In this document: in pieces, positions 1 to 27,826 of the stretch | Position numbering within the stretch: the first letter of the stretch is position 1 | How the letters are laid out: every line of letters starts with the position of its first letter | Assembly (NCBI GenBank): GCA_050294955.1 | Contig: JBNKOV010000005.1 | Coordinates: 1-27,826, forward strand | Length of the DNA: 27,826 nucleotides | Direction: 5' to 3' | Source of the DNA: Holophagae bacterium | GTDB taxonomy: Bacteria; Acidobacteriota; Holophagae; Acanthopleuribacterales; Acanthopleuribacteraceae | Notes under the pieces: generated by a model | The model's input: the letters and a program-made list of their open reading frames with translations, nothing else | Database searches by the model: none | Told to the model about the DNA's origin: nothing | Program-made: the position numbers and the translations under genes

Positions 1-39
1 AAGTATGCTTAAAATGAAAGGCTTCAAGGAGGGTCTCTT

Positions 40-894
40 ATGAAAAATAGATTATTGTTGCTGGGCGCTTCGGGCAAGATGGGCACAGCTTTAAGCCGGG
101 CCTTCTCTGATGATTATGATGTTATCCCAAAAACATCCGCTCATTTTGACGGTGCAGACGGAGCCGGAGTCACGGCTCTTATTGAGGAGACCAGGCCTCA
201 TTTGATTGTGAATGCGGTGGCCCTGCTGGGCATTGATCGCTGTGATCAGGAACCCGAATTGGCTTTTAAGTTGAATACCCTTTTACCCAAGACCTGTGCG
301 ATTATGGCAAAAAAAGTGAATGCTTGTCTGATTCACTTGAGCACAGCGGCAGTTTTTGATGGGAAGAAAAACGATTTCTACCATGAGAGTGACATCCCTT
401 CGCCTCTCAACATTTACGGGGCAACCAAGCTGGCAGGTGACGCCATGGTCAAGGCTCACCTGAAAGAGCACTACATCTTCCGTATTCCCATAATATTCGG
501 GCCATCTTCCCGGGACGATCAATTCACGGAAACCATGCTCAAAAGAGCGGTCGATGGTCAACCTCTCAGGATAGCCGATGACGTATATGATTCGCCCTCC
601 TATTCATTGGATGTGGCAGGAGAGATCAGGCAAACTGTGGTTAAACAGTCACCCTTTGGTTTATACCACATTACCAATAGGGGCAAGGCTTCGCTATATG
701 AACTGGTGTCCTATTTTGTTGAAAAAGCCGGATTGAATGTTCCTGTTCAGAGGGCTTCCTATCGAGATTTCCCTTTTGTAGGGCTAAAAAACACCAACAC
801 GCCCATGACAACCATCAAATTAAAACCATTAAGGTCCTGGCAACGGGCGGCTGATGACTATCTTGCGCTTCTTCGCAAGGAGAATCGGTTATAG
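40..894 (+). CDS. rmlD: dTDP-4-dehydrorhamnose reductase family (RmlD-like) NAD(P)-dependent sugar-nucleotide reductase
   Basis: ATG at 40 with AAGGAGGG Shine-Dalgarno 7 nt upstream. N-terminal Rossmann motif LLLGASGKMG. The segments PHLIVNAVA..DRCDQEPELAFKLNT and SPLNIYGATKLAGD (YxxxK catalytic motif) and GLYHI align with E. coli RfbD/RmlD from memory. The 3' end overlaps the convergent tkt C-subunit gene by 6 nt. Confidence 0.75.
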   Translation: MKNRLLLLGASGKMGTALSRAFSDDYDVIPKTSAHFDGADGAGVTALIEETRPHLIVNAVALLGIDRCDQEPELAFKLNTLLPKTCAIMAKKVNACLIHLSTAAVFDGKKNDFYHESDIPSPLNIYGATKLAGDAMVKAHLKEHYIFRIPIIFGPSSRDDQFTETMLKRAVDGQPLRIADDVYDSPSYSLDVAGEIRQTVVKQSPFGLYHITNRGKASLYELVSYFVEKAGLNVPVQRASYRDFPFVGLKNTNTPMTTIKLKPLRSWQRAADDYLALLRKENRL

Positions 895-1818
895 ATTTTT
901 GAGTTTCTTCAAAATTCTTGAAACAACCGAATCGCGGTCCAAGCCGAAGCGGGCAAAGAGGTTTTCTTGCCGGCCATAAGTATCTGGAAACATATCGGGT
1001 ATGCCAATACGCTCAAAGACTCCTTTTGGATGACGGGTGCCCTCGGCTACACATTCCGCTACGGCAGAACCGAGCCCGCCGATGACATTGTGTTCCTCCA
1101 GAGTAAAAACACATCGGGCTTTTTCTAGGCACGGATCCAGGGTTTCCCTGTCAAGAGGTTTTACGGTGTGAAGGTGGACAATGCCCGTTGTAATATTGTG
1201 TTTGGATAGATCTTCCGCAACACCCAAGGCAACTTGAAGGGTTACGCCCGTGGTAACCAGGAGCACATCACCAGGCTCTTTGTGAACAACGGCTCTGCCT
1301 AACTCGAAGGGGTCTTTGGCTTTGGAGACAATGGGATCTCCGCCTCTGGCTACTCTGATGTAAACGGGACCGGGATAGTCTCTTGTGGCCAAAACGCCTC
1401 GTTCCATTTCATCTGCGTCGCAGGGTGCGAAAACGGTCATGTTGGGAAGAGCTCGCATTAGAGCAATGTCGTCAATAGCTTCGTGAGTTGGACCCAATGG
1501 CGCATAGACCAGCCCACCGCCGTTAGCATAGAGCCGTACCTTATAATTCCCCAGGCAAACGTCCATGGCTATCTGGTCATAACATCTTCGAGTTAAGAAG
1601 GTTGCAATGGTATTCACATAGGGAACCTTGCCGTTCATGGCCAGGCCAGCCGCCATGCCAATCACATAAGCTTCCGAAATTCCTTCTACAAAGAATCGGT
1701 CCGGGTGGTTTTCCTGAAACTGGGAAAGAGTGCCCTTGCCTACGTCAGATCCAACAAAAACCACGTCATTGTGCTGGTTTGCAAGGGCGTAAACCGCCTC
1801 CAATCCTCGTTTACGCAT
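889..1818 (-). CDS. Transketolase, C-terminal (pyrimidine-binding/C-terminal domain) subunit of a split transketolase
   Basis: The translation (VFVGSDVGKGT..., FVEGISEAYVIGMAAGLAMNGKVPY, THEAIDDIALMRALPNMTV) is typical of split TktB. The ORF track extends to an upstream ATG at 1860. I chose the ATG at 1816-1818 (MRKRGLEAVYAL...), which overlaps the TAA of the upstream N-subunit gene in an ATGCGTAA arrangement typical of split tkt pairs. Confidence 0.8.
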   Translation of the reverse strand: MRKRGLEAVYALANQHNDVVFVGSDVGKGTLSQFQENHPDRFFVEGISEAYVIGMAAGLAMNGKVPYVNTIATFLTRRCYDQIAMDVCLGNYKVRLYANGGGLVYAPLGPTHEAIDDIALMRALPNMTVFAPCDADEMERGVLATRDYPGPVYIRVARGGDPIVSKAKDPFELGRAVVHKEPGDVLLVTTGVTLQVALGVAEDLSKHNITTGIVHLHTVKPLDRETLDPCLEKARCVFTLEEHNVIGGLGSAVAECVAEGTRHPKGVFERIGIPDMFPDTYGRQENLFARFGLDRDSVVSRILKKLKNL

Positions 1819-2629
1819 GGTCACGCTCCAAGTATTCAATAATTTCATTAATTTCTTCATCGGTTATTTTTGACTTGTGGTGCCAGGCCAGGTTGCCTTC
1901 CATAAATGGCACGCCCTGGCCTTTAATTGTGTGGCAAATGACGGCTGAAGGTTTGCCGGCGGAAAATGGCAGGCTCTTTAAAATGCCAATCAGAGATTCT
2001 GGATCATTCACCATGTCCGCTTCTCGAGTCTCGAACCCAAAGGCTCGCCATTTATCGGCAAAGGGCTCCATATTACAGACATCTCGGGTCTCGCCAAAGG
2101 ACATGTATTTATTGAAGTCCACAATCACGGTCAGGCTGTCAAGCCTATGTTTAGATGCGGCAAGGGCTGCTTCCCACACGGAGCCTTCATTGCACTCACC
2201 GTCGCCGAGCACCACGAAACTACGGTAGGATCGACCGTCCATGCGTGCTGCGAGTGCGAAGCCTACTGAAATGGGGAGTCCGTGACCCAGGGAACCCGTT
2301 GGCGCTTCAATGCCTGGAACCTGTTCCTCCGGGTGCCCGCCCAATATGCCGCCCGGCTTGCAAAAGGTCTTGTAGTGATCTTTTGAGAAATAACCCTTGT
2401 CCGCCAAAATAGCGAATTGGGCCATGCACCCATGGCCTTTGCTCAAAATGAACCGGTCTCTATCAGGCCAATCTGGCTCTTGGGGCCTGATGTTCATGAT
2501 ATGGTCGTAGAGGGCGACCAGAATTTCCACAATAGAAAAGGCTGGCGCTATGTGGCCTCTTCGGCCATGAACAACCATCTCCATGACTTCTCGCCTTATG
2601 GCGGCGCATCTTTTTTGAAAACTGCTCAA
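1811..2629 (-). CDS. Transketolase, N-terminal (thiamine-diphosphate-binding) subunit of a split transketolase
   Basis: AAIRREVMEMVVHGRRGHIAPAFSIVEILVALY, GHG and GDGECNEGSVWEA motifs match the TPP-binding transketolase N-terminus. The start codon is TTG at 2627-2629 (reverse complement), with an AGGGGGA Shine-Dalgarno 6 nt upstream. An internal ATG (MEMVV) would remove conserved N-terminal residues. Confidence 0.8.
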   Translation of the reverse strand: MSSFQKRCAAIRREVMEMVVHGRRGHIAPAFSIVEILVALYDHIMNIRPQEPDWPDRDRFILSKGHGCMAQFAILADKGYFSKDHYKTFCKPGGILGGHPEEQVPGIEAPTGSLGHGLPISVGFALAARMDGRSYRSFVVLGDGECNEGSVWEAALAASKHRLDSLTVIVDFNKYMSFGETRDVCNMEPFADKWRAFGFETREADMVNDPESLIGILKSLPFSAGKPSAVICHTIKGQGVPFMEGNLAWHHKSKITDEEINEIIEYLERDHA

Positions 2630-2645
2630 CAGTCTATCCCCCTGA

Positions 2646-4274
2646 CTATGCTTTGTATAGATCGTCTATCGAACGGGTTTCCGCCAATAACCGTCTGGCG
2701 GTTTGAAGGCGGGTGTTTATTAGTTCCCGTCCCAACTGTTGGGAACCTGCAAACTCCTTTCGCATTCTTTCGCCCCTGGTGAGGACATTGAGAACAATGA
2801 GAATCCACTCCAGTCCCACCAGATCGCACACGGCTAGCAAGCGGGCTTCCAATCCGGCGTCCTGTTTGCGGTGGTTAATGAATCCTTTTATGGTTTTCAT
2901 CCTCTGGTTTATGGGTTGATTATTGCCAACGTGGCGCAAATAATCACATAATAACTTTACCGGGTCGTCCCAGCCCGCATATTCGAAGTCTAGAATAATC
3001 AGGTTTCCAAGATGATCTCTCAGGCAATTATGGAGACCAAAATCTGAGGGACTGGGGAAGTGAAGTTCCAATGGCAATGGGGTTTCCAGGTCTAAATTCT
3101 TCTTCTGGCAGAAGGACTCGAAGCGACCAAGCGCTTTGTAGTAGGCTGGCTTGAATTGGTTCTTTAGAAATTCTGCCGCTTCATGGTTGTCGCCAGCTTT
3201 AGCGCAGGCTGATTCTAAATCCGCCAGGCGGCGGTCCGTATGTTTACGAAAATCGTTCAAATGCAGTCTGGCATGGGCTGCGCTTGAAATGTCTTCTCGC
3301 GCCAGTTTATGGCCCGTCTCGTCCAATTTAATCAAAAAGGGGAGGAAGTCAGCCCGGGTGGGTGGTTGTCCCTCAATGTATTCCATTAGAAAACCCCTTT
3401 GCAGACGTTTCAGCGGCGCTGGTGAAGATCCAGGTTGATGTCTGTGCAGCATTTTCAGGAATTTCCATTCACAATCAAGCCTTGGTCTATCATCTAAGGC
3501 ATTCTCAAAATACGTTTTAAGCACTCTGCGCGCCCCACTCTGGAATTCCAGGCAAAGGATAAGATTGTTGCCGCCTCGTTTGATGGTGGACCACTTTGTT
3601 AATTTCTCATTGGCGCTCCATAATCCCGGCAGATTAAGCGCAGTAATCTGGTGGTAGTTCGAACATTGGGGAATGTTGGGATGGTTCTCTCGTCCGAACA
3701 AAATGGGCCAGGTTGATTCTGGAAAGTTGGGGTGTTCGGGAACCGACGGCAAATCGTCAATAAAGACATGAGGCTGGAGGCTTTTGATTTTCTGTACCTT
3801 TTCGGTTCTCGTGCTTTCAAAAAAGATCTCACCTCGTCTAAACCCGAGCCCGCCATCCGCCATGCTCATAAAAAATTTGCGTCGGGCCAACGTGTCCAAA
3901 GCGTACTCTCTCAAATTTACGGTGGGATCTATGTTGGAAGTTGTGGTTTTATGACTCACAATGAATATTTCACAGCCCTGCTTCCTTGCCTGGCGAATAA
4001 ATTCTTCAAAACCTTTAAAGAGTCTGGCTTCATGAATGCGCTCCCCGAAAATCAGGGCTTGTATTTTCTGCCAGCGAATCTCGCCTTCCTCTGGGCTGCC
4101 AGCGACCCGTATCAGGCCCTGTTTTATGGACTGTTTTTCCTCTCCCACTGACTCCTGCAACCAGTCTTTTTCTATTGCAAGGCGCCTGGCAAGGGGTAGA
4201 TATTCCAAGATGGTATGATCCAAATCCAGGCCAATTCTAAAGGGCGTTTGAGGGGAAGTTGGGTTATTTATCAT
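2646..4274 (-). CDS. Bifunctional-looking fusion: N-terminal HAD-superfamily phosphatase domain plus C-terminal choline-kinase/aminoglycoside-phosphotransferase (APH/ChoK)-like kinase domain
   Basis: HAD motif I GLDLDHTI at residues 14-21 and motif IV VFIDDLPS. The C-terminal part carries HNCLRDHLGNLIILDFEYAGWDDP, which resembles the ChoK/APH catalytic loop plus the IDFEY motif. ATG at 4272-4274. No strong Shine-Dalgarno. Confidence 0.6.
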   Translation of the reverse strand: MINNPTSPQTPFRIGLDLDHTILEYLPLARRLAIEKDWLQESVGEEKQSIKQGLIRVAGSPEEGEIRWQKIQALIFGERIHEARLFKGFEEFIRQARKQGCEIFIVSHKTTTSNIDPTVNLREYALDTLARRKFFMSMADGGLGFRRGEIFFESTRTEKVQKIKSLQPHVFIDDLPSVPEHPNFPESTWPILFGRENHPNIPQCSNYHQITALNLPGLWSANEKLTKWSTIKRGGNNLILCLEFQSGARRVLKTYFENALDDRPRLDCEWKFLKMLHRHQPGSSPAPLKRLQRGFLMEYIEGQPPTRADFLPFLIKLDETGHKLAREDISSAAHARLHLNDFRKHTDRRLADLESACAKAGDNHEAAEFLKNQFKPAYYKALGRFESFCQKKNLDLETPLPLELHFPSPSDFGLHNCLRDHLGNLIILDFEYAGWDDPVKLLCDYLRHVGNNQPINQRMKTIKGFINHRKQDAGLEARLLAVCDLVGLEWILIVLNVLTRGERMRKEFAGSQQLGRELINTRLQTARRLLAETRSIDDLYKA

Positions 4275-4316
4275 GAAAATTTAAATGTCATCCTGTATTT
4301 AGAATGAATTCCTTCG

Positions 4317-5843
4317 TTATTTTAACAGGGTTACCATGTATTTGAACAGGGCTGTGGGTGAGATAGCCTCGCGGTTGCACATGATTCGAACATCAAGCGC
4401 TGCTGCTGCGGCTCCAGCAAAAGCAGCCATTTCCGGGGCCATTCCGCCGCCCAGACAGATACCAGAAATAGACAGGAATGCATCGCCCGCACCAACACGG
4501 TCTACAACTTGGATGGACAAAGCCGGAACCTGGTAGGAAAGGCGTTCCTGCATGCTTCTCATTACAAGGCCTCTTGCTCCCATGGTCGTGGTGATGAATG
4601 AAGCTTGCACCCGTTCGGCGACCATCTGGGCCACCTCTTCTAAAGGGCCGTACCGATTGTGGACAGCCAAGCGAAGCTCTGGCTCGTTTAGGGAGACATA
4701 ATCAACTCGGGGGTAGCGGTTTACGGTGTGATAACCCCTGTTGCCACTGTTGATTTGAGTATTTACAGCCAAAAATTTTGCATGTTTGGAGATGACCTGG
4801 GCCATGGCGTCTGTGATGAAGCCGTTTCCGAAATCGGGAACTATAACAGCATCAAAGCTCCCTAGATTCCTCTCCAACCAATGGCAAATTTCCAATTCCA
4901 GCTCCCTCGCCGGCGGCTTGTCTTCATAGTCATAGACTTCAAAGAGCTTTTGGGCGTCGGGGTCTACGTACCGGCTTTTGAGGATGGTGGGGGCGTCTTC
5001 TCGAAAAAAGAAAATTGGATCGATATTGGGAGCCAGTTTAGATCGAATAAAGGACTCGTAGCTGTTCCTTTCGCCAAGGCCGGTCACCAGGGTTGTTTTT
5101 GAGCAAAACCCTGAGATATGATTGGCTACAGCCAGAGAGCCCCCTGCAAAAAGCTCAGAGCTTTTGTGTTTCACCGCAAAAATATTGCCTTTTCCGGTCT
5201 GGCCCAAATTCTCCGTGTAATTGTACTCATCTACTATGGCGTCTCCCACCACGCAAATATTCAGGTTTTCAAGAGCCTTGATGGCGTCTATAACCTGGTC
5301 GCTGGTGTAGCGTTCTCCGAAATGGCGAAGAAAATCTTTAACGTCTGAAGGAAAGACACTAAAGTGAGCATTCAGCAACTTGCTGGAACTGAAGGTGATC
5401 TCGTCTGTATAAACGGTCTGCCCGCCAATTTCCTCCACAGCATTGCGTTCCTTCAGAATATTCCCGGTAATGTCGTCACCGGGTTTTTGATAATCGCTTC
5501 CTTTGGCGAAGATATGTGGCTTCACTGCCCTGATTGCTGGGATAGCGGTGACTTCTCGTATCAGGCCGACGTAATCAACGCATTCCAGGGCGGCCATATT
5601 TTCACAGCGTAGCATTTCATTGAATACCGGGCGGCCCGGCCCCTTGCTTACAAAGGCATCTGCCGTTAAGGTCACGAAAAGCGCGTCGCCTTCTTCCCTC
5701 GCTCGCTGTAAATGTCGGATATGGCCAACGTGGATGAGGTCGAAGGTTCCGTGACAGAGCACCAGTTTCTTGCCCTGGTTGCGAAGCTCGTCGGCTTTTT
5801 TTTCTAAAAGGTCCAGCTCCAATATCTTGGATTCGCTAGTCAT
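4317..5843 (-). CDS. hldE: HldE-like bifunctional heptose 7-phosphate kinase / heptose 1-phosphate nucleotidyltransferase with reversed domain order (N-terminal cytidylyltransferase-like, C-terminal pfkB kinase)
   Basis: N-terminal LVLCHGTFDLIHVGHIRHL...GDALFVTLTAD...KGSDY aligns with RfaE/HldE domain II (HxGH nucleotidyltransferase). The C-terminus carries the pfkB/ribokinase signature DRVGAGDAF. The ATG overlaps the gmhA stop in an ATGA arrangement. Confidence 0.8.
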   Translation of the reverse strand: MTSESKILELDLLEKKADELRNQGKKLVLCHGTFDLIHVGHIRHLQRAREEGDALFVTLTADAFVSKGPGRPVFNEMLRCENMAALECVDYVGLIREVTAIPAIRAVKPHIFAKGSDYQKPGDDITGNILKERNAVEEIGGQTVYTDEITFSSSKLLNAHFSVFPSDVKDFLRHFGERYTSDQVIDAIKALENLNICVVGDAIVDEYNYTENLGQTGKGNIFAVKHKSSELFAGGSLAVANHISGFCSKTTLVTGLGERNSYESFIRSKLAPNIDPIFFFREDAPTILKSRYVDPDAQKLFEVYDYEDKPPARELELEICHWLERNLGSFDAVIVPDFGNGFITDAMAQVISKHAKFLAVNTQINSGNRGYHTVNRYPRVDYVSLNEPELRLAVHNRYGPLEEVAQMVAERVQASFITTTMGARGLVMRSMQERLSYQVPALSIQVVDRVGAGDAFLSISGICLGGGMAPEMAAFAGAAAAALDVRIMCNREAISPTALFKYMVTLLK

Positions 5844-6430
5844 AGGCTGGCAGCCTCCGTTTTGAAGCGGTCGAGAAGATGATGAAGCAGGAATAGGTGG
5901 CCTATTTCAACAAAACCGTAATCAACGGCGTCGAGCCAGAGATTAATAACGCCCTTCTTCCTTAATGGATTGTCCGCCTTGAATCCACTTAAGGTAATGG
6001 CCTGGCCGCCCTTTCCAACGATTGCGTCCACAGCTTTGCAGATATTGGCGGACTGGCCCGAGCTACTAATGGCAATGAGCATATCGCCTGGTCTCGCCTG
6101 GTTCTCCACGATGCGGGCATAGGCGTTTTCGTAGCCATAGTCATTGGCCATACAGGTCAAAAGGGATGGATCGTGTAGAGCAAAGGCTCTAATCTTCCCG
6201 CAGTTTACGAAATCGTTTACCATATGAGCCGCCACCGCGGCGCTACCGCCATTTCCCATGATATACAGGCAGCAATGATTCTTTTTAACAGTTTCAAGAG
6301 TATCCAGGCAAAGTTGGATGCCCTGTTCGGTTTCCAGTCTGGCTCCAGAGGCGTTGGTGATGGCGACATCGGTTAGCACAGATTGGAACTGACTTGTTTT
6401 TGTAGAAAAAACCGTGGAAGGCTCTGTCAT
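5840..6430 (-). CDS. gmhA: D-sedoheptulose-7-phosphate isomerase (SIS domain, GmhA)
   Basis: GNGGSAAVAAHMVNDF and ISSSGQSANI SIS-domain motifs match GmhA. Size 196 aa. ATGA overlap with the upstream epimerase gene. Confidence 0.85.
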   Translation of the reverse strand: MTEPSTVFSTKTSQFQSVLTDVAITNASGARLETEQGIQLCLDTLETVKKNHCCLYIMGNGGSAAVAAHMVNDFVNCGKIRAFALHDPSLLTCMANDYGYENAYARIVENQARPGDMLIAISSSGQSANICKAVDAIVGKGGQAITLSGFKADNPLRKKGVINLWLDAVDYGFVEIGHLFLLHHLLDRFKTEAASL

Positions 6431-7419
6431 TTCGAATCCCCCAGATATTTGAACCAGGAAGCGGTTGCCTCTTCAATGGAGCCGGAATCCCAAACGGGCG
6501 CGTCTGACCAGTCTTTAATATGGTTGAGCATGACTTCAACTCCGTCTTCAAAAGAGACTTGCGGCTTCCAGTTCAACAACCTCTTGATTTTTGAAATATC
6601 GGCAAAAGTACAATCGGGCTCGCCGGGCCTTTTGGGCACATAAACAACTTCGCCGCCCAGTAGCGTTACAAGGTGGTTTACGCTGTAATGCCCTCCGCTG
6701 CCAACGTTCATTGCCTCACCTGAACATGAAGATTCCGCGGCGGCCAGGAATGCGGACGCCACATCACTTACAAAAGTGAAATCTCTGGACTGCTTGCCGT
6801 CGCCAACCACAGTAAAGGGTTTGCCGCCCAACTTCTGAGCAAGGAAAACGCCGAAAACGGCGCCATAGGCTCCGGTCGTTCTGGATCTTGGGCCAAACAC
6901 GTTAAATAGGCGTAAGGACAGGGCCGGCATATGGTAGACCTTCGCCCAGTGCATGACCAATTCTTCACCCAGGTACTTGCTCAATGCGTAGGGATATTGG
7001 GGTTGGATAGGCGTTGTTTCGGGTGTTGGAAACACATTGGGTATGCCATAACAGGAGGCTGAGGCTGCATAGAGAAATCGTTTCACCTTTGCGTCCCGGG
7101 CAGCCTCCAACACGTTAAATGTGCCTGTCACGTTGTTGTGGTAATAGGCTTCGGGCTGTTCAATGGAGGGCACAATATCTGCCAGGCCAGCGAGATGGAA
7201 CACCCAGTCCACGCCGTCCATAATGGGTTTTAATGAAGCCTTATCTGTGACATCTGCCTTATGGAATGAAAAATGAGGATGTTCTTTGAATTGAGCCACA
7301 TTGGCGAGACGACCCGTCACAAGACTGTCTACACTACGAACCTGATGGCCGTGTTCAAGAAGACATGCGGTGAGGTGACTGCCGATAAAACCCGCGCCGC
7401 CTGTTACTAGAGCTTTCAT
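6427..7419 (-). CDS. NAD-dependent sugar-nucleotide epimerase (extended SDR; HldD/GalE/UXS-like), first gene of the heptose operon
   Basis: MKALVTGGAGFIGSHL Rossmann motif, SASCYG and the catalytic YALSK (YxxxK). It lacks the TDE dyad of 4,6-dehydratases, so it is an epimerase- or decarboxylase-like enzyme rather than a dehydratase. Confidence 0.7.
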   Translation of the reverse strand: MKALVTGGAGFIGSHLTACLLEHGHQVRSVDSLVTGRLANVAQFKEHPHFSFHKADVTDKASLKPIMDGVDWVFHLAGLADIVPSIEQPEAYYHNNVTGTFNVLEAARDAKVKRFLYAASASCYGIPNVFPTPETTPIQPQYPYALSKYLGEELVMHWAKVYHMPALSLRLFNVFGPRSRTTGAYGAVFGVFLAQKLGGKPFTVVGDGKQSRDFTFVSDVASAFLAAAESSCSGEAMNVGSGGHYSVNHLVTLLGGEVVYVPKRPGEPDCTFADISKIKRLLNWKPQVSFEDGVEVMLNHIKDWSDAPVWDSGSIEEATASWFKYLGDSK

Positions 7420-7590
7420 GTATGAATCCTTTCAACTCAAGAGAAGAGAGTTGGGGATGAAAAGCCCTATGCTGAGGAGCTCAGGTTATCCCCTTTGTTT
7501 CAGAGTGCTTATCGGTCAGGTTCATCACAAGCTTTAGCAAGAGCTTGGAAAAAACGCAGAGCCTCCATGATCACTGGATCATGCAGGCGC

Positions 7591-7619
7591 ATTTTAGCCT
7601 AAAAACACGACAAAACCAA
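7591..7619 (-). promoter_or_regulatory. Candidate sigma70 promoter for the heptose operon: -35 TTGGTT and -10 TAAAAT with a 17-nt spacer, on the minus strand
   Basis: Reverse complement of 7614-7619 is TTGGTT and of 7591-7596 is TAAAAT, with a 17-nt spacer, about 165 nt upstream of the epimerase ATG. This rests on sequence pattern only. Confidence 0.2.
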
Positions 7620-7736
7620 AGGGCCAAGCCCATGTTTTCTCAAAAGATCTATTTCACCTGAGCCAAATGCAGCTTTTGACTGCAAAGAAACCAGGCCAAA
7701 AAATTCAGGAAATAGGATCTCCCAAACCCTTTGGGG

Positions 7737-9173
7737 TCAAGAGTCTTTCATTCGTTCTGCAAGTTTATCCCTGAAAAGGAAAAGCCCGACAATTACCACA
7801 ACCCACTGAATGACGGTCCACCGTATCAAGGAGCCTCCCGCATCAGAGAGCCACCAACCGATCAGAACCACGCCTTCCAATAAAATGAGCGTCATTGAAG
7901 CTGCGAAAATCCCTTTAAAAACGGGGCTCTTCTTTTTCAAAAATTCAGTGGAGAAACGACCCACTCCAACCTTAAGCACCATGAAGGCGAGGAAGATGCC
8001 TGAGAGGATAAGACCGACACCCCAAACAAAGTCCTGGTTATCAAAGAAAGCGTCGGAGCGCGCACTGGGTACGCCGACAACCACGCAAAGCCCTATGGTA
8101 ACGAAAAGCGACGTCTTTCTTGATAGTTGAAAGTCCATAAAGAATCGAGTGCTCAGCTCCACCATAGCCACAAGCGAGGTCATTGCAGCCGATGCCAGGC
8201 CAATAAAAAACAATAGGTTATAAATGTAGCCGCCGTTCATCTGGTTGAACAGAACAGGAACAGTGTGAAACGCAATGCCCCCCTTCCAGCTTGCCCCCGA
8301 AACATAATCCACAGCGCCCGTTCCCATGATGGCAAAAAGAGCTGGAAAGATGAGCAAGGCCACGATTAACTCAATGCCATTGTTGCCTAATCCTGTTGCC
8401 ATGGGCGTTGTAACCGGATCCTCCTGATCTCGGGCGTAAACTGCGTAGGCCAGCATTAAACCCCAGCCCGCGCCAGTTGACCAGGCAGACTGGGTGAGAC
8501 CGGCGATCCAATGGGCCGGATCCTTGAGTCTGTCCCACTCCACGCTAAAAAGATAATCCAGACCGGTGGGTCCGTCTCCTTCCGATCCCAACATAAGGCT
8601 GATCGATTTGATGGCCCCTACCACCAGGATAATGATGAGGGTTGGAATGAGGATTTTGTTCAACCATTCAATGCTCCGGGCGCCCTTTAGAACGACCCAG
8701 GCTGCCAGACCAATAGAAATTATGTGAAAGGCAACCGACGACCAGGTGTTGCGGAACCCGTCGAATAGAGTAATGGCCTGATCATAATCCAGCCCGTTCA
8801 AGTCGCCTGTGATAGCGTGTAGCATGTAGCGCAGCGTCCAGCCGGTTACTACTGCGTAATAACACATAATCAACATGGCGCAAATACTGATGAACCCGCC
8901 CATCCAGGAGAAGTTTCGGCCCACGAGTTTTGAAAAAGCGCCAAAAGGTCCCTTCCGGGTGTTCTGACCCGTGGAGAGTTCTACCATGAGCAGGGGGATC
9001 GACCAGAGTACAAGGAAAATAATCCACGGAATAAGGAAACTGCCGCCGCCGTTTTTGGCTACTTCTCTTGGAAAGCGCCAGATGTTGCCGGTCCCCACGG
9101 CCATGCCCATACAGGTTAGAATCATTGCCAGTCGGGAACTGAACCTTGGTCCCTTAAATCCATCCTTGCTCAT
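7737..9173 (-). CDS. Sodium-dependent transporter of the NSS/SNF (neurotransmitter:sodium symporter) family
   Basis: The GNIWRFPREVAKNGGGSFLIPW...ELSTGQ signature of the NSS family (LeuT/MhsT-like). Multiple hydrophobic segments. ATG at 9171-9173. Confidence 0.85.
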   Translation of the reverse strand: MSKDGFKGPRFSSRLAMILTCMGMAVGTGNIWRFPREVAKNGGGSFLIPWIIFLVLWSIPLLMVELSTGQNTRKGPFGAFSKLVGRNFSWMGGFISICAMLIMCYYAVVTGWTLRYMLHAITGDLNGLDYDQAITLFDGFRNTWSSVAFHIISIGLAAWVVLKGARSIEWLNKILIPTLIIILVVGAIKSISLMLGSEGDGPTGLDYLFSVEWDRLKDPAHWIAGLTQSAWSTGAGWGLMLAYAVYARDQEDPVTTPMATGLGNNGIELIVALLIFPALFAIMGTGAVDYVSGASWKGGIAFHTVPVLFNQMNGGYIYNLLFFIGLASAAMTSLVAMVELSTRFFMDFQLSRKTSLFVTIGLCVVVGVPSARSDAFFDNQDFVWGVGLILSGIFLAFMVLKVGVGRFSTEFLKKKSPVFKGIFAASMTLILLEGVVLIGWWLSDAGGSLIRWTVIQWVVVIVGLFLFRDKLAERMKDS

Positions 9174-9189
9174 TGCCTACACCCCATTG

Positions 9190-9218
9190 CGATAAAATGC
9201 ATAATCATTCGATAAAAT
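9190..9218. repeat. Direct repeat CGATAAAAT x2 with 20-bp periodicity, 17-45 bp upstream of the NSS transporter start. A possible operator or promoter element.
   Basis: cgataaaat occurs at 9190-9198 and 9210-9218. The second copy is embedded in a TCGAT..ATCGA 5-bp inverted repeat. Confidence 0.3.
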
Positions 9219-9454
9219 AATCGACGCCTTTATTTCACCCTATGGAGCCCTGTCCTGTCAAAGATAATCTCGGTTCTCTTCGCTAAAGTCTGCGTTCGTT
9301 CCACTCGGAAACCGCGCTAACGCCCATATTTTTGTTTCTTTCAGAACACTCAAAATTTGTAGACCCTCTAGTTTAATATCTTGATTTATAATAGTTTATT
9401 GGGCCTTCCCCTTTGTGAAAGTGAAACCTTTTTTTTGAGCGTCAGAATCTATTT

Positions 9455-12400
9455 CTATGATGGTTTGTTCTGACGTCGCACCTGGGGCTTGGGCGGGGGT
9501 TTTGGTTTGGGCTCTGGTTTAGCGCTCTCTACTTCTGGCGCGGTCATTTCCTTGAGGCGGCTGATGACCCATTGTTGCGTGCTCAGGGACCGTTCCATTG
9601 CGGTCTGCAGGCCCAAAAGCTTAGTATCCTGTTGGGCCATGCCTTCTTGAAGCGGCTTGAGCCATTGCTCCATCACATGAAACTGTTTTTCCAGCAAAAT
9701 GAGCATGGCCTGACGTTCTTCTCTTCCAGTTGCTTTGGACATTTTGAGGGTGGCCTTCAAGGCGGTGAGCGTTTCCTCATCTATGCCGCCAGATCGGGCT
9801 GGCGGGTTCTCCACGAACTTGCTGAACATTTCCTTCATTGAAGTGGAGTCCAGGTCGCTATCGCTAGCTGACGCCTTTTTAACGGATATCGCTTTAACCA
9901 TTTGCGCTGCGATCTTGCGTAGGGCGAGAAGCGTTGCTTCGTCCAATCCGCCGCTTTTAGGTGTTTCAAGAGCCTGCACGACTCTGTCTGTCATCACTTT
10001 AATCGCGTCGAGCGTGTCCCGATTGTCATTTTCGTTTCTACTTTGTTCCAGAATGTCTTTGATCGTGGAGAGCATGACCTCATCTCCACTCTTCCCGCTC
10101 AGGCGCTCGACGGCATTGGCCAGGGCTCCTTGAATGCCCTCCAACCCCTGGCCGAGTCCCGCTAACTGCAAAATGGCCTGGCCCATGCGATCATCGCCAG
10201 CCGCAGTGAGCGACAGGTTTCTGGCGAACGTGGATTTAATGTCCTCCCATCGCTTAATCTCCTCTTCGGTCATTTTCCCAGTAAGTTCCTTGAACTTGAG
10301 CAGGTTGGCCTCAGCGCCCGACGTTAGCGTCTGGGACTCGTTTTCATAATGGGAGTGAATGAGACTTTCCAGCTCCTCATCGTTCATGATGGGAAGCACC
10401 TTTTCTGCAATCTTATTCATATTGCGATAGGAACCTTGAAGCTTAAAGGATGGTTCGGTGCGGTAGGCGTCCGCCTGGGCCGCCGATTCGATATACTGGA
10501 GGTTTACTGCCAGAATAACATCCCTCACCCGAAGCAATTTGCTCAAAACATTCACGAAATCGTTGATTTCTTCGCCTGAGTAATTTCCCTCCAGTTCTAC
10601 ACCCTCACGAGAGCCCTTTTCTGCAATTTTTATCAGGCTATATACGTCTTTCTGACTGCGAGACATCAACTTGTTCAGGGTGGCGTTGGAGGTGAGACAG
10701 TTTTCTATATAGCTCATGCGGAACACGTCTTCCGTATCGCCGATGATATCGCCAAGGTTATAGGTGTCTGCACGGTTGGCCAACATGTCCGGGATCTGAA
10801 ATTTCTCGCCGCTTTCCGTGTAAGGGTTGCCCGCCATCACCACGGCCACTTTTTTCCCCCGTAGATCGTAGGTTCTGGAGACCCCTTTGTAGACCCCTTC
10901 AATTTTCCGTTGACCGTCGCAAAGTGAAATGAATTTTTGGAGGAGTTCCGGGTTGCAATGCTGAATGTCGTCGAGATAAATCATGATATTGTCGCCCATC
11001 TCGAAAGCCAGATTCAACTTTTTCAGCTCGTCCCGAGCGGAAGCATTGGGCGCCTCTGCTGGATCCAGGGAGGTTACCTGGTGACCAATGGCCGGGCCGT
11101 TGATTTTCATGAAAATGACGCCCAAACGATCCGCAACATATTCCATTAGAGTGGTTTTACCATAACCGGGCGGGGAAATGAGCAATAGCATGCCCATGAG
11201 GTCGGTGCGCTTCTTTTCTCCAACAACTCCCACTTGCTTGGCCAGGTTATCCCCGATTAGAGACAGGTAAACCTTGTCTATAAGTTGGTTCCGGACAAAC
11301 GAACTGAGAATGCGAGGTTTGAATTCGTCCAACTTTAAATCTTTGCGGAAACCTTCGGCCAGTTGCTTTTTCAGGGCCAGGTATTCGATGAAGCGTGGAA
11401 CCTGCTCTGCCTCATAGGCTTCCAGTTTTTGGATGAAGTGATTGTAATGCAGGTGGTAAACGCCTTTTTTAATGAGGTTGTGGTCGCCGCGCAAGCCCTC
11501 AATGGTCTGACTCACATGGGTGTGAATAACCCGAGCCCGGTCGAAATGACCACAATAGTAAAGGGCGGCCGCCTCGTCGATATAATCCTCATTCTCCGGG
11601 GATTGATTTTTGACATAGGCTCCGATCCAGTCTCGTACAAGGAAAAATCGGTTGATTGGGTCGTCCTGCAAAGCGTCCGTGGTTTCGTCGAAATGCTTTC
11701 GGGACTTGTTTTCCCTGAGGTACTTATCGAACCCGTCGTAAACGTCTGAGGCATTTTGGCTAATGCAAAACCCCTCGCCGCTGGTGAGTTCCCTGAATAA
11801 GTAGACGGCGGCATCCTTGATCCAAATCTCTGAAAAAAGACCGGTTTCTTTTAAGAATCGACCGATTAACTGCTCCAATTCATTCACATAACTTTTGGAG
11901 CGTTCGGGATCAGGGAATAGCTTTTCTATGGCGCCTACGCCCCTGCACGTGCGTTCCAGGACGGTTTTTCGGTTCTGCGGGCACCAGGTCAACCAAAATA
12001 CAGCGGCGCATGCGCGGGCTTCGCTGGGATAGATGAGCAGGCCGATCTGACTATGCAACTTGAGGAGGGCTACCAGCATCAGGGCGGCGTCCTGGTCATG
12101 AACGCCCTTGGCGTAACCCTCTTGGAATCTTGGACCCATGAATTTTTGGATCTCTTTTTGCATTACTTCTCGGGTTTGATTGGAAGCTGCCCTAATCTGG
12201 CCATCTCTTTGCAAATGAAGCAGATACTGATAGGCCAGGTACTCGCCGCGATAGACCTCCCTGCTCTCCGATAGGTATTCACGGTCCCAGAGATCTTGAG
12301 TTTCCAAAAATTGAGGATCTGCTATTTTTTCGAAGAAATTGGTGCCGGTGAGGTGATAGTATTGACCGTCTTCCCGTGCGACAATGGTGAGGGCCAGATC

Positions 12401-12925
12401 CTGGGTGTTAACGGAGAATCGGTGTTCTCCCAGCCGAATGACATTGTCTCCGCCTTCGAAAAGATCCTGGCGATCCTTGAGTTGGCGCACGGCGTCTTCC
12501 CTGATGGTCTTTAACTGGCTCTGCAGGGAGTCGGCCTTCACCGAGTCGTCAAGGTCCTTTAATTGGGATACAATGTCTCGCACTTTTTCGATCATGAGAT
12601 CGCCAGCAAAATAGCCGTTGATCTCGTTAATCGTTTTGAAATTGCCAATCCTGTTTTTGATGCCCTTCAGGATGCGATCTGCCGCACTCATCAGTGCGCC
12701 TGTCCGCTTGTTGCGGGCCTCCACCAGGTTTAGCTTTTTGGCTTCAAAGGCGTTGTAGATCTCATCCCGCTTCTCGGCAAGCTGAACCGCAAACTCGTCA
12801 AAATCTGCGAATCTTCCTTCCAGCTCTTCTACCTGCACCATAAGCCGAGTGAGATAATTATCGCATTTTTCCGGTTCATCGCAGACATCCAGGTAGTTGA
12901 TCATGGCCTGGCTGAGCAGCTTCAT
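9455..12925 (-). CDS. Large (1156 aa) protein with a central MoxR/McrB-class AAA+ ATPase core and long non-ATPase N- and C-terminal regions. Last gene of the flotillin-linked operon.
   Basis: Walker A LLISPPGYGKTTL at about aa 583-592. Walker B and sensor MIYLDDIQHCNPELLQKFISL. VVMAGNPYTESGEKFQIPDMLANRAD is equivalent to the MoxR segment ATQNP..E..LPEA.LDRF. The C-terminal tail is Pro/Lys-rich: KPEPKPKPPPKPQVRRQNKPS. The ATG at 12923-12925 overlaps the TGA of the upstream gene (ATGA). Confidence 0.65.
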   Translation of the reverse strand: MKLLSQAMINYLDVCDEPEKCDNYLTRLMVQVEELEGRFADFDEFAVQLAEKRDEIYNAFEAKKLNLVEARNKRTGALMSAADRILKGIKNRIGNFKTINEINGYFAGDLMIEKVRDIVSQLKDLDDSVKADSLQSQLKTIREDAVRQLKDRQDLFEGGDNVIRLGEHRFSVNTQDLALTIVAREDGQYYHLTGTNFFEKIADPQFLETQDLWDREYLSESREVYRGEYLAYQYLLHLQRDGQIRAASNQTREVMQKEIQKFMGPRFQEGYAKGVHDQDAALMLVALLKLHSQIGLLIYPSEARACAAVFWLTWCPQNRKTVLERTCRGVGAIEKLFPDPERSKSYVNELEQLIGRFLKETGLFSEIWIKDAAVYLFRELTSGEGFCISQNASDVYDGFDKYLRENKSRKHFDETTDALQDDPINRFFLVRDWIGAYVKNQSPENEDYIDEAAALYYCGHFDRARVIHTHVSQTIEGLRGDHNLIKKGVYHLHYNHFIQKLEAYEAEQVPRFIEYLALKKQLAEGFRKDLKLDEFKPRILSSFVRNQLIDKVYLSLIGDNLAKQVGVVGEKKRTDLMGMLLLISPPGYGKTTLMEYVADRLGVIFMKINGPAIGHQVTSLDPAEAPNASARDELKKLNLAFEMGDNIMIYLDDIQHCNPELLQKFISLCDGQRKIEGVYKGVSRTYDLRGKKVAVVMAGNPYTESGEKFQIPDMLANRADTYNLGDIIGDTEDVFRMSYIENCLTSNATLNKLMSRSQKDVYSLIKIAEKGSREGVELEGNYSGEEINDFVNVLSKLLRVRDVILAVNLQYIESAAQADAYRTEPSFKLQGSYRNMNKIAEKVLPIMNDEELESLIHSHYENESQTLTSGAEANLLKFKELTGKMTEEEIKRWEDIKSTFARNLSLTAAGDDRMGQAILQLAGLGQGLEGIQGALANAVERLSGKSGDEVMLSTIKDILEQSRNENDNRDTLDAIKVMTDRVVQALETPKSGGLDEATLLALRKIAAQMVKAISVKKASASDSDLDSTSMKEMFSKFVENPPARSGGIDEETLTALKATLKMSKATGREERQAMLILLEKQFHVMEQWLKPLQEGMAQQDTKLLGLQTAMERSLSTQQWVISRLKEMTAPEVESAKPEPKPKPPPKPQVRRQNKPS

Positions 12926-14973
12926 TTGAGCATTGTATTCGGCAGCCCCTTCGGATTTGCCATTTCCCTGCTGCGGTTCTTGAGCTCTGCCCGTATTTGA
13001 TTCAACCGAGTGTAAATATCTGATATAGCGTCAATTATTTCGGTAGTTTTTGTCGGGTCGTCTATCTTCAGATTGCTGACGATTTCAATCAAAAGCTCCA
13101 GCTCAGATCCGTTCTTGGCAAGGGCTTCTTCGATCTCTTTAGCTTCGCTCACCTTCTCGAAGGACTCAACAGCTCCAGCCTGATCGGTGATCCGGTCCTC
13201 ATAGGGTTGAAGCGCGTTAGGACTTAATAGGAAATTAACGCAGTCAGACGACAGTTTGTCGCGTTGCTCCTTTACCAGATCATTCAGGTTCTCAATGAGT
13301 TGTGTGTCGGCATAGCGCAATTCGCCTGCAGAAATGATTTCGCCGCTAATCACACGAAGCTCTGATAGTTTGTGGACAAACTCTTCTATGGACTCGAACC
13401 TGGAGCGTTTGATATGGTTTAGCAGTTCGTGAGTATTGTCAGCTACGGTCTGGGTCTGCTGTTTGGTTGCTCGCTTTACCTTTTGAACCTTGTCAAACTC
13501 ATCAACGGCGGAACCGGCAGCCTCGCGAATCCCAGCCAGCGCCTCAGCCAAATTAAAGGCCTCTTCGTTTGCGAGCCAGAACCAGGCTTCGCTGACGTCC
13601 CCGGCTTTTTTCACGATGTCGATATACAGAGATGCGTAGATTTCTTCCCGTTCAATGAGATTCAATATCTCATTGCACTCTGCCATAGCCCTCACAATAT
13701 CTTTGTTCCCAATTTTATACAACGGGTTGTCTGATGAGGCGCCAACCTCGAAACCGTCACTCACATAGGGGGTTTGCCAGAATTGCACTGTGTGGTGTTT
13801 CTGGGGTTCTTCCTCGGCCCGGAAGTACACCAGCTCGCCACTATTAAAGATAGAGTAACCCTCGCAAATTATAGGGGTTGCTACCTCTTGACTGATGAGG
13901 TTGTAGGAGAGCAGCACATAGTGGCCCTGTTCTCGCTGGTAAAAGCAGTATAGATAGTCTTCCCCATTTGGAGAGGCCACCCTACAATCGAACATCATGT
14001 CGGAGAAATCGGTGTCAAAAATTTTGTGGCGGCCTGTGGCCAGATAATAACCATTGGGAAAAATAATCCCGTGATCGTCAGGCAGGAAGACACAGGTGCT
14101 TTCAATTGCGTCTATTCGAGTTACAGTCCCCAGTTTTTCGTTAAATACAAAATAACGATACTGCTTTTCCTGGTAGGGCTTGATCTTTAACAGAATGAGG
14201 TGGCCCACAATCGTGTAATAGAATTCACCGTCGTCCAGATTCTGATCGGGGTCGTCCACAGGTTCGTTGTAAATGCCAACCCCGTCTCGGGTGTTGTCAT
14301 CTATTTTAATAGTGAGATCGCCGCCAACTGTTTCTACAAAAACCCTGTCCTCTATAGAGATATGGGGATGTTCCCCAGAGCGGTGATAGTCGCGGTGGGT
14401 GCGCTTCCAAACGAAATCGTGTTGGGTTGGATACTTGAATTCCGCATCGCTTCGGTTGTCGATGTAAGTTATTGAATCGTCTTTGATGAGCCACTTGAAG
14501 GTCTTGATGTCTGTGGCGGATTTTCCCACACGGAAGACCATAAACAGATGTGGCCCGATTTGGGTGAACTTTGCGAAGATCGTGTTCTTGTAATAGCGGT
14601 AGAGATTTTCAAAGTCTTCGTGGAACTTGGGGTTGTTCAACAGTTCAAGGTCTCTTTTTTTGAACTGGTGATCCACAAAATCATAGATTGAAAAAACATC
14701 GTGCAGCTTGATCTCGGATCGCAAGCCAACCTGAACGTTGTAGCCGAATATGAAACGAGTCCCCAATGGGAAAAGGTCTCTGGGCGTACAGTTGTTGTCG
14801 GTGTTAATCCGATCACTGCCAAGAAGTTTGGTCTCAACCGACCCGAAGACCTCTTTTCGAGCCTCATTCAAGGAGTTCAAGCGGTCCTTAAGCTCCTTGC
14901 CCAAGGTGTTCAATCTTCCGCGAATTATCTCGTAAGCGCCCCCTTCAAGGGTAACTTCTTCTGTACCTTCCAT
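12922..14973 (-). CDS. 683-aa conserved hypothetical protein translationally coupled to the AAA+ protein. It has a beta-rich central region, an alpha-helical C-terminal third and no recognisable catalytic motif.
   Basis: Long intact ORF. Its stop overlaps the downstream start. It lies 83 nt downstream of flotillin in the same orientation. I found no Walker, vWA-MIDAS or nuclease motifs by eye. Confidence 0.6.
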   Translation of the reverse strand: MEGTEEVTLEGGAYEIIRGRLNTLGKELKDRLNSLNEARKEVFGSVETKLLGSDRINTDNNCTPRDLFPLGTRFIFGYNVQVGLRSEIKLHDVFSIYDFVDHQFKKRDLELLNNPKFHEDFENLYRYYKNTIFAKFTQIGPHLFMVFRVGKSATDIKTFKWLIKDDSITYIDNRSDAEFKYPTQHDFVWKRTHRDYHRSGEHPHISIEDRVFVETVGGDLTIKIDDNTRDGVGIYNEPVDDPDQNLDDGEFYYTIVGHLILLKIKPYQEKQYRYFVFNEKLGTVTRIDAIESTCVFLPDDHGIIFPNGYYLATGRHKIFDTDFSDMMFDCRVASPNGEDYLYCFYQREQGHYVLLSYNLISQEVATPIICEGYSIFNSGELVYFRAEEEPQKHHTVQFWQTPYVSDGFEVGASSDNPLYKIGNKDIVRAMAECNEILNLIEREEIYASLYIDIVKKAGDVSEAWFWLANEEAFNLAEALAGIREAAGSAVDEFDKVQKVKRATKQQTQTVADNTHELLNHIKRSRFESIEEFVHKLSELRVISGEIISAGELRYADTQLIENLNDLVKEQRDKLSSDCVNFLLSPNALQPYEDRITDQAGAVESFEKVSEAKEIEEALAKNGSELELLIEIVSNLKIDDPTKTTEIIDAISDIYTRLNQIRAELKNRSREMANPKGLPNTMLK

Positions 14974-15015
14974 GCGCTGCCTGTCCCCAAATAATATTTA
15001 AATCCATTGCCAGAG

Positions 15016-15054
15016 CTCCAAAGAGGCGACCGCCAGAACGGCCGCCCTTTGGAG
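15016..15054 (-). promoter_or_regulatory. Strong intra-operon RNA hairpin 2 nt after the flotillin stop codon (8-bp and 8-bp stems separated by a bulge, 6-nt loop, one G-U wobble on the minus-strand transcript)
   Basis: The minus-strand RNA reads CUCCAAAG-GGCGGCCG-UUCUGG-CGGUCGCC-U-CUUUGGAG. The outer 8-bp pairing is perfect. There is no clean U-tract after it, so it is more likely an attenuator, processing or stability element than a full terminator. Confidence 0.5.
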
Positions 15055-15056
15055 AT

Positions 15057-17120
15057 TTATTTAAAGAGCAGGGAAGCGGACTGGCCGCCCAGGCCCAATT
15101 TTTCGAGGATGCCCATGCCGTGTTTCAGCAATCCTGTGGTCTCCTCATTATCGGATAGGGAGATCATCCGGCTGACCAGCGCTGAAAGTGTGAGGTTCTT
15201 CACGTCTTCAGAGGTCATGCCGAATTGGCCTACGAATTTCTTTAACTGGCTTTTGAAGTATTCCGGATCTCCGTTAAAGAAGGTTTCCTTCACATCGCTG
15301 AGCACTTCACTGTTGCTAACGAGGCGATCCACTGCTTTGCCTTGAGTTATGGTGGATGTAATCTTGTCAAAGAAGGCGCCGTCTCCGCCTACGATATCGA
15401 TCTTGGCCGTTCTCAATGCTTCCTGAATGATGGCTGCCTGGGAGGCGGCGATATCTTTCTGTGCGAGGATTTTGGCAAGTTCAATTTCCTTGGCCTGGTT
15501 CAAGCGCAATTTAAATTCTTCGTGCTCGCGTCCAACGCCGTCCAACTTCTTCATGGCGTCGGCCTTCTTCTCAATGCCAAGCGCCTCTGCGTGACTCTTG
15601 CGCTGGAGGACATTGGCTTCTGCTTCGCCTTGTTTCTCAATGGCCACAGCATGGGCCTCCAGGCCTTTGGCTTCCGCTAGCGCCTTCTTCTCATGGATGG
15701 AGGCCTCAACATTGCCCATTTTCTCCGACGCGTCCGCTTTGGCGGTCATCACCTCGGCTTCTGCAAGACCAATAGCGGCTTCTTCGGCAGCCTTGGCCTC
15801 CGCCATCAGCTTTCGAGCTTCTGCTTTTAAGTCGGAAGCTTTGCGGTCCGCCTCTGCTTCCACTACGTTTTGCTCAGCTTTCAATTCTGCGGCCCGCTTG
15901 CCGGCTTCTGCGGCCTTTACCTGCCGCAGAGCTTCCTCTTCGGCCTGGGATGATGCCGCCGTTATGGCTACGGCCTTGTTTCGATCAGCTTCGGCAGTGG
16001 CCTGGGTGTCTTTGATTTTCTCCTGCTCTTCTACAACGGACCGTTCCACCGTGACTCTTTCCCGGATGATTTCTTGGATGTTCTTGCGCTCTTCTTCCAG
16101 AGCGCGTTCTTTTTCAATACGAGCCAGCTCCACAACGCGCTCTCGCTCGTTGACTTCCAGAAGGCGGTCTTTTTCAACCCGTTCCTTCTCAACAGCGCCG
16201 GTTTTTTCTTTGCTCATCTGGGCCACAAGCACCTGACGGGCCTTGTTCTCTTCGGCAATTTGAACTTCTTCTTCGGTGGCGATGCGCGCCTGTTCGGCCT
16301 TCAGGCGTTCTTCCTGTTGAACCTTCATGGTTTCAGCAGTTTCACGAGCCTTGGTCGATGCGATCTCCCTTCTCTGACGTTCCTCGGCCTCAGCCTGTTG
16401 ACGCTCCAGTTCCAGGATCTGTTCTTTTGCTTCAACATCTTGACGTTTTAGGGATTTATCTCGTTCACGCTCGATCTTGTTGGCTTGAACCCGTTGGGTG
16501 GCGGTAAGATCGGTGATCTTTTTTATGCCTTCTGCATCCAAGATATTAAATGGATCCAGCTCGGTCATGGGTGTTTGTTCCAGATAATCAATGGCGGTGT
16601 CTTCAAGGATATAGCCGTTCAGGTCGGTGCCAATGATCTGTTGCACTTCGTCTTTGAATTCCCTACGAGCATTGTACAGATCGACAAAATCGAATTTCTT
16701 GCCCACTGTTTTCAGGGCTTCGGAAAATTTAGCGTCGAACAATTCCACCAGTGTGGTCTGATTGGAGGCGCGATCACAGCCAATGAGTTGGGCTACCTTT
16801 AAAACGTCTTCAATGGTTTTGTTCACTTTCACAAAGAAGACGACTTTGATGTCCGCCCGCATGTTGTCTCTGCAGATAAGACCTTCAGAGCCCTGTCGAT
16901 GAATTTCAATGCGTTTCACCGAAATGTCCATGGTTTCGGCTCGGTGAATGACGGGAATCACCACCAGTCCGCTGAAGTTCACCTTGGCGCCGCCGAATCC
17001 GTTTCGAACAATAGCTTTGCCCTGGTCCACCTTACGGTAGGAGTTGACCAGGATAAACCCCAGTCCAAACAGAAATATCAGGCCAATGACCAGGCCAATT
17101 ATTCCAACTTGTTCTAACAT
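15057..17120 (-). CDS. Flotillin / YqiK-like SPFH (band 7) domain membrane scaffold protein with a long Ala/Glu-rich coiled-coil
   Basis: N-terminal transmembrane segment (IIGLVIGLIFLFGLGFILV) followed by an SPFH core. The region EAEA...AEAKAAEEAA is an extended, strongly charged coiled-coil typical of flotillins. ATG at 17118-17120 with a GGGAGAG Shine-Dalgarno. It lies 3 nt after the NfeD-like stop. Confidence 0.85.
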   Translation of the reverse strand: MLEQVGIIGLVIGLIFLFGLGFILVNSYRKVDQGKAIVRNGFGGAKVNFSGLVVIPVIHRAETMDISVKRIEIHRQGSEGLICRDNMRADIKVVFFVKVNKTIEDVLKVAQLIGCDRASNQTTLVELFDAKFSEALKTVGKKFDFVDLYNARREFKDEVQQIIGTDLNGYILEDTAIDYLEQTPMTELDPFNILDAEGIKKITDLTATQRVQANKIERERDKSLKRQDVEAKEQILELERQQAEAEERQRREIASTKARETAETMKVQQEERLKAEQARIATEEEVQIAEENKARQVLVAQMSKEKTGAVEKERVEKDRLLEVNERERVVELARIEKERALEEERKNIQEIIRERVTVERSVVEEQEKIKDTQATAEADRNKAVAITAASSQAEEEALRQVKAAEAGKRAAELKAEQNVVEAEADRKASDLKAEARKLMAEAKAAEEAAIGLAEAEVMTAKADASEKMGNVEASIHEKKALAEAKGLEAHAVAIEKQGEAEANVLQRKSHAEALGIEKKADAMKKLDGVGREHEEFKLRLNQAKEIELAKILAQKDIAASQAAIIQEALRTAKIDIVGGDGAFFDKITSTITQGKAVDRLVSNSEVLSDVKETFFNGDPEYFKSQLKKFVGQFGMTSEDVKNLTLSALVSRMISLSDNEETTGLLKHGMGILEKLGLGGQSASLLFK

Positions 17121-17123
17121 TGC

Positions 17124-17735
17124 TTAACTCTCCCAATCCTGAAATGCTTCCACAATATAAAGGTCTTTTTCGTTATCTTTCTCTATAACAAGTGCTTGTG
17201 CCCCCTGGTTTAGGCTATCCCCAGCACGGGTTCGAACGAGCAGCGTTAAGGGCGCTCCTCCGGTCTTCACTTCGGCCTGAGCGATACGGTCTTCCGTGGC
17301 GTCTCCTAGAAGGATGCATAAACTGCCGATGGCCGCAATCTGATCCTCCTCGTAATGGAGGGCCCGAAACAACGAGGAGAAGGGTTTCACCGCAATTTTG
17401 GTTATAAAAATGCTGATGACAATGTTGGGGACCGCCAGGCCCGAGGCTATTAGCAGAGACGAGGTGTTGCTCAGATAATAGTTGCTGAGAATGGCGATGG
17501 CCCACATGGACAGACTCATAAGACTGACAATCAACATGAAGGGCACTTCTCCGGCGCTGAGAAACACCAGAAATCCGTGAAAAGCTCCGGGGTCACCGTC
17601 CATATCGAAATCAAAATCGAAGGTGGACAAGTCCAATGCGCCAATGATGACGCATAGCCAATAGATGAGCACGATGATGAGCAACACGGTGAATGGCAAA
17701 TTTATAGCGCTAAACGCGGCATCCAGTAATAACAT
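17124..17735 (-). CDS. YqiJ/NfeD-like membrane protein (N-terminal transmembrane helices, C-terminal OB-fold-like beta domain), the usual flotillin partner
   Basis: 203 aa. The hydrophobic N-terminus (LPFTVLLIIVLIYWLCVIIGAL) is followed by an acidic DFDFDMDGDP segment. The C-terminal G..G.A.V....G.....VEA pattern resembles the NfeD beta-barrel. Gene order matches E. coli yqiJ-yqiK. GAGGTGA Shine-Dalgarno. Confidence 0.6.
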   Translation of the reverse strand: MLLLDAAFSAINLPFTVLLIIVLIYWLCVIIGALDLSTFDFDFDMDGDPGAFHGFLVFLSAGEVPFMLIVSLMSLSMWAIAILSNYYLSNTSSLLIASGLAVPNIVISIFITKIAVKPFSSLFRALHYEEDQIAAIGSLCILLGDATEDRIAQAEVKTGGAPLTLLVRTRAGDSLNQGAQALVIEKDNEKDLYIVEAFQDWES

Positions 17736-17832
17736 GGCGTCACCTCAAAACAGGCCTCTCAAGTCTATTGCAGGCCCAGTATCCCATTAAACGCAATATT
17801 TGATGTTTTAAGCTCATCAAGAACGCAAAATT

Positions 17833-17862
17833 AGCGTGATCTACTATACCAGAAACCCGCAG
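17833..17862 (-). promoter_or_regulatory. Candidate sigma70 promoter for the nfeD-flotillin operon: -35 CTGACA, 18-nt spacer, -10 TATAGT on the minus strand
   Basis: Reverse complement of 17857-17862 is CTGACA and of 17833-17838 is TATAGT. It lies about 90 nt upstream of the NfeD-like ATG. Pattern only. Confidence 0.3.
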
Positions 17863-18022
17863 AACCTGTCAGCAGAATAGAAGAGTTCTTGGTTCGGGCC
17901 TTGAGTCCTTAAACCATGCGCCAAATGCATGGGCTATATGTTGGCCCTTGTTTGGGAGGCTCTGTCCAAGGATCTTGTCAGTTTCAGCCGCAGCAGTAGC
18001 AATGATCGGGTAGTCAACATCG

Positions 18023-18493
18023 TCAATCCACCTCGCGGGCTTCTACTTCGATGATTCTGTCGTCTGAAACAGGATCGTGGGGCGGTTGCGGACCTCGGCT
18101 TTGGTGGGTGAAGGCGGTTTGCACCTTGACGTTTTTTTTGAACCAGGCAATGACAACTCTGGCTGCGCTTTTCCTGAGGGGCGGGATGAGGAGAAGGAAG
18201 GCGATGGTGTCTGTGATGAAGCCCGGCGTAAGGAGCAGGGTTCCGATGACCACAAGGATCAACCCTGATACGATTTCCAGGGCGGGAACCTGGCCGCGAG
18301 CCATGGTGTTTTGAATGTCCCGCCAGGCCTTCAAGCCCTGGGCTCTCACCATGCCGCCGCCCAAAATGCCTGTGGCCACGCATAGCAGTAGGGTTGTGAA
18401 TACGGTAATTTCCTGAGCTGCAAGAATGAGCAGGTACAATTCTCCAAAACTCAAAATAACCACTAACAGAAAAAATCGGGCAATCAATCCCAT
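18023..18493 (-). CDS. fxsA: FxsA family inner-membrane protein (F-plasmid-mediated exclusion of phage T7 suppressor)
   Basis: LLLTPGFITDTIAFLLLIPPLRK matches the conserved FxsA core (LLLPGFFTD...LLLPPVRK). 156 aa with three hydrophobic segments. It starts 12 nt after the rel stop. Confidence 0.75.
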   Translation of the reverse strand: MGLIARFFLLVVILSFGELYLLILAAQEITVFTTLLLCVATGILGGGMVRAQGLKAWRDIQNTMARGQVPALEIVSGLILVVIGTLLLTPGFITDTIAFLLLIPPLRKSAARVVIAWFKKNVKVQTAFTHQSRGPQPPHDPVSDDRIIEVEAREVD

Positions 18494-18505
18494 GATCCAA
18501 CTCGC

Positions 18506-20737
18506 TTATTGAAAACGCTCGCAGCTTAAAACACCCTTAACTCGTTTCATATTTTGGATTACCTTGGTGAGGTGGTCCAGAGTATGAATTTGCAGGGTAA
18601 TGTCGAAAATGCCCACGCCCTTGTCCTCGTTCACTTGCGCGTTGAGGTTCTGAACCGTGGTCTTGGTGTCGGTAAATACCTGGGAAATATCGGCGATCAT
18701 GCCTGCCCGATCTTCGGTGAACACTTTCAGTTTCACCATGAACACGGAGGTTTCCGCGCCCACGTCCCAGGTTACTTCTACTTTACGAGCCGGATTCACA
18801 TTTTGTTCTGCAAAGGAGCGGCACCCCTTTTTGTGTACCGATATGCCGTGGCCCAAGGTGATGTAGCCAACAATCTGGTCGCCGGAAATGGGGTTGCAGC
18901 ATTTTGCAAGTCGCACCAGAATATCGTTGTGGCCCTTGACCTGCAACATGTTCTTGGATTTTTTTGTTACCTTCTCAATGGCTCGGTTGCGGCGTTCTTC
19001 GAGAGCTTCCTGGCGATTGGCTTCCGCCTCTGGATCTTCAGGTAGGAAGGGCTTTACGGCGTTCTTGGTTGTAATGCTTCCAAATCCAATGGCTGCGTAG
19101 AAATCCTCGATCTTTCTTTTCTCAAAGACGGGCAGTCTGGCGACGATATCGGTGTTCTTGACAGATTTCACGGGGATCTTATTTTTTTTGAGGGCTTTCT
19201 CAAATTTGTTACGGCCGACCTCGACCGCTTTGTCTCGTTCTTCCTTGCGGAGCCAGGCCCGGACTTTGGTTCGAGCTGAAGGCGTCTGAACCCATTGCAG
19301 CCACTCTTCATTGGGGCGCTGCGAGTTCTTGGTGATAATTTCAACAATGCTGCCGCTTTGCAACTCGCTGCGCAGTGAAACCATCTTTCCATCTACCTTG
19401 GCGCCAACGGCTTTGTGACCTACTTCCGTGTGGATAAGGTAGGCAAAATCCAAAGGCGTGGCCCCGGCGGGCAAGGTCTTGATCTCGCTATTGGGAGTGA
19501 ACACCAGAATTTCACGAGCGCCTAGATGGCCCTTGATGCCTTCCAGGAATTCGTCCGTATCCTCCACGTCTTTTTGATCCTCGGCCATCTTCTTCAGCCA
19601 GGATTCAAATTCATTTTTACCCACGTTCATCAGACGACCATCTTTATAGGACCAATGGGCCGCAACACCTTCTTCCGCAATTCGATGCATCATGCGTGTG
19701 CGGACCTGAACCTCAAAAGACTGACCATCGGGGCTCATCAGCGTGGTGTGGATGGACTGATACAAATTGGCCTTGGGCGTTGCGATAAAGTCTTTAATTC
19801 GACCGGGAATATGCTGCCATTTGCTGTGGAGCAGGCCGAAGGTCTTATAGCAATCTTCAACGGACTCTGTAATGATGCGAAAGGCGTAATAATCGTAGAG
19901 AGCGTCCAGGCTGCAACCCTTGCGCTTCATCTTCCGGTAAATGGAGAATTTGCTCTTTACTCTGCTGGACACCTCGGCCTTGATATGGTTTTCGTCCAAC
20001 AGTTTGCCCACGACCTTCTTTACGCCGTTCAGAAACTTGCCCTGTCTCTTTTCTCGCTCCGCCAACTCCTGGCTGAGTTCCTTGTAAGCCTCTGGCTCTA
20101 AATAGAAAAAACACCAACGTTCCAGCTCGGCTTTTAAATGAGACATGCCGATGCGGTGGGCCAGGGGGCAATAGATGTCCAAAGTCTCCTGGCTGATCCT
20201 GCGTCGTTTCTCGTCGCGAAGCGACGCTAGGGTGTTCATGTTGTGGCAACGATCCGCCAGCTTCACGATAAGCACCCGAATATCGTTGGACATGGCCATG
20301 ATCATCTTGCGGTAATTCTCCGCTTGAGCCTGTTCCTTGTCGCGAAACTTCACCTTGCCAATTTTGGTGACGCCGTCTACGATGCAGCCCACATTTTTAC
20401 CGAACTTCTCTTCAAGATCGGAGACTTCAACATTGCAGTCCTCCACCACGTCGTGAAGGAACCCGGAAGCCACCGTTTCAATATCCAGCTTGCTCTCGGC
20501 CAGAATAAAGGCCACAAAAATGGGGTGAATGATATAGGGCTCTCCCGTTTTACGGGTCTGGCCTTCATGGGCTTTATGGGCGAACTCATAAGCCTCTCGG
20601 AGATATTCTTTATCCGCATGGGGGTGGTGACGCAGAAGGGCCGCTTCTACATCATCGTAGGTTTTGTTTCGGTCTTTCCCCACCCATCGGGCCAGGGGTT
20701 TGACAACTGCTGAGACGGTATCATTTACCAGACCCAT
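18506..20737 (-). CDS. rel: Bifunctional (p)ppGpp synthetase/hydrolase RelA/SpoT family (HD hydrolase, synthetase, TGS and ACT domains)
   Basis: HD domain (HHPHADKEY...LHDVVED), synthetase motifs (RIKDF..., AHWSYK), TGS and a C-terminal ACT domain. The ORF track starts at a TTG (20752) that lies inside the secF terminator. The ATG at 20735-20737 with an AGGGGGA Shine-Dalgarno is more plausible. Confidence 0.9.
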   Translation of the reverse strand: MGLVNDTVSAVVKPLARWVGKDRNKTYDDVEAALLRHHPHADKEYLREAYEFAHKAHEGQTRKTGEPYIIHPIFVAFILAESKLDIETVASGFLHDVVEDCNVEVSDLEEKFGKNVGCIVDGVTKIGKVKFRDKEQAQAENYRKMIMAMSNDIRVLIVKLADRCHNMNTLASLRDEKRRRISQETLDIYCPLAHRIGMSHLKAELERWCFFYLEPEAYKELSQELAEREKRQGKFLNGVKKVVGKLLDENHIKAEVSSRVKSKFSIYRKMKRKGCSLDALYDYYAFRIITESVEDCYKTFGLLHSKWQHIPGRIKDFIATPKANLYQSIHTTLMSPDGQSFEVQVRTRMMHRIAEEGVAAHWSYKDGRLMNVGKNEFESWLKKMAEDQKDVEDTDEFLEGIKGHLGAREILVFTPNSEIKTLPAGATPLDFAYLIHTEVGHKAVGAKVDGKMVSLRSELQSGSIVEIITKNSQRPNEEWLQWVQTPSARTKVRAWLRKEERDKAVEVGRNKFEKALKKNKIPVKSVKNTDIVARLPVFEKRKIEDFYAAIGFGSITTKNAVKPFLPEDPEAEANRQEALEERRNRAIEKVTKKSKNMLQVKGHNDILVRLAKCCNPISGDQIVGYITLGHGISVHKKGCRSFAEQNVNPARKVEVTWDVGAETSVFMVKLKVFTEDRAGMIADISQVFTDTKTTVQNLNAQVNEDKGVGIFDITLQIHTLDHLTKVIQNMKRVKGVLSCERFQ

Positions 20738-20750
20738 TTTATCCCCCTGC

Positions 20751-20785
20751 AAACCAAAAAAGGGAGCTCAATTCAATGAGCTCCC
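20751..20785 (-). terminator. Rho-independent terminator of the tgt-yajC-secDF operon
   Basis: Minus-strand RNA: GGGAGCUCA-UUGAAU-UGAGCUCCC (perfect 9-bp stem) followed by UUUUUUGGUUU. It lies about 45 nt after the secF stop. Confidence 0.75.
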
Positions 20786-20830
20786 CTCTAGTTTATGCTT
20801 TGACCCCGATTGGGATCAAGTTAAAAGGCG

Positions 20831-22306
20831 TCAGGCCTTGCTTCTGCTTTTGTCCTCACCCTTGTTGGCCAGGGTCACTGTGCGATAAATACCGCCCAGG
20901 ATTTTGCCCAATTTTTGAAGAACCTTGCGCTCTGTCATGTACAGGAACACGGGGCTTGCAACAAAAATTGAGGAGTAGGTTCCCACGATAATGCCAATGA
21001 GAAGCGGGAATGCAAAGTCTTCCAATGTAGCGTTATTGGAACCCCAGTAGATGACCGCCACCACAAAGAACGTGGTAAGCGAGGTAACCAGGGTTCGGCT
21101 CAACGTCTGGTTGATGGAGGTGTTGGTGAGCTTCACCAGATCTGGGTTCTTCATATCGCTGCGGTTGTCCCGAATCCGGTCGAACACCACAATGGTGTCG
21201 TTCAGGGAGTAACCCACGATGGTGAGGAAGGCCGCAACCACAGGGTTGGACAATTCCACGCCCCAGAGGGTGCCTGCAACAGCGAAAACGCCAAGGGAAA
21301 TCACAACGTCGTGGGCAAGAGCCACAACCGAAGCCACGGCGTAGTTGCCGTCAAAACGGATGGCGACATAGATCAGGATGCAGAGCAGCGACATGAAGAT
21401 GGCGCTTTCCGCATTGCTCAACAATTCCGCTGCAATAGAAGGAGAGAAGGTCTCGTTGGAAACAATCCGGTAGGTGCTGAGCACGAAGTTGTCTTGGATA
21501 AAAGTCTTCAAAACGCCAGCGTCTTCGCCAGCCGCAACGGTTGAGCTGAAATCCAGAACGTCAAAGCTTTTGATGAAATCGTGATTGGCGCTTCGAGTTG
21601 CATCCATTTGGGCTGCAATATCTTTATAGCTTCCATTGTTGCCGCGTTTCAGCGGATCGTATTTGGCAAGCGCTGCGCCAAAAGCATCGGTGGTGATGTG
21701 GTTCAGGGCTGGGTAGATCACGTTGGTGATGGCCGTCTCCAGCTTGTCTGCATTGGCCTGATCGCTTGCCGCTGCAAGGTCTTTCAGAGTGGCTGCGGTG
21801 GCTGCATTGGACACCACGTTGCCTGCCAATGTGCGATAAGTCTGAGCAATAACCTCGTCCTTGTCCACCAGACCGTAGATATTTTCGGTTTGGAATTTGG
21901 ACGCCAGCACGCCGGGCTCAACCGCCTTCAGTTTGCTGATCAGTTCCGCGTCTCCGGATGTGATGCCGGCAAAGGCGGTTTCCAGGTTGCGGCGGCGAGT
22001 GAGAGACGCTTCGTTCTCGTTGCCAGCCTCAACATCGGGCTTTTTGATCTTCAGGGAGAAGCGGCTTACGCCTTCGGCCTGTTCTTCAACAATGGTGGCC
22101 TTGGGTTCGTACTTCTCAACCGCTTCACGAACGGTTTGAATGCTGAGATCGGGATCTTCGAAGGCCACGGTCATTTTGGTGCCGCCCTCGAAATCGACAT
22201 TGAACTTAATGCCGATTGTAGCTATGTAGGCAATTGAAAGTATCACCAGAACAATGGAGAGAAACCCACATACCTTGCGCTTTGCTAGAAAATCATAGTG
22301 TTTCAT
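20831..22306 (-). CDS. secF: Protein-export membrane protein SecF (unusually long, 491 aa)
   Basis: The N-terminus HYDF...VDFEGGT and the C-terminal transmembrane block (ALAHDVVISLGVF..., IVGYSLNDTIVVFDRIRDN) align with E. coli SecF. AGGAG Shine-Dalgarno. Follows secD after 12 nt. Confidence 0.9.
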   Translation of the reverse strand: MKHYDFLAKRKVCGFLSIVLVILSIAYIATIGIKFNVDFEGGTKMTVAFEDPDLSIQTVREAVEKYEPKATIVEEQAEGVSRFSLKIKKPDVEAGNENEASLTRRRNLETAFAGITSGDAELISKLKAVEPGVLASKFQTENIYGLVDKDEVIAQTYRTLAGNVVSNAATAATLKDLAAASDQANADKLETAITNVIYPALNHITTDAFGAALAKYDPLKRGNNGSYKDIAAQMDATRSANHDFIKSFDVLDFSSTVAAGEDAGVLKTFIQDNFVLSTYRIVSNETFSPSIAAELLSNAESAIFMSLLCILIYVAIRFDGNYAVASVVALAHDVVISLGVFAVAGTLWGVELSNPVVAAFLTIVGYSLNDTIVVFDRIRDNRSDMKNPDLVKLTNTSINQTLSRTLVTSLTTFFVVAVIYWGSNNATLEDFAFPLLIGIIVGTYSSIFVASPVFLYMTERKVLQKLGKILGGIYRTVTLANKGEDKSRSKA

Positions 22307-22318
22307 GTCTGGTTCTCC

Positions 22319-23956
22319 TTAGGAATTGCTGCCCTGCCAAACAGGCCAGATGGACAGTTTGGAGAGCGTTGTTTTTCTTTTGATGTATCCGAGGAAGAAG
22401 GTGTGCGAGCAGAAAACCGCTGTAAAGATGGAGGATACAATGCCAATCATCAACATGATGGCGAAACCTTTGATGGGGCCTTCACCCATGAGCAGCAGGA
22501 AGAATGCAGCCAGGAAAGTGGTGATGTTCGCGTCCATAATGGTAACAAACGCAGTGCGGTAACCTACTTCCACAGCATTCTTGGGGGCGGTTCCGGCCCG
22601 TAGTTCTTCTCGTATTCTCTCGAACACCAGCACGTTGGCGTCAACCGCCATGCCGATTGTTAAAATGAAGCCTGCAATGCCTGGCAGCGTGAGAACCGCG
22701 CCAATGCCTGCGAGCATGCCCAGGATGAAGATCAGGTTGAGAATCAGAGCCATCAGGGCGTAAACGCCAGCGCGACGGTAGTAGGCCAGGATAAAGATAA
22801 CAACCAGAAGCAGGCCGAATACGGATGCTTTAACGCCGGAAGAAATCGCATCGCGACCCAGCGTGGGTCCAATAACCCGTTCTTCAAGGATGCGAACTTC
22901 GGCGGGCAGGCTGCCAGACTTGATCTTTACCACCATGTCCTGAACTTCGTCTTGAGTGAAGGAGCCGGAGATGATGAAGCGGTTGGAAAGTCTGGAGCGA
23001 ATAGCGGGTGCGGAAATAATCTCGCCGTCCAACACAATGGCTAACTGGTTATTAACGTTCTGAGCTGATTGTGTTGCGAAGGTTTCGCCGCCTTCAGCGT
23101 CCAAAGTAATGCCCACAGCAGGCATGCCTTGTTCATCTGTAGAGGGGTATACGTCTGCAACGTTGGAAGCGGTCATCATCACGCCTTCCAGGAGCATGAA
23201 GCTCTTGGCGCCGGTGCGTTCGTCGGTATAAGGGAAAATCCGCTTGCCGGGAGGCACCTGACCACCCAGAGGCGCGAGCAACTGTTGTTCGGTTGAAGCA
23301 GCGCTGATAGGCTGGCGGGTTGCCGGGTTCTTGGCGTTCATGCGCCATTCCAGCTTGCCGGGCTCGGCAACAATACGGTGAACGCGGGTGACGTCGTCCG
23401 CGCCAGCCAGTTCAACCACGATGCGGTTGGAGCCGGTCATGCGGTTGATAACGGGCTCGGTTACGCCCAGCTCGTCTACACGACTTTGAATCTTGTAGAC
23501 GGTTTGTTCTACCGCGTTGTTCTCAACGTTGAGGCGGGCGTTTTCCTTCAGTTTCAACTCAACATTGGGACCCTTCTGGTTAATAGACCAGTTGCCTCTG
23601 TAGTATTTGCTTATCTCACCTTCGATGTCGCTGTGCTTGGAAGAGGTAACCCCTTCCAAAACCACCATTTTCTTCTGAAGGTTTGCGGTGGAGGTGGCAA
23701 TGGCGAAGCCTTCATTTTCCAGGCTGGCCTTAATGGTGCCAGCCTGTTCTTCCAGGAACTGGTTCACCGCGTCAACAATATCAACTTCAAGCTGCATGAA
23801 AATGCCGCCCTTGAGGTCCAGGCCCAGGTTGATATTGTCTTTAATATTTTCTTTGTAGTCTGCAAAGCCCCGGGACTCATCTCCCTCCGGCGGGTGGATG
23901 AGCATGTAAACGCTGAACAGCAGCGCCAGGGCTATGATGGCATATCGAAACCTCAT
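22319..23956 (-). CDS. secD: Protein-export membrane protein SecD
   Basis: Large periplasmic P1 domain plus an RND-like C-terminal transmembrane block (TLPGIAGFILTIGMAVDANVLVFERIRE). AGGAGAG Shine-Dalgarno. Confidence 0.9.
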   Translation of the reverse strand: MRFRYAIIALALLFSVYMLIHPPEGDESRGFADYKENIKDNINLGLDLKGGIFMQLEVDIVDAVNQFLEEQAGTIKASLENEGFAIATSTANLQKKMVVLEGVTSSKHSDIEGEISKYYRGNWSINQKGPNVELKLKENARLNVENNAVEQTVYKIQSRVDELGVTEPVINRMTGSNRIVVELAGADDVTRVHRIVAEPGKLEWRMNAKNPATRQPISAASTEQQLLAPLGGQVPPGKRIFPYTDERTGAKSFMLLEGVMMTASNVADVYPSTDEQGMPAVGITLDAEGGETFATQSAQNVNNQLAIVLDGEIISAPAIRSRLSNRFIISGSFTQDEVQDMVVKIKSGSLPAEVRILEERVIGPTLGRDAISSGVKASVFGLLLVVIFILAYYRRAGVYALMALILNLIFILGMLAGIGAVLTLPGIAGFILTIGMAVDANVLVFERIREELRAGTAPKNAVEVGYRTAFVTIMDANITTFLAAFFLLLMGEGPIKGFAIMLMIGIVSSIFTAVFCSHTFFLGYIKRKTTLSKLSIWPVWQGSNS

Positions 23957-24016
23957 GTTCTCTCTCCTAATTCATGGTGTATTTGGCGTTGCCGGTTCGT
24001 GGATGGGATGAGACGC

Positions 24017-25485
<1,469 letters not shown>

Positions 25486-25881
25486 CTAACTACTACCATA
25501 ACCTTTCAAAATTGCCGCCTCAGCGGCCGTCCGAAGCCGTTGGAACAGGGCCTTTTTGAAATAAAGGTCCGGTTCGTTCGGGGCCCTCAAACGAACGTGC
25601 GACTTCGGGACCGTCCTCAATGACGGTTCACAGAACTCCCGACTATACCACAGCAAAACGCAAGGTTGAAGCGTAAGTTTCTAAGTCGTTGCAATGGATA
25701 GCTTATTCTCATTTTTCACCGCTTGCATTCAGGTGCGGAATCGCATTAAATTTCAACCTTATTGCATTGAATGGGCAGGATTGGGCGTACCTTTGCCTTT
25801 TTTTCAGCATGGCCCATTTCGATTCTACGGGAAAAGTAAAAAGTTTTCTGGCTGACGGTTTGCCCTAGTCGCGCCCAAACG

Positions 25882-26370
25882 CTAGATGCACTTGAAGTGT
25901 TCGAAGGGCTGGGTGCAGGCGTGACACATATGCAGCGATTTACAGGCCGTAGAGCCAAAAGCGCTGCGCATAACGGTTTTGGTGGAGCCGCAAAAGGGGC
26001 AGGCCGTAGGCATGGCGGCAGGGTCGTTGTCCAAGGGGTTGGCGCAGGGCTTGCCCGGGGGCGAAATGCCGAAGTCGCGCATTTTGTCGCGGGCGTCTGG
26101 AGTGATCCATTCGGTGGTCCAAGCCGGGGCGAACACCGTGTCTACGTGAACTGGCGACAGCTCCCTGCGCTCCAATTCGCGTTTAATGTCGTCTTCGATG
26201 GTCTGCATCGCCGGACAGCCCGAGTAGGTGGGCGTAATGGCCACGTGCAGCCCGTCTTCCTGAAATTGGACATCCCTGACAATACCCATCTCCACCACGT
26301 TCAACACGGGGATTTCAGGGTCTTTCACCTCGGTGAGATAGTCCATGATCTGCGCTTTACTCTGTTGCAT
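25882..26370 (-). CDS. paaD: PaaD-family protein (MIP18/DUF59 Fe-S-assembly-like domain plus C-terminal zinc ribbon); stand-alone
   Basis: DPEIPVL, TPTYSGCPA, PAWTTEWITPDARDKMRDFGISPP and CPFCGS...FGSTACKSLHMCHACTQPFEHFKCI align almost motif-for-motif with E. coli PaaD. AAGGAGGG Shine-Dalgarno. No paaABCE genes in the window. Confidence 0.8.
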   Translation of the reverse strand: MQQSKAQIMDYLTEVKDPEIPVLNVVEMGIVRDVQFQEDGLHVAITPTYSGCPAMQTIEDDIKRELERRELSPVHVDTVFAPAWTTEWITPDARDKMRDFGISPPGKPCANPLDNDPAAMPTACPFCGSTKTVMRSAFGSTACKSLHMCHACTQPFEHFKCI

Positions 26371-26644
26371 GGCGCCCTCCTTTCCCTCGCCTCCATTTTA
26401 TTACAGGATTGGCTGGAGGTAAACGACAGGGGTCGTCTGTGCTTGATTTTTTGGGGTGGTCTGTTGCATATGACGCAATTTTTGGGAAATGGTTCTTGTT
26501 ATGGCTCGGTCTCTCGGGTTGCCTTTCATCGTAAGGGGATGATTTTTTTGCTGTTCAAATTCGGTTGGTCGGAACTGGCGCCCAAATTGCTTTATTTTGG
26601 ACTGTCTTGCGATGATGGCGGGTCAATTCCTTGAGAGGTTTTCC

Positions 26645-27499
26645 ATGAAGAAGTTCAATAACATCCTTCTCCCCACAGATTTCTCTAATTGTTCCAAGAG
26701 GGCTGCTGATGAGGCTTTTGCCCTGGCTCGCAGGTTCAGCGCTACGTCACATTTGCTATATGCGTCCACTGCTAGGGCCAGATCGGGTTTCTGGCCCGGT
26801 TCTTCCCCCTACGAGAATGAGATCCTTTTAGAGCCTGAAACTGCGGTGGCTCGGGATATGAGCGCATTGCTCATGGGCAGCGAAATCGATGAAAATCGTC
26901 TCTATTGCGTTCAGGTTAGAGGGGTTTCGGAGACCGGCAGCATCGTGTCCTACGCCAGGGAGAACCCCATTGATCTTATCGTCATGGGCGCTCATGGTCA
27001 GGACAGCGTGAATGGGGAAGACGCCATGGGCAGCGTGGCGCGGGACATTATTGCCAGCGCGCCCTGTCCCGTCATTACGCTCAGGGAAGATCACGACGAA
27101 CATCTCGCCAGCTTGAACGCCATCCTGGTTCCAATTGACTTTTCCGTTATCACCGAAGCCACCCTGGCCCATGTGGCAGACCTGGCGCGGGCTTTCGGGT
27201 CTACCCTGCAATTGTTGCACGTTGTTTCCCCAGAGGGAGACATGGCCCATGCTTTGGGGGCCATGGCCGGTGTGAGAGATCGGCTGCGTGAAAAGTTGAA
27301 TGGTTCCGCTCGGGTTGAGGTGGACCTGCTGATTGGCGATCCCGCTCGGGAAATTACCCGGTTCGCAGCGGAGAAAGGCAGCGATCTAATTTTTATTACC
27401 CGGGAAGACGTGGCCAACCAACCCATCATGGGCCGTATTACCGAGCAGGTTTTTAATGATGCGGTCTGCCCGGTTTACGTCGCGCCCATTTCCGCCTGA
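26645..27499 (+). CDS. Tandem universal stress protein (two UspA domains)
   Basis: The two halves each have the ILxPxDFS...A...A start and a hydrophobic-G-x-HG and G-S-V-x-x-x-hydrophobic ATP-binding pattern (LIVMGAHGQDSV...GSVARDIIASAPCPV). The ORF track begins at TTG 26597. The ATG at 26645 with a GAGAGG Shine-Dalgarno 6 nt upstream is preferred. Confidence 0.8.
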   Translation: MKKFNNILLPTDFSNCSKRAADEAFALARRFSATSHLLYASTARARSGFWPGSSPYENEILLEPETAVARDMSALLMGSEIDENRLYCVQVRGVSETGSIVSYARENPIDLIVMGAHGQDSVNGEDAMGSVARDIIASAPCPVITLREDHDEHLASLNAILVPIDFSVITEATLAHVADLARAFGSTLQLLHVVSPEGDMAHALGAMAGVRDRLREKLNGSARVEVDLLIGDPAREITRFAAEKGSDLIFITREDVANQPIMGRITEQVFNDAVCPVYVAPISA

Positions 27500-27581
27500 C
27501 CCGGAAAACGACCCATTCTTTTTCCTCCTGGGGGTCATTTTCTGGTAAGATCGTCGAGCAGTTGATTAGGGGGCGCGCGTC

Positions 27582-27826
27582 ATGGACACTTACTTGGGTC
27601 ATTTGGGTAAAATGAAGACTACTATGGGAGATCCTGTCTCTTATATCTTGCCTTTAGGCGACTTGCGTATCCCACTCAACCCCCATCTGGGCAGGGAAAT
27701 CAAGCTGGCTTTTACCGGCGCCATCCACTGCCAGGAATGCGGCCGAAAAATTAAGAAAACCTACAGCGAAGGCCATTGCTGGAATTGCACTCAGGCCCTT
27801 GCGAGCTGTGATTTGTGCATCATGAA
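27582..27826 (+). CDS. 5'-partial ORF (runs off the window end) encoding a Cys-rich zinc-ribbon-containing protein, possibly DUF2797-like
   Basis: ATG at 27582 after an in-frame TAG. The translation is MDTYLGHLGKMKTTMGDPVSYILPLGDLRIPLNPHLGREIKLAFTGAIHCQECGRKIKKTYSEGHCWNCTQALASCDLCIM. The C..C-(12)-HC..C-(6)-C..C pattern suggests a Zn ribbon. It is not in the ORF track because no stop is reached. Confidence 0.4.
   Translation, partial: MDTYLGHLGKMKTTMGDPVSYILPLGDLRIPLNPHLGREIKLAFTGAIHCQECGRKIKKTYSEGHCWNCTQALASCDLCIM

Follow-up and report, generated by a model that had tools for sequence, protein, structure and literature searches.

The locus described here, at a contig end in an Acidobacteriota relative of Acanthopleuribacter, carries a copy of an uncharacterised gene cassette with a wide distribution. 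The conserved core of this cassette is an extended short-chain dehydrogenase (SDR1), a GmhA-like SIS isomerase and a fusion of a nucleotidyltransferase with a PfkB kinase. Behind the core comes a thiamine-diphosphate (ThDP) enzyme of two subunits. In some cassettes this is an E1 alpha/beta pair; in others, this one included, it is a transketolase-like pair, which is accompanied by a fusion of a HAD phosphatase with a choline kinase (ChoK)-like kinase. The cassette "transketolase" is probably not a producer of sedoheptulose-7-phosphate; the addition of two carbons to a heptose-type sugar is the likelier reaction. The substrates proposed for the enzymes rest on their resemblance to known families, and the scores of these matches fall far short of the curated cut-offs.

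The window, by which is meant the whole stretch of DNA analysed, is one complete contig of 27,826 bp. All seven open reading frames that a sequence-only reading had placed at 40-7419 are present with their listed domains, every domain call being upheld by Pfam and NCBIfam profile searches. They form a six-gene minus-strand operon, encoding the SDR, the SIS protein, the cytidylyltransferase (CT)-PfkB fusion, the HAD-kinase fusion and the split transketolase-like pair, together with one convergent RmlD-like gene. The SDR/SIS and SIS/CT-PfkB junctions are 4-nt overlaps, the next junctions are gaps of 42 nt and then 16 nt, and the convergent transketolase-like C-subunit and RmlD-like genes share 6 nt at their 3' ends. 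As the window is the entire contig, the cluster is truncated 39 nt upstream of the RmlD-like start. At the other end the promoter is presumed to lie within an intergenic region of 317 nt (7420..7736, minus strand), where a terminator-like hairpin (7696-7734) follows the upstream SNF transporter gene; a promoter scan of this region scored no better than shuffled sequence, and so no promoter is assigned.

How closely does the cassette follow the pathway to ADP-L-glycero-beta-D-manno-heptose, with its enzymes GmhA, HldE, GmhB and HldD? The SIS-domain sugar-phosphate isomerase (196 aa; 5840..6430, minus strand) has GmhA as its best match, with GmhA structures as its top PDB matches (E ~1e-16), and belongs to a distinct GmhA-like subfamily that reaches 79.6 bits against TIGR00441 (cut-off 209). 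At positions 64/68/175/183 of Burkholderia pseudomallei GmhA its signature is H-D-E-H and not H-E-Q-H, with a hydrophobic residue at 61; of the 55 cassette orthologues nearest to it (at least 100 bits), 52 keep this signature and two more deviate at 183 only. The 508-aa fusion (4317-5843, minus strand) is likewise a bifunctional kinase and nucleotidyltransferase, with HldE domains I and II as the best matches of its two parts. Its N-terminal CT domain (5349..5843; PF01467, 55.9 bits), in which HxGH reads HVGH and FSSS replaces ISTT, scores 104 bits with rfaE_dom_II (cut-off 181.5; runner-up family TagD, 35) and has 5x9q as its nearest PDB entry (E 1e-13). The C-terminal PfkB-family sugar kinase domain (4317..5291; PF00294, 50.7 bits), with GG, NxxE and GAGD motifs, scores 97.6 bits with rfaE_dom_I (cut-off 345; runner-up family ribokinase, 38) and matches the heptose-7-P kinase 4e84 at E 9e-6. 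For all three activities, therefore, GmhA and the two HldE domains are the top families, far ahead of others. The swap of HldE-like domains noted earlier is real: CT precedes PfkB, the reverse of HldE, throughout a 507-aa family with 3,365 matches and 56-73% identity across phyla, and the catalytic motifs of both fusion proteins are all invariant.

The first operon gene, SDR1 (330 aa; 6427..7419, minus strand), also has a counterpart in the ADP-heptose pathway in that an SDR lies in the same operon, but the protein is GalE/WbpP/UXS-like. It carries GxxGxxG, YxxxK and the epimerase-type SASCYG motif but not the Asp-Glu found in 4,6-dehydratases, scores 212 bits with Epimerase and 219 bits with GDP_Man_Dehyd in Pfam, and has UDP-glucose and UDP-GlcNAc 4-epimerases, Pal and UXS as its best PDB matches. 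Its NCBIfam scores are 181.6 for galE (cut-off 262) and 112 for HldD (cut-off 274.6), which argues against the earlier claim that an SDR epimerase completes the set as HldD. An SDR1 orthologue (>400 bits) stands immediately upstream of SIS/CT-PfkB in most related loci. The RmlD-like NAD(P)H-dependent sugar-nucleotide reductase (284 aa; 40..894, plus strand) scores 196 bits with PF04321 and 187 bits with TIGR01214 (cut-off 224), and matches the RmlD structure 3sc6 at E 1.5e-35. Its gene is convergent with the operon in L085 and L086 too, and its orthologues are co-directional with the cassette in L022, L045, L051, L040 and L122.

Could these simply be the normal LPS-core ADP-heptose genes, clustered by chance with the sole transketolase of the organism? 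The Acidobacteriota are diderm and the window covers a single contig of the genome, both of which leave room for such a reading, but it is highly improbable: every protein stands at 25-60% of its equivalog cut-off, the fusion order is reversed, the transketolase-like active site is changed, and the spread of the cassette is sporadic, taking in variable O-antigen or pseudaminic-acid loci, a plasmid and archaea. No curated GmhA, HldE, GmhB or HldD score is reached, in agreement with the earlier view of a dedicated sugar-nucleotide cassette rather than the textbook route. Unlike that route, the cassette has no GmhB-type phosphatase and adds a ThDP enzyme, a ChoK-like kinase and an RmlD-like reductase.

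Central to the interpretation of the cassette is the transketolase-like pair. Its N-terminal (ThDP/PP-domain) subunit, Transketolase_N, has 272 aa (1811..2629, minus strand; PF00456, 138.7 bits), and its C-terminal subunit combines Transket_pyr and Transketolase_C, the Pyr and C domains (889..1860, minus strand; PF02779 and PF02780). The latter most likely begins at Met15 (nt 1818), giving 309 aa, rather than at 1860, since orthologues begin MRK and the resulting 8-nt overlap then matches that of L085. The two-subunit architecture is that of the split-gene transketolase of Carboxydothermus hydrogenoformans (PDB 6yaj/6yak); in the PDB, no entry matches either subunit better (212 and 194 bits). 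The N-subunit retains the canonical transketolase histidines and the GDG...N Mg-ThDP motif, and in its 212-bit match to 6yak the GH, SKGH, GHP, GDGE..EG and WH elements are aligned; the C-subunit retains the ThDP-activating Glu, R318 and the GPTH His. In contrast to the split transketolase, the Pyr-domain Ser, His and Asp that are the canonical sugar-phosphate substrate-binding residues (human S345/H416/D424; E. coli S385/H461/D469) have given way to Gly, Gly and Leu in alignments with 6yaj, human transketolase and DXS. This loss extends to essentially all of about 70 cassette C-subunit orthologues, the exceptions being a few outliers and partial ORFs. When the active-site columns are compared over these orthologues and against E1-beta subunits, true transketolases read S-E-H-D-(H/Q)-R, most cassette subunits G-E-G-L-H-K (the window and the two relatives nearest to it have R in the last column), those without a HAD-kinase G-E-G-Q-H-K, and E1-beta subunits x-E-G-Q-H-H, so that the change is partly common to the E1-beta subunits of sister cassettes.

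These observations bear directly on the model first put forward, a self-contained NDP-heptose pathway in which the split transketolase makes sedoheptulose-7-P, the SIS protein isomerises it, the PfkB domain phosphorylates C1, the HAD domain removes the 7-phosphate like GmhB, the CT domain activates the sugar, the SDR and RmlD-like enzymes epimerise or reduce it, and the ChoK-like kinase places an extra phosphate on it. We consider this unlikely. In its favour are the GmhA and HldE matches of the SIS, PfkB and CT domains, the canonical N-subunit with the retained R318 and GPTH His, and one cassette (L128) whose transketolase has the canonical H and D residues. The absence of the three substrate-binding residues speaks against it, as does the occupancy of the slot after CT-PfkB: among 82 loci anchored on CT-PfkB, 30 have a pyruvate-dehydrogenase-type E1 alpha/beta pair there and 17 a transketolase-like pair. 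Enzymes of the pyruvate-dehydrogenase E1 type use pyruvate as donor, and if that holds here, the product would be a 1-deoxy-ketose and thus not usable by an aldose-ketose isomerase. The E1 and transketolase-like enzymes could nevertheless be independent recruitments to the same slot with different roles, and the L128 enzyme could simply supply sedoheptulose-7-P. The pair is dedicated and not housekeeping, as had been proposed, since about 69 of 84 loci, drawn from many phyla, have it beside the HAD-kinase gene.

The partner of this pair is the 542-aa HAD-kinase fusion (2646-4274, minus strand; Pfam/NCBIfam). Its N-terminal HAD phosphatase domain (3675..4274) has DxDxT, S107, K159 and D173-D174 together with a helical C1-type cap; the structure closest to it is that of a 5'(3')-deoxyribonucleotidase-like protein, and GmhB ranks 50th. 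The C-terminal choline/ethanolamine-kinase or APH-like small-molecule kinase domain (2646..3674) carries K253, E269, SPSD411FGxHN416, D429FEY and GWDDP, its nearest structures being ChoK, LicA, homoserine kinase II and aminopropanol kinase. The fusion is present in none of the 29 E1-only loci, and in the CT-PfkB-anchored set is seen solely with transketolase-like pairs; it thus co-occurs with the pair rather than with the HldE-like protein. A separate GmhB-like gene occurs in 7 of the 84 and 2 of the 82 loci, and this scarcity also fits a HAD half that performs the GmhB step. For the self-contained pathway, the lack of a GmhB-like gene in most cassettes with SIS and CT-PfkB means that a phosphatase is needed; against it stand the capped fold, which is unlike that of GmhB, the absence of any HAD from E1-type cassettes and the 7 loci that have a GmhB-like gene in addition to the fusion. 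The NDP-heptose reading is upheld in part, for the GmhA/HldE-like trio; a sedoheptulose-7-P-forming transketolase, a GmhB step and HldD are not supported.

The kinase half invites a further explanation, a Kennedy-type wiring in which a small free polyol or amino-alcohol, the joint product of the transketolase-like enzyme, the HAD half and the reductases, would be phosphorylated by the ChoK-like kinase and turned by the CT domain into a CDP-alcohol, the donor of a phospho-substituent for a glycan, with SIS and PfkB feeding the same or a parallel route. The motif layout and small-alcohol-kinase neighbours of the kinase domain agree with this, as do the breadth of PF01467, which also covers CCT, ECT and TagD (PDB 3elb, an ECT, E 1.6e-11), and the many related loci with a second nucleotidyltransferase (PF00483) beside CT-PfkB and a Zn-alcohol dehydrogenase. 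We regard it as improbable, however, as the CT domain is fused to PfkB and not to the ChoK-like kinase, has the HldE adenylyltransferase domain as its best family (104 bits versus 35 for TagD), and is kept with PfkB in E1-type cassettes that have no ChoK-like kinase.

The layout, which might have seemed peculiar to this genome, is very widespread: about 3,000 representatives of the fusion family are spread over many phyla and archaea, and at least 567 species genomes carry a member. The order SDR-SIS-CT/PfkB-HAD/APH-TktN-TktC is repeated in Acanthopleuribacter pedis, another Acidobacteria MAG and a Sulfuritalea MAG (L007, L077), and the full gene order with the convergent RmlD is found on a 5.4-Mb genome contig. 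Leptospira noguchii, L. interrogans and L. alexanderi have rearranged cassettes, and the cassette is also part of the Leptospira O-antigen locus. The fusions and the RmlD-like neighbour are thus conserved across related loci and not accidental. In relatives the cassette is completed by a 2OG-Fe(II) oxygenase (TIGR04324), a LIC12192-family protein (TIGR04323) and a 220-aa methyltransferase. TIGR04323 and TIGR04324 are the TIGRFAMs/NCBIfam "sporadic carbohydrate cluster", as in the L. interrogans rfb region, family names that convey no function, and they come directly after the HAD-kinase/transketolase-like genes in Leptospira (L001, L070, L075) as well as in L085, L003 and L007, which are the nearest complete relatives. 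Both markers are missing from the window because the contig ends; these genes and the methyltransferase would lie past that end, or be absent as the markers are beside the cassette of a 60%-identical relative (L086). As for the glycosyltransferases that the earlier reading had proposed to look for in flanking DNA, none was found beside the cassette in L085 or L086, nor within 20 kb on one side in the window lineage. A literature search found no publication on the cassette and no biochemical study of any member.

Two known systems may offer chemical parallels. In the lincosamide octose route, a dedicated pentose-phosphate-type enzyme that forms a C-C bond, the transaldolase LmbR, stands beside a GmhA-like isomerase (LmbN), a kinase (LmbP), a phosphatase (LmbK) and a nucleotidyltransferase (LmbO) in making an NDP higher-carbon sugar, although its C-C bond-forming enzyme is not a ThDP enzyme, its kinase is of the GHMP and not the PfkB type, its phosphatase is GmhB-like and none of its proteins are fused. 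In the two-carbon branching of nucleotide sugars by YerE (yersiniose) and the E1-like AviB1/AviB2 (avilamycin), a ThDP enzyme, E1 alpha/beta pairs included, adds a C2 unit to an SDR-made keto sugar nucleotide, after which a reductase acts. The sugars in these systems are 6-deoxyhexoses and not of the heptose type, and there is no HAD-kinase partner.

The reading we tentatively favour is that the GmhA/HldE-like trio forms an NDP-heptose-type intermediate that the thiamine-dependent enzyme then modifies by two carbons. The isomerase, PfkB kinase and nucleotidyltransferase would convert a ketose phosphate, most likely sedoheptulose-7-P out of central metabolism, into an NDP-heptose-type sugar, following GmhA/HldE logic with a separate enzyme lineage, and SDR1 would carry out its NAD-dependent oxidation or epimerisation. 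The transketolase-like enzyme, with the residues for dihydroxyethyl-ThDP chemistry kept and those that bind ordinary aldose phosphates lost, may then transfer a two-carbon glycolaldehyde unit to the sugar nucleotide once oxidised, either branching or lengthening its chain, an acetyl/hydroxyethyl unit being added in its place in E1-type cassettes. The resulting keto group would be reduced by the RmlD-like enzyme. The HAD-kinase fusion may serve the transketolase-specific step, through phosphorylation/dephosphorylation of the new primary alcohol, which E1 products would lack, or through processing of the donor. The product of the cassette is thus probably a nucleotide-activated, modified higher-carbon sugar.

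The sugar genes form a minus-strand operon running from 7419 to 889. Its order is SDR1, an SDR of 330 aa (6427-7419), the 196-aa SIS protein (5840-6430), CT-PfkB, a 508-aa fusion of a cytidylyltransferase-like N-terminal domain with a C-terminal PfkB kinase (4317-5843), HAD-kinase, a 542-aa fusion of a HAD phosphatase with an APH/choline-kinase-like kinase (2646-4274), and the halves of a split transketolase-like (TK-like) enzyme, the N-subunit (1811-2629) and the C-subunit (889-1860). An RmlD-like reductase gene on the plus strand (40-894) is convergent with the operon, the two 3' ends sharing 6 nt. Every gene named in the sequence-only reading is borne out by the ORF listing and by Pfam and NCBIfam scans. 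The operon junctions are close-set, with two 4-nt overlaps followed by gaps of 42 nt and 16 nt, and the longest ORF for the C-subunit shares 50 nt with the N-subunit gene (1811-1860). Orthologues of the C-subunit begin at the equivalent of Met15 (MRK...), and its start is probably nt 1818 rather than nt 1860. The Met15 start leaves an 8-nt overlap with the N-subunit gene, as in the related locus L085, which suggests translational coupling. Promoter and terminator scans of the window gave results no better than shuffled sequence.

How closely, then, does the trio formed by SDR1, SIS and CT-PfkB resemble the heptose enzymes? GmhA is the best family match of SIS, at 79.6 bits against TIGR00441, which lies below the equivalog cut-off of 209.45. 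At the positions of the B. pseudomallei GmhA residues H64 and H183 are kept, E68 is replaced by D and Q175 by E, and D61 is V in the window and I or M in other family members; the phosphate-binding loop (SxSGxS) is intact as SSSGQS. Of the 55 nearest cassette orthologues, 52 share this active-site signature. CT-PfkB has its domains in the opposite order to HldE (CT at residues 30-122, PfkB at 195-485) and reaches 140 bits against NF008454, below the cut-off of 521. Taken separately, the PfkB domain matches HldE domain I best (97.6 bits, cut-off 345; ribokinase next at 38) and the CT domain HldE domain II (104.3 bits, cut-off 181.5; TagD next at 35). The PfkB GG and GAGD residues, the transferase HxGH residues, and the Asn and second Glu of the PfkB NxxE motif are invariant among 20 aligned family members. 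On these profile scores SIS, PfkB and CT are not canonical GmhA/HldE orthologues, and since GmhA and the HldE domains are nevertheless their best families, a heptose-type substrate is the best guess. SDR1 scores 112 bits against HldD (TIGR02197, cut-off 274.6), with GalE (181.6), LegB (173) and RmlB (160) all ranking above HldD; it is GalE/WbpP/UXS-like, without the Asp-Glu pair of the 4,6-dehydratases. The RmlD-like protein similarly falls below the cut-off of its family (187 bits against TIGR01214, cut-off 224.05), and no rmlA, rmlB or rmlC is present in the window.

The CT-PfkB family as a whole has a constant length of 507 aa in the reversed HldE order, with 3,365 matches. Its identity across phyla is 56-73%, compared with 30-44% for the neighbouring HAD-kinase. 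The higher conservation of CT-PfkB points to very strong constraint on this protein or, alternatively, to horizontal transfer of the trio on repeated occasions.

The HAD half of HAD-kinase is not the cap-less C0 HAD of the HisB-N/GmhB family. The kinase half fits the choline/ethanolamine kinase-APH superfamily, with its bilobal fold, catalytic D...N loop and Mg-binding Asp; a Kennedy-type CDP-alcohol route, as an account of the cassette, is improbable. Thirty aligned members show no variation in DxDxT, Ser, Lys and DD of the HAD half or in Lys253, Glu269, D411...N416 and D429 of the kinase half, and the AlphaFold model is confident (pLDDT 93). A sequence search of the PDB with the fusion returned no match even at E = 1. 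The halves are separate neighbouring genes in approximately 13 loci. A word-indexed search gave 695 full-length matches, and an exhaustive search of cluster representatives gave 4,344, 3,034 and 334 at E <= 1e-3, 1e-10 and 1e-30, respectively. The protein is present in at least 567 species genomes, including Leptospira interrogans, L. noguchii, L. alexanderi, Chlorobium and relatives of Magnetospirillum, with further carriers in Verrucomicrobiota, Elusimicrobia and Woesearchaeota. Judged by their sequences, the CT-PfkB and HAD-kinase fusions are functional, conserved families.

The TK-like pair had been read as a transketolase that makes sedoheptulose-7-phosphate, and this part of the earlier interpretation is not supported, given that the sugar-phosphate-binding residues of the Pyr domain are changed and that an E1 pair fills the same slot in sister cassettes. 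The N-subunit is canonical (GH, SKGH, GHP, GDGE...N and WH are present) and the C-subunit keeps the ThDP-activating Glu. However, at the positions of E. coli transketolase R358, S385, H461, D469 and R520 the window has R, G, G, L and R, such that the residues equivalent to human S345, H416 and D424 are Gly, Gly and Leu. Across about 70 cassette orthologues S385 is replaced by G or R, H461 by G and D469 by L, with R520 mostly K, and the changed Ser/His/Asp pattern is found in essentially all of them. In contrast, Ser, His and Asp are all retained in the C. hydrogenoformans enzyme, a genuine split transketolase. A housekeeping transketolase was rejected, because the genes are in tight synteny with HAD-kinase and the active site is altered, and it is very hard to credit that the cluster as a whole is plain housekeeping. 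The active-site columns read G-E-G-L-H-K in TK-like proteins found with HAD-kinase, G-E-G-Q-H-K in those found without it and x-E-G-Q-H-H in E1-beta, and the altered TK-like signature is thus partly common to E1-type enzymes.

The sister cassettes come from a second sample of 82 loci, anchored on CT-PfkB and not on HAD-kinase. After SDR1-SIS-CT-PfkB, 30 of these carry a pyruvate-dehydrogenase-type E1 alpha/beta pair and 17 a TK-like pair; neither pair is found in the remaining 35, mostly short contigs, two of which have only a HAD-kinase fragment at the contig end. Of the two pairs, HAD-kinase accompanies just the TK-like one (0 of 29 E1-only loci). The E1-type cassettes are found in Nitrospira, Methylophilaceae and many metagenome contigs. 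The E1 alpha/beta genes stand in place of HAD-kinase and the TK-like genes at 10001-13581 in both L088, a Nitrospira locus, and L089, and likewise in 28 more loci; a radical-SAM/SPASM gene lies directly upstream of the SDR in around 20 of the 30 E1-type loci. Enzymes of the pyruvate dehydrogenase E1 type use pyruvate as the donor. If this is also so in the cassette, the product would be a 1-deoxy-ketose, which could not be used by an aldose-ketose isomerase. With E1 and TK-like pairs occupying one slot, the simplest role common to both would therefore be a later two-carbon transfer, and not the supply of sedoheptulose-7-phosphate.

These observations bear on two readings of the pathway. The sequence-only reading took the cluster to be a self-contained NDP-heptose pathway; this is compatible with a GmhB-like gene being missing from most loci, and we regard it as unlikely in view of the altered transketolase residues and the E1 replacement. 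The alternative that we favour, at slightly below an even chance as a whole, has five steps. The GmhA/HldE-like isomerase, kinase and nucleotidyltransferase would generate an NDP-heptose-type sugar, which SDR1 would oxidise or epimerise; the TK-like enzyme would then add a glycolaldehyde unit, the RmlD-like enzyme would reduce a keto group, and HAD-kinase would deal with a phosphate that only the TK-type chemistry involves. A more specific version is only tentatively proposed. In this hitherto undescribed route the SDR would oxidise the NDP-heptose, and the cassette's own ThDP enzyme, whether TK-like or E1-like, would afterwards lengthen or branch it by two carbons, giving a nine-carbon or C-branched sugar, with the fused phosphatase-kinase of the TK-type version handling the extra primary hydroxyl. 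The product might be a widespread but so far unrecognised surface-glycan sugar, including in the Leptospira O-antigen.

The cassette is often larger than what is seen in the window. Among 84 loci anchored on HAD-kinase, partners include a 220-aa class-I methyltransferase (59 loci), a Zn-alcohol dehydrogenase (34), C-methyltransferases (29), a WbuC cupin (20), radical-SAM enzymes (19), RmlD-like reductases (about 19) and the pair of a TIGR04324 oxygenase and a TIGR04323 LIC12192-family protein (about 19). A second SDR was not counted on its own and falls in the shared SDR cluster of 61 loci. The Zn-alcohol dehydrogenase and the TIGR04324/TIGR04323 pair are alternatives to each other. The pair directly follows the cassette in L085, Acanthopleuribacter pedis (L003) and L007 and is absent in L086; tblastn detected neither member in the window, whose contig stops 39 nt past the cluster, upstream of the RmlD-like start codon. 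As the window is the complete 27,826-bp contig, the cluster is truncated at the contig end, beyond which more cassette genes may lie. The closest complete relative, L085, on a 5.4-Mb contig (GCA_977880255.1), has exactly the layout of the window including the convergent RmlD-like gene. Past that gene it carries TIGR04324, TIGR04323, a RES-Xre toxin-antitoxin pair and a methyltransferase; the MbcT/MbcA-like RES-Xre pair (15699-16642) is an insertion that parts the LIC12192-family gene from the methyltransferase gene. The L085 cassette is flanked by regulators, with no glycosyltransferase nearby. In L086, a relative with 60% identity, the cassette ends at the RmlD-like gene and a SusC/RagA receptor follows, an arrangement indicating that the seven genes can stand alone.

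A further cassette lies at 581-25928 of locus L087, from pDCAR1 (NZ_CP026539.1), a non-mobilizable 133-kb plasmid of Solidesulfovibrio carbinolicus. Here HAD and kinase are separate genes, accompanied by the TK-like genes and CT-PfkB, by an RmlD-like 'sugar nucleotide-binding protein' and by a glycosyltransferase of TIGR04372, and the whole is embedded in a pseudaminic-acid cluster (pseB/pseC/pseF, NeuB-like). The neighbours of the cassette include NeuB and CMP-transferase genes both here and in A. pedis. Nonulosonic-acid synthesis was rejected as a general link, with A. pedis the only one of the 84 HAD-kinase loci to have a NeuB homologue; beyond that set one is found at the plasmid locus and at L088.

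On its other side the cluster is followed by 20 kb of housekeeping genes (SNF transporter, AAA/DUF3686 operon, RelA/SpoT, SecDF, Tgt, Usp), among which no glycosyltransferase is found. The Tgt protein is nearest to Acidobacteriota, with 69% identity to that of A. pedis. Immediately past the stop codon of the SNF-family transporter, and between that gene and the sugar operon, stands a minus-strand hairpin with an 18-bp stem and a T-rich tail (7696-7734). The four-gene minus-strand operon at 9455-17735 encodes a 1156-aa AAA+ protein, a 683-aa DUF3686 + DUF7902 protein and proteins of 687 and 203 aa, the last two without a family match. DUF3686 is labelled 'ATPase involved in DNA repair', and the operon has no match in PADLOC; if it serves in defence or repair it is thus not a catalogued system.

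A full-text search of the literature turned up no account of the cassette and no experiments on it, with only a commentary on the enzymes of NDP-heptose biosynthesis of use as background, and it is known solely as the 'sporadic carbohydrate cluster' families of TIGRFAMs/NCBIfam. The window copy is an ordinary member of this uncharacterised cassette, itself a new variant when set beside the known heptose pathway. The reach of the cassette is considerable: clustered at 50% identity, HAD-kinase proteins number approximately 3,000 representatives, it is found across many bacterial phyla and in Woesearchaeota, and it is located in the rfb region that determines serovar in pathogenic Leptospira. Were the simpler self-contained pathway to be true, the cassette would be a modest variant of heptose synthesis. 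If the favoured two-carbon transfer model is true, then a very common cassette would make an unrecognised higher-carbon sugar through thiamine chemistry put to new use on a sugar nucleotide. Functions would follow for several "hypothetical" families, namely the HAD-kinase fusion, the 507-aa reversed HldE-like protein, TIGR04323 and TIGR04324, and relatives of NDP-heptose would join the molecules to try on the innate-immune sensor ALPK1. Finally, it would provide a concrete biochemical handle on the structure of the Leptospira O-antigen.

Follow-up and report, generated by a model that had tools for sequence, protein, structure and literature searches.

Classical flotillin operons, such as E. 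coli yqiJ-yqiK and B. subtilis yuaF-floT, consist of an NfeD-like gene followed by a flotillin gene and end there. On the minus strand of the window (the whole stretch of 27,826 nucleotides that was analyzed), a gene pair with the same order and with homology to these systems at the profile level is followed by ~5.5 kb encoding an AAA+ protein, raising the question of what this extension is and what it could do beside a flotillin scaffold. The ORFs are located at positions 17735-17124 (203 aa), 17120-15057 (687 aa), 14973-12922 (683 aa), and 12925-9455 (1156 aa), with 3 nt between the first two, an 83-nt spacer after the 687-aa ORF, and a 4-nt ATGA overlap of the last two. These positions, the gaps, the overlap, and the presence of a hairpin in the spacer were all as originally predicted. 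The locus is a three-gene operon encoding a YqiJ-type NfeD membrane protein, a YqiK-type flotillin, and one AAA+ ATPase of ~1840 residues, with the following features.

17124-17735, minus strand: YqiJ-type NfeD-like inner-membrane protein, 203 aa (ORF and family-level hhalign)
15057-17120, minus strand: YqiK-type flotillin (SPFH2), 687 aa (family-level hhalign against E. coli YqiK)
9455-14973, minus strand: single gene for a ~1839-aa DUF3686-DUF7902-AAA+ protein, which a frameshift breaks up into ORFs 14973-12922 and 12925-9455 (homologue alignment)
12955-12962, minus strand: frameshift site, one base short in comparison to both close relatives (window, ATGGCAAATCC; L083, ATGGCCAAATCC; L082, ATGGCAAAATCA; blastn gap analysis and three-frame translation)

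The 683-aa and 1156-aa ORFs had been taken for two giant genes. In homologue alignments, a single HSP spanned the 683/1156 junction, and both halves were within the same ORF, a single one of 1600–1900 aa, in 79 of 80 species-level loci. The downstream frame was open for 35 codons 5' of its own ATG, where it read the family consensus ...KSEGAAEYNAQMKLL.... Two relatives, with nucleotide identities of 97.0% and 97.6%, contained one additional base at window position ~12958/12959, their junction codons being GCC-AAA-TCC and GCA-AAA-TCA versus GCAAATCC in the window. This base was the sole indel in 7.2 kb between the window and L083, whose version of the gene is intact and specifies a protein of 1840 aa (P0243; 98% identity). 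Together, the single-HSP alignments, the open upstream frame, the extra base in both relatives, and the intact homologue indicate that the two ORFs are one gene split by a 1-nt deletion at ~12958. The frameshift may be an assembly error or a true mutation; in the latter case, this copy would be a pseudogene or encode a protein in two pieces.

A genuine functional split, in which termination-reinitiation at the ATGA would yield separate propeller/helical (683 aa) and ATPase (1156 aa) subunits, is improbable. The frameshifted ORF does stop precisely on the in-frame ATG of the downstream frame, the break falls in a helical inter-domain region, and the L084 assembly was likewise called as a pair of 664 and 1095 aa with a 14-nt overlap; moreover, an indel that is the only one in 7.2 kb shows that the assembly is not generally indel-ridden. 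Against this, besides the fused loci and the extra base in the close relatives, other assemblies break elsewhere, at residues ~375-382 (with NN), ~641-646, and ~927-942, a scatter more like random damage or error than like a split under selection. The base absent from the window belongs to a wobble position that is C or A in the two relatives, making a consensus error in mixed populations plausible, and no Shine-Dalgarno-like sequence was present 5-10 nt from the restart ATG.

From its N-terminus, the protein encoded by the reunited gene comprises a coiled-coil helix, the divergent β-propeller of DUF3686, the helical bundle of DUF7902, additional helical domains, one MoxR-like AAA+ module, and a C-terminus that is helical and basic, with low confidence. 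The domains map as follows.

13774-14829, minus strand: β-rich domain, residues ~49-400, about 27 strands, the DUF3686 core, a divergent β-propeller
12964-13218, minus strand: DUF7902 helical region, residues 586-670, closing a helical bundle at 417-672
10586-11248, minus strand: single AAA+ module, residues ~560-780 of the 1156-aa ORF (Pfam, invariant columns, AF2, and Foldseek)

A long N-terminal helix (residues 9-43) precedes the propeller. The 683-aa product, previously described as lacking any recognizable domain, matched DUF3686 (E 2.4e-189) and DUF7902 (E 3.5e-28) in Pfam. In a 95-sequence alignment, the AAA+ module displayed Walker A (SPPGYGKTT), Walker B (YLDDIQH, with an invariant DD), and sensor-1 (AGNP) motifs and a conserved R718. 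Since Walker B has the invariant DD and not DE, the rate of hydrolysis is uncertain. The module scored E 6.6e-7 against Pfam AAA and 22.9 bits against AAA_5 (cut-off, 22), and its AF2 model had a pLDDT of 81.4. The best Foldseek matches of the core were NorQ and CbbQ of the MoxR family, followed by ClpA, RuvB, Lon, and MCM, with scores for RuvB, Lon, and Clp nearly equal to those for NorQ and CbbQ. In the family, sensor-1 is followed by NPxxExG...P...L.xR, which we take to resemble the MoxR signature. It is reasonable to call this core MoxR-class; of the MoxR/McrB label first given to it, the McrB half found no pointer among the fold and profile matches. No canonical aromatic pore loop was evident in the ATPase. 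Likewise, neither a transmembrane (TM) segment nor a signal peptide was visible in its sequence; in combination with the single N-terminal TM helix of the flotillin, this suggests that the bulk domains of both proteins are cytoplasmic. The family comprises 935 clusters at 50% identity and proteins of typically 1600-1930 aa. Nearly all database matches were 1600-1890 aa in length and carried PF12458, PF25472, and PF00004. The NCBI name of the protein is 'DNA repair ATPase', and JGI names relatives 'MoxR-like ATPase'.

Assignment of the two upstream genes, which agrees with the original flotillin and nfeD/yqiJ calls, required profiles to be compared with those of the E. coli proteins YqiK and YqiJ, Pfam failing or being marginal. 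The 687-aa protein, in which an N-terminal TM helix and a divergent SPFH domain are followed by a long coiled coil rich in E/A/K and by a C-terminal region that is conserved, had no match in Pfam, NCBIfam, PADLOC, or a PDB sequence search. Its orthologues beside the ATPase gene were retrieved by phmmer with E values of 1e-190 to 1e-257; Band_7 was detected in 5 of 33 of them (best E 2.5e-12), and source annotations read 'flotillin family protein' or 'YqiK'. Alignment of the family to E. coli YqiK by hhalign (probability 100%, E 1.2e-39, 402 columns, 32% identity) identifies the protein, at the profile level, as a flotillin. Members of this subfamily are ~690-720 aa long versus 553 aa for the classical protein, and most are too divergent for Pfam Band_7. 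In the 203-aa protein, TM segments bearing an acidic D-x-D-x-D loop make up the N-terminal part, and the C-terminal domain is soluble. Its own YqiJ_N match (E 1e-3, 19.7 bits) was under the 23-bit cut-off, YqiJ_N and NfeD being detected in 22 and 6 of 32 orthologues, respectively. The family aligned to E. coli YqiJ with a probability of 97% (E 1.2e-10, 187 columns).

In the sample of 80 species-level ATPase loci, a flotillin orthologue was located immediately upstream of the ATPase gene and on the same strand at 71 loci, and 7 of the 9 others have <2.7 kb of upstream sequence. A YqiJ-like gene was present upstream of the flotillin gene at 61 loci. The flotillin-ATPase association was far above chance expectation. 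The extension of a flotillin/NfeD pair by a large AAA+ gene, as originally proposed, is supported. In the reverse direction, the ATPase gene was directly downstream of 3 of 4 independently chosen genes of the flotillin subfamily. At least one locus of this subfamily, L086, has no ATPase gene, indicating that the scaffold can function alone. The module was found in Planctomycetota, Bacteroidota, Verrucomicrobiota, Acidobacteriota, Calditrichota, and other phyla, and the neighborhoods indicate that it is inherited as a unit across them. Genes for CesT_Tir_1 (E 2.9e-58) and PspA (E 6e-41) were located directly upstream on the same strand at 15-16 of the 80 loci (about one fifth), this addition being seen in about 15 Bacteroidota loci. 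No further conserved neighbor gene was found among the 80 loci.

Although the combination was first presented as novel, an operon of this type has been described by comparative genomics: a PspA-associated band-7/flotillin - YqiJ/YuaF - AAA+ (coiled-coil plus β-propeller) operon reported in a study of PSP envelope stress, which proposed a chaperone-like role in sub-membrane dynamics (Ravi et al. 2024, mSystems 9:e00847-23; PMC11237479). That study explicitly mentions an 'abbreviated' form without CesT-PspA and a phospholipase D (PLD) gene in some proteobacterial versions (PMC11237479). The three protein architectures are alike, and the loci with CesT_Tir_1 and PspA reproduce the full form, whereas the window has neither CesT-PspA nor any PLD gene and carries a frameshift in its ATPase gene. 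The window locus is an 'abbreviated' operon of this type, the equivalence resting on architecture and neighborhood and not on sequence identity to the published examples. The link to PspA is indirect, because most loci, including the window, have no PspA gene nearby.

As the original prediction had stated, no characterized function was found in the searched literature, and the literature search returned no mention of DUF3686, PF12458, or DUF7902. We consider it moderately probable that the module carries out ATP-driven remodeling of flotillin/PspA-type sub-membrane scaffolds. The flotillin, assisted by the NfeD-like protein, would form an oligomeric scaffold or cage at the cytoplasmic face of the inner membrane. 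The giant ATPase would oligomerize via its AAA+ module, dock through the β-propeller and the helical N-terminal part, and use ATP for the assembly, disassembly, or remodeling of the flotillin scaffold and, where present, of PspA/ESCRT-III-like polymers. Such remodeling could serve membrane maintenance under envelope stress. Points against this reading are the indirect link to PspA, the DD in Walker B, the pore loop that was not evident, the missing VWA partner normally found with MoxR-family ATPases, and the L086 locus with its flotillin but no ATPase gene. In ESCRT-III systems, polymers are remodeled by the AAA+ ATPase Vps4. A parallel between a membrane-bound polymer with a dedicated AAA+ ATPase and ESCRT-III/Vps4, PspA/Vipp1 being the bacterial ESCRT-III, was proposed by Ravi et al. 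(PMC11237479). The window ATPase is not Vps4-like, with no MIT domain detected and Vps4 50th in Foldseek, and, unlike the extended operons on which the parallel draws, the window has no PspA.

Handling of clients, instead of remodeling of the scaffold itself, is an unlikely though arguable role: the flotillin cage would corral membrane or membrane-proximal clients, which the ATPase would extract, unfold, or provide with cofactors, in analogy to HflK/C-FtsH or to the MoxR-type maturation chaperones NorQ and CbbQ. The latter are the nearest folds to the AAA+ core, and a β-propeller is a typical platform for binding substrates or adaptors. SPFH cages partner AAA+ machines, HflK/C with FtsH and prohibitin with the m-AAA protease, and provide an established precedent for an SPFH scaffold coupled to a membrane AAA+ machine, one that speaks for the remodeling and the client-handling readings alike. 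Likeness to the window is by analogy only, since its ATPase lacks both a protease domain and a TM anchor and is MoxR-like, not of the FtsH clade, and its scaffold is flotillin-type and cytoplasmic, whereas those of HflK/C-FtsH and prohibitin-m-AAA are periplasmic. MoxR proteins are ~300 aa in length and are normally paired with a VWA-domain partner. The window ATPase has closest folds in this group (NorQ/NorD, CbbQ/CbbO, and RavA/ViaA), with a marginal AAA_5 score, but differs by its ~1840 aa, the propeller and helical N-terminal half, the DD of Walker B, and a module without a VWA partner. More generally, a domain that would specify clients, such as a protease or VWA domain, is not encoded in the operon, none of the nearby genes is a conserved client candidate, the canonical pore loop is not evident, and the CesT-PspA extension favors polymer scaffolds over enzyme clients. 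The reported stabilization of unfolded proteins by S. aureus FloA-NfeD (PMC11222466) counts in favor of clients.

An anti-phage or abortive-infection function, in which the scaffold would sense infection and the ATPase trigger membrane disruption or another defense output, had been considered plausible and now appears very unlikely. The module is patchily distributed, and sequences from different phyla share about 50-57% identity, which suggests horizontal transfer; flanking genes are unconserved; a DUF559 endonuclease gene is inserted in the operon in a few Hymenobacter-type loci; and the PLD gene of some proteobacterial versions (PMC11237479) would fit such a role. However, PADLOC returned only noise (30-residue P-loop or coiled-coil matches) for the split and intact proteins alike, and no copy was present among 2.9 million viral contigs. 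The core module has no effector domain, its very high sequence conservation is atypical of fast-evolving defense genes, and a literature search found no link of the module to phage defense. The window locus is surrounded by housekeeping genes (tgt-yajC-secDF-rel on one side and sugar-nucleotide genes on the other), and other loci are similarly located amid housekeeping genes, not in defense islands or mobile elements.

A DNA repair ATPase functionally unrelated to the adjacent flotillin is scarcely credible: it is suggested by database names (Pfam PF12458 'ATPase involved in DNA repair' and the NCBI name) and faint P-loop-level similarity to RuvB, but the RuvB matches cover just ~50 residues around Walker A (NCBIfam, 22-25 bits versus cut-offs of 282-299), no DNA-binding or nuclease domain was detected, and the gene shows tight, almost invariable linkage to genes of membrane scaffolds, with PspA also linked in some loci.

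The fxsA gene next to the operon, a 156-aa ORF at 18493-18023, is genuine (Pfam FxsA, E 1.1e-27). Its adjacency, offered earlier as a clue to function, is incidental, fxsA being present at 0 of the 80 related loci. A 188-aa ORF overlapping fxsA was rejected as a spurious frame. Two noncoding elements were examined in the intergenic regions.

17843-17872, minus strand: promoter-like site between fxsA and the nfeD-like gene, CTGACA-18-TATAGT with TG (consensus scan; weak evidence)
15017-15053, minus strand: stem-loop with a 16-bp stem and a 4-nt loop, 4 nt past the flotillin stop codon, within the 83-nt spacer (RNA fold)

The total count of promoter-like sites in the consensus scan was not above the shuffled expectation. 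Folding of 111 nt that include the hairpin gave -38.5 kcal/mol (z, -2.56). The hairpin has no clean U-tract and was not called in a terminator scan. It is kept in the two 97%-identical relatives, and comparably strong hairpins of unrelated sequence (z < -2 versus shuffles) occupy the same spacer at 23 of 37 distant loci. The spacer hairpin is a candidate partial terminator or mRNA-stabilizing element, and, as a hairpin that recurs past the flotillin gene, would probably keep expression of the ATPase under that of the scaffold.

The module lies on the minus strand of the window as four open reading frames (ORFs):

17735-17124, minus strand: NfeD-like ORF, 203 aa
17120-15057, minus strand: flotillin ORF, 687 aa
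14973-12922, minus strand: DUF3686/DUF7902 ORF, 683 aa
12925-9455, minus strand: AAA+ ORF, 1156 aa

The original prediction had placed these ORFs exactly, together with the 3-nt gap between the NfeD-like and flotillin ORFs, the 83-nt spacer between the flotillin and 683-aa ORFs, and the 4-nt (ATGA) overlap of the 683- and 1156-aa ORFs. The observation was real but mis-parsed: the supposed pair of giant genes, the first of them coding for an unknown protein devoid of recognisable domains, is one frameshifted gene with known DUF domains. The 683-aa product matched the Pfam family DUF3686 in full length (E 2.4e-189), with a DUF7902 match after it (E 3.5e-28), and most homologues of this product exceed 683 aa. 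Matches to the 1156-aa half were nearly all proteins of 1600-1890 aa carrying PF12458, PF25472 and PF00004. Alignment of the concatenated 683- and 1156-aa products to homologues gave a single HSP running through the junction at ~50-57% identity, and the DUF3686 and AAA parts were found within one ORF, of 1600-1900 aa if complete, in 79 of 80 species-level loci. The frame of the 1156-aa ORF is open for 35 codons upstream of its own ATG, where it reads ...GKSEGAAEYNAQMKLLSQAMINYLD and agrees with the family consensus (...SVEGAAEFNSQLKLL.QAV.NYLD), whereas the 683-aa ORF departs from it in its last 11 residues.

Two close relatives located the break. The 90%-identity cluster of the closest match contains four proteins, namely, the two products of the window, the intact 1840-aa protein P0243, and P0121, a third version broken at another place. 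The contig encoding P0243 (L083) matched the window at 97.0% identity over 7207 nt, and the alignment has a single gap, at ~12959, where the window is one base short (L083 ATGGCCAAATCC versus window ATGGCAAATCC). The contig encoding P0121 (L082), which is 97.6% identical to the window, also has the extra base (ATGGCAAAATCA). The best named relatives are Acidobacteriota (Sulfidibacter and Acanthopleuribacter, 55-61% identity). The missing base falls at a wobble position that differs between the two relatives (C/A). The window carries an apparently damaged copy of the ATPase gene, and the deletion may be a real mutation or a consensus error, both of which fit the sequence.

A conserved two-subunit arrangement was rejected, because the breaks in other split assemblies fall at different residues (~375-382, with NN in the sequence, ~641-646 and ~927-942). 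For annotation, split calls like those of the window represent breaks within a single gene. In L082 (a contig of GCA_041156665.1), a 7-nt insertion containing NN at positions 1400-1412 divides the ATPase gene into 407- and 1436-aa products, which is clearly an artificial split due to assembly or scaffolding. In another related locus, the gene is interrupted by ~1.9 kb between residues ~927 and ~942 (L033:2920-4884); this interruption may be an insertion element.

The linkage of the ATPase gene to the flotillin and NfeD-like genes was analysed in 80 loci drawn from at least 587 relatives in one-genome-per-species contigs. These loci belong to Planctomycetota, Bacteroidota, Verrucomicrobiota, Acidobacteriota, Desulfobacterota, Hydrogenedentota, Sumerlaeia and others, and the ATPase family is rich in Planctomycetota and Verrucomicrobiota. 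A flotillin orthologue was present upstream of the ATPase gene, on the same strand, in 71 of the 80 loci (phmmer E 1e-190 to 1e-257), and in seven of the nine remaining loci the sequence extends <2.7 kb upstream. In 61 loci, the YqiJ-like gene comes before the flotillin gene. Clustering of all neighbouring ORFs in the 80 loci revealed no other widely conserved neighbour. Conversely, four genes of this flotillin subfamily were sampled on long contigs outside the ATPase match lists, and the giant ATPase gene was immediately downstream in three of them. The fourth, from a Cloacimonetes MAG (L086:7235-11042), comprises the flotillin gene and an NfeD-like gene followed by a DUF547 gene, without a giant ATPase, indicating that the flotillin/NfeD scaffold pair can exist without it. 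Thus, the recurrence of the ATPase gene beside flotillin and NfeD-like genes across phyla was borne out. Identities of flotillin and ATPase did not co-vary informatively across loci (Spearman -0.12), since the loci are all at about the same distance from the window. An exhaustive search with the DUF3686 half yielded 935 clusters at 50% identity, complete members typically being 1600-1930 aa long with DUF3686 at the N terminus.

In six Hymenobacter-type loci (L013:9539-9961 and five similar ones), a gene of ~140 aa encoding a DUF559 protein (Vsr-like endonuclease, E 2e-32) lies between the flotillin and ATPase genes, which explains the 500-700-nt gaps at this position. This gene has the appearance of a small insert of selfish or mobile nature.

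The flotillin of the window had no match in Pfam (even at E<=1), NCBIfam, PADLOC or a PDB sequence search, and its assignment came from its orthologues and family profile. Band_7 (SPFH) was matched in 5 of 33 orthologues (best E 2.5e-12), and hhalign comparison of the family profile with E. coli YqiK gave a probability of 100% (E 1.2e-39) at 32% identity; the 402 aligned columns include the SPFH region. A weak match to the helical region of QmcA was also obtained. Inspection of the sequence revealed a hydrophobic N terminus (residues ~5-27) and an E/A/K-rich segment (~210-560) that aligns to the coiled coil of YqiK. The protein is, as judged from these features, a divergent and long (~690-720 aa) YqiK-type flotillin with a predicted N-terminal transmembrane helix and a long predicted coiled coil, and an NfeD/YqiJ/YuaF-type partner is encoded immediately upstream. 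Proteins of the NfeD/YqiJ family combine a YqiJ_N membrane domain with an OB-fold (NfeD) domain at the C terminus. The partner in the window scored 19.7 bits against YqiJ_N, below the 23-bit Pfam cut-off, and had no Pfam match to NfeD. Among 32 orthologues, YqiJ_N was found in 22 and NfeD in 6, and the family aligned to E. coli YqiJ by hhalign (probability 97%, E 1.2e-10) across both the membrane and C-terminal parts.

The AlphaFold2 model of the C-terminal half of the ATPase (pLDDT 81.4, confident over residues 1-940) shows a single AAA+ module together with helical domains, and ends in a tail that is helical and basic but of low confidence. The AAA+ core is almost invariant in 95 sequences (Walker A SPPGYGKTT, Walker B YLDDIQH, sensor-1 AGNP). 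Canonical Walker B motifs have DE at this place; here, DD (D652/D653 of the 1156-aa ORF; window 10960-10970) is invariant in all 95 aligned members. The top Foldseek matches of the core were the MoxR-family proteins NorQ and CbbQ (E ~1e-5, TM ~0.5), with ClpA, RuvB, Lon and MCM within one order of magnitude and dynein close too. In Pfam, AAA_5 scored 22.9 bits against a 22-bit cut-off, and the generic AAA profile scored higher, at 30.3 bits. The enzyme had been described as a MoxR/McrB-type ATPase. The MoxR class is plausible but not exclusive, since the AAA_5 match is marginal and other AAA+ folds follow NorQ and CbbQ closely. Unlike members of the MoxR family, which normally have a VWA/MIDAS partner encoded nearby, the module has no such gene in the window operon or among the conserved neighbours of the 80 loci; in one locus (L084), a non-conserved VIT-VWA gene is found ~6 kb upstream. 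The McrB class was unsupported, with no McrB-related match in Pfam, NCBIfam or PADLOC, none among the top 50 fold matches, and no McrC-like gene among the clustered neighbouring ORFs. No transmembrane segment or signal sequence is visible in the ATPase sequence, and we infer that the protein is cytoplasmic.

In the model of the N-terminal half (window 12922-14973), helical repeats come after a β-propeller. The clathrin heavy chain (terminal domain and linker), IFT-A subunits and Elp1 are among its Foldseek matches that cover both parts. This predicted coat-like arrangement is only a lead, because the TM-scores are low.

CesT_Tir_1 (E 2.9e-58) and PspA (E 6e-41) genes lie directly upstream of the module, in the same orientation, in 15-16 of 80 loci, almost all of them from Bacteroidota; beside these genes is a divergently oriented gene for an HTH regulator. 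This form is the operon of Ravi et al. 2024 (PMC11237479), which includes a CesT/Tir-PspA dyad and a YqiJ/YuaF three-transmembrane (3TM) protein and for which a chaperone-like role in assembling sub-membrane complexes was proposed. The flotillin and YqiJ components of this operon class are present in the window according to the ORFs, the 80 loci and the hhalign comparisons with YqiK and YqiJ, and the ATPase corresponds to the AAA+ component with an N-terminal coiled coil and β-propeller repeats. In contrast to the full form, the window contains no PspA or CesT gene within its 27.8 kb and therefore represents the abbreviated form only. According to Ravi et al. (PMC11237479), operons of the abbreviated form, which lack the dyad, have a wider distribution and might act with PspA encoded elsewhere. 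Literature searches found no experimental study of the flotillin-NfeD-ATPase module and no paper on DUF3686, PF12458, DUF7902 or PF25472. No ATPase partner is mentioned in Hinderhofer 2009 or in a 2026 Pseudomonas SPFH paper, and an eLife 2020 paper on conflict systems does not cover the module. The reading of the locus as a conserved, experimentally uncharacterised flotillin-linked ATPase system was right in substance, although the system is already in print by comparative genomics (Ravi et al. 2024). The window contributes no more than a further, apparently damaged, copy of this published operon type, in which the ATPase is sometimes linked to PspA as well.

The hairpin predicted in the flotillin-ATPase spacer was confirmed as a 16-bp stem-loop at 15017-15053, beginning 4 nt past the flotillin stop codon. 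The 111-nt region folds at -38.5 kcal/mol (z = -2.56 versus dinucleotide shuffles). Among the 37 distant loci with flotillin-ATPase spacers of 40-400 nt, 23 carry a hairpin of unusual strength directly behind the flotillin gene (best 50-nt hairpin at z < -2, relative to mononucleotide shuffles only), as in L003, L022, L027, L032, L049, L053 and L070. Many of these hairpins have perfect stems of 12-17 bp, and their sequences are unrelated. A promoter and terminator scan of the window gave counts not above those of shuffles, and the spacer hairpin was not scored as a terminator. The recurrence suggests a conserved regulatory architecture, acting by attenuation or transcript stabilisation, and supports tuned co-expression of flotillin and ATPase. 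Partial termination at the hairpin, or stabilisation of the transcript, would keep the level of the scaffold above that of the ATPase.

A mechanism can be proposed from the observed gene structure, domain content, three-gene linkage and occasional PspA extension. Flotillin and its NfeD partner would form a membrane-attached oligomeric scaffold, on which the ATPase, oligomerised via its AAA+ module, would dock through its propeller and helical half. ATP would then drive the assembly, disassembly or remodelling of flotillin scaffolds, and of PspA scaffolds where present, in envelope stress. Such an activity would resemble that of Vps4 on ESCRT-III. The main alternative, by analogy with HflK/C-FtsH or MoxR-type maturation, is that the flotillin platform holds client proteins and the ATPase acts on these. 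A more far-reaching version of the remodelling mechanism, which we regard as rather unlikely, is that the module is a dedicated bacterial ATP-driven machine for membrane remodelling or repair, with a flotillin cage as the platform, a giant MoxR-like ATPase polymerising or depolymerising sub-membrane scaffolds (flotillin, PspA), and a coat-like N-terminal half recalling the clathrin heavy chain and IFT-A.

The function of bacterial flotillins has been debated for a long time, and their deletion causes weak, pleiotropic phenotypes. A dedicated remodelling machine of this kind, if real, would provide their first defined enzymatic partner and mechanism. A flotillin subfamily that is almost always wired to one giant, highly conserved AAA+ ATPase (~50-57% identity across phyla) offers a concrete, testable handle. 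Cultured carriers include Hymenobacter, Flexithrix, Symmachiella and Sulfidibacter. The module could serve as a system in which to follow the ATP-dependent dynamics of scaffolds at the bacterial inner membrane.

A phage-defence role, also envisaged in the original prediction, is unlikely since PADLOC, viral contigs and the literature were all negative. The only PADLOC-DB v2 matches were IetA (E ~1e-3, 30 P-loop residues) and Cyclase (E 5e-3 to 8.5e-3), while the flotillin, NfeD and DUF3686 parts had no matches and those of the ATPase, split or intact, were not meaningful. No relatives turned up in the viral contigs scanned, and literature searches returned nothing relevant linking flotillins to phage defence. 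The database name "DNA repair ATPase" given to PF12458 proteins has no visible support: Pfam, NCBIfam and the structure model revealed no DNA-binding or repair domain, no paper was found, and the similarity to RuvB is limited to ~50 residues around the P-loop (22-25 bits versus cut-offs near 290).

The window is a housekeeping neighbourhood, in which Rfam and tRNA scans were empty. On the minus strand, the module is preceded by tgt, yajC, secD, secF, rel and fxsA and followed by genes for a sodium-dependent transporter, a galE-like protein, a SIS protein, an hldE-like protein, a 542-aa ORF, a putative two-subunit transketolase and an rmlD-like protein. The features that call for comment are the following:

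18493-18023, minus strand: fxsA, 156 aa (Pfam FxsA, E 1.1e-27)
4317-5843, minus strand: hldE-like bifunctional gene (cytidylyltransferase and PfkB kinase)
2646-4274, minus strand: 542-aa ORF between the hldE-like and transketolase genes
889-1860 and 1811-2629, minus strand: two transketolase ORFs, one N-terminal (Transketolase_N) and one C-terminal (Transket_pyr plus Transketolase_C), overlapping by 50 nt

The adjacency of fxsA, which had been taken to hint at a stress, membrane-repair or anti-phage role, is real but incidental, fxsA being found in none of the 80 loci. The longest ORF of the fxsA region (188 aa, 17934-18500, minus strand, TTG start) gave no match and was rejected as fxsA; it is a low-complexity Arg/Pro/His-rich frame overlapping the true gene and a trap for longest-ORF gene calling. 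The hldE-like gene (see also L081:10321-11754) lies ~3.6 kb downstream of the module. In E. coli K-12, too, hldE is found close to yqiJK; its nearness to the module is probably a coincidence, since hldE is not among the conserved neighbours in the 80 loci. The 542-aa ORF has no Pfam match and has identical or near-identical copies in the protein collection. The transketolase is split between its two ORFs, and two-subunit transketolases are known.

Follow-up and report, generated by a model that had tools for sequence, protein, structure and literature searches.

A frameshifted gene for a DUF3686-DUF7902-AAA family ATPase in the flotillin operon of a Holophagae bacterium, and its possible role in flotillin remodelling

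MoxR proteins are generally maturation chaperones of specific client complexes, and SPFH cages house AAA+ machines, FtsH-HflK/C being an example. By comparative genomics, Ravi et al. (2024) described a 'Betapropeller+Coiled-coil+AAA-ATPase' encoded in a YqiJ/YuaF-flotillin operon, and this operon was grouped with PspA systems (PMC11237479). NCBI labels the family 'DNA repair ATPase', and the wording in Pfam and NCBI is 'ATPase involved in DNA repair'. Literature searches on DUF3686, PF12458, or 'DNA repair ATPase' together with flotillin returned no paper and no family member with an experiment, and none of the 12 papers listed in a search on MoxR with flotillin or SPFH mentions MoxR. The protein encoded in the window (the whole stretch of 27,826 nt analysed here, from a Holophagae bacterium) is a further member of this family, in an operon layout that is already published (PMC11237479). 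Membership of a known family with an assigned function had been named in the first-pass annotation as grounds for giving up its reading; of this, only the known family applies.

Homologues of the window protein (n=2826) are nearly all 1.6-1.9 kaa long with all three domains present, and at least 598 species from many phyla encode the ATPase beside flotillin and NfeD. Identity to the homologues is 52-65% over the AAA-containing part and 50-64% over the N-terminal part (69-70 sequences). The closest intact relative, P0243, has 1840 aa and shares a 90% cluster with the window protein. An exact-sequence look-up of the window ORFs and of P0121 matched no further contigs.

In the window, nt 9455-14973 of the reverse strand are one gene for a protein of ~1839 residues, cut into a 683-aa and a 1156-aa ORF by a 1-nt deletion (Table 1). 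This is concluded because the deletion is the sole gap in 7.2 kb of blastn alignment with the intact relative L087, because both parts lie in one ORF at 80/80 loci from species representatives (median 1726 codons), and because a frame switch in the window restores REMAKSEGAAEYNAQMKLL, a stretch that is identical in P0243. L087 and L001, relatives at 97-98% nucleotide identity, both carry the missing base, the window sequence ATGGC-AAATCC aligning with ATGGCCAAATCC in L087 and ATGGCAAAATCA in L001 (blastn). With the base present, the DUF3686, DUF7902 and AAA domains share one reading frame. Frame analysis shows that out-of-frame read-through is confined to NPKGLPNTMLK, the final 11 residues of the 683-aa ORF. 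The start codon at 12925 (ATG) encodes a Met inside the ~1839-aa protein, and residue 1 of the 1156-aa ORF aligns to position ~680-730 of full-length cluster representatives. The 1156-aa ORF reported in the first-pass annotation is present, but it is not a complete protein, and the 683-aa ORF, taken there for an adjacent protein, makes up the first third of that polypeptide, at its N-terminus.

Table 1. Positions of the ATPase gene, its domains and motifs, and the upstream genes in the window. Residue numbers are those of the ORF concerned.
Feature	Position (nt)	Strand	Basis or remark
Downstream ORF, 1156 aa	9455..12925	(-)	C-terminal ~63% of split gene
Pro/Lys-rich tail KPEPKPKPPPKPQVRRQNKPS, aa 1136-1156	9458..9520	(-)	Predicted disordered; AF2 model, composition
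Putative sensor-2 arginine R834	10424..10426	(-)	Invariant QGSYR motif in lid
AAA+ alpha/beta subdomain, aa ~565-745	10691..11233	(-)	Region flagged in first-pass annotation; Pfam, AF2, Foldseek
MoxR-diagnostic segment VVMAGNPYTESGEKFQIPDMLANRAD, aa 695-720	10766-10843	(-)	
Putative sensor-1 N700 (AGNP) to putative arginine finger R718 (NRAD)	10772..10828	(-)	Both invariant
Pre-sensor-1 beta-hairpin, aa 674-687, EGVYKG/VSRTYDL	10865..10906	(-)	DSSP of AF2 model; almost invariant
Walker B/sensor segment IYLDDIQHCNPELLQKF, aa 649-665	10931-10981	(-)	
Walker B strand IMIYLDD, aa 647-653	10967..10987	(-)	D652, D653 invariant, 70 homologues
Walker A SPPGYGKTT, aa 584-592	11150..11176	(-)	G589, K590, T591 invariant, 70 homologues
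Upstream ORF, 683 aa	12922..14973	(-)	N-terminal third of split gene
Frameshift site, GC(N)AAA (codons for Ala and Lys) lacking 1 nt, ~nt 12956-12958	12955..12959	(-)	blastn alignments
DUF7902, aa 586-670 of upstream ORF	12964..13218	(-)	Pfam PF25472, E 3.5e-28
DUF3686 domain, aa 27-465 of upstream ORF	13579..14895	(-)	Pfam PF12458, E 2.4e-189
Flotillin-like (SPFH/YqiK-type) protein, 687 aa	15057..17120	(-)	Conserved upstream partner
YqiJ/YuaF (NfeD)-type membrane protein, 203 aa	17124..17735	(-)	YqiJ_N, E 0.001
Candidate sigma-70-like promoter CTGACA-18-TATAGT, 10/12	17843..17872	(-)	~108 nt upstream of yqiJ-like ATG

The repaired protein is a cytosolic member of the DUF3686-DUF7902-AAA family and is composed, from N- to C-terminus, of the beta-rich DUF3686, the helical DUF7902, a further helical region, the AAA+ domain (Pfam PF00004, E 6.6e-7) and a variable tail. 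With these Pfam domains and its family label, it is no orphan. In the AF2 model of the upstream ORF (pLDDT 86.6), the DUF3686 domain forms an N-terminal helix followed by ~26 beta-strands in a propeller-like arrangement, and the helical-bundle region at aa 417-672, which includes DUF7902, resembles spectrin-type three-helix bundles. In the model of the downstream ORF (pLDDT 79.3), a coiled coil and helical domains occupy aa 1-565. The AAA+ alpha/beta domain with its lid spans aa ~565-908, and aa ~940-1156 are a poorly conserved helical region and tail, modelled at low confidence. Neither a TM segment nor a protease domain was found in the ATPase (Pfam, AF2 models). The Pro/Lys-rich C-terminus pointed out in the first-pass annotation is present but is lineage-specific and not a family feature, as at least 20% Pro over the last 30 residues is seen in only 6/70 homologues.

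The Walker A, Walker B/sensor and MoxR segments are located where they had been placed from the letters of the DNA, and in a 10-sequence alignment the AAA region is free of indels, with 73-77% identity to the window sequence. Walker B is a 'DD' variant of the usual 'DE', and its effect on the rate of hydrolysis is uncertain. By likeness to MoxR/AAA_5 motifs, N700 would be sensor 1 and R718 the arginine finger, and R834 in the lid may serve as the sensor-2 arginine. In Pfam, AAA_5 scores 22.9 bits (cut-off 22), below the generic PF00004, which is the best family, with AAA_5 assignments among homologues precomputed for part of the set, and AAA_3 does not match the AAA domain. Searches of the PDB by phmmer and with the 10-sequence profile align it to p97/VCP and RuvB at the P-loop only, the hhalign probability for E. 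coli RavA is only 14%, and NCBIfam matches on the domain (RuvB and CDC48) are sub-threshold only. As the AAA domain could not be placed from sequence alone, fold comparison was relied upon. The closest structural relatives found by Foldseek are MoxR proteins, with the best target-normalised TM-scores (0.52-0.59) to NorQ and CbbQ, and the AF2 model thus presents a MoxR-like fold. The strands of the pre-sensor-1 hairpin (674-679, 682-687) lie in the model between a helix at 659-668 and a strand at 693-699. The MoxR clade is expected to have a helix-2 insert hairpin; this was not modelled by AF2, and aa 610-627 form a conserved non-helical loop insertion ahead of a helix at 628-643. The combination expected for the McrB family, with McrB GTPase AAA+ domains the closest by structure or sequence and McrC as the partner, was not found.

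No DxSxS motif is present in the 683-aa ORF, as the first-pass annotation had observed. No Pfam VWA family matches in the operon, the genes flanking the 80 loci include no recurrent vWA cluster, and the upstream part of the protein is modelled as nearly all-beta followed by helical bundles, with no alpha/beta fold; the DUF3686 fold is likewise other than vWA. As no vWA/MIDAS partner exists, the partner logic does differ from that of canonical MoxR proteins, as had been proposed, although the supposed 683-aa partner belongs to the ATPase itself.

The true conserved partners are the two genes upstream. A flotillin-like gene precedes the ATPase gene at 61/64 loci, the flotillin gene is itself preceded by a YqiJ-like gene at 52/60, and the three form a conserved operon with the ATPase gene third. 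The linkage extends across Planctomycetota, Bacteroidota, Verrucomicrobiota, Desulfobacterota, Kiritimatiellota, Omnitrophota and one Clostridiaceae genome, and the trio is also found in Streptomyces and on the P. fluorescens plasmid pQBR103. In the window the yqiJ-like stop is 3 nt ahead of the flotillin-like start. The 687-aa flotillin-like protein carries a TM segment at its N-terminus, together with an SPFH-like region and a long coil rich in Glu, Ala and Lys. This protein has no Pfam match even at E 10, but Band_7 is detected in 4/55 of its orthologues (best E 3.3e-13), which their sources name flotillin family, YqiK or PHB domain proteins, and its profile matches the coil of QmcA only (E 6e-4). 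YqiJ_N is detected in 23/46 orthologues of the 203-aa protein (best E 8e-9). Sigma-70-like promoter matches, including the candidate in Table 1, are not above chance in number in this region, and Rfam gave no matches over the whole window.

The best joint explanation, which we regard as probable, is that a single frameshifted family gene encodes an ATP-driven remodeller of flotillin assemblies that acts in envelope stress. The flotillin and its NfeD-type partner would form an SPFH assembly that sits on the membrane's inner face, and the ATPase would oligomerise through a MoxR/midasin-like AAA+ ring. The cis-fused beta-rich domain and the spectrin-like helical arms would take the place of a vWA adaptor and contact the flotillin/NfeD assembly or its clients, physical contact between ATPase and flotillin being suggested by the linkage of their genes. 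ATP would then be spent on remodelling, disassembling or recycling the flotillin/NfeD assembly under envelope stress, the direction of remodelling being conjectural.

The linkage to flotillin/NfeD also fits a chaperone or unfoldase that docks onto the flotillin/NfeD cage or inside it and acts on membrane-protein clients kept there, not on flotillin. FtsH inside the HflK/C cage provides a parallel, minus the protease domain, and the structural matches to CbbQ and NorQ suit a maturation chaperone of the MoxR kind. However, no conserved client gene is found nearby, the only other recurrent neighbours being PspA and CesT, in Bacteroidota only, and the ATPase lacks a TM segment as well as a protease domain, leaving this explanation rather unlikely.

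A Vps4-like recycler of PspA (ESCRT-III-type) polymers, with flotillin as the membrane platform only, is more doubtful again. At 17 of the 80 loci PspA lies immediately upstream, as does a CesT/Tir-like chaperone (CesT_Tir_1) at 14, in both cases in Bacteroidota; yjf-like PspA-associated genes stand upstream of the trio on pQBR103; and the operon has been placed with PspA systems (PMC11237479). Against this, PspA is missing from the window and from 63/80 loci, whereas flotillin is nearly always there, the AAA+ domain is MoxR-like and not Vps4-like or classical, and no MIT-like domain was found.

Slightly less probable still is the model of the first-pass annotation, in which a MoxR-type ATPase of 1156 aa stands alone and works with a 683-aa adaptor as a distinct protein or, in a weaker form, a real split in this genome, with both halves made and assembling. 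The stop and start of the two ORFs overlap as ATGA, which could permit translational coupling, and each half is intact and evolves under purifying selection (dN/dS against L001 of 0.13 in the C part and of 0.07 and 0.02 in the N part). This has to be set against the one missing base, which both close relatives have, and the fusion of the gene in 80/80 species. A natural split in other lineages has a sole candidate, P0024 of L005, where the break is due to an extra C in a C-run ~30 codons upstream of the site in the window; it is an independent event at a different place, and a natural split as a design feature was therefore rejected. The break in the L001 gene is an NN scaffold gap. Programmed -1 frameshifting was also rejected, since no slippery heptamer is present at the site and the relatives are all in frame. 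The breaks in the window, L005 and L001 look like assembly artefacts or lesions, not design, and gene callers have split the gene at single-base indels in several assemblies. A DNA repair or anti-phage defence ATPase is highly improbable, since its sole support is the Pfam and NCBI label, whereas Pfam and NCBIfam revealed no domain of a DNA-binding, nuclease or helicase kind, the constant neighbours are membrane proteins, the locus lies among the housekeeping genes tgt-yajC-secDF-relA-fxsA, and both PADLOC (best E 0.0016, P-loop only, not significant) and the phage collection (0 copies) led to rejection of a defence or viral origin.

The database-wide 'DNA repair ATPase' label is thus probably wrong. 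Under the preferred reading, ATP-driven remodelling of flotillin assemblies, a large and highly conserved AAA+ motor beside flotillin/NfeD is the obvious candidate for the missing energy-consuming regulator of flotillin (SPFH) cages, and it ties flotillin to PspA-type envelope stress systems. The more specific proposal, that a MoxR/midasin-type motor with a cis-fused adaptor in place of vWA serves the flotillin cages of bacteria as their dedicated, ATP-driven factor for assembly and disassembly, is put forward tentatively; if true, the motor would be the first regulator of an SPFH scaffold known to depend on energy, and it would do for flotillin what Vps4 does for ESCRT-III. Tractable hosts carrying the family include P. 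fluorescens with pQBR103, Streptomyces and Flavobacteriia.

Within its own family the window is an ordinary case, one further member plus a frameshift. It shares the full collinear architecture with the 70 homologues (52-65% identity) and the operon order yqiJ-like, flotillin-like, ATPase, and differs in the 1-nt deletion, in the Pro/Lys tail and in having no PspA/CesT extension of the kind seen in Bacteroidota. The MoxR proteins CbbQ, NorQ and RavA are stand-alone proteins of ~300 aa, whereas the AAA domain here is embedded in an 1839-aa multidomain protein and differs further in its Walker B DD, in its lack of an AAA_3 match and of a vWA/MIDAS partner. Midasin/Rea1 and dynein are AAA_5 motors that also have large cis-fused appendages, but they carry six AAA modules per chain where this protein has one, and it is without a MIDAS domain or a microtubule-binding stalk. 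FtsH-HflK/C and Vps4-ESCRT-III/PspA, AAA+ machines coupled to polymers that scaffold membranes, are functional analogues; here the genetic coupling of the AAA+ motor is to an SPFH cage or, in certain lineages, PspA.

The 683-aa and 1156-aa ORFs are one gene, and the two-ORF gene model is wrong. Nearly all homologues listed, of 2826 found using the 1156-aa ORF as the query, are single proteins of 1.6-1.9 kaa containing DUF3686, DUF7902 and AAA, and residue 1 of the query corresponds to position ~680-730 in full-length 50%-cluster representatives. The homologous protein P0001 (98% identical) spans the junction uninterrupted (...NRSREMAKSEGAAEYNAQMKLLSQ...), a sequence obtained from the window only after a frame switch. 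At the frameshift site the window reads ATGGC-AAATCC versus ATGGCAAAATCA in L001 (97.7% nucleotide identity) and ATGGCCAAATCC in L087 (97.0%), both loci from close relatives. This is the sole gap between the window and L087 in 7.2 kb, and the L087 product, P0243, is intact at 1840 aa; the repaired window product has 1839 aa. The ATG at 12925 codes for a Met inside the full-length protein, and out-of-frame read-through of the 683-aa ORF stops by chance at a TGA overlapping it. Relative to L001, dN/dS was 0.13 in the C part, and 0.07 and 0.02 in the N part, indicating that the whole gene has been under purifying selection. Either the assembly is in error at this site or the window deletion is very recent.

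Two further apparent splits, in other public assemblies and each at a different position from that in the window, are artefacts or lesions. In L001, the ATPase gene is broken by an NN scaffold gap accompanied by a duplicated GGTGT (1405-1415), and in L005 (ENA contig_210) by an extra C in a C-run (9940-9960). Gene callers therefore report fragments (407+1436 aa and 664+1095 aa, respectively), and this very long gene seems often to be fragmented in databases.

Features of the interrupted gene and its module. Domain boundaries are from the AF2 model (pLDDT 79.3) of the 1156-aa ORF.
Feature	Residues (1156-aa ORF)	Window position	Strand	Remark
yqiJ-like gene		17124-17735		first in module
Flotillin-like gene		15057-17120		second in module; start 3 nt past yqiJ-like stop
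683-aa ORF		12922-14973	-	DUF3686 (E 2.4e-189), DUF7902 (E 3.5e-28)
1156-aa ORF	1-1156	9455-12925	-	AAA (PF00004, E 6.6e-7), RuvB_N, AAA_5, AAA_22
Coiled-coil helices	2-155
Small beta unit	162-200
Helical domain	226-460			confident
Long helix	494-530
AAA+ alpha/beta domain strands	579-583, 604-609, 647-652, 693-699, 719-723
Walker A SPPGYGKTT	584-592	11150-11176	-
IYLDDIQHCNPELLQKF	649-665	10931-10981	-
Beta-hairpin	674-687			pre-sensor-1 position
VVMAGNPYTESGEKFQIPDMLANRAD	695-720	10766-10843	-
Lid	to ~908
Low-confidence helical region, then disordered tail	C-terminal to lid
Tail KPEPKPKPPPKPQVRRQNKPS	1136-1156

The motifs reported in the first-pass annotation were located in the 1156-aa ORF, which also has Pfam AAA matches (AAA_5 at 22.9 bits, cut-off 22); the coordinates of this ORF and its motifs thus hold up and are no chance matches. 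In 70 homologues there is no variation at G589/K590/T591, D652/D653 (a DD-type Walker B), N700, R718 or the QGSYR motif (830-834), nor across almost all of the hairpin and the 610-627 loop. In a 10-sequence alignment, identity of the AAA region to the window sequence is 73-77%, and its 376 residues are free of indels among 24 sampled homologues. Homology fades beyond ~aa 940, and a Pro-rich C-terminal end is found in only 6 of the 70.

Sequence methods pick up only the P-loop of the AAA+ domain, and a phmmer search of 1.84 billion cluster representatives with the 1156-aa ORF retrieved only 1493 proteins at E <= 0.001, making the family isolated at the sequence level. Fold comparison scored 16.1 for CbbQ2 (244/267 residues aligned) and 15.8 for NorQ (232/254), both MoxR proteins, followed by Dynein (14.3), Midasin (13.8), ClpA (13.6), ClpB (12.8), Lon (12.2), classical AAA proteins (Vps4, p97 and FtsH; 11.2-11.5) and McrB (10.7-10.8). 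The top target-normalised TM-scores in Foldseek, 0.52-0.59, were also to NorQ and CbbQ. Of the MoxR/McrB type proposed earlier, MoxR is thus supported as a fold class and McrB is not. As for canonical MoxR features, the conserved, non-helical 610-627 loop is modelled without the hairpin of a helix-2 insert, and among the Pfam models AAA_5 clears its cut-off only marginally, PF00004 scores higher and AAA_3 gives no match.

The window comes from an ordinary part of the chromosome, with the gene order tgt-yajC-secD-secF-relA/spoT-fxsA, the three-gene module, an SNF-type transporter and sugar-nucleotide genes. The ATPase gene is third in the module; upstream of it, 61/64 related loci have a flotillin-like gene and 52/60 a YqiJ-like gene. 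The trio also occurs in Streptomyces and on Pseudomonas fluorescens SBW25 plasmid pQBR103. The window flotillin-like protein has no Pfam match; 4 of 55 orthologues match Band_7, and orthologues are called flotillin, YqiK or PHB domain by their sources. For the small membrane protein, 23 of 46 orthologues match YqiJ_N.

The 89-nt flotillin-ATPase spacer contains a strong 16-bp RNA hairpin (14997-15050, minus strand) that immediately follows the stop codon of the flotillin gene and lacks a downstream U-tract. The MFE of the spacer is -35.9 kcal/mol (z = -3.6; 0/200 shuffles equally stable), L001 has the same stem, and the hairpin could set ATPase expression below that of flotillin. A ~290-nt non-coding gap (17736-18022) precedes the yqiJ-like gene, and between relA/spoT and the module lies the gene for a membrane protein of the FxsA family (PF04186, E 1e-27; 18023-18493, minus strand); an overlapping, longer 188-aa TTG ORF (17934-18500) looks like noise.

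Elsewhere in the window, all on the minus strand, a 508-aa protein (4317-5843) carries an N-terminal cytidylyltransferase-like domain (aa 30-122) and a C-terminal PfkB kinase domain (aa 195-485), the reverse of the usual HldE order. Transketolase is encoded by separate ORFs (889-1860 and 1811-2629; C-terminal 323 aa and N-terminal 272 aa, 50-nt overlap), probably a natural split form. A 542-aa ORF without family assignment (2646-4274), inside this sugar-nucleotide/transketolase cluster, has only a sub-threshold APH phosphotransferase match (E 0.0016). In the 491-aa SecF-like protein (20831-22306), the SecD_SecF_C match is limited to aa 278-459, leaving a ~270-residue unexplained N-terminal extension.

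Exactly this yqiJ-like/flotillin-like/ATPase operon has been described, sometimes alongside CesT/Tir-PspA and with widespread abbreviated versions (Ravi et al., mSystems 2024, PMC11237479); Flavobacteriaceae loci in the present set reproduce the Dokdonia gene order in its Table S3. Our literature search found no experimental paper on the family, and none of the papers listed by the MoxR/flotillin/SPFH search mentions MoxR. The window object is a frameshift-interrupted member of a known family, computationally described and experimentally untouched; the family is of moderate interest and this window of low interest.

The gene encodes a single, large cytosolic protein carrying a MoxR-like AAA+ module, in which catalytic residues and putative pore-facing elements are near-invariant, and which is tightly linked across phyla to flotillin and its NfeD-type partner. 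As the arginine finger is conserved, the ATPase would form a ring through the AAA+ domain. The beta-rich domain and spectrin-like arms may bind the flotillin/NfeD assembly, which ATP hydrolysis would remodel or recycle in envelope stress. Docking at a flotillin/NfeD cage as a client-directed unfoldase would draw on the same linkage, and is unlikely. A PspA recycler is quite improbable: the linkage to PspA systems is occasional, with PspA (PF04012) just upstream in 17 Bacteroidota loci and CesT_Tir_1 (PF22550) in 14, and yjf-like genes in their place on pQBR103; neither set is in the window. The pQBR103 genes directly 5' of the trio (4-3058 of that locus; DUF2491, DUF350, DUF1190 and glutathionylspermidine-synthase family) are the PspA-associated polyamine set of PMC11237479, here on a 425-kb megaplasmid. 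A true two-subunit system made of the 683-aa and 1156-aa products is very unlikely; both parts are continuous in one ORF in 80/80 species-representative loci (median 1726 codons). A role in DNA repair or defence is scarcely credible, although in the recurring trio RefSeq uses the names 'DNA repair ATPase' and either 'flotillin family' or 'SPFH domain-containing protein'.

Remodelling of the flotillin/NfeD assembly is the favoured reading. The first-pass observation of a MoxR/McrB-type core beside a 683-aa protein is partly confirmed, and its interpretation, a partner logic other than vWA, partly supported. Canonical MoxR proteins have a vWA partner; this ATPase departs from them in that respect, and the beta-rich domain and spectrin-like arms fused to it in cis would substitute for the vWA adaptor.
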